Origin: Octopus sinensis
Lineage: Eukaryota
Length of the DNA stretch: 64,000 nt
Direction of reading: 5' to 3'
Assembly (NCBI RefSeq): GCF_006345805.1
Contig: NC_043005.1
Coordinates: 90,644,001 to 90,708,000, forward strand
This document shows, piece by piece, positions 1 through 64,000 of this stretch. Under the pieces are notes generated by a model. It was not told the DNA's origin. It saw only the letters and a list, made by a program, of their open reading frames with translations, and made no database searches. A program made the position numbers and the translations under genes. Each line of letters begins with the position of its first letter. Within the stretch, counting starts at the first letter, position 1.

Positions 1-236
1 AAAATTTCGTTCACATTTCTTGACGCCTGACCTGGTCAAAACTTCTGATATATTTCGTTTTTATTTTCATTTTACTTGTTGCAATAATCAAATTGAGGCC
101 ATGCTGGGGCATCACCTCGAAGAATTTTTAGTCGAATGTATCGATTCCAGTATTTTTAAAAATGATTTTCAACAAGCACATAGTTAAGCCTAAAAGTTAA
201 GCCTAGAGATAACAGCCAAATCTTTAAACATTATTT

Positions 237-1096
237 TTATATAATTTCAAATAAACATCGACCACGAGGCTGACAGTGTGTCTTCTTAACAATTCGATGA
301 TTTCGTTTTGCATTGCTTCTGAGGTGTAGGTCGCATTTTTTGGAATCGTGCTGTAACATTACATTAGCTTTGAGTCTTTCTCTAATGTGTACTGGAATAA
401 TTTCATTAAAAAAACCCACAAGGCTACGTATCATCTTCCGAATAAAGATCCTGAAAAGTTTCATTTTCGTTTCCTCGAAAAGGCAATTCGTTTGCACAAA
501 GAAAATGGACAATATCAACAATTGAACTGATTTAATAACGGTTTTTGCTCAACTGATCATTTTGCAAGATTGAAGCCACGGATGTTGTTGTGGATAAACG
601 CTGTTGGAGTTCCTTCCATGTTACCATAGCTTGGATATGGGATGCAGAGTTTGCGTGCTTATTTAAACCTTAGATTTTTTTCTTTTGAATGATGCCAATT
701 AGAATATCCATTTTTAATAAAACAAGTATCAGCTCGAGCAGCAAAACAAAACAAGGCTTTCTTTGAAGGAGAATACTTTAACCATAAACGACCAATATAC
801 CAGCTTGACGAGAAGTCACGTCTCTGATTTCTATAAATTTTTAGATCAAACTTTGTTAGAACTGGCTGCCTTGGTTGGCAGTCGACATGTCCTAGATCAT
901 CCAATGACGGTGTCAAAGACTTTGCAAGATCTCCCTTGAGCTGCGAAACTTCGTTTGCAATTCTCTTCTGCTTAGCATTATTAGATGAATCAGATTGGAA
1001 ATTCAGCAATGATTGCTTCAGTTTTCTTTTTCGGTAGTGATTCATTATTTTTGGGCACTGATTTTCGCAATAATTAATTCTAAGGTAGAATATCAT
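237..1096 (-). mobile_element. Decayed hAT-superfamily transposase (TTF-type zinc finger plus DUF4371/ZMYM1-like region)
   Basis: Minus-strand translation gives RDFSSSWYIGRLWLKYSPSKKALFCF...FIKNGYSNW (TTF zinc-finger-like). Downstream, in broken frames, it gives IVDIVHFLCANELPFRGNE and TIPKNATYTSEAMQNEIIELL, typical of ZMYM1-like hAT transposases. Stops and frameshifts are present. Confidence 0.75.
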
Positions 1097-1789
1097 AGTA
1101 AGAGTAACGATTTCTTGAAATTTATATATTTTTAAATTAAACTCGAAAGAGATTTTGGTTCAAGCAACTTTTTTTTTCCAATTTCTTCAAAGTCATGCTT
1201 TTTTTTTAGTTAAACACAAAATAATTTCAGCATAAACTTTGTTCAAAGAGTAAGAAAAAGTTATTCAGTGAAAGTTCTCACCTGAAAAATACTTTCTGAA
1301 TGTATATTTTGGGAATTTTCAAAACTTTTCTTTCTTTTTTCGCGAATAATAATCCTCTCTTACCAGTAGAAATAAAACGACTTTTTAATGCCCGTAGATA
1401 TACATGTGTAGGGATGCGCTTACTACCATAAATCTCTAACTATAGCAACAATTCTTCACATGCTTTTCAACAGCAACAAGGACAACCACCAGCACCGCCA
1501 TCGCCACCACGAGCACCACAACAACAACAATAACAACAACTGACCCAGCATCACCCCTCTTTAATTCAACCCACAGTTGATGACCGGGTCGGCAGCTAAT
1601 TATTCTGCAACAACAATTACAGCTACAACAAACACTCTGACCAGCTCTAATTTACCAATATTTTCATATTAATAACTACTAAATCAAAAGAAATTCAATT
1701 TATTGCATCTTTAGCGACTTCAGATATTGCTTATGAGAAACAGTGGATAAAACAAATTCTCATACTGGGGTGGAGAGGCTGAGATTCTA

Positions 1790-1973
1790 AACTGCTTAGC
1801 GGGTATTTCGTCTGCCGTTACGTTCTGAGTTCAATTTCCGTTGAGGTCGACTTTGCCTTTCATCCTTTCGGAGTCGATAAATTAAGTACCAGTTATGCAA
1901 TAGGGTCAATGTAATCGACTTAATCTCTTTGTCTGTCCTTGTTTGTCCCCTTGTGGGCAATAAAGAAATAAGA
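1790..1973 (+). mobile_element. tRNA-derived SINE, family 1 (5'-degenerate copy)
   Basis: Matches the window-wide repeat gtatttcgtctgccgttacgttctgagttcaa..tcc..gaggtcgactttgcctttcatcctttcgg..tcgataa. It contains a B-box-like GAGTTCAA and ends in the tgtccttgtttgtcccc..gtgggcaataaagaaata tail. Confidence 0.7.
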
Positions 1974-3329
1974 ATGTTTCATGATGAAGTTTTGCTCCAG
2001 TAAAGTTAACTGGAGTTAATTAAGTAATTTTAACTGACTCTTCTCTCCTTCTTCTTCTTCTTCTTCTTCTTCTTCTTCTTCTTCTTCACCACCACCACCA
2101 CCACCACCACCACCCTCCTCTTCCTTCTCTTCGCTGGAGTTAATTAAGTAATTTTAACTGGCTCTTCTCTCCTCCTCCTCCTTCTTCACCACCACCACCA
2201 TCACCCCCTCCTCCTCTTCCGCCTCCTCGTTGTTGTATATATGATAACAGTTTGGTGTAGTTAACCTCGGTTTCACACCAGTTAACGAATAGATCAGATT
2301 TCAGATTCACCCCCCCCCACTCGCTTCCTCCTGAACCCTAACCAATAAACAACTAACTGAAACCAGTTCTCTCCGAGCCAAGCTAGGAAACACGTGTAGG
2401 TCGTCGTAATCATAAAAATATGCTGTGTGACATTGTAAAGTAAGACGAAATAAATTTCGAGGATGTACCTGTCTCCATATTCTCTTTCGTTATAATTACT
2501 GCTAATATACACAGCAAATAATATTACCATCCAGTGAAGCGAACACGGTATTACCCATAGGAGGAATTTACAGCCTGAGTGACAACTCATAGTAGTCGCG
2601 GACGTTAAATAGTAATCGATGGGGTTAGCCGTAATCTGGAACATAACTGAGAGCTACCACGGTATCCGCCCGGATAATATATTCCTCTAAAACGCTCACA
2701 CTCACACATACACGCACACACACATACACACACGCACATACACACGTAAATACACATGCACATACACATATACACACGCGTGCTCACATACACACACATA
2801 CACACATGGATCAAATGAAATTGAAGTTTATTATGAATCTTTAAAAAAAATTTATCAAGAAGTCGGAAATAAATATTACATTTGATTAAATTTAATCAAT
2901 AAATTGATTAAATTCGGGTGAGATTCTGGTGCCCCAGGAACATGAATTTATGTAAATATATACAGAACTGCGGGTTTCTACCATTATTAGAATCAATATC
3001 GATAAAAGTAAATATTTATGATAATGTAAATATTGCAGCTAAAGGAAAATTACTCTTAAATATTTGAATTGGAAATTAACAAAAGAACCAGAAATTTGGA
3101 AGCTTCTAATCCTGTTTTAATATCGCTCTGAAACCAGATGAGAGAGTGTTGCAACATACATAATAAACAATTTTCATTTGTTTACTTTATGCACATTGCA
3201 AGGCAGTGTCTTCCACGTCCATAGAGGCACATGCTTGTGATACACGTGACACACATGTGACAAAAATACGTGATGTACGTGAAGGTACAGAATATAACAT
3301 ATGGTAACACACACAAAAAATAGAGTCCT

Positions 3330-3650
3330 TTTGGAAGCAGAGATATCTGCTCAACGATTCCAAGTCACGATATCTAGATGTGAACAGCCATCAGCGAGAC
3401 CAGGACTTACGAAACGCATCTGTTCGTCTTCGGTCTGAGCGACAAAAGGTTTACGCTTCTTTCTGGTCGACCCAGATCGTGTATTGTGGACGCAGTTAAA
3501 CGATTTGAGGACAACGCTTTTCTATTCTGATCAACTTCTTCATGTATCATTTGAAGAGGAGGACTAGAGTGGAGAGGAAGGCGTTGCCGTTCCCCGCCCC
3601 CACCGCAATAGATTTTAACGAAAGATGAGTTGCAGCAGCGAGATTGGCAT
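3330..3650 (+). mobile_element. L1/Tx1-like LINE ORF2 3'-end remnant
   Basis: Translates to LINFFMYHLKRRTRVERKAL, homologous to LINFFKYHLKRKVRVERQVL in the longer copy near 28300. Confidence 0.55.
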
Positions 3651-4734
3651 GTCGTATTGGATCTACTGTAATTATAAGATTATGAAGAGGCAGTGTAAAA
3701 CTGTAGATTGATAGAATGGATGGAGAACCAAAGAACATACCTTCACCAATCTTGACTTTGATAAAAGACGATAATAAAGGCTTCAAATCAATCTCATTTT
3801 TACAAATGGTGGGTATGTACTTTAAAGAGTTCGTGGGAAAGAAAAACAAAGTTATATTCGATGGGATTTGGAAATAGACAGTACAAAGGTCTAACGAAAT
3901 GCATCTAGTCTCGTTTATCACGAGGGTTTAGTTCTAAAACACCACCGAACTGAATGAGTCATTGATAAATGAATAAGAGAAAACATGGAGTAAAAAAATA
4001 GGTTTCGTTCCGAGACGCCAAGTTGTCCTCTAATTTAACCAAGTAATATCTCTAAATAAATTTTAAATACATATAATGACATTGTTTAATAGCCGGAATA
4101 ATATTCTGAGTAAAATTTAATAACATATGAACAGTAAATTATGTAAAAAAAGAGTAACTGGGAAATATCATCGCCAACTTTGTGTTATTAAAGATTAGTT
4201 CGTGATGAGTGTAACGTGGTTCACAATTGAGCGTACCGTATTATCCAGATCAGCGATGAATGGATCAGGGATGTACTGCACAAGGCGTTAATTGTAGAAA
4301 TTGACCCGAAATTTAGTAGTACATCCTGCCAACAGTTAGATTTATATGAACAGAGAAGAAGGTTAAAGAAGAAAAACAAAAATCTCAATAGAAGAATCTG
4401 GAATGTGAAAATACACTTTTTTTCTTTTTTCGGAATGTCGTTTCCTTTTTCAATTTTTTTCGTGGGAATTTCATCAAAAGTCCTTTGTATTCCACAGCCC
4501 TTCACCACCACTAATTCAGCGAGAACAAACGATCCTAGATGTATAATAACTTCACTGGAGACTCTGTTATTTCAAAGATACACCAAGAATTACAATACGT
4601 AGACATTGCAAAATAGTTCTGCTCCAGAAAATATTTTTTAAAAATGAACGCCGAAGGAGATGACACGCGGTATATATGCTCCTTGGTATTATTATTATTA
4701 TTTATCATCATCATCATTATTATTATTATTATTA

Positions 4735-4791
<57 letters not shown>

Positions 4792-4935
4792 GGCGGCGAG
4801 TTGGCAGAATCGTTAGCACACCGGGCGAAATGTTTAACGGCATTTCGCCCGTCCTCATATTCTGAGTCCAAATTCCACCGCAGTTGACTTTGCCTTTCGG
4901 GGTTGATAATATAAATACCAGTTGATCACTGGGTC
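4792..4935 (+). mobile_element. tRNA-derived SINE, family 1
   Basis: Head aggcggcgagttggcagaatcgttagcacaccgggcgaaatg (A-box-like) followed by ttctgagtccaaattcc (B-box-like). It directly follows a (TTA)n tract. Confidence 0.7.
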
Positions 4936-5000
4936 CATCATCATCATCATCATCACCACTGCCACCACCACCACCACCACCACCACCACCACACCACCAC

Positions 5001-5080
<80 letters not shown>

Positions 5081-5479
5081 CCACCATCACCACCACCACC
5101 ACCACCACCACCACCACACCTCCACCACCATCATCATCATCATCATCATCATCAGATGTGTTTATATAACATTTAGTGTTTTGTCTTTATTTTCTGAAAT
5201 AGTAAACCCATTGTTTGTTTTATACATTAAAGAAGGGGAAAACCCTGAAAAAACTATCCTCCCTCAATGTTAACATTACGTTTTCATGCATGTATAGCTA
5301 TACAAATACATACATACATACATACATACATACAGGCTGACATACATACATACATACATACGTGCATACATACATACATAATACATACATACATACATAC
5401 ATACATACACACATTCATTCATTCATTAATATATACATGCACACATGCTTACATACACAGACATATTAATATCATTACA

Positions 5480-5591
<112 letters not shown>

Positions 5592-6639
5592 CATCCATCT
5601 ATCTATCTGGGCCAATTTGCATATTTGTGCTTTAGAACACTCCACATTAATTAAACAACATCTATTTTATGCACAACGTAGCGTAATTTGAGGTATATTT
5701 GAATAATCGATGACTTAACATAAATTTGAATATTCGAAAACCTTTTGGTCGGTGTGATAATAATGAAAACAGTTCTTTCTCTGATATTCATTTGCAGAAA
5801 AACGACGGATTGAGAAAGGAAGCTGAGTACATCTTCTCTGAGGAGCGGTAAACAAACTCTGAAACAGTTCGTTGGGAGACGCCTTCTCCCCACTTTTTTT
5901 TTTTTTGCTTACATCGGTCGTTTAGAATTAATGTGTTTACATTCTTATTTAAGTCACATTGAGGCGTTGTGATATTAAAATTTATTTCAAATCAATGGGT
6001 TTTTCTTAGCATTCTATGGACGAGCCGACTTATGTACCACTGAGTAATCATTCAACTTCCGAGAAATTCCATATTTTCTGTCATACAAATCGAAGTTTTT
6101 AGACCAAAATTTACAGCCAAAAACGCTAAGTCGACTTATACGTCAAGACGACTTAGCAGCAAGATTTTAAAAAGATTGTGACAAAGTTTGAATGTCTATC
6201 TTACATCTTTACACTATATACTAACATCGACTTGTAGAAGTGAAACCACCCTCAAACATTAACCAACCGGTTTTTTAAAACAGGAAAGTACACGTCAGAT
6301 AATATAATCCTACTTATTCATATGAGACGAGGTGGTCCCGGCAAGAATGGCTTTGATCTTAAGTCTGTTCTATCAGAGTCGACCGAAAACAAACCAATAA
6401 CCACCAGCATCTTATGGTATAGATTTCAGTCTATAGGGCCAAAGCAAGTTACTTATATCACGCTGTTTAGCCCCAGGCCTTCTCTGATACCCCAGACCTA
6501 CGATCAAAGACATTCCAGTCATGACCACCGTCGTTTCTTCTCTCAAAACGCAGAATATATTGAATTAAATGTGTATATCTTATATGTCATTGTTTTATGT
6601 CAGTAAGGAGTAATTTGAGGGCGGCTATTTTTAGGTGTT

Positions 6640-7186
6640 TTTTTTCTTCTTCCATTTAGTCCAAGTTCATTGGACGCAAACTTGGCAAACACGCTCTCAT
6701 ACCCGAATCCTCAGTGGTAATGGACTGAACTGAACCGTAGCTCATCTGCACACCCACTGATAACCTACGGATGGTGATTCGACGATTTCCCCTCACAGCT
6801 GCAATATTTTTCTCACTTCTGCTGGTTCCAGGTCTTCCAGAATGTTCGTCAATATCGACATTTTTTCGGCCATCTAGGAAACGTCTGAACCACTCTTGTA
6901 CTTGTGTGCGGCTCATACACTCCTCTCCATCCACTTTCTGCAACATTGCACAGGCCTCTGAGCAGGTATCGCCACGACACCTTTCTCTGTCATGGTCAAT
7001 GCGACGATTACACGCTACACACCTTCCTTCCAAGCACTGCTGTAAACAGCAGAAGTGAGATAAAATGTTAAAACTTAGTGCGCATGCACAGCAGAGTTCA
7101 AGGTCAATCTTTGCGCGGCTTCACTCTGCGTGCGTTAGCTCTGCTACTAATGGCAATAGTCCGGATACTTATGGATCAGACCTTGT
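6640..7186 (-). mobile_element. Mariner transposon 5' remnant (HTH region of transposase plus left TIR)
   Basis: Minus ORF 6656-7033 reads EECMSRTQVQEWFRRFLDGRKNVDIDEHSGRPGTS..NRRITIRRLSVGVQMSYGSVQSITTEDSGMR, the mariner N-terminal domain. A TIR-like sequence (reverse complement ACAAGGTCTGATCCATAAGTATCCGGAC) lies at ~7158-7186. Confidence 0.85.
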
Positions 7187-7208
7187 GTGTATGTGTGTGT
7201 ATATATAT

Positions 7209-7239
<31 letters not shown>

Positions 7240-7264
7240 ATATATATATATATATACATTATAC

Positions 7265-7340
<76 letters not shown>

Positions 7341-7373
7341 TGTTCAGTATCTACTATCTACGCGTTGAATAAA

Positions 7374-7453
<80 letters not shown>

Positions 7454-8229
7454 CATATAATATATATGTATATAATTAACGACTTTAGAAAATCCATCTT
7501 TATGTTTAAACGTCTCGAAAAACGAGTTGTCCGTAATTTCGTTGCACATGAATATGATTAATAAAACAGCAGGGGCGATGATTTGCTTTCAAGCCTGTCG
7601 TTTAATGTCTGTGAAGAAAAAAAAAAACTCTTTACAGTCAGTGCAAACAAACGTTACGATTTAATGAGCTAATGATGAAGCCTCTACGCAGTCGCTCGCC
7701 CAGTTAGAAGTAGCGACTAAATCTCTCTCAAATCACGCTATCGTCTTAAAATAGTAGTTTCTTTATTCTCATATTATTGTGTATGGAGACCGACTGTAAT
7801 TCATTTCGATTATTTCTTCTATATCTTCCGGTATCGTCTGCAATTCTAAGATACCCATTGCTTCTTCATATTTTACAAACTTTTAATTTTTATTTGCCAA
7901 CTTAAGACAGAACAAGCACAGATTCATACGCACACTTTTACACCTACACACATACTCACACACATAATACATGCAGACACACACACACACACACACGCGC
8001 GCGTGCACATAAGAACGTTTACCACAACAGTTACACAAACACGAAAAGATGCTCACACAAAGCCAGTCACTGCTTAGCAACATGTGAGCAAGATTTAACT
8101 TTTGCAAGAGTTGTATATAATAATCATACGGCAAAGTTACTGAGGTGTAATGATATTGTTCGGAGATTGAAATAATGTAAAAATTCAACAACAATAATTT
8201 CTTTGTATTTGCCACAGGGGTATCACATA

Positions 8230-8755
8230 AGAGTAACGTTACAAGGACAGTTTATGTCGGGGTTTACACAAACTGAAGAGGTTAAGAAAGGGAGATTATC
8301 GTGAAATGAGATAAAAAGTATACTTAGTATATAAAATAAGTCAATACATCTATGGCTGCAGTCCTCTTGATAGATGTGAGTCTCCAACCAGGTCCAATCG
8401 AGAAACGTCACAGATCTAAAACCACTTCGACAATCAAGGGTGCAAGCCCTCGTTCAATTGTTTTTCTTCAATATACAGGCGCGTGTTTAAAGTAGTTCCA
8501 TTCACCCAAAGCATTTTTGCAAGTCAGCCATGTTTTGACAAATTCGCTGAGGATGAGCACTTGCCGTTCAATCGTCACTTTCGTCTCCAAGAGGAACTTG
8601 TAAAAGTCGGTGTGGGCTTGGCCGAAGAGCAAAATGTCTGTCCTCAATCCTTCAGCCTCGTCCACCACACAACCTCTTTCGCCATAGTCACTGAATACAA
8701 GAACACTGCTGGTCACATCCCATAGTAAAATGATACGAAGCAGTGAGCGTACCAT
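8230..8755 (-). mobile_element. L1/Tx1-like LINE 3' end remnant
   Basis: Minus translation MAKEVVWWTRLKGLRTDILLFGQAHTDFYKFLLETKVTIERQVLILSEFVKTW aligns with the C-terminus of the 27367-28730 copy. The 3' UTR ends in cccctgtggcaaatacaaagaaa. Confidence 0.65.
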
Positions 8756-8789
8756 TGGAGAGTTGAAAGAGAGTATAATTTTCTACCTT

Positions 8790-9265
8790 TTATCTTGTAC
8801 TCGTTTCAGCAATTGGACTGCGGCCATGCTGGTGCAACGCCTTGAAAGGTTTTAGTCGAACAGATCGACCCTAGTATTAATTTTTTTTTTAAAGTCTGGT
8901 ATTTATTTTATTGGAATGTTTTGCGGGTTGTCAAGCCGGGGACAAACACAAGCACAAAGAGACATGCACAAACACACATATACATTGTCATAGGACTTTT
9001 AAACCCAGTATTTACTCGCTATTATTCATAACTTTATTTACTTCGAGTTCCATCGTTAAAAAACGAATAACACACACACACGCATATAGACACACACAAC
9101 ACACACACATATGTATATACGGGCTTCCGTCTTCCAAATTCCATTGACCGTCCCTGGGCTATAGTAGTAGATACTTGCCCAAGGTGTCACGCAGTGAGAC
9201 TGAACCCGAAGCCACTCAGTTGCAAAGCGAGTTTCTTAACCACGCTGCCACGTTTGCGCCTTTTT
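8790..9265 (-). mobile_element. tRNA-derived SINE, family 2
   Basis: Reverse complement of the family seen at 15781-16232: tRNA-like head with ccgggttcagtcccactgcg, internal microsatellite, and cagcatggccgcagtc..atgactgaaacaagtaaaaga tail. Confidence 0.65.
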
Positions 9266-11989
9266 TTACTTTTTTTCTAAATTTCTAACTTCAAAACGCT
9301 TTTAAAAAATCCCAACTTTTCCATGTGAACAACACTAATAACTGTTTTGCTTTTCTTCTAGTCTATTTCTACTCGAGTAGGCCATGGTGTTAAAATGATT
9401 GAGAACGACTGCGATAGGGTGTGGAACCTTATTAACACAGACATCTGTCATTGCAGACAACAACGTCTTTGGCGAAAATATTCCAACAAAAAATATAGAC
9501 CAAACATATTACGTACTACTTAAGTGTGAAATATGTAGATTATTAGTAATTATTGGTGAATAAATAATGATATAAATGTCTTCGTTTTTTGTTTATAATC
9601 TTTAAAAGTGATTTACTAAAGGAGGAAAGGCGTTTCGGGCTAGAGACGGGAGAGAGTTTCTTCGTTAAAATTTTGGCATCGACACATGTTTTTGTGTATG
9701 TACGTGCGTATGTATGTATATATGCATGCATGCATGTGTGCGTGTATGTATGTATGTATGTATGTATGTATGTATGTATGTATGTATGTATGTATGTATG
9801 TATGTGTGTGTGTTCATACATACACATGTATGAATGTGTAGTGACGTTATACAACAGTGCGCGCGCGCAACGTCATTTTCAGTGTGCGTGTGCGGAACGT
9901 CCTTCTTCAGTGTGCGTGTGCGGGGTTGGAGCCTTCTGGAAAGGCAGAAGGGAAGTGCCCTCTCGGACATGCGCGAAGACTGAAGAAGGAATTGCTGGTG
10001 TGGCATTAGCTGATAGGCGATGGACAGGTTCCCTTAACAAGGGCACAGAGAGACACGATAGTAGTAGAACGCCTTGATACGAGATTGTTGCAGACCTATT
10101 TTCTCCGCTGTCTCTGGACGCTAAGATTTGACCTGCTTTGTTTTGCTGCTGAACTTGTTGTAAGATTCTTACAAGTGTTAAAGTTCAGCCTTGCCACACC
10201 AGAACCAAGTGGATACCAATATACCACCTTACTTCTTTCTGTGAATAAGAAATAAAGAATATATATATTTTTAAGGTTGCGTTCGTGTTCCTTGACTGGT
10301 AGATTCTGGAAATTAAAGAACGGAAATTGTGTTGCACCTGAGTTGCACCCCAAAAGTGTAAGAAGCAACGAGTTCCCGTTACAAATGTATGAACGTGTGT
10401 ATGTGTGTACTTATGTATGAATGTGTGCGTTCGTGTGTATGTATGCATACATAACGTTTCCTAAGGATAGCATTGTAAATTATTTGATCAACTGCCTTGC
10501 GCCATTTCTTTCGGCTTTATGTTCTGAGTTCAGATTTCTTTCGAGGTCGATACAACAAGTTCCAGTTGAGCACCGTGTCGATACGCTCGACTAGTCCCTC
10601 CCCACAAAATGTCGGGCAAAATGCTGGGCCTATAGAAGTACCCTTGTGCTTTTGTGATATAGAGTATTTCTTTCCAGGTCTTTGACGAGGTACGCTACTT
10701 CTGCAACTATGGTCTTGATGGGAGGTCATCGGAGAGGAGAGATCTTGAGAAGTTCACTACTCACTCGTAGGATGTTATTTATTTTATTTGCGGTCGAGCA
10801 GTTGATCGGTGCTTTTACTTACCTCATTTTATCAAGAGGAAAGACAGTGCCCCATGACCAGTTGGAGGGCTTCTCAGACTGGTAGGAGGGAAGGAGTGGG
10901 AGAAGGGTATTCTCTGGCTGGTTGCCTGGCTCGAATGTCTGCATCAGATTAAAATCTGCTAAAGGTACCCAAGGTGTTGGGGATGTGGTATTAAATCACG
11001 TGACACGACTAAGTCCACCACCGAAATAGGCTATGGCAGGATTTGAACTCAGAACTGGAAAAGCCGGAACAAATACCGCAAAGCATCCGCTCTGACGTTC
11101 TTATAATTCCTCAAATCCATTGGTATGTTTGTATCGACCCCAAAACAACGAAAGGCACAGCAGACTTTGGCGAGATTTGAACTCATGAGGACGGAAAGAC
11201 CGTGCAAATACCAGGCAGTACTCTGCCTGACGCTCAAACGACTTTGCCATGTCGCTCCCTGTTCGTTCGTTTGATGCTGTCTCAGTCATTTCATACGACA
11301 CTCGAAGACTACCTGCACTTAACCGAAGCTTCTTCCTTTCATTTTACTTCAAAGATAGAACCTGTCAGCATGTTGTTCATGCCAGGTTCTTTAATATACA
11401 GGGAACAGTTTTCCTCCACAGATCAGATATCTCAAATGTTGGTACAGTACAGATATATTGCTAATGCATTGTGGGATATTACTTCGTAAGCGGAAAACTC
11501 CGGCTGTCATATTTTTCAATATCTGATGTAATATTTTTTTTGTTTCTTGTGATTCAATAAAATTTTAATGACTAAAAATGAAAGGAAGTTGATGTAAACG
11601 CATCTTACACATTGACGTGCTTGGTTGTTGAGTATTAGAATTTAGTTTCGTACATAATTGTCCAGTCACTAATTTTGATTCTAAAACGAAAGGAAAAATA
11701 GAGGTATCTTCTTTAGTTATTCAATCTTAAGACACAACGTCTTTCTATGATATATTTTCGTTCGTTGAGTGGAAAAGGAGAGGGAGGGAGGGTGGGATGG
11801 AGAGAGAGAGAGAGACTTGATACAAAGGTTTTAGAATTGGGAAGCGGGTTTTCCGTGTTTAACTGTTAAATATGAACATTTTCTTTGGCGAAATTCCATT
11901 TCGACACCAGCAGAAAGTGTTATAAATGTTACTAGAACAGCTGTTTCTCAACATTCTAAATATTTGCAGAGTAGATTTTTAAATCGTTC

Positions 11990-12191
11990 GCAAAGAAATT
12001 ATGGGCTACATAGTATGTACGTACGTACGTGTGTATGTATGTATGTATGTATGTATGTATGTATGTATGTATGTATGTATGTATGTATGTATGTATGTAT
12101 GTATGTATGTATGTGTGTATGTATGTATGTATGTATATATGCATGTATGTATGCATGCATGGATGTGTGTGTATGTATGTGTGTATGTATG

Positions 12192-12225
<34 letters not shown>

Positions 12226-12335
12226 TGTATGTATGCATGTATGTATTATGTGTGCATGCATCTTGTATACTTGTGTACATGTATGACAACACATGCACAC
12301 GCACCGCACACATACACATTTACACACACATATAT

Positions 12336-12383
<48 letters not shown>

Positions 12384-12386
12384 CAT

Positions 12387-12443
<57 letters not shown>

Positions 12444-12500
12444 TAAAAGGCAGTTTGTCTGTCTGTGTGTCTGTCTGTGTGTCTGTCTGTGTGTCTGTCT
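11990..12500. repeat. Compound microsatellite block (ATGT)n/(CA)n/(TA)n/(GTCTGTGT)n, representative of dozens in the window
   Basis: Direct reading. Similar (TA)n, (CA)n, (ATAC)n, (ATCT)n, (TTA)n, (CAT)n and (CTT)n tracts occur every 1-2 kb and account for most short ORFs in the ORF track. Confidence 0.95.
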
Positions 12501-13289
12501 GTGTGTCTGTCTGTATGTCTGCCTGACCACGGCTTTCAACCGATTCTGATGAAACTTGACACACACATAGCCCAATGTCATAATTCAAAACTAACGCAGA
12601 TAAAATTTTGAAAAGTTCCCCCAGTTCTGAAAAAAATCGATAAATTCGACATGGAGTCGAGAATCTAAGCTTATCATATGCAACACATTTTCTGTTGTAG
12701 TTTTCGCAACTTGAAATCGATTTTCACCAAACTCATGGTGAAGCTTAATATTACCCTAAGTAACTTAATTCTGACGTTAGTTTTCCATGGAATACCTTAC
12801 CATCAGAAAAAATTGATAAAATCATGCCATTTTGGGAAATCGCGTTCAAATTCAACATGATATATTTTCGACAATATCTTTACCAAATTGGCAGGAATTT
12901 TTTTTGAAATTCACAGCGAGCATCATGTCTGCCCCAAGGAGCTGTATGGCGCTTTTTATTCCAATAGGATACCTTATTACTGGAAAAATCGGTTAATTAC
13001 ATCATATGTGGCACACAAAGCAAACCAATTTTTCTGCGATATTTTTTCAAAGTTCACATAGATTTTCCCTACACCGATGTTGTACATCAAGTTTAAATGT
13101 CAAACTAACGACCTTTTGTCAATGCAGTTAACAAGTATTGGGAGAAATCGACAAAACCATATCACTTTGAGACCGACCATGATTTTACAAAATAACGGTT
13201 CAGTGAGTACAAAAAAGGGTAAAAAGGTAAAGGGCATTGCTTATCGACAAAGTTTTCTTACATACTTCGGGCAACGCCGGCTATGCTGC

Positions 13290-13292
<3 letters not shown>
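12436..13292 (+). mobile_element. Non-autonomous Helitron-like element
   Basis: Starts with ataaaaggcag plus (gtct)n and accgattctgatgaaactt. Ends with a cgggcaacgccgg hairpin motif and a degenerate CTAG. It sits in (TA)n and has the same termini as 50101-51183. Confidence 0.6.
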
Positions 13293-13328
<36 letters not shown>

Positions 13329-13329
13329 G

Positions 13330-13371
<42 letters not shown>

Positions 13372-14100
13372 CATATATATGTGTAAACAGAGTTAGCGGT
13401 TTAGTAACCGACTAAGGATAAGATATCTTTGCAGACTATCGGTATCCGTTAGCTGTGTTATCCCCGGGCAATGGTATGCAGGCACATCATACATGTAGAG
13501 TGCAGATAACAACAGGATAAACAAGAGCTTATCAGGAACCAATGCAAATAATTAGAAAACCACAGATTAACCAACACATCGATTGGACCACATTTGTAGC
13601 TTATCTTTTAATACAAAGTATGACATAACAAAACAGGTGACGCAACATATCTTACGGCCGTTACTGATCGGATTGCCAGAATGCAGTCTATCTATAAACG
13701 CGAGAATAAAATTCTTCATCTTCTTAGGGTATTCGAATTAAAGCAACAGATCTTCATCTGAGTAAAAAAAAACAGGAGCATACAATATAAACAAAGGGAA
13801 GAAGGAAAAGGAAAGAAAACATGGCTTAGACAAATATTCTAGAAGCCCAATGTGTTAAGAGCAAATAATTATTTACCATAAGGGTTACAGGGTCGGGAGG
13901 TAAAAGAGTAAGCTAGTAAACGTCTAGGGAATACTACAATTTATTAACGAGTAGGTGCAATTTGAAGGTGGGATGGGGTCATGATGTTTAAAAAAGAAGT
14001 TATCAAGAAACTATATATAAGGAAAATATTAAATTGATTATCTCGTCGGTAAATCATAAATCCGAAAAAGAAGCGCACTCTAAGTTATTGAGCAGTATAG

Positions 14101-14313
14101 TATGAAGATAGATAATGCCAGGTTTACCCTGGGATACATCCCATAAAGCGCTTAGCTTTACAGTATATCATCAGACCCCAAAACCTGTTGGGACATGGCC
14201 ACTTGCTACAGAGGCCATGTGCCAACAAGCTTTGGGGTCCGATGATACGCTGTGAAGCTAAGCGCTTTATGGGTGTGAAACCCGGGGTAACCCCATAGAC
14301 CGGCCTTATCTAT

Positions 14314-14320
<7 letters not shown>
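14101..14320. repeat. Long near-perfect palindrome (~100-nt arms, 12-nt loop); MITE-like or hairpin RNA
   Basis: 14101-14200 is reverse-complementary to 14213-14320 (e.g. cccataaagcgcttagctt / aagctaagcgctttatggg; acatggcc / ggccatgt). The loop is acttgctacaga. Confidence 0.9.
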
Positions 14321-14368
<48 letters not shown>

Positions 14369-15014
14369 GTATGTATGTATTATGTATGTATGTATGTATG
14401 TATGTATGTATGTATGTTACACGCATACATATACATATACAGATACATATACATGTAAATATACGTATGTTTATTGAACGTAAGTATATGTGTATGTGTG
14501 TAAGTGTAGTGTATAGTATACATGTATACATACACACACACACACTCACATAACGCACACACCACGCAAATACACGCATACACACAAGCACGCGCGCATG
14601 TGTTAAGCGGAATTCTCGAGTCGACAAGATTTTAATTGTTTTTACCATGTCCAGCCTCATTTCGTGTCAAGATGTAAATAAAAGGAAAATATTTAAAACA
14701 ACCAAACTAAAAACAAAAAAGGAAAACAACAGCAACGCGCGCACGCGCATCAGTATCACGTGTCTTGTGTCCTCCATGATTATTTTTTTTATCCAATCAC
14801 CGCTTAAAATCTCATGAATATTAAACATGGTTTCAGTTTTGTAGCCACATTAAAAACCTGTAATTATCAACAATTAACTGGTGTGTCTTCTCATTTTACA
14901 AAACTAAATTCATGCTTTAAAGCGGTTTAGTACAGTAATTATCTGTGTGCGTGTATGTATGTATGTATGTATGTATGTATGTATGTATGTATGTATGTAT
15001 GTATGCATATATAA

Positions 15015-15077
<63 letters not shown>

Positions 15078-15081
<4 letters not shown>

Positions 15082-15330
15082 GGCGCGTGGCTAAGTGGTT
15101 AGGAGTCTTGTACTCACAATCGTGAGATAGTGTGTTCGATTCCGAGAACGACTGCGCCTTGCGTTCTTGAGCAAAGCACTTCATTTTACGTTGCTGCAAG
15201 AGACTAGCCTTCTGATAGCGGGGTATATTGGCCTACTCACCTATTCAGTAGGGTGGCATCATTCGAAAGTTAAAACAACGGAAAGTGCATTGTGACCAGC
15301 GATGTATAACAACATCCAATATCACGTGGT
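15078..15330 (+). mobile_element. tRNA-derived SINE (family 3-related head)
   Basis: ggcgcgtggctaagtggttagg (A box), gtgttcgattcc (B box), then ttgagcaaagcacttcatttt as in the copies at 45647 and 54740. Confidence 0.5.
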
Positions 15331-15780
15331 ATATATATATATATATTATATGTCTGTATAAGAGTTATACACTGAGGGAAAGGCACGAAAGAGCTATTCT
15401 TATTTTGGTACGTTGAATGTAGGCAGGCAGAACAATTTGAGAGAGTTCAAAAATGATTAGTCATTCCCGTACTTCGAAGTTTCACCCTTAACGATTAAAT
15501 ATACTAATTAATTAATTAATTAATTAATCAATCAATGCATTAAACCGTCTACGGCTCATCAGCGAGAATCGTTATCGACATTTAAATACAAAAACTCGAA
15601 TACATACCGCATCAAACAAGAGACACCGTATACTGAGTTTTCATCTTTATATATCGAGCAATTTGGTTCAAAATGTCTCACAAACAACGCGCCAATATCT
15701 AGAGTAGAACCACCAGTGAATTAACATTCGGCTGTGGATTTACCCGACTCTTAGAATTAAAATATTTAAAAACTTTAAAA

Positions 15781-15970
15781 GGCGCAGGAGTGGCTGTGTG
15801 GTAAGTAGCTTGCAAACCAACCACATGGTTCCGGGTGCAGTCCCACTGCGTGGCATCTTGGGCAAGTGTCTTCTGCTATAGCCCCGGGTCGACCAATGCC
15901 TTGTGAGTAGACAGAAACTGAAAGAAGCCTGTCGTATATATATATATATATATAATATATTATATATGTG

Positions 15971-16017
<47 letters not shown>

Positions 16018-16232
16018 TGTTTGTGTGTCTGTGTTTGTCCCCCCCTAGCATTGCTTGACAACCGATGCTGTGTGTATACGTCCCCGTCACTTAGCGGTTC
16101 GGCAAAAGATACCGATAGAATAAGTACTGGGGCTTACAAAGAATAAGTCCCGGGGTCGATTTGCTCGACTAAAGGCGTGCTCCGCACAATGGCCACAGTC
16201 AAATGACTGAAACATGTAAATGAGTAAAAGAG
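15781..16232 (+). mobile_element. tRNA-derived SINE, family 2 (near full length)
   Basis: Head ggcgcaggagtggctgtgtggtaagtagcttgc..ggttccgggtgcagtcccactgcg, then a (TA)/(TG) microsatellite, a conserved core, and the tail atggccacagtcaaatgactgaaac. Confidence 0.75.
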
Positions 16233-17074
16233 TATAGGGTAAAAATTAAATATTAATTTTTACCATTTTTACTCACGCTGGCCGCTGGTAGTTTATCCTG
16301 TCTCCATCCGACATTTAGTTCATGCAGTTGAAAAAAACCCCGCATTATTTATGGAATGACCCAATATATATATTTATAAATTTATTTATATATTTATGTT
16401 TAAGTAGATATTTATATTTATAAATATATATATATTTATGTTTGTGTTTATGTATGTGTATATTTATGGGTTTTGTGTGTGCATGTATAGATGTGTGCGT
16501 GTACGAAATATGGAGCTACGTTCAGACACCAAGAATTATAGCGCAGCCATATACTTATATATTTTTTATGCATATTCTTAATCGTTTAACCTTTACTGGT
16601 TCCAGCTAGAGGTTGAGGCCATGCTGGAGCACCACGTTGGTGTGTGATAGGGTTTCTTTTCTGTGTTGCTTCTGGTGAAGTACTGAGTTGGGTTGAGTTG
16701 CTCTCCTTTGTGTCTCCTGCCCGCGAGGTAGGTTCATATATGTATATATATGTATATTATATAATATATATAATAGGTTGAACTACTCGTGTGTTTGACT
16801 TTTGTAAAATCTGGCGTGCGTTCAGCAAATTATATTCATGACGAATCCTACTGATGAGCTGTGGATTTTTGTGTAAGTAAAATTGCATCATTTATTAACA
16901 GTGAAACAATTGTCTAGGGTTAATCTACATTTTTGTTTATTTTTTCATTTGTCCTGCTCGCTTACGTTCATAGTTTGTGCTAATTTTCCTTGAGAACAAT
17001 TCTTGGTGGTTTGAGACCATAGCGGATCTATTTTTAGCGCAAGAGCGTCCACATAGTGCATTCTCTCTTATATT

Positions 17075-17128
<54 letters not shown>

Positions 17129-17139
17129 AGGTAAAAATA

Positions 17140-17690
17140 CCGTTAATAAGAGGTCTGTTTATAGCCATGAAACATTTTTCGTCAAATTTCGAGATTTTTC
17201 AAAAATTTTAAATCTATATTAATGGTTAGAACAAATTTGACGAAAAAATGAGCAGAGTCAGGTAGCGAACTCGTGTCGAAATTTTACGCTTTGGGGCAGA
17301 TTTCGTCAAACTGATGTCACGACAGCTAATGTGCAAAATGCCTAAATTTTGCTTGAGAAATAAAATGCTCTTTCCTAATCAAAACCTGAAACGCTGAGGA
17401 ATTAAAACAACGAATTGAAATAATAAGTTTTAGCAAATCAAAACAATTCGCAATGAAATGAAGAATTAACAATTTCGGTATTTTTCGTCAAATTGATGTC
17501 ACGATGGATTGTGCGAAAAATGCCGAAATTTTACATCTTTTTGAAAAATTGATGGTGATTAAAAATCGATTTAAAAAAATTCCAAATGCGTAAGTGACCG
17601 TGTTAAATTTCATCAAAGTTTGTTGGATAGTCTCGGAGGAGTTAAAGTAACAAATTCACAAGCACATAAACCTTGCATTTATTTTATATA
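17140..17690 (-). mobile_element. Possible Helitron-like non-autonomous element fragment
   Basis: Contains aaatttcatcaaagtttgttggatagtctcggaggagtt, which resembles the reverse complement of the accgattctgatgaaactt motif of the other Helitron-like copies. It has an internal repeat tttcgtcaaa.tgatgtcacga and is flanked by (TA)n. Confidence 0.3.
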
Positions 17691-18006
17691 TATATCTATA
17701 TATATATATATATATGGCGGTGCCCCAGCATGGCCACAGCTCATAAGCTGAAACTAGAATAAGGAAATAAGAAAAAATAATAAAAAAAAAAAAATATATA
17801 TATATATATATCCTCTTAGCAATAATAGATGTGAAATCAATGGCAACTTTTTGACCGGCGACAACCAACGACTACATAAAATATTAGTGTTAAAAATAAA
17901 AAGAAACAATTAGAATGTGTTTAGTCTTCGGGCTTGTGAACGACTGACCAATAATGCATATATATATATATATTATATATGTATTTAGATAGATAGATAG
18001 ATTGAC

Positions 18007-18038
<32 letters not shown>

Positions 18039-18044
18039 TGACAC

Positions 18045-18089
<45 letters not shown>

Positions 18090-18096
18090 CAGATAA

Positions 18097-18128
<32 letters not shown>

Positions 18129-18545
18129 TAGATATACACACATATACATACGTACATACATACATACATACATACATACATACATACATACATACGTACA
18201 AACATACATACATACATGCATACACTGCTGCTCCAGTAATGGGGGTTTACAATTGAATGTCCGGAATACAACAAAATGGTGGCTAGAAAGCTGAATGAGG
18301 TGTATGAAACTGAAAATGTATTTTGTGCACAGAATTTGCTGCTTCCCGGTTCAGAGATGTCCTCATCTTTCTCCTCCATATTTCTTAGCAGGCAATGATC
18401 TCACGCGAGTAAACCGATTTCGACAACAGGAATTTTGTTTTAACTTCCAGGTCCCACACAACAGTATCAAGTCGGTTGTGTCTTAGTTACGTAGTATCCT
18501 TAGTTTCCAATAGTATGATATATACGTGTGTGTGTGTGTGAGTGT

Positions 18546-18607
<62 letters not shown>

Positions 18608-18654
18608 ATGTACGTAGACGCAGCTTTTGAAAGGCTCGGAGGGTCTATCTATAT

Positions 18655-18865
18655 ATTGGTTTCAAATTTTGGCATAAGGCCAGCAGCTTTGGGGATTATT
18701 CGATTAAATCGACCCCAATGTTCAAAAGGTACTTATTTTATCGATTCTGAGAGGATGACAGGCAAAGTCGACCTTGGCGGAACTTGAACTCAGAACGCAA
18801 AGACGAACGAAAGATCGCTAAGCATTTTGCCCGGCGTGCAAACGATTCTGCCAGCTCGTCGCCTC
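18655..18865 (-). mobile_element. tRNA-derived SINE, family 1
   Basis: ggcaaagtcgaccttggcggaacttgaactcagaacg..gctaagcattttgcccggcgtgcaaacgattctgccagctcgtcgcc is the reverse complement of the family-1 head. Confidence 0.7.
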
Positions 18866-19420
18866 AGTCTTTCTAGATATTAACAACTATTTCCCCGTCC
18901 ACAGCAAAGAACCTGTTTATAAGGAAGTTTCTTGTGTGTAGGCGCGAGAACTTGGACCACATACAGTGAACACAACGAAGGTGGAGGTGCCTTTGTAATT
19001 CAGTGTTAACAGAAGATCTCTTGAATCTGGTGGCGAGAAATCTTTCTGGTAAACCTACACCATCAGCAAGGAATCAACCCTGTTCAGGCACCGGACATGT
19101 AATGCGCATGTCTGATCTATGTCTTCCCCTGCAGGATCTTTTCCGGTCAATTACACCGTGGTCATCGCCAGGCAGGAGGACGAAACAACCAGTCCGAAGT
19201 CGAACCCAAAGATTACTTTCAAGAGGAACGATGTTAACTCGTTTACTTTGGCAATCTCGCTGCTTACCGGTGACTGTGGAGAAGAAGCGAGAGAGAGAGA
19301 GAGAGAGAGAGAGAATGTGTGAGAGAGAGAGAGAGATGGTTTGTTTCATGAGTTTGCTACCAAAAAACAATTATTTCTTCTCAGTGTGTATGTTTGTGCG
19401 AGCCCGTGTGTGTGTATATA

Positions 19421-19451
<31 letters not shown>

Positions 19452-19452
19452 C

Positions 19453-19487
<35 letters not shown>

Positions 19488-20019
19488 CGTATATATATGT
19501 TGTATACGTATATGTATTGTCGTATAAATGTATGTATGTATGTTCATATAAATGTATGTACGTATGTATGTGTGAACGGCAAAACGAAATTCTATTTTAT
19601 AGTTACAAAGAAACTTTTCAAAGACATTTATTTGTTAGATACTAATATTCATAGGGTTGCTGTTTTGTTTTTTACCTTGAGTAAGGAATGCTGCCATTGT
19701 TTTACGACAACATAGAACTGGACGGCAACAGCTGATCTCATCAAATTAGTTTATGATCAATTATTTAGTAGTTTGTAAGATTTTATTTGCGTTTAGGGAG
19801 ATACTAATGTACAGAATGACGTATGCAAAAAAAAAAAAGAAAAATCAACAAATAAAAACATTTCTCAATGAATTGAAATTCGTGTTTTAGTTGGTAAAAA
19901 TAAACAAAAAAAAACTAGTGGTAGTGGTTAGCAATTTGTTTTTAAATGGAGAGATTATTTACAGAAATTGAGAATTGATTCTTTTTACAGAAAATCCAGA
20001 TTTAATGAGGTGCACACTG

Positions 20020-20655
20020 AACGAGAATCTAAACAATAATGTATCGATTTATCTGTTATACATTCTGGCAGGTTGGAACGTGAATATTTGTTCATTGTTG
20101 TTTTTCGCCATCAGAGAACATCTCATCCATTTTTTTTAGGTGACGTATGTTCATAATAGATGATTCAACGACATAATGGGATGTGAGGCACTGAAATTTT
20201 TCAACCTTATTGTGTATCTCCTTAGTCAAAGCTACCCCCTGCAGATCGATGAATCTAACACGAATACGAGCCATTGCTCAAATTATTTGTTGATGTCTGC
20301 CAAATATACAATAATGGACGGAGGAGTGGCATGCTGAACAGCGAGAATCCAAATTATAATGTATCGATTTACTCTTTATGAATTTTGGCAGATTCGAACG
20401 TAAATGTGCAGATCACTATTGTTTCCGTCGTCGAAGACCATCTCACCCGAACCCTTTTTTTGGATGATATATGTTCATAACACATGTAATTCATCGACAA
20501 AAGAGGATTTGAGACATGCGATGTTACAACCTTGTTGTGTGTCTCCTCAGTCAAAGCTACCCTGGATCAATGAATCTAACAAGGGTACAAGTTCTTGTTT
20601 ATAGAAATCAGCAAGTAAAATAATTACTGATGCATGCTGATGTCTGCTAAATTGA
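20020..20655. repeat. Diverged tandem duplication, period ~320 bp
   Basis: Shared anchors in both halves: gagaatc..aaa..ataatgtatcgattta, atgttcataa, caacctt.ttgtgt.tctcct.agtcaaagctaccc, atgaatctaaca, tgatgtctgc.aaat. Confidence 0.75.
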
Positions 20656-21011
20656 TAAGAATTCCTACGACGAAATACAGCAGCGATCAGCATATACGCG
20701 TTCGAAGAGTCCTGCATTTCTGGTGTCAGAAGTTTTTTTGAGAGATGTTATAATTACTCACTGATTGTGGTAGCGAGAGCTGGTCTTGTGTGCAGCAATA
20801 ATCAGGCTTCGGTGGTACGCTTCAATCACCTCCCTCCAAGCCAGACCACGATGCTGTATATCCTTAACGTCTTAATGTATTCCTTTCAACACTGTCGCAC
20901 CTTTCTTCTTCTTCTTCTTCTTTTCTTCTTCTTCCTTCTTCTTCTTCTCTTCTCTCGTCTTCTTTCTACTTCTTCTTCTTCTTTCTTTTCTTCTTCTTCT
21001 TCTTCTTCTTC

Positions 21012-21046
<35 letters not shown>

Positions 21047-21101
21047 GTCATCGCCAGCGTCATCGTAATCATCATCGTCGTCATCATCGTCTTCATCATC
21101 G

Positions 21102-21159
<58 letters not shown>

Positions 21160-21164
21160 TATTA

Positions 21165-22347
21165 TTTTCATTAGCATCTTCTTTCAATTATGTTTCCATT
21201 TCTTGCCGAGTGTCTTCCTGACACCCAGGGCAGAGAACGTACTGTATACATTGGTAGGCCATTAAAACAAACACACCAGATTGTTCATTTACACAGTCAC
21301 GTGATAGAGAAAAGGGGAAGACAGAGAGAAAAAGGAAAAATAAAAAGTAGAAAAGTAAAGAAATAAAATAAAGAGGGAAAAAAAGAAAGAAAATTCGCAG
21401 CGACCATGCTCTTCTCAATACCTGTAAGGTACCAGTTAAGACAATCTTTTGCATTTCCTACATGAATGGTAAGACAGAGATCATACTTAAATAATTTTCA
21501 GTTAATTTTTTTTATCATTCCAAGTGCTCCTATACTCACTGGTATTGTAACCGTCTTGAGACGCCACATCTTTTCGATTTCGATTAGCAAATCTTTATAT
21601 TTTCTGTGCTTATGAAATTCTTTTGCCGAGATATTATAGTCACAGGGTATGCTCATGTCAATCAATAAACAGATTTTATTGCTTTTGTCTTTCACAATAA
21701 TATCTGGTTTATTTGCTTTGATTGTCCGGTCTGTACATACTGGGAAGTCCCAAAAAATAGTTACATTTTTTCCCACAGTTACAGCCTTAGTTGCACCAGT
21801 TTTCCACAGTTTTGATTTTATAATGCCAACACATTATTCAAGGTAGATATTGGCTAACTATGTCATGTCTTGATTTTTACTCTACAGGTGCTAAAACCTT
21901 ACATCCAGAGATTAGGTGGTCGACTGTTTCTATCCCATCGTTGCAACATTGGCACTTTGGGTCTACACTATTTTTCATCACATTGCCTTGATAGTTCCGG
22001 GTCAATAAGATCTGATCTTGAGAAGCTAAAATGAAGCCTTTGCTCTCTGCCTTTAGTCCTGAGCTCCGTAGGTCACTGAGGGGCGTGCTTCTGATGTGCT
22101 TCTGGTCTACATCAGCTTGTTTGCTACGAGCCACATATTTACATTGCAGAGGTTTTTGTTCCCACCTATTAGCCAAGTGTTCAAGCGCATTTTGCTTTGT
22201 TATCGATTTCACCTTCTTTGCAACAACAGTTGCTGCTCTTCCATCATGCTGTTCAACCTGGATATTATGCATAAACTCACTTAAAAATTTGTTGCTCTCC
22301 TTCATAACAGAATGAAGCTTCTTACGTCTTTCATGGATTTCAACAAA
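21165..22347 (-). mobile_element. R4/Dong-clade non-LTR retrotransposon, 5'-truncated and decayed (copy A)
   Basis: Minus ORFs include LRSSGLKAESKGFILASQDQ..DPKCQCCNDGIETVDHLISGC (CCHC finger) and WDFPVCTDRTIKANKPDIIVKD..CLLIDMSIP (restriction-like endonuclease). It is the same family as 60790-63112. Confidence 0.85.
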
Positions 22348-22384
22348 CTTATTATTATAATTATAATAATAATTATTATTGTTA

Positions 22385-22575
22385 TTATTAGCATCTTTCA
22401 ATTCTGTTTCCATTTCTTGCTGAGTTTCTTCCTGACACCTTTGGCAGAGAAGCGTACAATATACATTGGTAGGCCATTAAAACGAACACACCAGATTGTT
22501 CATTTACAAAGTCATGTGATAGAAAAAAAGGGGAAGACAGAGAGAAAAAAAGGAAGAAATAAAAAATAGAAAAGT
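22385..22575 (-). mobile_element. R4/Dong 3'-UTR-only fragment (copy B)
   Basis: attagcatctttcaattctgtttccatttcttgctgagtttcttcctgacacc..cattggtaggccattaaaac matches the 3' UTR of copy A at 21170-21350. Confidence 0.7.
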
Positions 22576-22651
22576 AAACAAATAATAATAATAATAATAA
22601 TAATGATAATAATAATAATAATAATAATAATTATTATTATTATTTCTATAG

Positions 22652-23050
22652 AAGGCGGCGAGCTGGCAGAATCGTTAGCACGCCGGGCGAAATGCTTAGA
22701 GGTGTTTCGTCTGTCGTTACGTTCTGAGTTCAAATTCCACCGAGGTCGACTTTGCTTTTCATCCTTTCGGAGTCGATTAAATAAGAACCTGTTACGCACT
22801 GGGGTCGATATAATCGATTTAATCCGTTTGTCTGTCCTTGTTTGTCCTCTCTGTGTTTAACCCCTTGTGGGTAGTAAAGAAATGGGTATTTCGTCTGCTG
22901 TTACGTTCTGAGTTCAAATTCCGCCGAGATCGACTTTGCCTTTCATCTTTTCGGGGTCGATAAAATAAGTACCAGTTGTGCACTGCGGTCGATGTAATCG
23001 ATTTAAACCCTTCCCCAAAACTGGTGCCCTTGTGGCAACATTTGAAACTA
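22652..23050 (+). mobile_element. SINE family 1, head plus tandem body dimer
   Basis: aggcggcgagctggcagaatcg head. A second body starts at the junction gtaaagaaatgggtatttcgtctg (~22872-22895). Confidence 0.8.
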
Positions 23051-23696
23051 TTATTATTATTAGTAGTAGTAGTAGTAGCCTTCTCGATTCAGATGTGAGA
23101 ACACTACAACTTACACAACACACACTCACAACACATACACACACACACACACCACACTCGCAGAGGGGACGACAATGGCAAGTGTCTCTACGCGGTCCCT
23201 CGGACCCGCGAGAAGTCTTGCTCAAATCCTAGCGACTTGTGGAAAGACAGCGGAGTCAACGAAGTTCCGAGATAAAAGTTCCGAGTCGGAACTTCTTGGA
23301 TCATAGACTTACATGATCGGCGTTGACTTGCGACTGATCGACAACAACAACAACAACAACAACAACAGCAGGGATATATAAATATTATATATTAGGAAAG
23401 AGAGAAAGAAGAAAGTAGAAGAGAAAGGGAGACAGAGCAAGGTTTAAAGTTAATAAAGCTTTTTCAGTCACAAAAGATGTCATCAGGATAATAAAAAGGT
23501 TCTTGCGTTGGTCTGTTGTGTAGCATTTGGTGCCACGGTGCGCGCGTGCGTGTATGTGTGTGTGTGTGCGTGTGTGTGCGTGCGTGTGTGCGTGTGTGTG
23601 CGTGTGTGTGCGTGTGTGTGTAGCTGGATAGACAGATACACACACACACACACATGGGTAACTTGATGTGTGTATGTATCTGTATGCGTATTCAAG

Positions 23697-23738
<42 letters not shown>

Positions 23739-23857
23739 TACATATTTATATATACAGAGAGATAAATAGATAGATAGATAGATAGAGGGAGGGAGGGAGA
23801 AAGAGAGAGAGAGAGAGACATGCGTACATATAAAGAAACGAAATAATGACATTCAGA

Positions 23858-23901
<44 letters not shown>

Positions 23902-24049
23902 GAAGGGGAAGAAGTAGCAGGAGAGAAGAAGAAGAAGAAGAAGAAGAAGAAGAAGAAGAAGAAGAAGAAAAGAAGAAGAAGAAGAAGAAGAGAAGAAGAA
24001 AGAAGAAGAAGAAGAAGAAGAAAAAGAAGAAAAAGAAGAAGAATAAGAA

Positions 24050-24080
<31 letters not shown>

Positions 24081-24276
24081 AAGAAGAAACGCTAATCATA
24101 ATTGTCGGGGTCAGAGAATTTTCTGGAAATAATGAACCAAACAAATGACTATAAAAATAGACAAGAATGCTTTTTTTTTTTTTTTTTCATAAAAAGCAAA
24201 AACAAAAACAAAAAAAGACCAGCGAAACCCAGTTGTAATTTCAGCTGTTACAGAAACATTTTCACAAATCCGTATG

Positions 24277-24368
<92 letters not shown>

Positions 24369-25182
24369 TGTATGTGTGTGTACATATAGACATCATATCT
24401 ATATAATTACACACACACATATATATATATATATATACAAATATATATACATACGTATATGCACACATAAGTGAATGTGTGTGTGTGTATATATGAGTGT
24501 ATGTGTGTGCGTGTGCACACGCAAATACACACATATATATATAAACGTTCTGTATTTCCTTCCGACACAAGTCTCTGTAGCACAGTAAGTATTTACCGCT
24601 TCTTTTGTTTCAATCTTATTGTTAAAACACTTTGTTGATTCCATTACCCGCCACGTTTTTTTTTCTCAATGCATTTTCCATAATTGCACATCAATATTTC
24701 AAGTAACACTAAGGTGTCAGCTCGCCAGGTAAAATGCTTGGGTGCATTTCGCCCGTCTTTACGTTCTGAGTTCAAATTCTGCCGAGGTCAATTTTACTTT
24801 TCATTCTTTCGGGGTCAATAAAATAAGAACCTCGGAAATTGCTGGCCTTGGGCCAAAATTTGAAACTAATATTTCAAGTAGAGTATTTAGAGGTTAACAC
24901 GGTGGACCCACAGAGTAAACGTTTTATTCCATTTTTGCTGCTCTCGCAACGGTTATGGAATGAGAACACAATCATTATACTTTTTTAATTAAAGAAGAAG
25001 AAAAACAAAAAAAACAAGAACAAAAAAACATCGCAATTCCCTTCCTTTCAAGCATGGATTCTACCCTAAAAACACCCTTAATGTCTCCACAAATTCTAGT
25101 TTTCTCTCATCATTGAAAATCTCTCGTGGTGAACGCATACCTTTAACTTAGTAAAGACTACATTACAAAGACGCTGTCTTCT

Positions 25183-25730
25183 TAGCTGGCAGAAACGTTA
25201 GCACGCCGGGCGAAATGCTAAGCTGCCGCTACGTTCTGAGTTCAAATTCCGAGGTCGACTTTGCCTTTCATCCTTTCAGGGTCGATAAATTAAATACCAG
25301 TTACGCACTGGGGTCCGTATCATCGACTTAATCCGTTTGTCTGTCCTTGTTTGTCCCCTCTGTGTTTAGCCCCTTGCGGGTAGTAAAGAAATAGGTATTT
25401 CGTCTGCCGTTACGTTCTGGGTTCAAATTCCGCCGAGGTCGACTTTGCCTTTCATCCTTACGGGGTCGGTTAAATAAGTACCAGTTACGCACTGGTGTCG
25501 ATGTAATCGACTTAATCCGTTTGTCTGTCCTTGTTTGTCCTCTCTGTGTTTAGCCCCTTGTGGGCAGTAAAGAAATAGGTATTTTGTCTGTCTTTACGTT
25601 CTGAGTTCAAATTCCGCCGAGGTCGACTTTGCCTTTCATCCTTTCGGGGTCGATAAATTAAATACCAGTTATGCACTGGGGTCGATATAATCGACTGGCC
25701 ACCTCCCCCAAATTTCGGGCCTTGTGCTAA
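25183..25730 (+). mobile_element. SINE family 1, head plus three tandem bodies (~185-bp period)
   Basis: Repeated unit gtattt.gtctg..gttacgttctg.gttcaaattcc..gaggtcgactttgcc...agccccttg.ggg.agtaaagaaatag, with junctions at ~25390 and ~25575. Confidence 0.85.
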
Positions 25731-26664
25731 GAGTATAAAAAAAAGAAAAGGATAGAAAATATTTACTTCCTTCACTTCTACTTCCAACTGATTGCTCTTT
25801 ACTCCTTTACACAGCTCAGCTCAAAGTATACCAGTAACGGAACACTACTCCCACATCTGGAACTGTTACTACTGCTACGGACAGAGACCACCTAGATCAA
25901 AGATGTCCAACCTTTTTCATTTCCTTTACGATCCCCCTACCCTTTTGCCAACGTTTTCAAAATTAACTTATCCCCGGACTTTGCATTATTCAGTAATTTC
26001 AGTTTAAAACTGCTGTCATAAAAAAAAAAAAAGCCCAAGCGACAAAGAGAAAATTTAATAATAGTTACAAAACATTATTGTTTTAAGTTGAAATAACAAA
26101 AACAAAAGAAAGCAACCACGAAAACCAACACAATACAACATTATTGCACTTATGAACTATTCATGCGGAACAGATGCCACACTTGAAACACAGCCCTCTG
26201 AATTAGACAACTCAATTGGCAACACTACAATTAAGGATTATATAATAATCACGGAGGATACAAAACAGATCGGTAAATCCAAAGCGGAAGAAAGATAAGA
26301 AATAATTTTTTTGGTTTTTACTCAAAACAGGCCTTTTTGGTTTTTTTTTTTTTCTCAATTTAAAAATGTTGAAAATATTAATTGAAATCAAGAGCGGACC
26401 AAGTGCGCCCTTCTAAATAATGTTATTATGCCCTTTTCTTCTTGAATTGTATTCCCTTCTGACCTTGTGCACTCCCTTCGAAAAATTCCTGGAACCGCGC
26501 CTGGAAATAAAAAAGAAAGAATATCTGTAGATCCAGAATCAGTAGATTTACCTTCTGGATTGGCGAAATTGACCTCTTCGGGTTAAATTTAATCCGGTTT
26601 GAGAATCTCTTCCTAGAGAAAGGCCACATCTCTGACTGGTATTTGGTCACTTCGCACTTTCCAC

Positions 26665-26900
26665 CTCTCACCGACAAACGTGCTGTATCACTCCTTCTGA
26701 TGTTTCTACAGCTACTACTGTGGCCTCTGCTCGCCGGAGTTAGCTGATCTTATACTACCCCCACCCTGATCCACCATCTTACACCTTTCTCTTTCTCCTG
26801 TCACCTTTATTACCCTCATCAGTTCTTACATTAACCACTGCACCCAATTCCTGCTTCTCAGCAAGTTGGCCCTTTGGAATTCCCTTTCGCTTATGCCGTT
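26665..26900 (+). mobile_element. Old CR1/Jockey-group LINE ORF2 C-terminal remnant
   Basis: Translates to CFYSYYCGLCSPELADLILPPP..LALWNSLS, resembling the FYRYY.G.CS.EL..L.P...LWNSLP C-terminal motif of CR1/L2/Jockey ORF2 proteins. Confidence 0.45.
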
Positions 26901-27366
26901 TGTGATATTTAATCTCAAGCCAACACTGACCAAGTAGGCCAATGCTCAAAGACACTGTGGCTGCCACTAATCCACCTTGGACTACATTCTTTAATGTGAC
27001 ATTTCCATATAACAGTGGGGATGTGTGTGATGTGAGAGACAATTGTTTGCTGTCTCTTTTACATCAAGTCACTGCGGTTTCTTTTCCTGCAACCTCCAAC
27101 CAACAAGTATTATTCGAGAGCAACATTAATCGCCTTGATCCCACTGAGAACCGTCCATGGAGATGGTCATATCCTTTCCTCCCATAGGAAATGAAACGTT
27201 AAAAAAAAGAAAAAAAGATCAAGTGAAAATCCTACTGGTTCGGCTTTACCTCATATTGTTGTCTCTGCTAGTTAAAGTACCAGTAATACGCTGAGGTTGA
27301 TTCTAATACTTATAACCATTCTGTCTTCTGAGAAAGAGGTGATAAAATATCTATCTATCTATCTAA

Positions 27367-28728
27367 TGGGCCGAGAGGAAACTGTCCCTAAAAGGTCGGG
27401 CGGAGGTGGCGAACGCGTACATCGCGTCCGTCATCAACTACCGCCTGACCGTCTTGTCCCGACCCCACCGTCACCAAACTGGAACGCATCCTCTTCCGCT
27501 TCTTGTAGAAAGGAAACGTTCTGATGGTCAGGCGATCAGTTTGCTGTCAACACCCGCTGAAAGGAGGGCTGGGCATGCTGTGGTTGATGATGCGCAGACA
27601 CGCGCTGAGACTGCGACATCTCAGGCTCTACGTAGACGACGGCAAGCAGGTGTGGTCGCTGTTTGTGCAGTGCGCTTTCCCGCAACTCGTGTCCATGACC
27701 GAGCTGCAATCGTGGATCAAAAAGAGGCCGAGGTAGGGCGAATGGCACCGCGAGTGTCGTGTTGCTCTCCAGCAACTTTGCTGTCCTGGGTCGAACTTGA
27801 GCGACTGTATCACCACGAAAGCATTTTATAGGGGTTTAGTAGAGGGGAGGTACGACGACGATCTCGGGGCGAACATGGGCGTCGATGAGGAATACCTGAC
27901 CCTCCTGTTCAGGACAATTTTCGGGCCGGGACCTATGGACAATTTCCAGAGATCCCTGGCCTGGCAGTGCTTATCGAGAAGCGCTACCCGTTCGGGATAA
28001 GCTCTATAGACATGGTTCGAGAAACCTGCCCGTGATGCGGTCAGAGCGACGAAACCGTTCTGCACGCACTCGTGCAGTGTCCAACCATTTCCGACCTGTG
28101 GGCTTATGTCGAACGACTGCCGTCACATGTGGGACGAGTCGGTTTATCAGCCGAGTCTATCGTCAATATCGTCACACCTCCTTCCCTCAAACGGGAAGGA
28201 AGAGCTATTTTCATAATACTTGTAGTTATGGCGAAATAATGTATCTGGTGAACGCGTCTGAAAGGATTGGAGACAAACACTTTCCTCTCTGGTCAATCTC
28301 TCATCAACTTCTTCAAGTATCACCTGAAAAGGAAAGTGAGAGTAGAGAGGCAAGTTTTGTCTAGCGAATGTTTCAAAAAAAGATGGGTAAATGTAGCAAG
28401 GATGGCACGTATGAATGACGAAGCCACCTTGAGCATGATCCTATGAACCGTAAAAAAATTTAATACAGAGAGTTACTTATTTGTAAATAAATGTTAATAT
28501 GTAACTTAATTGCCCGAGGTTACAGTGGTCTTTTCGTAGGTTTTTCTTTCCACAGATAAACCTCCCCATTTCTTGGGAACTTTTTGTACTATTTCGACAT
28601 TTTTTGCATATATCCCCAACGATTTCTATCCATTTTGATCGTTGTCCCTATTTTCCCCCCCCCCCCCCGAAAAGAAAAAACTACATTGTAATTGTCCCCT
28701 CTGTGTTTAGCCCTGTGTGGCCAATAAA

Positions 28729-28730
<2 letters not shown>
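27367..28730 (+). mobile_element. L1/Tx1-clade LINE, 5'-truncated and decayed
   Basis: WAERKLSLKGRAEVANAYIASVINYRLTVL..KLERILFRFL..VRRSVCCQHPLKGGLGM (post-RT region of L1/Tx1), then TCP*CGQSDETVLHALVQCP (zf-RVT CCHC finger). The 3' UTR ends ttgtcccctctgtgtttagccctgtgtggccaataaa. Confidence 0.8.
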
Positions 28731-28771
<41 letters not shown>

Positions 28772-28989
28772 CTATCTTTTCTTTGTCTTCATCTCCCCCT
28801 CTCTCTTCCTATAAATTTATGTTTGTGTAGATATACATACACACGCATATCTGTACATACTTATACAATCCCCCTTCCCTTTCCTCCAACTGTCTCCCTC
28901 TCCTATTTCTCTACCCATCTCTTTCTTTCTCTGTCGTCTGTCTTTGTGTCTGTTTCTCTCTCTCTCTTATTCTTTTCCCCCTCTCTCTA

Positions 28990-31385
28990 GGTATATTCAG
29001 CAAAGACGTCGCGAAATTGGAGAATCAGACTGCAACTATTTCTGCGAGTCTGGAAAATCGCAGATGTAGACCCTGCAAACATCATTGTGGCAGCACTAAA
29101 CAGTAATGGCTTCCCCTGATCTGCGGCCCAGGTAAAGCTGAAGAAACTAGAATTACTTCGTTTCTATGACCCCATTAGAACACGCATCAGCGGCCTGGAT
29201 GCCCTTCTGGGAAATGATTGCAGCAAAGATGACAATAAAGATGGGAAAAGTGAAAAGGAAAAGAGAGGTTTCCCGTGTTTAGCAGACCCTCAAAACAACA
29301 AAGCCGGAGCCACGACTGAGAGGCTTGCTAACGAAGAAAACATTGATACTGGCCCTGTCCCCACCATTGTAGAGAGTCAAAGAGATGAAAGGGCTGAAAA
29401 AAAAGAAGAAAACAAAAGCTCCCGGAAACAACGAAGAGCAAGGAGTTAGAGGAGAAGAAAAAGAAGAAAAAGAAGAAAAAACTTTGGAGCAAAGCAAAGA
29501 CCTCCAACAACGTGAGCAAAAGAAACAGGAGGTACAAAGCAAAAGTAGAAACATATGTAGGTAGATTTTAGTGGTAAGGAAACTGTTGGCATGGAAACAA
29601 TGGGTAAAACTGACGTTTTGCACATCAGAAGACCTGCATAAACCGCAAGGGCCTAAATCAGAACTCCTTTCCAGGGGAAGGACAAATGAAAGAGAGGCAC
29701 CAAAGAAGGAAAAATTTCGCACAGTCTACTCCCTAAAAGACGATATGCAGACATAGGGCATGCTACTCCAAACAACCAGCCTCATCCAGATGTGAAAAGA
29801 GCAGCAGCTGAGCAAAAATCTGTTTGTGCGTGACACAAAAACTTGTGCAGCAGCTGACCTGGTTACGTCAAGCACACAGACTTGGAACCACATCCACCAT
29901 CGCATGAGGCCACCACAGTCGACAGATACAGGATGGCCACCACTAACGCCAACACAGGCGTCACACTAATATTTCCATGAAACAACAAAACAAAAATCTC
30001 TTTCCTGGGAGAACTAGCCGCATGCTATCAAGTTCTATTACAGCACTTGTGGAAACGCATCTTGGACCTGTTGTAGGAGATGCAGAAGTACACATGCCAA
30101 AATATGTTGTAATACGAACGGACAGAAAAGAGAGGGGCCACGGTGCAGTTGTAGTGTATATCTGATGGGATATCACGCCCTACGTCCTGTATCATATTCA
30201 AATTCAGTATGTGACACTCAAATTGTACACATAAGACAACTTAATATTGTTATATATATATTACATATCGCCCACTAGATGCTCCAAATCACATAGGCAA
30301 GATTGAAGACTGCCTCGCAAAAATAAAAGTTCTCACCAAACTGGAGCACACACATCAGTGCATTCCTTTTGGGTGACTTTAACTTCCCCAATGACGGATA
30401 GCCCAAGAATGACACACACTCAACAAGCACAGGTGGAGGTCCTGCTTAACCTTACTGATGCTTAAGTCATGGAGCAAATTGTGCTTCAACCAATCAAAGC
30501 AAATAATATACTGGATCTCTACTTTACAAACAATATGGATATCATCCATAATGCGAAAATGACATTGACACTAGTCTCGGATCACAATATAATAAATCTG
30601 TCTATGTATGGACCAAAAGCTGTTGCCAACATACAACCAATACGGAACACCAGAAATCTCTCCAGTCTGAACTTTCATAAGGCAAATTGGAAATCGATCC
30701 GGAAAGGGATCCTCTAACTGGATTGGCCTAAATGTCTCTCCACACCAGACATTCGTATGAAGCTTAAGCATTTCATGTCCGTAATGCAAGCCATGTAATG
30801 CAATCTGTCACAGAGCCCAAGGTCAACACACACGAGAACAAGATTCCTAAGGAGAGGGAATTTTTTTATGAGATGATGGATAGAGATTGCAAACCACCTG
30901 AACGAACATCTCAAAAGTAATGAAAAGTCCCGCCTGCAAACAACACTGATGGAGATGGAAAAAAGTCTGTATCATTCCCATGGAAAAGAGAGCAGACAAG
31001 AAGGCTTGGGCAATAAAAAATATTGAGTGAAACCCTAAGGTTTTCTTTAACTTTGCCAAAGAAGCGACCTCAGAACGCTACAAGATAGGGTCCCACCTCC
31101 AAAAGGACAGTTCCCTCACAGAAAACCCAATGAAGATAAGTGAAATTCTGAGCGAAGAGTTCAAAAGTGTTTCTACTACTCTTTTAGGATGCAAGAAGTG
31201 AACACACCAGCGGAGTTCTTTGCCATTTCTCCTGAAACCAAGGCGGCGATAATAATTGATTACATCGACATTAAAAGAACATGTAATGCTGACCATAGAT
31301 GAGGTAGAAGCAAAATCAGCCGCTGGCCCTGATGGATTCCCAGCAATCCTTCTCAAATCATGCAAACGAGCCCTTGCAAAACGAC
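28990..31385 (+). mobile_element. CR1/L2-group LINE remnant (ORF1 CCCH finger, APE endonuclease, start of RT)
   Basis: A degenerate ICR..CWHGNNG..RFAHQKTC finger lies at ~29550. Endonuclease motifs are ALVETHL..DAEVHMPKYVVIRTDRKERGHG and NNILDLYFTNN..SDHNII. The pre-RT motif KSAAGPDGFPAILLKSCK is at ~31315-31370. Many stops are present. Confidence 0.8.
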
Positions 31386-31552
31386 TGCTAATACGAACGT
31401 ATGGAAGTTCTAACTGAATTTTATGAACATTAAAAAATATTTGTTTTTAATGTTTAACACACTTCAACATAGTAAAAAAAATGTTTTTCAAGTACAATAA
31501 TAAAAAACGAGAAAACCAGACCATTTATTAACTTTATTCAACTGATATATAT

Positions 31553-31777
31553 CTTTATTGGGTTTTCTGTCCTTTTGGAGGTGGGACCCTATCTTGTAGC
31601 GTTCTGAGGTCGCTTCTTTGGCAAAGTTAAAGAAAGCCTTAGGGTTTCACTCAATATTTTTTATTGCCCAAGCCTTCTTGTCTGCTCTCTTTTCCATGGG
31701 AATGATACAGACTTTTTCCCATCTCCATCAGTGTTGTTTGCAGGCGGGACTTTTCATTACTTTTGAGATGTTCGTTC
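31553..31777 (-). repeat. Near-identical inverted copy of 30900-31135 (part of the adjacent LINE)
   Basis: The reverse complement of 31553-31777 reproduces aacgaacatctcaaaagtaatg...ggtcccacctccaaaaggacag with only a few substitutions and a 9-nt deletion. Confidence 0.9.
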
Positions 31778-31887
31778 TCTAATTTAATATAATATAATAC
31801 AATATATTTATACTATAAAATTGGATTTAATCCTAAATCTGATTTTTCCCTGTAAGTTTGGATTTATTCCCTAATATTTTATTATTA

Positions 31888-31925
<38 letters not shown>

Positions 31926-32574
31926 AAATGTGCGAGATCCTTGGTACAGTTTGGTATATTTGAAAAAAGAAAAAGAATGACTTCACTGGGCGTTCTAATC
32001 AGTTTTTAATTTTTTAGGAAAATAAATTTTATAAAGTGCAAACTTCATATTACGAAAAAATTTTTAAAATAATAAATTAAACTGATTAGAATTATCAGTG
32101 AAGTCAATCGTTTTCTTTTTTCAAATACATATATATTTGTGTGTGTGTGTGTGTGTGTGTACATACATGTTATACACACACACACACACACACACACATA
32201 GTTTCCCTCTACCAATTAACTCACAAAGCATTGGTCGGGTGGGGCTATAGTGAAAGAAACGAGTCCAAGGAGCCGCGCAATGGAAGGGAACGCGAAACTC
32301 CTGAAGGATTTAGTCGAAAATAAATCTCCCCTACAACTTAATTTTTAAGTCTGTTACTTATTGCGTTGGCCTGTTTAGCCAATACACTAAGTTAATGGGG
32401 ACTTACAAAAGGTAACCCCAGTTAGGAAGCGGTGTTGCGGAGGTGTACCAACCACAAAGTTCCGGGTTCAGTCCCATTGCGTGGAGCTTTGGGAAAGTGT
32501 TTTCTTTTAGGATCTTGAGCCGACCAAAGCCTTGTGAGTGGATTCGGTAGACGGAAACTGAAAGAAGCCTGTTG

Positions 32575-32648
<74 letters not shown>

Positions 32649-32754
32649 AGTAATCCCTCGCCATATCGCGGATTTTTCTGGCTAAAAGAAGTAAATTTAT
32701 ATCACAGACTCCTCAGTATATCATGGCTTTCTGAGGCCAATAGGTGTTTATATT

Positions 32755-32829
<75 letters not shown>

Positions 32830-33167
32830 TGTGTGTGAGAGAGAGAGAGAGAATGTGTTCTCCATTATCGCTTCACAACCAGTGGTGGTTTGTTTACGTT
32901 CCCGCAACTTAGCAGCTTGGCAAAAAGGACTAAAGTATATATATATATATATATACTTTCTTTGGTTTCACGCTCTGGAATAGCCAGTTCTTTGAAGCAA
33001 CTAGATTTGTTATGTATGTAAACAGATTGGCTACTTATTACTCGGAGATTGATCGGATGATGTTGACACCTCTGGTGAGAAGCCAATAAGGTTCGAGAAT
33101 CGATTAAGGCTGCTCATCGATTTTTCATCTTACGGAGGAATATTTGAATTTACTATGTTTGTATGTC

Positions 33168-33276
<109 letters not shown>

Positions 33277-33573
33277 TGTATTATGTATGTATGTATGTAT
33301 GTATGTATGTATGTATGTATGTATGTATGTGTGTATATATATACTATATGTGTATGTGTATCATCTTTTACTTGTTTCGGTCTTTAGACTGCGGCCATGC
33401 TGGGGCATCACAGTGAAGAATTTTTAGTCGAACAAATTGACCCCAGGACCCTTTTTAGGCCTAGTACTTATTCTATCAGTCCTTTTTGCCAAGCTGCTAA
33501 GTTGCGGGAACGTAAACAAACCACCACTGGTTGTGAAGCGATAATGGAGAACACATTCTCTCTCTCTCACACA

Positions 33574-33605
<32 letters not shown>

Positions 33606-33607
<2 letters not shown>

Positions 33608-35158
33608 GGGTCAGTAGGAACAAGTGTATTGAAATATTTATTATAGAAGATTAACAACATGTTAAGACTAGATATTTCGTACATATTTAAATATATCTAA
33701 TATCTATCTTTCGTGGAAATTTCAAGCGAATGGAATAAATATTTCGTAAGTTATAAGGAAATAAACAGTCTTCCAAATTGCAGCGGCCAAAAGTTAAGTG
33801 TCACTTAGAGAGAATGAACTATTAACCGAGGTGTTTGTTGTTTAGAAAATTGTTAATGGGCTAACAGCTACTTCTTATGATCTTACATTATTGGAACATT
33901 CAACTGTCAACATGGTGGCTTGTGAGAGACGACCAGCGTCTTGTGATAAAAAAAACCCAAAGATTGTGTGCCTTCATTAAGAGGGCAAGTCAAATTCTGT
34001 GATAACAACTACTGTAGGAAGGTCTAGGAGTGTTGAGCAACGAATTGTAGCTCGTTTTAAGTCATCAGAATCGGCAGATGCTAAACCCCAAACCGGTAGA
34101 CCTCGTAAGACTTCACCAAGACAGGATCATATTATGGTTTGAACGTCACTGAAGGATAGGTTTAAGAGTGCTGCTGTGATATCCCGTGAGTTTAGCTCCA
34201 CTTCCGATGTCAACGTATTGCGCAAAACAGTTTCTCGGAGGTTACAAGGTTCTGGGTTGCTTGCTTGGGCACCGGCAAAGAAACCTCTGATCTCCAAGAA
34301 GAATCAAAGAGCCCGTCTTCGTTTCGCTCACGAACATGTCGTATGGAGAAGGTTCATTTTAGCGATGAACCGAAGTTTAATGTAATTGGTTCCAATGGCG
34401 GAATGTACGTCCGACGAGGAAGTGGTGAATGGTTATCTCGCGCATGTGTGAAGAAGACAATGAAATATGGGGGAGGCAGTGTAATGGTATGGTGAGTGAT
34501 CTCTGCTGCTGCTGGTCCTGGTCCACTTATTCGCCTAAAAGGGACTGACAATGCTGAAATCTACAAGCAGATTCTTAGACAGCATGCCCTTCCACATCTC
34601 CGATCCTCGTCAATTCAACCTCCTATCTTCGTGCAGAACAACGTTCCCTGTTAAACAGCGAAAGATTTTTTGAGTGAAGGGGGTGATCTCATGGACTGGC
34701 CACCCCAAAGGCCCGATCTCAACCCTGTAGAAAACGTTTGGAAAATTAATGGAGATGAGGCGCTAAGGAGAAATCCAAAGAACCAAATTGAACTCTGGGA
34801 ATTATTGAGAAACGAATGGAACATCATTTTGCAAGAAATTTATTCGGTCCTGTGGTAACAGATGTCAGGACGTCATTGATAGTAAAGGGATGTCCTCAAA
34901 ATATCAATAGTAAGGGTTTCTTTTTTGTTCTTGTTCCATTTTTTATTATTTTTCTGAGTGACCCTTAACTTTTGACCGTTGCATATTGGAAGATTATTTG
35001 TTTATTTCCTCTTAACTTACGAAATATTTATTCCATTCGCTTGAAATTTTCACGAAAGATAGATATTAGATTATCTAAATATGTACAAAATATCTAGTCT
35101 TAACGTTTTGTCAATTATCTATAATAAATATTTCAATACACTTGTTTTTACTAGCCCT
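33606..35158 (+). mobile_element. Tc1-family DNA transposon, near full length, long TIRs, inactive transposase
   Basis: ~205-bp inverted repeats at 33606-~33812 and ~34950-35158 (cagggtcagtaggaacaagtgtattgaaatattt.. / ..aaatatttcaatacacttgtttttactagccct). Transposase motifs are GRPRKTS, KKPLISKKNQRARLRFA, VHFSDEPKFN, KYGGGSVMVW and WPPQRPDLNPVENVW. Stops and frameshifts are present. Confidence 0.9.
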
Positions 35159-35171
35159 TATATCATGGCCG

Positions 35172-35237
<66 letters not shown>

Positions 35238-35309
35238 TAGATAGAGAGAGAGAGAGAGACCAAAGTGTACGTACGCTGATAGATATATATAGATAGATAT
35301 ATATAATAT

Positions 35310-35340
<31 letters not shown>

Positions 35341-35341
<1 letters not shown>

Positions 35342-35556
35342 ATACAAAACGGGACAAGAACGCAAAACATCCGGACAGTTAGGTGATACAAAAATGAGAC
35401 AACAAAACATCCAGGTAGACGATACAAAGAAAACAAGGACGGGTCATTCGAAGTTTTCTTTCCTCAGTCAAGTACCAGATTATCTTCGCAATTTCGAGTA
35501 TCATCAGCCGATGTCCGGATGTCCGGATGTTTTGCGTTCTTGTCCCATTTTGTATT
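35341..35556. mobile_element. 216-bp element with 37-bp terminal inverted repeats (MITE-like)
   Basis: 35341-35377 aatacaaaacgggacaagaacgcaaaacatccggaca matches the reverse complement of 35520-35556 at 36/37 positions. It lies between (TA)n and (CA)n tracts. Confidence 0.75.
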
Positions 35557-35800
35557 ACACACACACACACATATATATATATAAAAGACGAACTTCCGTA
35601 CAATTTCTGTCACCCAAATTCACTCACAAGGCATTGGCTAGTCTGGAGCAATTGTAGACGAAATGCTCAAGATGGCGCGCAATGGGACTGAACCACGTGG
35701 TCGCAAAGTGAGTTTCTTAACCACACACTGATACCTGCTGCTATATATATTTTTATTTTGCTTTTCATTTCGTTTCATTTTTGTTTTTCATTTTGCAGCC

Positions 35801-35861
35801 ATGAAACCCTTGGGTATCTTAATATTACTAACCCTCGGGGTTTATGTTGAAGGTAGAGGGC
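35801..35861 (+). CDS. First coding exon (signal peptide) of an unnamed secreted acidic repeat polyprotein
   Basis: Strong acceptor tttttcattttgcag/CC, then ATG at 35801. It encodes MKPLGILILLTLGVYVEGRG: basic n-region, hydrophobic core and a V-E-G cleavage motif. A consensus donor C/GTAAGT follows at 35862 in phase 1, compatible with the exon at 36748. Confidence 0.78.
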
Positions 35862-35937
35862 GTAAGTATTCAAATATTTACTGTAATTGTCACGTACCCA
35901 CGTTACACAACACACAGTCACACTAGAAAACTGGTTG

Positions 35938-36009
<72 letters not shown>

Positions 36010-36309
36010 ACTGTTGCTGTTGTCGTCTTCTTCTTCTTGTTCTTCTTCTTCCAATCAGGACTCACGCCATTAGTCACAAAGAATAATCTCTAATTCGAGC
36101 CTACTCTAAGCTACCAAGAATGCGTGTGGACACTTGAAGATCCACCCACCACACGCAATAGACTGGCGGTTGCACGGGCGCGAAAGCTACGTTATCCTTT
36201 TTCCGTAAACGGTGGCTTTTAACGGGTGGAGAGCTGAACCATCCTGGGGTACAGAGGATTCGCAATCTAGACTAGGATCTGAAAGTTTTACCACACCATA
36301 GTGGGTTAC

Positions 36310-36515
36310 ACTATGGTTCCTCTGCTTTGTGGCAGAAGTAGGAAGAAAGAGTGAGAGAAAGTTGTGGTGAAAGAGTACAGCAGGTTCACCACTACACCCC
36401 GCCAGAGCCTCGTGAAGCTTAGGTGTTTTTGCTCAATAAACACTCACAATGCCCGGTCTGGGAATCGAAACCGCGTTCTTACGACCGCGAGTCCGCTGCC
36501 CTAACCACTGGGTCA
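36310..36515 (-). mobile_element. tRNA-derived SINE, family 3 (intronic)
   Basis: Reverse complement matches the head and body of the copy at 45889 (cagtggttagggcagcggactcgcggtcg..ggtttcgattcccagaccgggc..caactttctctcactctttc). Confidence 0.7.
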
Positions 36516-36747
36516 TTGTACCTCCTTTGCTGCTGTTGCGGCTGCTGTTACTACTACGGTGACACAGACGAAATGCAATTGACTAGTACTTACATTAGTA
36601 CATAACAACACAATTTATTTCATACGTCCATTGGTTATTATGAGAGTAAATAGTGCAAACAAAATATGTAAAAATATAAATAGTCCCCCTTTCCAAAATC
36701 AGAAAACAGTTTTCATAAAATTTTTATGGAACTTTGTTTATTTGCAG

Positions 36748-36873
36748 TGTGTAAAGGTACCAGTAAGTGTCATTTGAAAAATGAATCATATATTGAAGAA
36801 ACGAATGGTCGTTGTTTCCGTGTGACTTGCAAGAATACGGATGAGGGCACTGTGGAGGAATGTGTTCTTGTAG
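36748..36873 (+). CDS. Second coding exon: cysteine-rich module of the secreted polyprotein
   Basis: Acceptor tttatttgcag/, donor GTAG/GTAAGT, 126 nt, phase 1-1, no stops. It encodes (L)CKGTSKCHLKNESYIEETNGRCFRVTCKNTDEGTVEECVLV(E). A sixth Cys is the first full codon of the next exon. Confidence 0.82.
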
Positions 36874-37812
36874 GTAAGTACAGAAACATCTGCTGTTATG
36901 AATATAAGTTTAATTGTTAAAATTCACGCCGCTCATCTATTTGAGTTAGTTCTCTTAATTCATTTGTTTAAACATACAAATTTGTCTCGCTAAAAAATAT
37001 TCATAATTTGTTTTTAATGTGGAAAATTGTAGCCCTCGATTTGCAAGTTTTGTGATACTATACTACACTGAGGAGGTCTAAAAATACGAAACATGTGTCC
37101 ATAGTTGTCTCTTGCACGCGAACAATGAACCCTGTCCTTTACTCTAAATATGTAAATTTGAAAATTTAAATCTTAATTTCTTAAGATAACATCTCCTTCC
37201 CTGCGCTTAGCGAAGGCAGATACCGACAGCTGACCTCAATGATACAAGGGCATTGACATCACCACCAGAGCCAGGCCGAAACTGAGATTTCTCCCTACAA
37301 TGTATAATACGAGGTGGAAGTTGTCATAAATTTAGCTTTCCAAGGCCGCATAAGTTTAAGTGGAAAAAAGGCACTATCTTTGCGAATATCTTCGAAAACA
37401 AATTTCTAACGTTGCATTTATTAGTTATAAATGTGAAATCCATTACAGCGCCCCTCATCCTACCATTGCTCTCTTTCCTCAGCAGCATCAATTTTCCTCA
37501 GTTTGGGATTTCTTGTTTGTTGTTCAAGAGTAGCATGATAGTTGTGAGCCAAATGTAAATTTGGCATTCTTTAAGGAGTCACTAAGGGAAAAAAATATTA
37601 CGAAGCCCTTTATTTAAGAATGTGACTCAAATATTCCTCGCCTTCGTCTCCCACCGTAATTTGCATCAGACATTCGAGGCATGTATTGAAGCCTTTTGTC
37701 TCTTGGTAGATGGGAGTACTATATGTATGTCATTATTTAGTTTTATTTCAAGATTTCTTGCCAATAGAGAAAGAGCCTAGATCCAAAGCTCCTTCATTGG
37801 AAGTTAAACAGG

Positions 37813-37843
<31 letters not shown>

Positions 37844-38244
37844 TGTATGTATGTATGTATGTATAGTATGAGAAAAGGAATTCAGGAAATCCAGGCGTCT
37901 ATCTCAGTCAGTATTCCGTACGAAATCCCGGCCAACAGGATGCATAAAGAGGAAAAACCGCCCAGTTAATCTAAACATATTCTATACAAACTGAACATTC
38001 GCGAAATGTATCGATTATAAAATAGTTCATCCAACACAGAATATAAAATAAAACAGTGAAAAGAATAAAGAAGGCGGTATTGCATTTACCAACCAGTTAC
38101 GACCGTTTCAATAACTAGTGAATTGTTACAACGTATATCTCTCTGTCTGTAAATCGATTAATGAACCAATCATTCAATAATCTATCTATCCATCCACACA
38201 TCCGTCCGTCCGCCCGTCTGTCCATCCATTCATCCGTCCGTCGG

Positions 38245-38300
<56 letters not shown>

Positions 38301-38330
38301 CCTACCTACCTACCTACCTACCTACCTACA

Positions 38331-38370
<40 letters not shown>

Positions 38371-38422
38371 AATCAATCAATCAATCCATCCATCCATCCA
38401 TCCATCCATCCATCCATCCATC

Positions 38423-38506
<84 letters not shown>

Positions 38507-38535
38507 CTACACATTATGTTAATAATATCTTACAG

Positions 38536-41500
38536 AATGTGAATCAGACGAAAAGACAAATAATGGTGTTGCGAATGAAACAAACAAGATAAGTGAAGAA
38601 GCGAAAAGCGAGGAAGGAAGTGAAGCAGAGGAATCACAAAAGTATAAAAGAAAGCGTTCATTGAACGAAAATGAAGAAGAAAAGACTGAAGGTGACGCTA
38701 GTGAAGAAGAGAAAGCCGACGAAAGAAGAAGTGAAAGGGTGAATGAAAATGAAGATGAAAAAACTGAAGGTGACGCTAGTGAAGAAGAGAAGGCCGACGA
38801 TCGAAGAAGTGAAAAAGTGAATGAAAATGACGAAGAAAAGACTGAAGGAGACGATAATGAAGAAGCGAACGCCGACGAACGAAGAAGTGAGGCAAAGGAA
38901 TCGAAAAAGAATAAGAGAAAACGTTCAGTTAACGAAAGTGAAGAAGAAAAAACTGAAGGTGACGCTAGTGAAGAAGAGAAAGCCGACGATCGAAGAAGTG
39001 AAGAAGTGAATGAAAATGAAGAAGAAAAGACTGAAGGTGACGGAGAAGAAGAAGAGAAAGGTGACGAACGAAGAAGTGAAGCAGTCAATGAAAATGAAGA
39101 AGAAAAGACTGAAGGAGACGATAATGAAGAAGCGAAAGCCGACGAACGAAGAAGTGAGGCAAAGGAATCGAAAAAGAATAAGAGAAAACGTTCAGTTAAC
39201 GAAAATGAAGAACAAAAAACTGAAGGTGACGCTAGTGAAGAAGAGAAAGCCGACGATCGAAGAAGTGAAGAAGTGAATGAAAATGAAGAAGAAAGGACTG
39301 AAGGTGACGGAGAAGAAGAAGAGAAAGGTGACGAACGAAGAAGTGAAACAGTAAATGATAATGAAGAAGAAAAGACTGAAGGAGACGATAATGAAGAAGC
39401 GAAAGCCGACGAACGAAGAAATAATGCAAAGGAATCGAAAAAGAATAAGAGAAAACGTTCAGTTAACGAAAATGAAGAAGAAAAAACTGAAGGTGACGCT
39501 AGTGAAGAAGAGAAGGCCGACGATCGAAGAAGTGAAGAAGTGAATGAAAATGAAGAAGAAAAGACTGAAGGTGACGGAGAAGAAGAAGAGAAAGGTGACG
39601 AACGAAGAAGTGAAATAGTCAATGAAAATGAAGAAGAAAAGACTGAAGGAGACGATAATGAAGAAGCGAAAGCCGACGAACGAAGAAGTAATGCAAAGGA
39701 ATCGAAAAAGAATAAGAGAAAACGTTCAGTTAACGAAAATGAAGAAGAAAAAAATGAAGGTGACGCTAGTGAAGAAGAGAAGGCCGACGATCGAAGAAGT
39801 GAAGAAGTGAATGAAATGAAGAAGAAAGACTGAAGGTGACGGAGAAGAAGAAGAGAAAGGTGACGAACGAAGAAGTGAAATAGTCAATGAAAATGAAGAA
39901 GAAAAGACTGAAGGAGACGATAATGAAGAAGCGAAAGCCGACGAACGAAGAAGTAATGCAAAGGAATCGAAAAAGAATAAGAGAAAACGTTCAGTTAACG
40001 AAATGAAGAAGAAAAAAATGAAGGTGACGCTAGTGAAGAAGAGAAAGCCGACGATCGAAGAAGTGAAAAAGTGAATGAAAATGAAGAAGAAAAGACTGAA
40101 GGTGACGGAGAAGAAGAAGAGAAAGGTGACGAACGAAGAAGTGAAGCAGTCAATGAAAATGAAGAAGAAAAGACTGAAGGAGACGATAATGAAGAAGCGA
40201 AAGCCGACGAACGAAGAAGTAATGCAAAGGAATCGAAAAAGAATAAGAGAAAACGTTCAGTTAACGAAAATGAAGAAGAAAAGACTGAAGGTGACGCTAG
40301 TGAAGAAGAGAAAACCGACGATCGAAGAAGTGAAACAGTCAATGAAAATGAAGAAGAAAAGACTGAAGGAGACGATAATGAAGAAGCGAAAGCCGACGAA
40401 CGAAGAAGTAATGCAAAGGAATCGAAAAAGAATAAGAGAAAACGTTCAGTTAACGAAAATGAAGAAGAAAAAAATGAAGGTGACGCTAGTGAAGAAGAGA
40501 AGGCCGACGATCGAAGAAGTGAAGAAGTGAATGAAAATGAAGAAGAAAAGACTGAAGGTGACGCTAGTGAAGAAGAGAAAGGTGACGAACGAAGAAGTGA
40601 AAGAGTCAATGAAAATGAAGAAGAAAAGACTGAAGGAGACGATAATGAAGAAGCGAAAGCCGACGAACGAAGAAGTAATGCAAAGGAATCGAAAAAGAAT
40701 AAGAGAAAACGTTCAGTTAACGAAAATGAAGAAGAAAAGACTGAAGGTGACGCTAGTGAAGAAGAGAAAGCCGACGATCGAAGAAGTGAAAGAGTCAATG
40801 AAAATGAAGAAGAAAAGACTGAAGGAGACGATAATGAAGAAGCGAAAGCCGACGAACGAAGAAGTAATGCAAAGGAATCGAAAAAGAATAAGAGAAAACG
40901 TTCAGTTAACGAAAATGAAGAAGAAAAAATGAAGGTGACGCTAGTGAAGAAGAGAAGGCCGACGATCGAAGAAGTGAAGAAGTGAATGAAAATGAAGAAG
41001 AAAAGACTGAAGGTGACGGAGAAGAAGAAGAGAAAGGTGACGAACGAAGAAGTGAAACAGTCAATGAAAATGAAGAAGAAAAGACTGAAGGAGACGATAA
41101 TGAAGAAGCGAAAGCCGACGAACGAAGAAGTAATGCAAAGGAATCGAAAAAGAATAAGCGAAAACGTTCAGTTAACGAAAATGAAGAAGAAAAGACTGAA
41201 GGTGACGCTAGTGAAGAAGAGAAAGCCGACGATCGAAGAAGTGAAAAAGTGAATGAAAATGAAGAAGAAAAGACTGAAGGTGACGGAGAAGAAGAAGAGA
41301 AAGGTGACGAACGAAGAAGTGAAACAGTCAATGAAAATGAAGAAGAAAAGACTGAAGGAGACGATAATGAAGTTGCGAAAGCCGACGAACGAAGAAGTAA
41401 TGCAAAGGAATCGAAAAAGAATAAGAGAAAACGTTCAGTTAACGAAAATGAAGAAGAAAAAAATGAAGGTGACGCTAGTGAAGAAGAGAAAGCCGACGAT

Positions 41501-44500
41501 CGAAGAAGTGAAAAAGTGAATGAAAATGAAGAAGAAAAGACTGAAGGTGACGGAGAAGAAGAAGAGAAAGATGACGAACGAAGAAGTGAAATAGTCAATG
41601 AAAATGAAGAAGAAAAGACTGAAGGAGACGATAATGAAGAAGCGAAAGCCGACGAACGAAGAAGTAATGCAAAGGAATCGAAAAAGAATAAGAGAAAACG
41701 TTCAGTTAACGAAAATGAAGAAGAAAAGACTGAAGGTGACGCTAGTGAAGAAGAGAAAACCGACGATCGAAGAAGTGAAACAGTCAATGAAAATGAAGAA
41801 GAAAAGACTGAAGGAGACGATAATGAAGAAGCGAAAGCCGACGAACGAAGAAGTAATGCAAAGGAATCGAAAAAGAATAAGAGAAAACGTTCAGTTAACG
41901 AAAATGAAGAAGAAAAAAATGAAGGTGACGCTAGTGAAGAAGAGAAGGCCGACGATCGAAGAAGTGAAGAAGTGAATGAAAATGAAGAAGAAAAGACTGA
42001 AGGTGACGGAGAAGAAGAAGAGAAAGGTGACGAACGAAGAAGTGAAACAGTCAATGAAAATGAAGAAGAAAAGACTGAAGGAGACGATAATGAAGTTGCG
42101 AAAGCCGACGAACGAAGAAGTAATGCAAAGGAATCGAAAAAGAATAAGAGAAAACGTTCAGTTAACGAAAATGAAGAAGAAAAAACTGAAGGTGACGCTA
42201 GTGAAGAAGAGAAAGCCGACGATCGAAGAAGTGAAAAAGTGAATGAAAATGAAGAAGAAAAGATTGAAGGTGACGGAGAAGAAGAAAAGGTGACGAACGA
42301 AGAAGTGAAGCAGTCAATGAAAATGAAGAAGAAAAGACTGAAGGAGACGATAATGAAGAAGCGAAAGCCGACGAACGAAGAAGTAATGCAAAGGAATCGA
42401 AAAAGAATAAGAGAAAACGTTCAGTTAACGAAAATGAAGAAGAAAAGACTGAAGGTGACGCTAGTGAAGAAGAGAAAGCCGACGATCGAAGAAGTGAAAA
42501 AGTGAATGAAAATGAAGAAGAAAAGACTGAAGGTGACGCTAGTGAAGAAGAGAAAGCCGACGATCGAAGAAGTGAAAGAGTCAATGAAAATGAAGAAGAA
42601 AAGACTGAAGGAGACGATAATGAAGAAGCGAAAGCCGACGAACGAAGAAGTAATGCAAAGGAATCGAAAAAGAATAAGAGAAAACGTTCAGTTAACGAAA
42701 ATGAAGAAGAAAAGACTGAAGGTGACGCTAGTGAAGAAGAGAAAGCCGACGATCGAAGAAGTGAAAGAGTCAATGAAAATGAAGAAGAAAAGACTGAAGG
42801 AGACGATAATGAAGAAGCGAAAGCCGACGAACGAAGAAGTAATGCAAAGGAATCGAAAAAGAATAAGAGAAAACGTTCAGTTAACGAAAATGAAGAAGAA
42901 AAAAATGAAGGTGACGCTAGTGAAGAAGAGAAGGCCGACGATCGAAGAAGTGAAGAAGTGAATGAAAATGAAGAAGAAAAGACTGAAGGTGACGGAGAAG
43001 AAGAAGAGAAAGGTGACGAACGAAGAAGTGAAACAGTCAATGAAAATGAAGAAGAAAAGACTGAAGGAGACGATAATGAAGAAGCGAAAGCCGACGAACG
43101 AAGAAGTAATGCAAAGGAATCGAAAAAGAATAAGCGAAAACGTTCAGTTAACGAAAATGAAGAAGAAAAGACTGAAGGTGACGCTAGTGAAGAAGAGAAA
43201 GCCGACGATCGAAGAAGTGAAAAAGTGAATGAAAATGAAGAAGAAAAGACTGAAGGTGACGGAGAAGAAGAAGAGAAAGGTGACGAACGAAGAAGTGAAG
43301 CAGTCAATGAAAATGAAGAAGAAAAGACTGAAGGAGACGATAATGAAGTTGCGAAAGCCGACGAACGAAGAAGTAATGCAAAGGAATCGAAAAAGAATAA
43401 GAGAAAACGTTCAGTTAACGAAAATGAAGAAGAAAAAACTGAAGGTGACGCTAGTGAAGAAGAGAAAGCCGACGATCGAAGAAGTGAAAAAGTGAATGAA
43501 AATGAAGAAGAAAAGACTGAAGGTGACGGAGAAGAAGAAGAGAAAGGTGACGAACGAAGAAGTGAAACAGTCAATGAAAATGAAGAAGAAAAGACTGAAG
43601 GAGACGATAATGAAGAAGCGAAAGCCGACGAACGAAGAAGTAATGCAAAGGAATCGAAAAAGAATAAGAGAAAACGTTCAGTTAACGAAAATGAAGAAGA
43701 AAAAACTGAAGGTGACGCTAGTGAAGAAGAGAAAGCCAACGAAAGAAAAAGTGAAAAAGTGAATGAAAATGAAGAAGAAAAGACTGAAAATGACGGAGAA
43801 GAAGAAGAGAAAGGTGACGAACGAAGAAGTGAAGCAGTCAATGAAAATGAAGAAGAAAAAACTGAAGGTGACGCTAGTGAAGAAGAGAAAGCCGACGATC
43901 GAAGAAGTGAAAAAGTGAATGAAAATGAAGAAGAAAAGACTGAAGGTGACGGAGAAGAAGAAGAGAAAGGTGACGAACGAAGAAGTGAAACAGTCAATGA
44001 AAATGAAGAAGAAAAGACTGAAGGAGACGATAATGAAGAAGCGAACGCCGATGAACGAAGAAGTGAGGCAAAGAATCGAAAAAGAATAAGAGAAAACGTT
44101 CAGTTAACGAAAATGAAGAAGAAAAGACTGAAGGTGACGCTAGTGGAGAAGAGAAAGCCGACGATCGAAGAAGTGAAGGAGTGAATGAAAATGACGAAGA
44201 AAAGACTGAAGGTGATGCTAGTGAAGAAGAGAAAGGTGACGAACGAAGAAGTGAAACAGTCAATGAAAATGAAGAAGAAAAGGCTGAAGGAGACGATAAT
44301 GAAGAAGCGAAAGCCGACGAACGAAGAAGTGACGCAAAGGAATCGAAAAAGAATAAGAGAAAACGTTCAGTTAACGAAAATGAAGAAGAAAAGACTGAAG
44401 GTGACGCTAGTGAAGAAGAGAAAGCCGACGATCGAAGAAGTGAAAAAGTGAATGAAAATGAAGAAGAAAAGACTGAAGGTGACGGAGAAGAAGAAGAGAA

Positions 44501-44921
44501 AGGTGACGAACGAAGAAGTGAAGCAGTCAATGAAAATGAAGAAGAAAAGACTGAAGGAGACGATAATGAAGAAGCGAAAGCTGACGAACGAAGAATTGAT
44601 GCAAAGGAATCGAAAAAGAATAAGAGAAAACGTTCAGTTAACGAAAATGAAGAAGAAAAAACTGAAGGTGACGCTAGTGAAGAAGAGAAAGCCGACGATC
44701 GAAGAAGTGTAAAAGTGAATGAAAATGAAGAAGAAAAGACTGAAGGTGACGCTAGCGAAGAAGAGAAAGCCGACGAACGAAGAAGTGAAACAGTCAATGA
44801 AAATGAAGAAGAAAAGTCTGAAGGTGACGCTAGTGAAGAAGCGAAAGCTGAAGGAACAAATAGCGAAAACAAATCACTACTGAGCCGAATTCTACGCCAT
44901 AATCACACAATTTTTTATTAG
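38536..44921 (+). CDS. Giant terminal exon: Glu/Asp-rich tandem-repeat polyprotein with dibasic and furin sites (frame broken by six small deletions in this assembly)
   Basis: Acceptor atcttacag/AA TGT is phase 1 and in frame with ORF 38661. It reads (E)[41 protein letters not shown], then the repeats, then a unique tail [22 protein letters not shown] and stop at 44919-44921. The five ORF-track fragments are one reading frame offset by deletions at ~39815, 39826, 40002, 40926, 42286 and 44073. Confidence 0.82.
38661..44840 (+). repeat. Coding higher-order tandem array of 78-nt and 111-nt monomers (commonest block 267 nt)
   Basis: 46 x 78 nt + 23 x 111 nt = 6141 nt. Subtracting the 9 deleted nt places the last partial monomer at 44793, which is what the sequence shows. 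Confidence 0.97.
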
Positions 44922-44987
44922 TTTATACTAAAAAATTACTTTCAACTTTTGCATCTGAAAGAAATTGAGGTCCAAGCTGTCTTGTGG

Positions 44988-45024
44988 AATATAAAATTAG
45001 GAAAAATAATTTGTGTTTTATTTG
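44988..45024 (+). terminator. Possible non-canonical polyadenylation signal
   Basis: AATATAAA ~70 nt after the stop codon, followed ~20 nt later by a GU/U-rich tract (ttgtgttttatttg). No canonical AATAAA is seen. Confidence 0.25.
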
Positions 45025-45646
45025 ATGATTCATAAATTTCGTCCCCTTCTGGCAGAACCCTTAGCACCTCCGTCAAAATACCCTAGCGACATTTGTTACG
45101 GCGCTCTGTTCTGAGTGGAAACTCTTTCGATCTCGACTTTTGCTTTCATTCTTTGTCTGTTGATAGAAGTAGACGAAACTCTGAAAGAACGATTACTGTT
45201 TTTGTTGTTTAACCCTTGGTGAAAGCTACCGGAAGAGACCTTTCGTTAAACGCCTTCCCTTTGCTGGTCAGTGACGTGGCCTGAACATTGCCATATTGCT
45301 GGTTGCTCTCGATGCAGAATCTTTAGGGTCGTAACATTTAAAAAGAAATAATAATAGCTGAAGTATAACATGCCCTTTGCCCTATCCCCTATTCTTACAT
45401 TTCCCCGGGCGTAGTTAGCCAAGCTACACAACTGTTCGTGGCTTTAACCTTTGTTTTGGGGTATGTAGGACAGAATTATCTAAAGCAGTAGTTCTCAACC
45501 GTGGTCCATATTGTCCCTGATTGTCCAAATAAGATTTTTATTGGTCCACGCAACAAAATAGTAAATTGGCGATCCACAATTGTATTTGAAGGGCTTCTAA
45601 ACAAATTTTGTTTTAGATGTATATATTGGTATTTATTGCAAGAAAC

Positions 45647-45880
45647 GTGGAGGCACATGGCTTAGTAGTTAAGGTGTTGAACTCATGATCGTAAGGTTGT
45701 AGTTTCGATCCTGGATCGGGCGATGCTTTGTGTTTTTGAGCAAAACACTTCATTTCACCACTCGGCTGGCAAAACTGAGTAATCCTGCGGTGAACTGGCG
45801 TCCCGCCCAGGTGGGAAATTTCTACGCCACTGAAACCGGGAAACCGACCCATATGAGCCTGGCATGACTCGAGAAGGAAC
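45647..45880 (+). mobile_element. tRNA-derived SINE, family 3 (first nested copy)
   Basis: gtggaggcacatggcttagtagttaagg (A box), gtttcgatcc (B box), core ggcgtcccgcccaggtggg..ctacgcca..gaaaccgggaaaccg. Confidence 0.75.
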
Positions 45881-45888
45881 ATTTATTG

Positions 45889-46191
45889 GTGGAGGCACAT
45901 GGCCTAGTGGTTAGAGCAGCGGACTCGCGTTCGAGGGATCGCCGGTTCGAATCTCAGACCGGGCGACGTGTGTGTTTATGAGCGAAACACCTAAGCTCCA
46001 TGCGGCTCCGGCAGAAGGTAATGGCGAACTTCTGCTGACTCTTTTGCCACAACTTTCTCTCACTCTTTCCTCCAGCATCTTGCAGCTCACCGGCGACGGA
46101 CCGGCGTCCCGTTCAGGTGGGGAATCTATACGCCAAGGAAACCGAGAAACCGGCCCTAATGAGCCAGGGGTGGCTCGAGAAAGAAACAAAC
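45889..46191 (+). mobile_element. tRNA-derived SINE, family 3 (second nested copy)
   Basis: Near-consensus A box TGGCCTAGTGGTTAG and B box GGTTCGAATCTC, the same core as the preceding copy, and an aaacaaac tail. Confidence 0.8.
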
Positions 46192-47059
46192 ATTGCAAGA
46201 AGCAGCTAGGTTTCTTTCTCTAGCATTTTACATAGTTCAACCTACACAAGTTCCTGTGTGAATAGCAAAATAGGAATTTTGAAAGAAGGTTCTATAAAAC
46301 TAGTTTTTAAACATTGAATGGCTATGAGGGGTTCACCAGAATAAAATAGTAATCAAAGGGGTTTATAGATAAAAGAAAATGGTTGAGAACCCCTGATCTA
46401 AAGAGTCTTTCTTTTAAATGTGTGAAGCATATCTGGCTGTTACTTCTCGCAATTTGACATGCAGCCTATATTCTCTTTCATCTGTTTTATTTTCAGGTTC
46501 AAGTGTAATCTGGTTTAAAGGTAAATACCGCGACACGTTAATAGTCTTCTTCGTCCTTGAGAAGGTCCGAGGCATAGGCTTTCATAACTGTTTCTGGTTT
46601 AGGTAAAGGGCCAGTAATTTTTGAGGGGAGGGCATTAAACGATAAAATCAATCCCAGTACTTTGCTGATTCTTCAATTTATCGAACCCGTAAAGATGAAA
46701 GGCAAAGTTGACCTCGGAAGAATTTGAACTCACAACTTAAAGAGCCGGAAGAAACACGCAAGGTATTTTCTCCGATGCTGTAGCGATTCTGCCAGCGCGT
46801 TGCTTTAGGCTATATTTAGATTCAATAATTCTGATTCAGGTACAAGATCAGCAACGCTGAGTGTGAGCACAGTACTTAGCTGGTACTTTATTCTATCGAC
46901 TTCGAAAGAGGAAAGACGAATTTGATCCCGGTCGTATTTCAACTCAGTCAAGAGCCAGAGAAAGTTCTTTATGGCATTCTTTTCCCGACACTCTTGCCAG
47001 TCTGCCAACTCGCATCCATGTTTCTGTCCATGGATTTCTTTTATTTTTTAAATCTTTTA

Positions 47060-47270
47060 CTTGCTTCAGTCATTTGACTGCGGCCATGCTGGGGTGCCAC
47101 CTTAAAGGGTTCTTAGTCGAACAAATCGACCCTACGACTAACCTTTTTAAACCTGATACTTATTCTATCGGTCTCTTTTCCTGAACCGTTACAATACGGT
47201 GACGTAAACACACCAACATCGTTTGTCAAGAGGTGGGGAAGGGACGAACAAAGACACACAGAAATATCTA

Positions 47271-47325
<55 letters not shown>

Positions 47326-47477
47326 ACGATGAGCTTTCTTCAGTTTCCGCCTACCAAAATCCACTCACAAGACTTTAGTCAGCCCGAAGCTATAGTAGAA
47401 GACACTTGCCCAAGGTGCCACGCAGTGGGACTTAACCCGGAACCATGTGGTTGGGAGGTAAGCTTTTACCACACACA

Positions 47478-47480
<3 letters not shown>
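47060..47480 (-). mobile_element. tRNA-derived SINE, family 2
   Basis: cttttacttgcttcagtcatttgactgcggccatgctgg ... ccacgcagtgggacttaacccggaaccatgtggttggga is the reverse complement of family 2. Confidence 0.7.
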
Positions 47481-47510
<30 letters not shown>

Positions 47511-47749
47511 GCACACGCACGCACACACACACATACACACAGACATAACAGAGTTATTAGTGAGGGATTATCAATCTGGGCAAAATACTTTATAATCTCT
47601 CTGCTAGAACACCAGGCTAACAATATTGTTTAGATTAGTGAAGAATTTCGCATAATCTTGTGGCAGGATACGTGGTTGTACTTCATCACCATTCTGTATT
47701 GTAAATCCATGGTTGTGTTCTAGTTATACTGGCTTTTACAGAGTGATAT

Positions 47750-48185
47750 ACAAGTATACAAGACAAGGCATAAATAATAGCCATTACATATTTATCTTTA
47801 TTGTAGTAAATTCGAATTCCAGCTGTTTCCAGTCGTCATTATAGGTTGGTTATGGATAAGTTTACTCAATCAGTTGAGAAGAATTGATCGACCTAGAAAA
47901 TTAATGCAACTTTCGTCAGATACATTTCAAGTTAGAATCAAGCAGAACACCAAATACCTGTACCGTTCCTTCAGTGTTCTCTTTGGTTCTAACCCGAAAT
48001 GACTGACGAAAGTAGCATTAATCTTTTTAGGTCGTTCAATTCTTCTCAACTAATCAATGGGCTGATTGAGTAAACCTATCAATAACCAACCTATAATGAT
48101 TACTGGAAACAGCTGGAAGTCAAATTTACTACAATAAAGAAAAATATGTAACGGCTATTATTTATGCCTTGTCTTATAATACATA
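47750..48185. repeat. Long inverted repeat (~165-bp arms, ~80-bp spacer)
   Basis: 47755-47921 (aagacaaggcataaataatagcc..ccagctgtttccag..attaatgcaactttcgtcag) is reverse-complementary to 48003-48180. The right arm has an 11-nt insertion. Confidence 0.85.
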
Positions 48186-48379
48186 TATGACACAGTAGAG
48201 AGGAAATTTATTACAGTAGACATTACCGTATTGAGAGCTGATGGGTTGGCTGTAATTTACATACGTTCGTCGTCATACTTTAAGTGGATCAGTCCCTTGT
48301 CAATGCTATCAGTAATTTAAGTCTAAGACTAACTATTGCAGCAAGCACAGATATATAAACCTAACGACAAAGTTTTATG

Positions 48380-49208
48380 CAACACTGGTTTCAGATTTTG
48401 GCACAAGGCCAGCAATTTCATTTGAGTGAGCAAGGGGATTACATCGATCCCACTGATCAGTTAGTACATATTCTCTTGGCCCTGAAAGGATGAAAGGTAA
48501 AGTCGGCCTCGGTGGAATTTAAACACAGAGCGTAAAGACGGACGAAATGCCGCAAAGCATCATGTCCGGTGTGCAAACGATTCTGCCAGCTGGCTACCCT
48601 AAAGTCATATGTAATACTGATTTCAAATTTTGGCACAAGGTCAGTTATTTCAGGGGCAGGTGCTCAGTGGGCTATATCGACTCTATTGCTCAACTGGTAC
48701 TAATTTTGTTGACCCCGAAAGGATGAAAGGCGTAGTCGACCTCGGCGTAATTTGAACTCAGAACGTAAAGACAGACAGAATACCTATTTCTTTACTACCC
48801 ACAAGGGGCTAAACACAGAGGGGATAAACAAGGACAGACAAACGCATTAAGTCGATTGTATCGATCCCAGTGCGTAACTGGTACTTAATTTATTGACTCC
48901 GAAAGGATGAAAGGCAAAGTCGACCTCGGCGGGATTTGAACTCAGAACGTAGCGGCAGACGAAATACCTATTTCTATTTCTTTACTACCCACAAGGGGCT
49001 AAACACAGGGAGGACAAACAAGGACCGAAAAAAGGGATCAAGTCGATTATATCGACCCCAGTGCGTAACTGGTACTTATTTAATCGACCCCGAATGGATG
49101 AAAGGCAAAGTCGACCTCGGCGGAATTTGAACTCAGAACGTAGCGACAGACGAAATACCGCTAAGCTTTTCCCATGGCATGCAAAGGATTCTGCCAGCTC
49201 GCCGCCTT
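48380..49208 (-). mobile_element. SINE family 1 cluster including a head plus tandem bodies
   Basis: Repeated aaggatgaaaggc..agtcgacctcggc..atttgaactcagaacg. Multimer junctions gaaatacctatttctttac lie at ~48777 and ~48961. The head ends at gccagctcgccgcctt (~49208). Confidence 0.8.
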
Positions 49209-49209
49209 C

Positions 49210-49239
<30 letters not shown>

Positions 49240-49243
<4 letters not shown>

Positions 49244-49650
49244 TTCATTTATTTGCCACAAGGGCAAAGGCTGAGCGGAACAATACAAAGATGGATATAA
49301 AGTGTTGGGGTTTACTTAAAATAAAATAAGAAAAAAGGAAAAAGAAAGAAAGTAAGTATACATGGTATACACTGAAAAAGAAAGGACATGCATAGCATCG
49401 AAACGTTAAAAATAGATAGGTAGGGGGGATGATAGAAATGTGCCCTCCCCCTGCTCGATGAAGGCCTCTAGGGATAATCGAGGAACCCCACTGTCCAAGA
49501 TTTCCCTGTACACAAACAGTAAGGGCCCTCTCCAATTCCCTCTCTCTGACTCACAGGTCTACACTTAAAGAGGTACCATCCACTCTTGCCATTTTCGCAA
49601 CTTTCACCTTCTCTACCCTCAATTTCCTTTTCAAATGAAACTCCTTTCAA
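49240..49650 (-). mobile_element. L1/Tx1-like LINE 3' end remnant
   Basis: Minus translation FHLKRKLRVEKVKVAKMARVDGTSLSVDL* matches YHLKRKVRVER..VARMARMNDEATLSMIL* of the 28.4-kb copy. The UTR ends cccttgtggcaaataaatgaaa followed by (TAT)n. Confidence 0.55.
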
Positions 49651-49763
49651 CTAAAGGCACAAGGCCTGAAATTTGCGGGAGGGGGCTAGTCGATTATGTA
49701 CCATAACTGGTATTAATTTCATCCACCCCGAAAGGATGACAGGCATGGTCGACCTCGGCCGAT

Positions 49764-49842
<79 letters not shown>

Positions 49843-50017
49843 GCAGCAGCAACAACGACAATAACAACAACAATGTTAAACTGCGTTAAGTAACACATGC
49901 TACCTTCCCCCTTTCCAAATACACTTGTGTCTTAAATAGATGGATTTGCTTTTGTCTGTTTGTCTCTTTGGTGTTGTTTACACACACACACGCACACACA
50001 CACACACACACATACAA

Positions 50018-50100
<83 letters not shown>

Positions 50101-50103
<3 letters not shown>

Positions 50104-51183
50104 TATGATAAAAGGCAGATTTTCTCTGCCTGTTCCCATGTTCCTTTTTAATACAATTCTACAATATAGAATTTCTTCAATTGTAATTTACCTACGATTT
50201 TTACATGTAGATTCGATTGGGTCATGGCATATAAAGTTTTTTCAATTTGACCCCCAATTAAGCAAAAATTCGAGAAAAGTAAATATTTTACGATTTGCCT
50301 CTCTAATTTCAACTGCTTCACTCATGCTATTACCATAATTTCTCCTACTTTCTCTTTGCAAGTGTACCTTAAACCACTACTCAAAAAAATACAGACCAAA
50401 CAGAAACAAATAAATACATAACGATTTACTCCTCACACAATTTCTTCAATTGGAGTTTACCTATGATTTTTCCAAGTACATTCCATTCGGTCATGGCATA
50501 TAAATTTCTTTCAATTTCACCCCCAATTAAGCAAAAATTCGAGAAAACTCAATATTTTACGATTTCCCTCTCTCACTTCAAAGGCTTTACTCCGCCTATT
50601 ACCACACTTACTCCCACTTTCTCTTTACACACATAGACACGCAAACGTATACATATATGACAGTGTCAATTGTTGAAAGAAAATTGTAAGCTAAGAAGGT
50701 GTGTGTGTGTGTGTGTACGTGCATGTGTGTGTGTGAGTGTGTGTGTGTGAGAGTGTGTGTGTGTGTGTATGTATGTGTATTAATGCGTGTGTGTTATCTC
50801 TCTCTATAGGAAGCTGAAGTTGTCTGTGTGCGCCAGGTTTGGTAGCCTTCAACTAACACTATCTCCTCCGAGACCCTGCGGCACAAGTTGACCAAAATCG
50901 AGAGTATGATAGAAGGGTTGCTCTTCCTTCCGTAGAAGATAAAATTAAAATCGGACCATGTTAACACCAAAAATTATTTACATCAAAAGGTGCTTTTTTC
51001 TATGAAAATCCCTATATTTTACGATTTTTTCACTGCTGTGTCGCCATTTTTCGGTGTATTTCAACCAGAAAAATGTTCACTTGAAGAGAATAACAGGCTA
51101 CATAATGCAAATTTTTTACTTTTCAAAAATTCCAATTCCAGCGGGTCGAAACAAACCCGAGCAACGCCGGGCGATACTGCTAG
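50101..51183 (+). mobile_element. Non-autonomous Helitron-like element with an internal ~270-bp duplication
   Basis: A/TC 5' end (tcttatgataaaaggcag), subterminal hairpin cccgagcaacgccggg, and a CTAG/T 3' end at 51180-51184. It is inserted in (TA)n. Internal direct repeats start at 50171 and 50440. Confidence 0.72.
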
Positions 51184-51208
51184 TATATGTATATATATAC
51201 ATACATGC

Positions 51209-51295
<87 letters not shown>

Positions 51296-51397
51296 TATAT
51301 TTGTATGTATATATATATGTATATGTATATATATATATACATACACACACACACACATATATATATATATGTATATATAGATGTATATACATAAATG

Positions 51398-51431
<34 letters not shown>

Positions 51432-51711
51432 ATAAACATAAGTGTAGCAAAAAAATTCTCCGCTACCAGCGGTCTAGTGAGAAAGAAAAGATAGTCTAAG
51501 ACTATATAATACACATTCAACAATATAAGGAATGGCCCTGATATGCCATTCGACTCACTAGAAAGAGCAGCCAAACTCAAACCGCTAAATAGTTGTAATT
51601 CTGAAATTGAAAGAGAAATAAAAACATTTACCCTTTTCATCTCTGGACTATGCATAGTTTCGACAAACTTGTAAACAAATTAATGAAATTAAATTAAATT
51701 TATTTAAAACG

Positions 51712-51756
<45 letters not shown>

Positions 51757-51833
51757 GTATATATATATATGTGTATATTTATATATATATATGTATATAT
51801 ATATATATGTGTATATACATATATACATACATG

Positions 51834-51888
<55 letters not shown>

Positions 51889-52761
51889 ACATATGTATGT
51901 ACGTATATGGTACATCTGTTTCCTATTCTGAATCCTCTGCCAGTTTCCAGCTAACTCGTCTCCTACCTATAAAACAAACCATATCGTCGTCACCATAATC
52001 AAAACTAGTGATTGTAGTAATAATAGTCGTGGTGGGGGTGGGGGATAATGGTGGGTAGCTGTGGTGGAAGGTGGTGGGTGGTTTATTAACTTGACAAAAT
52101 CCAAAGGAACGTTTATTTTCTTGAGTCATCCACTCACACACACACACACACACACATCTGATACATGTTAACTATATCTACAACCGCTCACAGCGTCTCT
52201 TTGTTACTCTCTTCCTCCTCCTCTTCTTACACTTCCTCCCCTCTCTCCATCCTCCCCTCCTGTTCCTCCTCATTTTCTGCCTTCTTTTGCCTCGTCCCTC
52301 CGTTTCCCTCCCTCATTCTCTTCCCAATCTTCTTGATTCTCATGCAGCCTCCTATATAAGATGAGCTTCTTTCAGTTTCCGTCCACCAAATCCACTCACA
52401 AGACTCTGCTTGGGCCGAGGTTATCGTAGAAGATACTTGCCAAAGGTGACACGCAGTGGGACCGAAACCCGGAACCATATGGTTGGGAAGCAAGCTTCTT
52501 ACCAAATGACTAGGTCTGCAACTATATAATTCCGTTATAAGGTTTCTTAAGAATCAAGGCAGATCAACCAGAAATGGCACATCAACAAGAAATGGCACAT
52601 CAAATAGTAATGGCACATCAGCCAGAACTGCGAGTTCTAACATAAAACTCGCAGTGAAATAAACAATATTCTCTTCTACTCTTGGCACAAGGCCCGAAAT
52701 TTTCGGGGAGGGGGCCGGTCAATTAGATCGACCCCAGTACGCAACTGGTACTTAATTTATC

Positions 52762-53012
52762 GACCCGGAAAGGATGAAAGGCAAAGTCGACCTAGGCAGA
52801 AATTGAACTCAGAACATGAAGACAGACAAAGTACTACTAAGCATTTCGCCCAGCGTGCTAACGTTTCTGTCAGCTCGCCGCCTTATTGATGACTTCAATT
52901 GTTGGCAGGATTCCGTAGATATGCAAAGAGAAAATCCAGTTTATAATCATAGATCATGAGTGGTTTGTTGGTATGGCGTCGGTGTAAGAAGTAAATGTCA
53001 AATAGCGTTTAA
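52762..53012. repeat. Inverted duplicate of 55668-55917 (SINE head plus unique flank)
   Basis: The flank tagatatgcaaagagaaaatccagtttataatcatagatca..gtaaatgtcaaatagcg occurs reverse-complemented at 55668-55790. The two SINE copies share private variants (gacccggaaagg, gaaattgaac, aaagtact). Confidence 0.85.
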
Positions 53013-54091
53013 AATTCGCGACGGCTGTTTCGGTGGGGTTTTGCTTAATGTAATCCTAAAAAAATTACATCATAATATACAATCCATATATATGTGAGTG
53101 CGTTTTGCGTGTGTGTATGTGTGAGTGTGTGAGTGTGTGTGTGTTGTGTGTGCGCGTGTGTGTGCACGGGTGTGTTTGTGACTGTGTTTCTCCCCCACCA
53201 CCTCTTGATGTGTTTACGTCCTCGTAACTTAACGGTTCGACGATAGAGGCTAATAGAATAAGTACCAGTCTTAATATATAAGCACTAGGGTCGATTCATT
53301 CAACTAAAAAAATTCTTTAAGGTGGTGCCCCAGCATGACCACAGACTGAAACAAGTAAAAAATACATAAACACATATGTGTGTGTGTTTGTGTATGTATG
53401 TACGTACGTGCATTCATACATACATGTGTGTGTGTGTGTGTGTGTGCGTATGGAGGTGTGTGAATGTAAATTGTTTTGTAAAATGCGGAGGGTGGATGGG
53501 GGAATCCCCTTTACTTGCAATACTACAAAAAATATTGTTTTAATTTACGTAAACAATGATCTCTCTTCATCTCCCTCCCCTGTTCCTCCTCCCCTCCTGC
53601 ATCCCGTCAACCCGGCTTCTCTGGAACATTGTTACTATTTTCATCCGCTCTTTTTCCTTTCTTACAGCCTTCATCTTTCATCTTTCAACTTTCCTCCTCC
53701 CCCTCCTCCTCCTCCTCCTCCTCCTCCTCATCATCATCAGCAGCAGCAGCAGCATCAGCAGCAGCAGCATCATCATCAGCATCATCATCATCATCATCAT
53801 CAGCAGCAGCATAATCATCGTTGTTATCACTATCGTCAGCTCCATCTTCATTATCATCATCTTGATCACCATCATCATCGTTGTCGTCATCTTCATCGTC
53901 ATCAATCATCGTAATCACCATCACCTTCATCATCATCGTTGTCGTCATCGTTATCATCGTCATCTTCCCCATGTTCTATTTAACCACGCCGGGTTTAACA
54001 TCGCCCATCTGTCTCTCTGCTAGAGAAGCACCGGTCATACATAGAGGAATTAACCAACCAACTAATACATCTTTATGATATTTTAGTATGT

Positions 54092-54675
54092 GGCGAGCTG
54101 GCAGAAACGTTAGCACGCCGGGCGAAAGGCTTTGTGATATTTCGTCTGCCGTTACGTTCTGAGTTCAAATTCCGCCGAGGTCGACTTTGCCTCTCATCCT
54201 TTCGGGGTCGATAAATTAAGTACCAGTTACGCACTGGGGTATATATAATCGACTTAATCCGTTTGTCTGTCCTTGTTTGTCCCCTCTGTGTTTAGCCCCT
54301 TGTGGGTAGGTATTTCGTCTGCTGTTACGTTCCGAGTTCAAATTCAGCCGCGGTCGACTGTGCCTTTCATCTTTCCGAGATCGATAAATTAAGTACCAGT
54401 TGCGTAATGGGTCGAGCTAATTGATTGTTCCCCCTCATATATATATATTTCTTTACTACCACAAGGGGCTAAACATAGAGGGGACAAACAAGGACAGACA
54501 AAGGGATTAAGTCGATTACATCGACCCAGTGCGAAACTGGTACTTTATTTATCGACCCCGAGAGGATGAAAGGCAAAGTCGACCTCGGCGGAATTTGAAC
54601 TCAGAACGTAACGACAGACGAAATACCGCTAAGCATTTCGCCCGGCGCGCTAACGTTTCTGCCAGCTCGCCGCCT
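54092..54675. mobile_element. Two family-1 SINEs tail-to-tail (+ dimer ~54092-54420; - copy ~54445-54675)
   Basis: ggcgagctggcagaaacgttagcacgccgggcgaaa at 54092 and its reverse complement ending gccagctcgccgcc at ~54673. Confidence 0.75.
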
Positions 54676-54961
54676 TCCCCCTCATATATAATATGTGTGT
54701 GTGTATGTGCGTACGTGCGTTCGTGTGTGTGCGTGCGCGGGTGCCTAGTGGTTAGGATGTTGCACTTACGATCGCCAGATCGCGGGTGCGATCTCCTGAC
54801 TGGACGGCGCATTGTGTTCTTGAGCAAAACACTTCATTTCACTTTGATCCAGTCACTCTTCGATCAGGGGAAAATGTTGGTCAGCTCACCTAGCCAGTGG
54901 CAAAAGCGCATTATGACCAGCGATGTGTAACAACATCTGATAGCCTGGTCGGTCATGTGAT

Positions 54962-55021
<60 letters not shown>

Positions 55022-55149
55022 CGGGAAGCTTTATGAAAATAGACAAAAGACGAAGGCAGGTTTACGGAAATAAACAAAAGACGAAGGCAGGTGGAATACA
55101 AACAAACAATTGTATTAGTATGGCGCTCAGGAAATATAAATAAAACAAG

Positions 55150-55187
55150 TCTTTAACGTTTCGAGCCTACGCTCTTCAACAGAAAGA
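55150..55187 (-). ncRNA. Degenerate minimal type-I hammerhead-ribozyme-like motif, probably from a Penelope-like element LTR
   Basis: Minus strand reads UCUUU-CUGUUGA-A-GAGC-GUAG-GCUC-GAAA-CGUU-AAAGA. Stem I (UCUUU/AAAGA), stem II (GAGC/GCUC), GAAA and a palindromic AACGUU are present. The core has U where CUGANGA requires A. Confidence 0.4.
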
Positions 55188-57382
55188 TACACAGAGAAGA
55201 AACACAGAAAGTAGGGGAGATGATACGTTGGATGATGATGGACCTTCCTGTCGAAGACGACGTATGAGCGTTCATCTTTTTGCCGAACAACCTGTACAAA
55301 TGTTTCGGTTCGTGATGCACATAAGCTCATTCCAGCCATCAAATCGATGTTGCCTGTACAAGTGCATTTGGTACCATGTGTCAGGTGTCGAAATGATCGC
55401 AGAGCAACGTATTTGCGTGTGTGTGAGTATACGATGGGCTTCCCCACAGTTTCCATCCACCAAATTCACCAAGGTAACATTGGTCTGTCCGTGGCTATTG
55501 TAGAAAGTAACTTCGCAAACCACGTAGTGGCAAAACGAACTTGTTTACAACACGACCACCAAACTTTGGCTTACACTCTTCGAGGATCGATAAGTCAAGT
55601 ATTAGTCAAACAATAGGTACAATTGTATCGACTATACTCGCCTATTCTAGAACATTGTGGCCTTTTAAGCGCTATTTGACATTTACTTCCTACACCGACG
55701 CCACACCAACAAACCACTCGTGATCTATGATTATAAACTGGATTTTCTCTTTGCATATCTACGAAATCTGCCAACACTTGAAGTCTTCAATAAGGCGGCG
55801 AGCTGGCAGAAACGTTAGCACGCCGGGTGAAATGCTTAGCAGTACTTTGTCTCTCTTCGTGTTCTGAGTTCAATTTCCGCCTAAGTCGACTTTGCCTTTC
55901 ATCCTTTCCGGGTCGGTATATGAAATCACTATTGCTTCTTATCAAAAAAGAATTGAGAATTTTGTTTCGTTTGCATGAATACACTTAAACAAATATGAGA
56001 CCGCTTTTCTTTTATTATCGCACAAAAGAAAACTTCACTGATCTGATCAGATGCTTATGTAAACGGCTTAAGAAATGCCGCTTCGTATTTCATGCAGTGA
56101 ACAACTGTCTTCCTTCTAATATTGATTTCAAATTTTGGTATAAGGCCAGCAATTTCAAGGGGAGAGGATAAGTAGATTACATCGACCCCAGTGTTCAACT
56201 GGTACTTATTTTTATCGAGCTGGCAGAAACGTTAGCACGCCGGGCGAAATGCGTAGCCGTACTTCGTCTGCCGTTACGTTCTGAGTTCAAATTCTGCCGA
56301 GATCGACTTTGCCTTTCATCCTTTCGGGGTTGATTAAATAAGTACTAGATACGCACTGGGGTCGATATAATCGACTTAATACCTATGTCTGTCCTTGTTT
56401 GTCCTCTCTGTGTTTAGCCCCTTATGGGTAGTAAAGAAATAGCTACTTATTTTATCGATCCAGAATGGATAAAAGGCAAAGTTGCCCTCGGCGGAATTTG
56501 AACTCAGAACGTAAAGACGAACGAAATGCCGCTAAGCATTTTGCCCAGCGTACTAACAATTCTTCCATCTCACCGCCTTTTTGTTTCTTTCTTCAAATCA
56601 TTGAGTTCAGATTATTCCAAGGAAGTTGTTGCAGCTGCTGCCGTTATTGATAATGTTGTTGAAAAAAAAAGTTATAATAAAAATCGTTGCGAGTTCGCAT
56701 CAAAACATATCGTAATGGAGGAAACATTGAAATCTGTCGTCTGCCGTTTTCACAAATATGTCGCCTCATGCAGAGAACTCTCTAACCTCAGTCGGTATAA
56801 TTTAGTTTCCTCACGCAGCGTTAAGTTTCCATGCGAACTTACACCGATTTTTAACGGATTTTACTTATGAAGCAAAGAGCTATCGAATCGCAAGTAATAC
56901 GATTCAGTTTTCTCAATCACTGTAATACATTTTCATATGAATTTCCAATAATTTTTATTTCAAATTTATTCAATGCAGCTTTTTTTTGCTTCAAGACAAG
57001 AGTTTGTTCATTCATTCATTCATCATCATCATCACCATCATCATCCCCTGAAATTACCGTCCCGAGTCCAAGGACTCATGGAGCCGGTCACTCGGTTGTC
57101 ATGGTGTATAAGTGGCCGAGACCACAACATTCTCTCTGAATTATCGCAGAGATATTCATTTACAGCTGAGTGAACTGGAGTGAAATGAAGTGTTTCCTCA
57201 AGAATACAATGCGTAGCTCGGCCCGGGAATCGAAACCACAATCCTGCGATCGTGAGTGCAACAGCCTAATCACTCGGCCGCATGCCTTCACTTTAGAGTT
57301 TGTTCATTGAAACATCGGAAATAAATTATTTTGCAAAATGTAACGATACGGCTTATATTTATTTTATATTGTTTCTAAAATA

Positions 57383-57598
57383 CGAGGAGATGCTAAAAGT
57401 TCTTGGTTTTAAGGGTATTGGGAAAGGCCTGGTTGGAGGCCCAGCCTTCCGAGTTCTTTTACAGGGCTTAGCGAAACTGAAGGACTGCTGCAACAGGTGT
57501 GTGAACCTGAGAGGGGAATATGTTGAATAAAATCATAATTACCTGATCCTCCTGTACTTTTTTGCACCCAAAGGCAGGAGCTTTTTAGCACCTCCTCG
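57383..57598 (+). mobile_element. Internally deleted mariner element (MITE)
   Basis: TA-flanked TIRs CGAGGAGATGCTAAAAGTTC / GAGCTTTTTAGCACCTCCTCG. The interior encodes a mariner-like C-terminus KDCCNRCVNLRGEYVE*. Confidence 0.78.
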
Positions 57599-57778
57599 TA
57601 TTTTACCACCAAAGACCTTTTCCCATGTACTAGAGGCATTAAAAGATACGGAGAAAAGAAAATATCTACAATGAATCCTCTTCTATCAAATAAATAAATA
57701 AATAGATAAAGAAAGAACGCGAGATGAAATGATGCGTCAAAAGCTCACGGATCGTCAATCCATTTAAAATTTTCTCTT

Positions 57779-58629
57779 CTTCTTAATCCTTTTTTTTTTT
57801 CGCCTTGTGGAGCATAGGGCCTCAACAGTTGTTTTCCACTTTTTGCGGTCATTGGCGTGTTTCTTGGCTGCTTCCCATGTCAGGCCGGTGGTCTTGAGCT
57901 TGTCCAAAATACCCCGCTTCCATGTCTGCTTCGGGCGTCCTCGCTTCCTTTTCCCCTGCGGGTTCCAGTCAAGTGCTTGTCGTGTCACATTTGAGGGTTC
58001 TTTCCGCAGTGTGTGTACGATCCATCTCCGTTTCCTCCGTCTAATCTGAACATGTATGGGCTCCTGGTTGGCCCTTTCCAACAGATCGTTGTTTGGCACT
58101 CTGTCGAACCACTTCAGATGGAGGATCAGCCGGAGACATTTGTTGATGAAGGTCTGGATCTTCTTGTAGTTGCTGCAGGTGGCTCCCCATGTTTCAGAGC
58201 CATACAAAAGCACATATTTTACGTTTGGACTAAATAAGCGGAGTTTAGTTCGAGTTGAGATGGCAGTGGACTTCCATACTGGCCGAAGAATAGCGAAGGC
58301 TTGCCAAACCTTCTTGCTTCTTGCCGTGATGCCTTCGCCTGATCCACCTGATTTGCTGATCTTGCTGCCAAGATAGACAAACTCACTAACTTCTTCCACA
58401 GGTTCCCCCTCGATTGTGATTAGCTCTTCTTGTTTGTTGTTGATTTGCAGCACTTTTGTCTTTTCCCGGCTGATCCTCAAGCCCACTCGCCGTGAAGTTT
58501 CAGTCAGGTGGTCTACCTTATCTTGCATGTCTTGCAGGCGATGTGACAGTAGCGCAAGATCATCTGCGTAGTCCAAGTTCTCCAGCTTGTTCATTAATGT
58601 CCACTGAATACCTTTCCCGGAGGTAGCAT
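57779..58629 (-). mobile_element. RTE-clade LINE, 5'-truncated, with uninterrupted ORF fragment
   Basis: LENLDYADDLALLS (RT catalytic motif), FVYLGS, TKLRLF..VLLYGSETW and GKRKRGRPKQTW are open for ~280 codons. An 11-bp TSD AATTTTCTCTT lies at 57768-57778 and 58630-58640. Confidence 0.92.
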
Positions 58630-59249
58630 AATTTTCTCTTAGTGCTGCCGAAATCAAAATTTTAACGACCGTAAAACGTAATAGGCGTTATGTCCTCATT
58701 AAACCGCGACCTGCCGGGAGAGGACGTTCAGCTGCAATTGGCAAGTTACAATTTACCGCCCACGGCGCGATAGTTTCACGCAGGCTTCGAATGCTTTTTT
58801 TACAACCATCAAAACGCGAACGGAAGAGAAGAATACAAACACGTTACCTGATGGGCTGCATGCCACCTCTCACACCTCTATCACGCAGCCTTGCTGCAAT
58901 TTTCTTGTTTAAACAAATTTCATTTAGTTTCCTTCATAAATGATATCAGTTCATTGAAATATCAACGATAGATAGGTTTTAGAGTGTTGGGCAAAATGCA
59001 TGGTGGCATTTGTTACAGTTATTGATGTTCTGAATTCGAATTCTGCCAAGATCAACTTCACCTTTCACTCCACTTCCGGAATCGAAAGAATAAACTCCTG
59101 GTCAAGTACAGGAGTTGATGTAATCGAGTGACCCCATCATTTCTTAAAACTGCTGGCTTGTGCCTAATCACAAAATCAAAAATCTTTATATTTGTGCAAT
59201 GCTTCCATAATATCTCACCCCCAGATATATATCCTTTTTCTTCTCTTTG

Positions 59250-59620
59250 TTTTAGTCATTTGGCAGCGGTCATGCTGGGGCACCATCTTGAAGAATTTTA
59301 GTCGAACGAATTGACACCGGTCCTTGTTTTTCTTTTAAAGCCTGGTACTTACTCTATCGGTGTCTTTTGCCGAACCGCTAAGCAATGGAGACGTAACGTC
59401 ACCAACACCAGTTGCCAAATGGTGGTGAGGGACAAACACAGACACGAATACACACACACACACACATGCGCGCGTGTATACTACGGGCTTCTTGCAGTTT
59501 CCTTCTAACAAGTCCGCTCACAAGAGTTCCGTCGGTCTGAGGCTGAAGTATAAGTGCCATTCAGTGGGACTGAACCCGGAATCCATGTTGTTGAAGCAAG
59601 TTTCTTACCACTCAGCCGCG
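59250..59620 (-). mobile_element. tRNA-derived SINE, family 2
   Basis: tttagtcatttggcagcggtcatgctgggg..ttgccgaaccgctaag..gtgggactgaacccggaatccatg is the reverse complement of family 2. Confidence 0.65.
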
Positions 59621-59745
59621 CCCTCGCCTATATATATATATATGAGTCGCCATGATAGATCGTTAGCCACTACACACATTTTTTTCTCTCCTTGTCTTTT
59701 CTGTGTCACCACCTGTCTTCGTCTTCTGTTTTTTTCGTAAACTCT

Positions 59746-59796
<51 letters not shown>

Positions 59797-60663
59797 ATCT
59801 CGAAGCACATATAAAGCTCTAAATAATATCATGTAAATATTGAGTTGAAAACCCCCTTTCGGATAGAAAAGTCAATGGCTGTGTTCTAGCAGTGGACCAA
59901 AGGGTTTCTTCGAATTTCTTCTTCATTTTAGAAATGTTATTCTTACTGGCGATAATTGTATGGAGCTGACGTCATGAGAATTTCATAAATATTCGAGAGA
60001 TGCAGGTTCAAGTCCCATGGACAGTCTTCCTTTTTCTCTCCAACGTGGTTTTTCAACCTCATATTTACACCGAACCATTAATTAAAAAAAAAAAAGAAAC
60101 GAAGAACGAAAATTTACAAAATTCTTACGTCATTACACACACACACATACACAAACATACACACGCATATACGTATATGTATGTATGTGTGTATATATAT
60201 GTTTGTACATTCTCCATGTATATTGCATATATGTCCGTATGTATTATAATAATGATCCTAACAATTATTATAATGCAGCAGGAAGCTGTCGACAATTGCT
60301 CCTCTGGGACACCGTTTCAGTGTTTAGCTCGTTGATTAATGTTCTTGGGAATGGTAGAAAGATTGACCGTAACACAGATCAAGACCCAGCCACTCGCCCT
60401 AACCATCACGTACCGCCATTGCTCAATACATCCTGTTTACGAAATGATAACATTTCTAGTTTATTAACAAGGCCTCAGATTAATAGGGAGACATAAAAAT
60501 CGCTTAAATAGACTCTAAGGGTTTGATTGCTGGTTTCTTTCATCCCCCAGAAGGGGATAGGGAACCAGGAGGACTTCGGCAGGATTTGAGCTCAGAACAG
60601 ACAGGAGCGAATCTAAAGGCATTTTATCTAACATACCACTGGTTCTACCATCTACCTATCGTA

Positions 60664-60711
<48 letters not shown>

Positions 60712-60712
60712 C

Positions 60713-60773
<61 letters not shown>

Positions 60774-60789
60774 TTATTATTATCTTTTT

Positions 60790-63112
60790 TTTTCTTCTTC
60801 TTTCAAATTTGCTTCCATTTCTTGCCGAGTGTCTTCCCGACTCCTAGGGCAAAGAAACTCATAGTATACATTGGTAGGCCATTAAACTAAACTCACTAGT
60901 TCGTTCATTAAAAAAAATTTTTTTTAAAGTTAAATTAAAATACATGGGTAGTAATAGTTCTCACATCGACAATGCTCTTCTCAATACGTGTGATGTACCA
61001 GTTAAGACAATCTTTTGCACTTCTTGCAGGGATGGTAAGCCAGGGATCATTCTCATATAATTTTCGGTTCCCTTCTTGATCATTCCCAGTGCTCCTACGA
61101 TCATTGTAACCGCCTTGAGATGCCACATTTTCTCAATTTCAATGAGCAGGTCTTTATATTTTCTGAGCTTGTCAAACTCTTTCGCCGAGATATTATGATC
61201 ACAGGGGATGCTCATGTCGATCAATAAGCAAACTTTATTGTTTTGGTCTTTCACAACAATATCCAGTTTATTGGCTTTGATGGTTCGGTCTGTATGTACT
61301 GGAAAGTCCCACAGAATGGTTACATTTTCTCCTTCAGTTACAGCTTCAGGGTGGTGATTATACCACTTGTCGGCAGTTTTGATATTGTAATGCCGACTTA
61401 TTAGCCAGTGTAGATATTGGCCAACTCTGTCATGTCTTAATTTATATTCCACTGGTGCTAAGACTTTACATCCAGAGATTAGGTGGTCCACTGTTTCAAT
61501 CATGTCGTTGCAGAATCGGCATTTTGGGTCTGCTCCATTTTTCATCACATTGGCCTGATAGTTCCGGGTTAATAGGCTTTGATCTTGAGCAGCCAGGATG
61601 AAACCTTCGCTCTCTGCTTTTAGCCCTGAGCTTCGTAGCCACTGATGGGTTTGCTTCTGGTCAACATCAGCTTGTTTGCTATGGGCCACATATTTGCCGT
61701 GCAGAGGTTTCTCCTCCCACCTATCAGCCAATTGCTCGTGCGCTTTTTTCGTTGCCATTATTTTCACCTTCTTTGCAACAATAGTTGCCGTACTTCCCTC
61801 GGGTTGTTCAATTTGGGTATCCTGCACGAGATCAATAGCAAATTTTTTGCGCTTCCTTTATGATAGAATGAAGCTTCTTTCGTCTCTCGTGATTTTCCAC
61901 GAGCTTTAGCATCCAGTCATTCGTTATTTCAAGATATTTGGCCAGTCCAAAGCTAGTTCAAATTGGATCAGGCCTCGACCTTCTTGGGCTCTGGGAAGGT
62001 AAAGGCGATCTACGTCTGCCTTTGGGTGGTGCATCCTATTACAACTCAGCAGCTTGCGTATTTTCCTATCTATATTCTTTACTTCACTCATATTCCAGTT
62101 CAACACATTGTAGCTATAAGTAACAACTGGAACTGCTAAGGAATTTATAGCTAACACCTTGTTACGTGCATTTAGTTCAGATTTCAGGACTGCACGAACT
62201 CTCCTATAACATTCCTTCCTGATCTTCTCTTTCATGCTTGCATGCTGAATACCAGAGCCTTCATTTATCCCTTAATATTTGTATGTTTGTTCTTGCTCAA
62301 GCTCTCTTATGACTGTGTCAACATCTAACACGACTGAATTTGTGGTCTTCACTTTCCCTTTCTGGAAAGTGGCCTTGGCACACTTCTCAAGCCCAAACTC
62401 CATCCCGATGTCATCACTGAATGCTTTCACAGTGCGCAATAGGCCTTCAAGTTCATTATCGTCTTTACCATAGAGTTTTAAGTCATCCATATAAAATAGA
62501 TGGCTTACTTTTTTATTGGCAATTTTATACCCATACCCTGTTCTGTTTAATTCACTTGTAAGGGGTATTAGGGCTATGCAGAATATTAAAGGTGAAAGTG
62601 AGTCACCTTGAAAAATTCCACAGTTGATGTTTATATTTTCTTAGGCAAGTACTCCATTAGAGTGGTATAATTGGAGATTCGTATTCCACAACGACATATT
62701 GTGCTTCAGGAAGCTTGAAATCACAGGGGAAATTTTGAAGATGTCCAGCGATCTCAAGATCCATGGATGCGGTATACTGTCTAAGGCCTTTTTATAGTCA
62801 ATCCATGCGGAGCTGAGATTTCTGCGCTTGTTGTGACAGTTCTCAAGGATCATACGATTAATTAGCAGTTGATCTTTGCATCCGTATGAGCCTCGGCGGC
62901 ACCCTTTTTGTTCAATGGGGAAAATATCGTTCTTCTCCATGAATGCATATGTTTTCTCCGCCAGGATAGATGTTAGGATTTTATACGTGGTGGATAGACA
63001 GGTTATAGGCCGATAGTTTTTTGGAAGGTTGGTTTCGTTATTCTTTGGGAGTAGGTAAGTAATACCACTTGCTAACCATTCAGGTGTTTTCTTTGGGTCT
63101 CTCATAATTCCA
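60790..63112 (-). mobile_element. R4/Dong-clade non-LTR retrotransposon (RT, CCHC finger, RLE endonuclease), 5'-truncated (copy C)
   Basis: NYRPITCLSTTYKILT, EQKGCRRGSYGCKDQL, WIDYKKALDSIPH, GIFQGDSLSPL, HLFYMDDLKLY, CRFCNDMIETVDHLISGC and KLDIVVKD..LLIDMSIP are present, with a few stops. The 3' UTR is followed by a (TAA)/(TAG)n tract. Confidence 0.92.
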
Positions 63113-63178
<66 letters not shown>

Positions 63179-63179
63179 T

Positions 63180-64000
63180 ATGTTTGACTTTTGCTTTATA
63201 TTTGTACAAGTTGGCTCCAAGTCTCACCCAGAGACCTCAAGAGACAACAGGGTTGGAAGTTCATGTTGTTGTTATGCCTAGTGTGCCATATATTTGGGGG
63301 GTGGGGATGTTGTACTAATGAATGTCTAAAAAAAAAAAGGTTTTTTTTTTGTTTTGTTTTTTTTAAACCGAAAATTATGTTTGTTTTAAACCTTGAGATT
63401 ACATAGAGAGTATTTTGCGTAGGATATGAGCAGTTCCCATGAGCACTATCTTTTGAACTTCTGCCATTTTTGGGTTTCCTGGTATCTGAGTTAGGTAGCT
63501 ATCAGCCCCTTTTGCTATCATTCCCAGGGCACCTATGACAACAGGTATTGTTTTAGTCTTCAGCTTCCACATTTTGCTGATTTCTATTTCAAGATCTTTA
63601 TATTTGCTCAGTTTTTGGTAGGTCTTGACAGATACGTTTATATCGATTGGGACAGTCATATCAATGAGGTGGCATGTTCTTTGTTTGAAGTCTTTCAATA
63701 TGATGTCTGGCCTATTTGCATCTATCTTCCTGTCAGTTTGAATGGTGAAGTTCCAGAGGAGTGAGATGTGGTCATTTTCAAGCACTGGGGGTGGTTTGTG
63801 TTCCCACCAGTTTTTTTCATGGGGCAAATCCAGGTTTTTACAGATTACCCAGTGAATATATTGTGCAGCTCTATCGTGCCTGTTGAGATACTCTGTAGGC
63901 GCTAGAAGACTGCACTTGGAGACCACATGGTCAACGGTTTCATTTTGTTGCTTGCATACACGACACGTTGGACTGCTTCTGATCTTTAATATGTTGGCCT
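63180..64000 (-). mobile_element. Second R4/Dong subfamily, 3' end (copy D), running off the window
   Basis: CRVCKQQNETVDHVVSKC, WNFTIQTDRKIDANRPDIILKD..CHLIDMTVP and VIGALG are present. The 3' UTR differs from copy C and ends in (AAT)n at 63112-63178. Confidence 0.88.

What the first reader, a model, noticed from the sequence alone, without database searches (positions are those of the whole stretch)
38646..44840. Repeat grammar with two tiers of protease sites
Seen in sequence: three related monomers are present. A is [26 protein letters not shown] (26 aa), B is [26 protein letters not shown] (26 aa) and C is [37 protein letters not shown] (37 aa). They form 23 blocks, mostly ABC, also AC, AAC and one ABABC, and every block ends in C. 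All 69 complete monomers keep a dibasic site (RR, once RK), and there are 24 KRKR/S sites. The 89-aa ABC block has 38 D/E and 19 K/R and lacks Cys, Pro and aromatics. Inference: furin alone would give 63-141-aa acidic chains, while PC1/PC2-type cleavage would give 22-24-aa peptides such as [22 protein letters not shown]. No Gly precedes the basic sites, so the products would not be amidated, unlike typical neuropeptides. Substitutions cluster at positions such as the residue after RRSE (E/K/R/A/T/I) and largely spare the basic sites.
Basis: partly seen in the sequence, partly recalled or inferred. Interest (0 to 1): 0.78.

Follow-up and report, generated by a model that had tools for sequence, protein, structure and literature searches.

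The report
Orphan secreted acidic repeat protein gene
An animal genome carries a two-exon gene with no detectable relatives that appears to encode a secreted, extremely acidic protein built from about 70 near-identical repeats with regularly spaced basic motifs; cutting at those motifs is plausible but untested, and the assembled copy is broken by six small deletions.

Summary
The repeat grammar is real. There are 70 monomers (A and B 78 nt, C 111 nt) in 23 blocks: 14 ABC, 4 AAC, 4 AC and 1 ABABC. All 64 intact monomers keep RR or RK, and there are 24 KRKRS sites at the DNA level.

Six small deletions (five of 1 nt, one of 4 nt, sum -9) move it through frames 0-1-0-2-1-0. As assembled, translation stops after about 449 aa. 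One deletion is the only difference in 734 nt between two internal duplicates, so assembly error is likely but unproven.

A signal-peptide exon (MKPLGILILLTLGVYVE) lies 2.7 kb upstream. Its donors are phase 1 and match the phase-1 acceptor at 38535, which favours a secreted protein over a nuclear one.

No homologue, Pfam domain or solved-structure relative was found, and the structure model is low-confidence coil.

The canonical furin motif R-X-[KR]-R is absent, because KRKR has Lys at P4. "Sparing" of the basic sites inside the array is not significant (P=0.21). A diverged copy of the site before the array keeps KRKRS through two synonymous changes.

Verdict: probably an orphan secreted polyanionic repeat protein. 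Convertase processing is plausible and has a precedent in the Aplysia ELH prohormone, but it is untested.

The parts
35742..35771 (+). Possible core promoter: TATATATA at 35742-35749 and an Inr-like TCATTTC at 35765-35771, about 25 nt downstream. Alternatively, the T-rich tract plus the cag ending at 35798 is a 3' splice site, which would make the ATG exon the second exon.
   Evidence: Sequence read. This is weak evidence, because (TA)n tracts are common in this window.
35801..35861 (+). Candidate signal-peptide exon: ATG in the context GCC ATG A, encoding MKPLGILILLTLGVYVE(GRG). It has two phase-1 donors, GAAG|GTAGAG (35852|35853) and GGGC|GTAAGT (35861|35862).
   Evidence: A strict scan found only 4 signal-peptide-plus-donor candidates in 128 kb of both strands. 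This one is the nearest upstream on the right strand, is in the right phase and has the best donor. Both spliced models read straight into the exon-2 frame.
35862..38535 (+). Intron of about 2.7 kb, rich in microsatellites. (TATG)14 lies at 37814-37870. (TCTA)66 lies at 38245-38506 and runs into the polypyrimidine tract of the acceptor ...ttaataatatcttacag|AA.
38536..38660 (+). Unique N-terminal part of exon 2 (phase 1): (E/Q)[41 protein letters not shown]. It holds the only Cys of the mature protein, one NET sequon and a diverged copy of the C tail that ends in KRKRS.
   Evidence: In-frame stops at 38520-38525 (TAATAA) bound the exon on its 5' side.
38661..44867 (+). Tandem array of 70 monomers (A 78 nt, B 78 nt, C 111 nt) in 23 blocks plus a trailing AAa. 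It encodes [12 protein letters not shown]...RRSEx units, and each C unit adds [12 protein letters not shown].
39814..39827 (+). Frame-breaking lesions 1 and 2: two 1-nt deletions (A4 to A3) in one B monomer. The first in-frame stop follows at 39831.
40001..40003 (+). Frame-breaking lesion 3: a 1-nt deletion (A4 to A3) in an A monomer.
40924..40929 (+). Frame-breaking lesion 4: a 1-nt deletion (A7 to A6). It is the only difference across 734 nt between 40590-41323 and its duplicate at 42565-43299.
42276..42289 (+). Frame-breaking lesion 5: a 4-nt deletion within GAAGAAGAAGAG of a B monomer.
44070..44075 (+). Frame-breaking lesion 6: a 1-nt deletion (GG to G) in a C monomer. After it the frame is again that of the exon start; the six deletions sum to -9.
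44868..44921 (+). Unique C-terminal tail ...[22 protein letters not shown] followed by TAG at 44919-44921. It is the only hydrophobic or aromatic stretch of the mature protein. There is no GT donor between 44835 and the stop, so this is the terminal coding exon.
   Evidence: The first AATAAA downstream is at 46340.

Best explanation
This is a lineage-restricted, two-exon animal gene on the + strand. Exon 1 encodes a cleavable signal peptide. Exon 2 (38536-44921) encodes a disordered, very acidic protein of about 2,130 aa (pI about 4.4).

The protein consists of a 41-aa head, 23 blocks of A, B and C repeats, and a short amphipathic tail. Each block is a 52-130-aa acidic stretch closed by a basic patch, [11 protein letters not shown]. 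Every 26-aa unit carries D/E-R-R-S.

The most likely mechanism is as follows. The chain enters the secretory pathway. Subtilisin-like proprotein convertases cut after the tetrabasic KRKR, giving 63-141-aa polyanionic chains. In cells with PC1/3- or PC2-type enzymes they also cut, less efficiently, after RR. This would yield up to about 70 copies of non-amidated acidic peptides of about 24 aa. These would act as bulk polyanions, for example as cation or amine counter-ions or as granule cargo, rather than as classical receptor ligands.

The array grows and homogenises by unequal crossing-over of 267-nt (ABC) and 456-nt (ABC+AC) units, and includes a recent 2-kb internal duplication.

The six small deletions that break the frame are more likely residual assembly errors in a hard-to-polish repeat than real mutations.

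Shown: the repeat anatomy, the splice-compatible signal-peptide exon, the absence of relatives and the frame breaks.
Inferred: secretion, cleavage, the role of the products and the artefactual nature of the frameshifts.

My rough sub-probabilities:
- coding on the + strand: 0.85
- secreted: 0.7
- cleaved at KRKR: 0.5
- cleaved at RR: 0.3
- frameshifts artefactual: 0.6
For: Coding:
- All three monomer lengths are multiples of 3, and the acidic frame has no nonsense substitution in 64 intact monomers. The other two sense frames carry more than 100 stops each.
- pN/pS among the A, B and C consensus sequences is 0.35-0.57. For example, the Val codon is GTT, GTG or GTC.

Gene model:
- The acceptor cttacag|AA at 38535 has a long pyrimidine tract, and stops lie just upstream.
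- The signal-peptide exon at 35801 has phase-1 donors. It is one of only 4 such candidates in 128 kb.
- Splicing reads straight through into the repeat frame.
- The stop lies 54 nt after the array, with no donor before it.

Disorder and orphan status:
- AlphaFold2 mean pLDDT is 53 and the model is mostly coil.
- Pfam gives no hit and the PDB gives none.
- There are no homologues in the word-indexed search of 5.8 billion proteins or in an exhaustive phmmer search of 1.84 billion representatives.

Sites:
- 64 of 64 intact monomers have RR or RK, and there are 24 KRKRS sites.
- The diverged pre-array copy (QKYKRKRS against KKNKRKRS) keeps KRKR through two synonymous changes (AAA/AAG, twice), while the flanking codons changed the residue (sequences).
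- Tetrabasic-first, dibasic-later ordered cleavage is documented for the Aplysia ELH prohormone (PMC2119775).

Frameshifts as artefacts:
- All six are deletions, and five are single bases lost from A or G runs.
- One is the sole difference in 734 nt between two duplicates.
- They sum to -9, which restores the frame of the tail.
- There are no nonsense substitutions, although about 6% of random substitutions would create one (my estimate from the codon make-up).
Against: - There are no expression, splice-junction or peptide data.
- The signal peptide was judged by hand rules, not by SignalP.
- The canonical furin pattern is absent, and RR sits in a strongly acidic context with no upstream basic residue.
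- Conservation of the basic sites within the array is not significant (P=0.21) and could simply reflect young repeats.
- The frame is broken as assembled. A neighbouring transposon copy, compared with an Illumina contig, shows no 1-nt homopolymer deletions over 1.8 kb. The assembly is therefore not obviously error-prone, although P(0) is only about 0.2.
- The antisense frame is equally open and shares the wobble position, so pN/pS does not separate the two strands.
- The peptide products would have none of the features of known bioactive peptides.
Confidence: 0.4

Rival explanations
1. A secreted or luminal polyanion that works uncleaved. On this reading it is a high-capacity, low-affinity cation (Ca2+) buffer, a mineralisation or adhesive matrix component, or a self-coacervating 'blocky' polyampholyte. 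The [11 protein letters not shown] patches would provide charge patterning or binding to anionic partners, not protease sites.
For: - The signal-peptide exon.
- 64% charged residues, with segregated acidic (52-130 aa) and basic (11 aa) patches.
- Predicted disorder.
- No canonical furin motif.
- No significant sparing of the basic sites.
- The products would lack any features of a peptide hormone.
Against: - Exposed tetrabasic sites in a disordered secretory protein are usually convertase substrates (general knowledge; precedent in PMC2119775).
- KRKRS is kept in the diverged pre-array copy through synonymous changes only.
- The composition is Glu-rich, whereas many acidic matrix proteins are Asp-rich (my own knowledge).
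Confidence: 0.3
2. The frameshifts are real. The locus would then be a recently inactivated pseudogene, or an allele truncated to about 449 aa (signal peptide, head and four blocks). The downstream 4.9 kb would be a decaying, untranslated repeat.
For: - Six frame-breaking deletions, with the first stop at 39831.
- No relatives anywhere, as expected for a young and dispensable gene.
- No homopolymer deletions in a nearby transposon copy compared with an Illumina contig.
- A4 runs are short for systematic long-read errors.
Against: - There are no nonsense substitutions and no insertions.
- The ratio of indels to substitutions among nearest paralogues is far above normal. One case shows 1 indel and 0 substitutions in 734 nt; another shows 3 indels and 2 substitutions in 342 nt.
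- The net -9 restores the frame of the tail.
- Errors that survive polishing concentrate in tandem repeats (general knowledge).
Confidence: 0.3
3. A nuclear or nucleolar acidic protein of the Nopp140, nucleolin or nucleoplasmin type. KKNKRKR would be a reiterated nuclear localisation signal, SEEE would be CK2 sites, and the 'signal-peptide exon' would be a chance ORF.
For: - KKNKRKR fits a classical monopartite NLS and S-E-E-E fits the CK2 consensus (my own knowledge).
- Alternating acidic and basic repeats resemble Nopp140.
- Exon 2 needs an upstream exon, and that exon was only inferred.
Against: - The signal-peptide-like exon is in the right place, on the right strand and in the right phase. 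Only 4 such candidates exist in 128 kb.
- No Pfam hit to SRP40, nucleoplasmin, RRM or LisH domains.
- No homologues, although nucleolar chaperones are conserved.
Confidence: 0.08
4. Not this protein at all. The array would be a non-coding 267-nt satellite, or the antisense Ser/Phe/Leu-rich frame would be the coding one.
For: - Antisense ORFs of up to 599 aa span the array and are broken at the same lesions.
- Antisense pN/pS (0.40-0.70) is similar to sense, because the two frames share the wobble position.
Against: - Antisense openness is expected from the purine-rich composition.
- No good antisense splice signals were seen at the array edges, and there is no antisense Pfam hit above cut-off.
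- The sense strand has an acceptor, a phase-matched signal-peptide exon, and in-frame unique head and tail.
- All monomer lengths are multiples of 3.
Confidence: 0.05

Closest known systems
Aplysia egg-laying hormone (ELH) prohormone and similar multi-site neuropeptide precursors
   Same: - A secretory precursor with a hierarchy of basic sites. A tetrabasic site is cut first, and dibasic sites are cut later in the pathway (PMC2119775).
- It contains acidic connecting peptides.
   Different: - ELH has a single tetrabasic site and distinct bioactive peptides. This protein has 24 tetrabasic and about 70 RR sites in a homogeneous array.
- Here there are no hydrophobic or aromatic cores, no Gly for amidation and no sequence similarity.
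Granins (chromogranin A and B, secretogranins)
   Same: Signal peptide, pI about 4.5, Glu-rich, disordered, and many dibasic sites that yield acidic peptides. Granins act as Ca2+ and amine-binding granule cargo (my own knowledge).
   Different: - Granins are not tandem-repeat proteins.
- There is no hit to the Pfam Granin family and no N-terminal disulfide loop; only one Cys is present.
- As far as I know, no invertebrate granin is established.
Tandem-repeat polyproteins cut at regularly spaced multibasic sites, for example nematode polyprotein allergens, Drosophila Baramicin, honeybee apidaecin precursors and fungal Kex2-processed repeat proteins
   Same: Signal peptide, many near-identical units, and each unit closed by a multibasic convertase site (my own knowledge).
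   Different: - In those proteins the units are folded lipid-binders or cationic or hydrophobic peptides, and their sites are usually R-X-K/R-R or KR.
- Here the units are uniformly acidic, the site has Lys at P4, and a second, nested RR tier exists.
Acidic luminal or matrix repeat proteins, for example the histidine-rich Ca-binding protein, sarcalumenin, and Asp-rich shell matrix proteins such as Aspein and MSP-1
   Same: Signal peptide followed by long acidic low-complexity repeats, some alternating with basic segments (my own knowledge).
   Different: - Those proteins are Asp-, Ser- or His-rich and are not organised around RR and KRKR motifs.
- No sequence similarity was detected.

Membership tests
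Convertase-processed secretory polyprotein or prohormone | N-terminal signal peptide | tested here: inconclusive
   A candidate exon, MKPLGILILLTLGVYVE, has phase-matched donors. There is no SignalP run and no transcript evidence.
Convertase-processed secretory polyprotein or prohormone | Repeated units bounded by di- or multibasic sites | tested here: met
   64 of 64 intact monomers carry RR or RK, and there are 24 KRKRS sites.
Convertase-processed secretory polyprotein or prohormone | Canonical furin consensus R-X-[KR]-R at the block boundaries | tested here: not met
   There are zero matches to R.[KR]R or R..R in the consensus block. The site is K-N-K-R-K-R|S, with Lys at P4 and P6. The motif definition is taken from PMC3281273.
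Convertase-processed secretory polyprotein or prohormone | Demonstrated cleavage products | not testable with these tools
   This needs peptidomics or co-expression with convertases.
Classical neuropeptide precursor | Conserved bioactive core, often with a C-terminal Gly for amidation, and orthologues across related taxa | tested here: not met
   No Gly precedes the basic sites and the repeats have no hydrophobic or aromatic residues. No homologues were found.
Granin family | Sequence membership (Pfam Granin) or the N-terminal disulfide loop | tested here: not met
   Pfam gives no hit at E<=1. The mature protein has a single Cys.
Granin family | Acidic pI, Glu-rich, multiple dibasic sites, secretory | tested here: met
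   pI 4.44, 37 D/E per 89 aa, repeated RR and KRKR sites, and a candidate signal peptide. These are resemblances only.
Nucleolar acidic/NLS repeat proteins (Nopp140, nucleolin, nucleoplasmin) | No signal peptide; conserved domains (SRP40_C, nucleoplasmin core, RRM) | tested here: not met
   A signal-peptide-like exon is present in phase. There are no Pfam domains.
Functional protein-coding gene, as opposed to a pseudogene | Uninterrupted reading frame | tested here: not met
   Six frame-breaking deletions; the first stop is at 39831. Whether they are real could not be tested, because no reads are available.

The most novel reading that the evidence does not exclude
The intact gene would encode a roughly 2,150-aa secretory polyprotein that proprotein convertases dice, in two nested tiers, into about 70 copies of non-amidated, strongly acidic 22-24-residue peptides. 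That would make it a tandem-repeat, invertebrate functional analogue of the granins, or a new class of acidic secretory peptides. It would also be evolving fast enough to have no detectable relatives.
Probability: 0.15. Interest if true: 0.65.

Novelty: new member of a known kind. Interest (0 to 1): 0.35.

Why it matters
If the gene is intact, expressed and processed, it would be an unusually clean natural example of a nested cleavage grammar, with block-level tetrabasic sites and unit-level dibasic sites. It would produce bulk acidic peptides from a single exon.

It would also be a candidate for how invertebrate secretory cells obtain granin-like polyanions.

It shows how a young orphan gene can be built almost wholly by unequal crossing-over of a 26-aa unit.

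On the practical side, it is a reminder that long purine-rich coding repeats in assemblies carry frame-breaking indels. Gene predictors, and a reader working by eye, handle these differently.

Tried and rejected
1. Homology searches found nothing:
   - the word-indexed search of 5.8 billion proteins, where the 8,000-candidate list may have been saturated by E-rich words;
   - an exhaustive phmmer search of 1.84 billion representatives;
   - Pfam on three sense pieces;
   - Pfam on the antisense ORFs, which gave only a sub-threshold LMF1_C match that I treat as noise;
   - PDB sequences;
   - an exact 28-nt pattern in JGI metagenome contigs;
   - peptide strings in the paper library.

2. Species identification failed.
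   - A transposon ORF gave at best about 60-68% identity to named proteins (Penaeus indicus, Clytia), plus one 96% match in an Italian sewage metagenome contig.
   - The abundant SINE was not found in the paper library.
   - From memory it resembles an octopus SINE, but I could not verify that.

3. Separating sense from antisense coding by pN/pS failed, because the two frames share the wobble position.

4. Gauging assembly indel quality was inconclusive. I compared a transposon copy with the Illumina contig L001 and looked at the homopolymer length spectrum.

5. The claim that substitutions spare the basic sites was tested and rejected as not significant.

6. No second copy of the signal-peptide exon or of the repeat exists elsewhere in the window.

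7. Rfam found no RNA family in the window.
Full report
**Observation**

The array is real and far beyond chance. Tandem Repeats Finder reports a 267-nt period with 23.0 copies at 38617-44789 (score 4184), with sub-periods of 78 and 111 nt and a 456-nt higher-order period. A 31-nt C-to-A junction pattern occurs 19 times against 0 expected.

Anchoring on the monomer starts and parsing gives 70 monomers at 38661-44867. A and B are 78 nt and C is 111 nt. Their order is:

AAC ABC ABC ABC AbC aBC AC AAC AC aBC ABC ABC AC ABC AbC AAC AC ABC ABC ABC ABABc AAC ABC, then AA and a truncated a (lower case marks frame-broken monomers).

That is 23 blocks: 14 ABC, 4 AAC, 4 AC and 1 ABABC. The consensus peptides are:
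- A: [26 protein letters not shown]
- B: [26 protein letters not shown]
- C: [37 protein letters not shown]

All 64 intact monomers keep RR; one has RK. Counting the pre-array KYKRKRS and the frame-broken C, there are 24 KRKRS sites. The ABC block has 37-38 D/E and 19-20 K/R, a pI of 4.44, and none of C, P, F, W, Y, H, M, I, L or Q.

The acidic frame is not one ORF. Monomer spacing departs from 78 or 111 nt at five places. Alignment to the nearest intact paralogues shows six deletions:
- A4 to A3 at 39814-39816 and again at 39825-39827, both in the same B monomer
- A4 to A3 at 40001-40003
- A7 to A6 at 40924-40929
- a 4-nt loss at about 42276-42289
- GG to G at about 44073

The frame therefore runs 0, 1, 0, 2, 1, 0. 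The deletions sum to -9, so the tail and stop are in the same frame as the head. As assembled, translation from the proposed start ends at 39831 after 449 aa (452 aa with the alternative donor). That product would be the signal peptide, the head, four blocks and one A monomer.

**Are the frameshifts real?**

This could not be decided here. Several points favour artefact:
- All six are deletions, and five are single bases lost from A or G runs.
- There is no nonsense substitution, even though most codons (GAA, AAA, AAG, CGA, AGA) are one step from a stop.
- The ratio of indels to substitutions among nearest paralogues is abnormal. The array holds a recent duplication of about 2 kb at an offset of 1975-1976 nt. 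Within it, 40590-41323 and 42565-43299 are identical over 734 nt except for the deletion at 40924-40929. Likewise, 39726-40067 against 39459-39803 shows 3 deletions and only 2 substitutions.

Two points count against artefact:
- A transposon copy at 60.9-62.6 kb, aligned to a 96.7%-identical Illumina metagenome contig (L001), shows no 1-nt homopolymer deletions over 1.8 kb. This is weak, because the chance of seeing none is about 0.2 at the array's rate.
- A4 runs are short for systematic long-read error.

I put about 0.6 on assembly error.

**Surroundings and gene model**

The window is animal DNA: 38% GC, dense in microsatellites, with many copies of a SINE and fragments of LINE and Tc1/mariner elements. 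No other convincing host gene was seen, and Rfam found nothing.

The acidic frame is closed by TAATAA at 38520-38525. A strong acceptor follows...(TCTA)n...ttaataatatcttacag|AA, at 38535|38536, and it puts the exon in phase 1. No in-frame ATG follows, so an upstream exon is required.

A scan for an ATG, a hydrophobic core and a phase-1 donor found one clean candidate 2.7 kb upstream. It reads GCC ATG AAA CCC ..., encoding MKPLGILILLTLGVYVE. Its two donors are GAAG|GTAGAG (35852|35853) and GGGC|GTAAGT (35861|35862), and both are phase 1.

Under stricter criteria only four such candidates exist on both strands of the whole window. This one is the nearest upstream on the correct strand and has the best donor. 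I estimate the chance coincidence at about 3%.

Both spliced models read straight into the repeat frame...GVYVE-E-CESDEK... or ...VEGRG-Q-CESDEK.... The 13-residue hydrophobic core is the length of a signal peptide, not of a membrane anchor.

A TATATATA at 35742-35749 and an Inr-like TCATTTC about 25 nt downstream could be a core promoter. A T-rich tract ending in cag at 35798 could equally be an acceptor.

At the 3' end the array runs into a unique tail...[22 protein letters not shown], and a TAG at 44919-44921, with no GT donor after 44835. The first AATAAA is at 46340.

**Which strand is coding?**

The antisense strand also carries open frames of up to 599 aa, rich in Ser, Phe and Leu. This is expected for a purine-rich sense strand. 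The antisense frame shares its wobble position with the acidic frame, so pN/pS is similar: 0.35-0.57 sense and 0.40-0.70 antisense. It therefore cannot separate the strands.

The sense reading is preferred for three reasons:
- It has the acceptor, the phase-matched signal-peptide exon, and the in-frame head and tail.
- The antisense array edges lack good splice signals.
- Antisense ORFs match nothing in Pfam above cut-off.

**Relatives**

None were found. The word-indexed search gave no hit among 8,000 candidates. An exhaustive phmmer search of 1.84 billion cluster representatives gave zero hits at E<=0.001. Pfam, PDB sequences, a JGI metagenome pattern scan and the paper library were all empty. 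A single-sequence AlphaFold2 model has mean pLDDT 53 and is mostly coil, consistent with intrinsic disorder.

**The protease interpretation**

The prerequisite, secretory routing, gains support from the signal-peptide exon. The arithmetic is right: 63-141 aa between KRKRS sites, 22-24 aa between RR sites, and no Gly for amidation.

Two parts of the argument weaken.
- First, the canonical furin pattern R-X-[K/R]-R (PMC3281273), and even the minimal R-X-X-R, are absent from the consensus block. The site is K-N-K-R-K-R|S, with Lys at P4 and P6. From my own knowledge, Arg at P1 with basic residues at P2, P4 and P6 can still be cut by furin-like enzymes, but less well than with Arg at P4. KR is also the favourite site of PC1/3 and PC2. 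The tiers are therefore better described as tetrabasic sites and plain RR sites in an acidic context, not as furin against PC1/2.
- Second, 'substitutions spare the basic sites' is not significant. Three variant alleles fall in the 30 basic-site columns against 5.3 expected (P=0.21). The repeats are about 98% identical within each type, so conservation inside the array says little.

One older comparison does help. The pre-array copy of the C tail ([11 protein letters not shown]) has diverged from the repeat copy ([11 protein letters not shown]) at the flanking codons. It keeps KRKR, and the only differences there are two synonymous ones (AAA/AAG and AAG/AAA; sequences).

Ordered cleavage at a tetrabasic site first and dibasic sites later is documented in a mollusc, for the Aplysia ELH prohormone (PMC2119775). 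[quoted passage not shown] The proposed mechanism therefore has precedent.

**Most likely mechanism and rivals**

My best reading (0.4) is a young, lineage-restricted secreted polyanionic repeat protein. Convertases would cut it at KRKR (about 0.5) and perhaps at RR (about 0.3). The acidic products would serve as bulk polyanions rather than classical ligands. The array evolves by unequal crossing-over.

The rivals are:
- the same protein working uncleaved, as a cation buffer, matrix or coacervate component (0.3);
- a real pseudogene or truncated allele (0.3; this overlaps with either functional reading of the ancestral gene);
- a nuclear acidic protein with repeated NLS motifs (0.08);
- a non-coding or antisense-coding array (0.05).

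**Comparison with known systems**

The gene works most like multi-site secretory precursors and polyproteins (ELH prohormone, granins, multibasic-site polyproteins). It is not a sequence member of any family that I tested. It fails the canonical-furin-motif feature and the granin-domain feature, and it lacks the hallmarks of neuropeptides.

**Novelty and score**

It is a new member of a known kind: a secreted, low-complexity acidic repeat protein with convertase-type motifs. The grammar is tidy and the orphan status is notable. However, expression, integrity and cleavage are all unverified. Interest: 0.35.

Noticed in passing
window 54481-54680, with about 20 further copies, e.g. 1789-1949, 22651-22847, 25394-25540, 48821-49209, 52718-52884, 56216-56404: A SINE-like element of about 200 nt (…GGCGAGCTGGCAGAAACGTTAGCGCGCCGGGCGAAATGCTTAGCGGTATTTCG…) occurs more than 20 times in 64 kb at 80-93% identity. 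From memory it resembles an octopus SINE. I could not verify that, and a literature search for the sequence was empty.
   Followed up: partly
window 60961-63105 (-), 63399-63926 (-), 21877-22413 (-): These are fragments of one retrotransposon family (the C-terminal part of the reverse-transcriptase ORF). The best named relatives are only about 60% identical (Penaeus indicus, Clytia hemisphaerica). A 96%-identical copy sits on a 1,983-nt contig of an Italian sewage metagenome (ERZ22666216), which suggests the source species or a close relative is eaten or lives there.
   Followed up: partly
window 57764-58657 (-); 34143-34855 (+); 6656-7033 (-): An RTE-like LINE reverse-transcriptase ORF (297 aa), and remnants of Tc1/mariner transposases. 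The second remnant lies only about 1 kb upstream of the proposed first exon.
   Followed up: no
window 38245-38506: A (TCTA)66 microsatellite runs directly into the polypyrimidine tract of the repeat exon's 3' splice site. Length polymorphism there might affect splicing.
   Followed up: no
window 38519-44872 (-): Antisense ORFs of 267-599 aa (Ser/Phe/Leu-rich) mirror the acidic frame and break at the same lesions. They share the wobble position with the sense frame, so codon-position statistics cannot tell the strands apart.
   Followed up: yes
window 40449-41437 and 42424-43413: A recent internal duplication of about 2 kb covers eight blocks (offset 1975-1976 nt). It includes 734 nt with no substitution, which shows ongoing unequal crossing-over.
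   Followed up: yes
every monomer, e.g. window 42451-42457 and 42418-42427: Each monomer holds a donor-like GAAG|GTGACG, and each C-to-A junction holds an acceptor-like TTCAG|TTAAC. Both are phase 1, so cryptic in-frame splicing between repeats is formally possible. The acceptors lack a pyrimidine tract, so I judge this unlikely.
   Followed up: no
window 44877-44918: The C-terminal [15 protein letters not shown] is the only hydrophobic or aromatic stretch of the mature protein. Its spacing (L2, L3, I6, L7, I13, F14) fits an amphipathic helix. C-terminal amphipathic helices are granule-sorting signals in some secretory proteins (my own knowledge). This was not tested.
   Followed up: no
window 26000-30000: This stretch has a higher GC content (0.43-0.44) than the rest of the window. 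No convincing ORF or domain was seen there.
   Followed up: no
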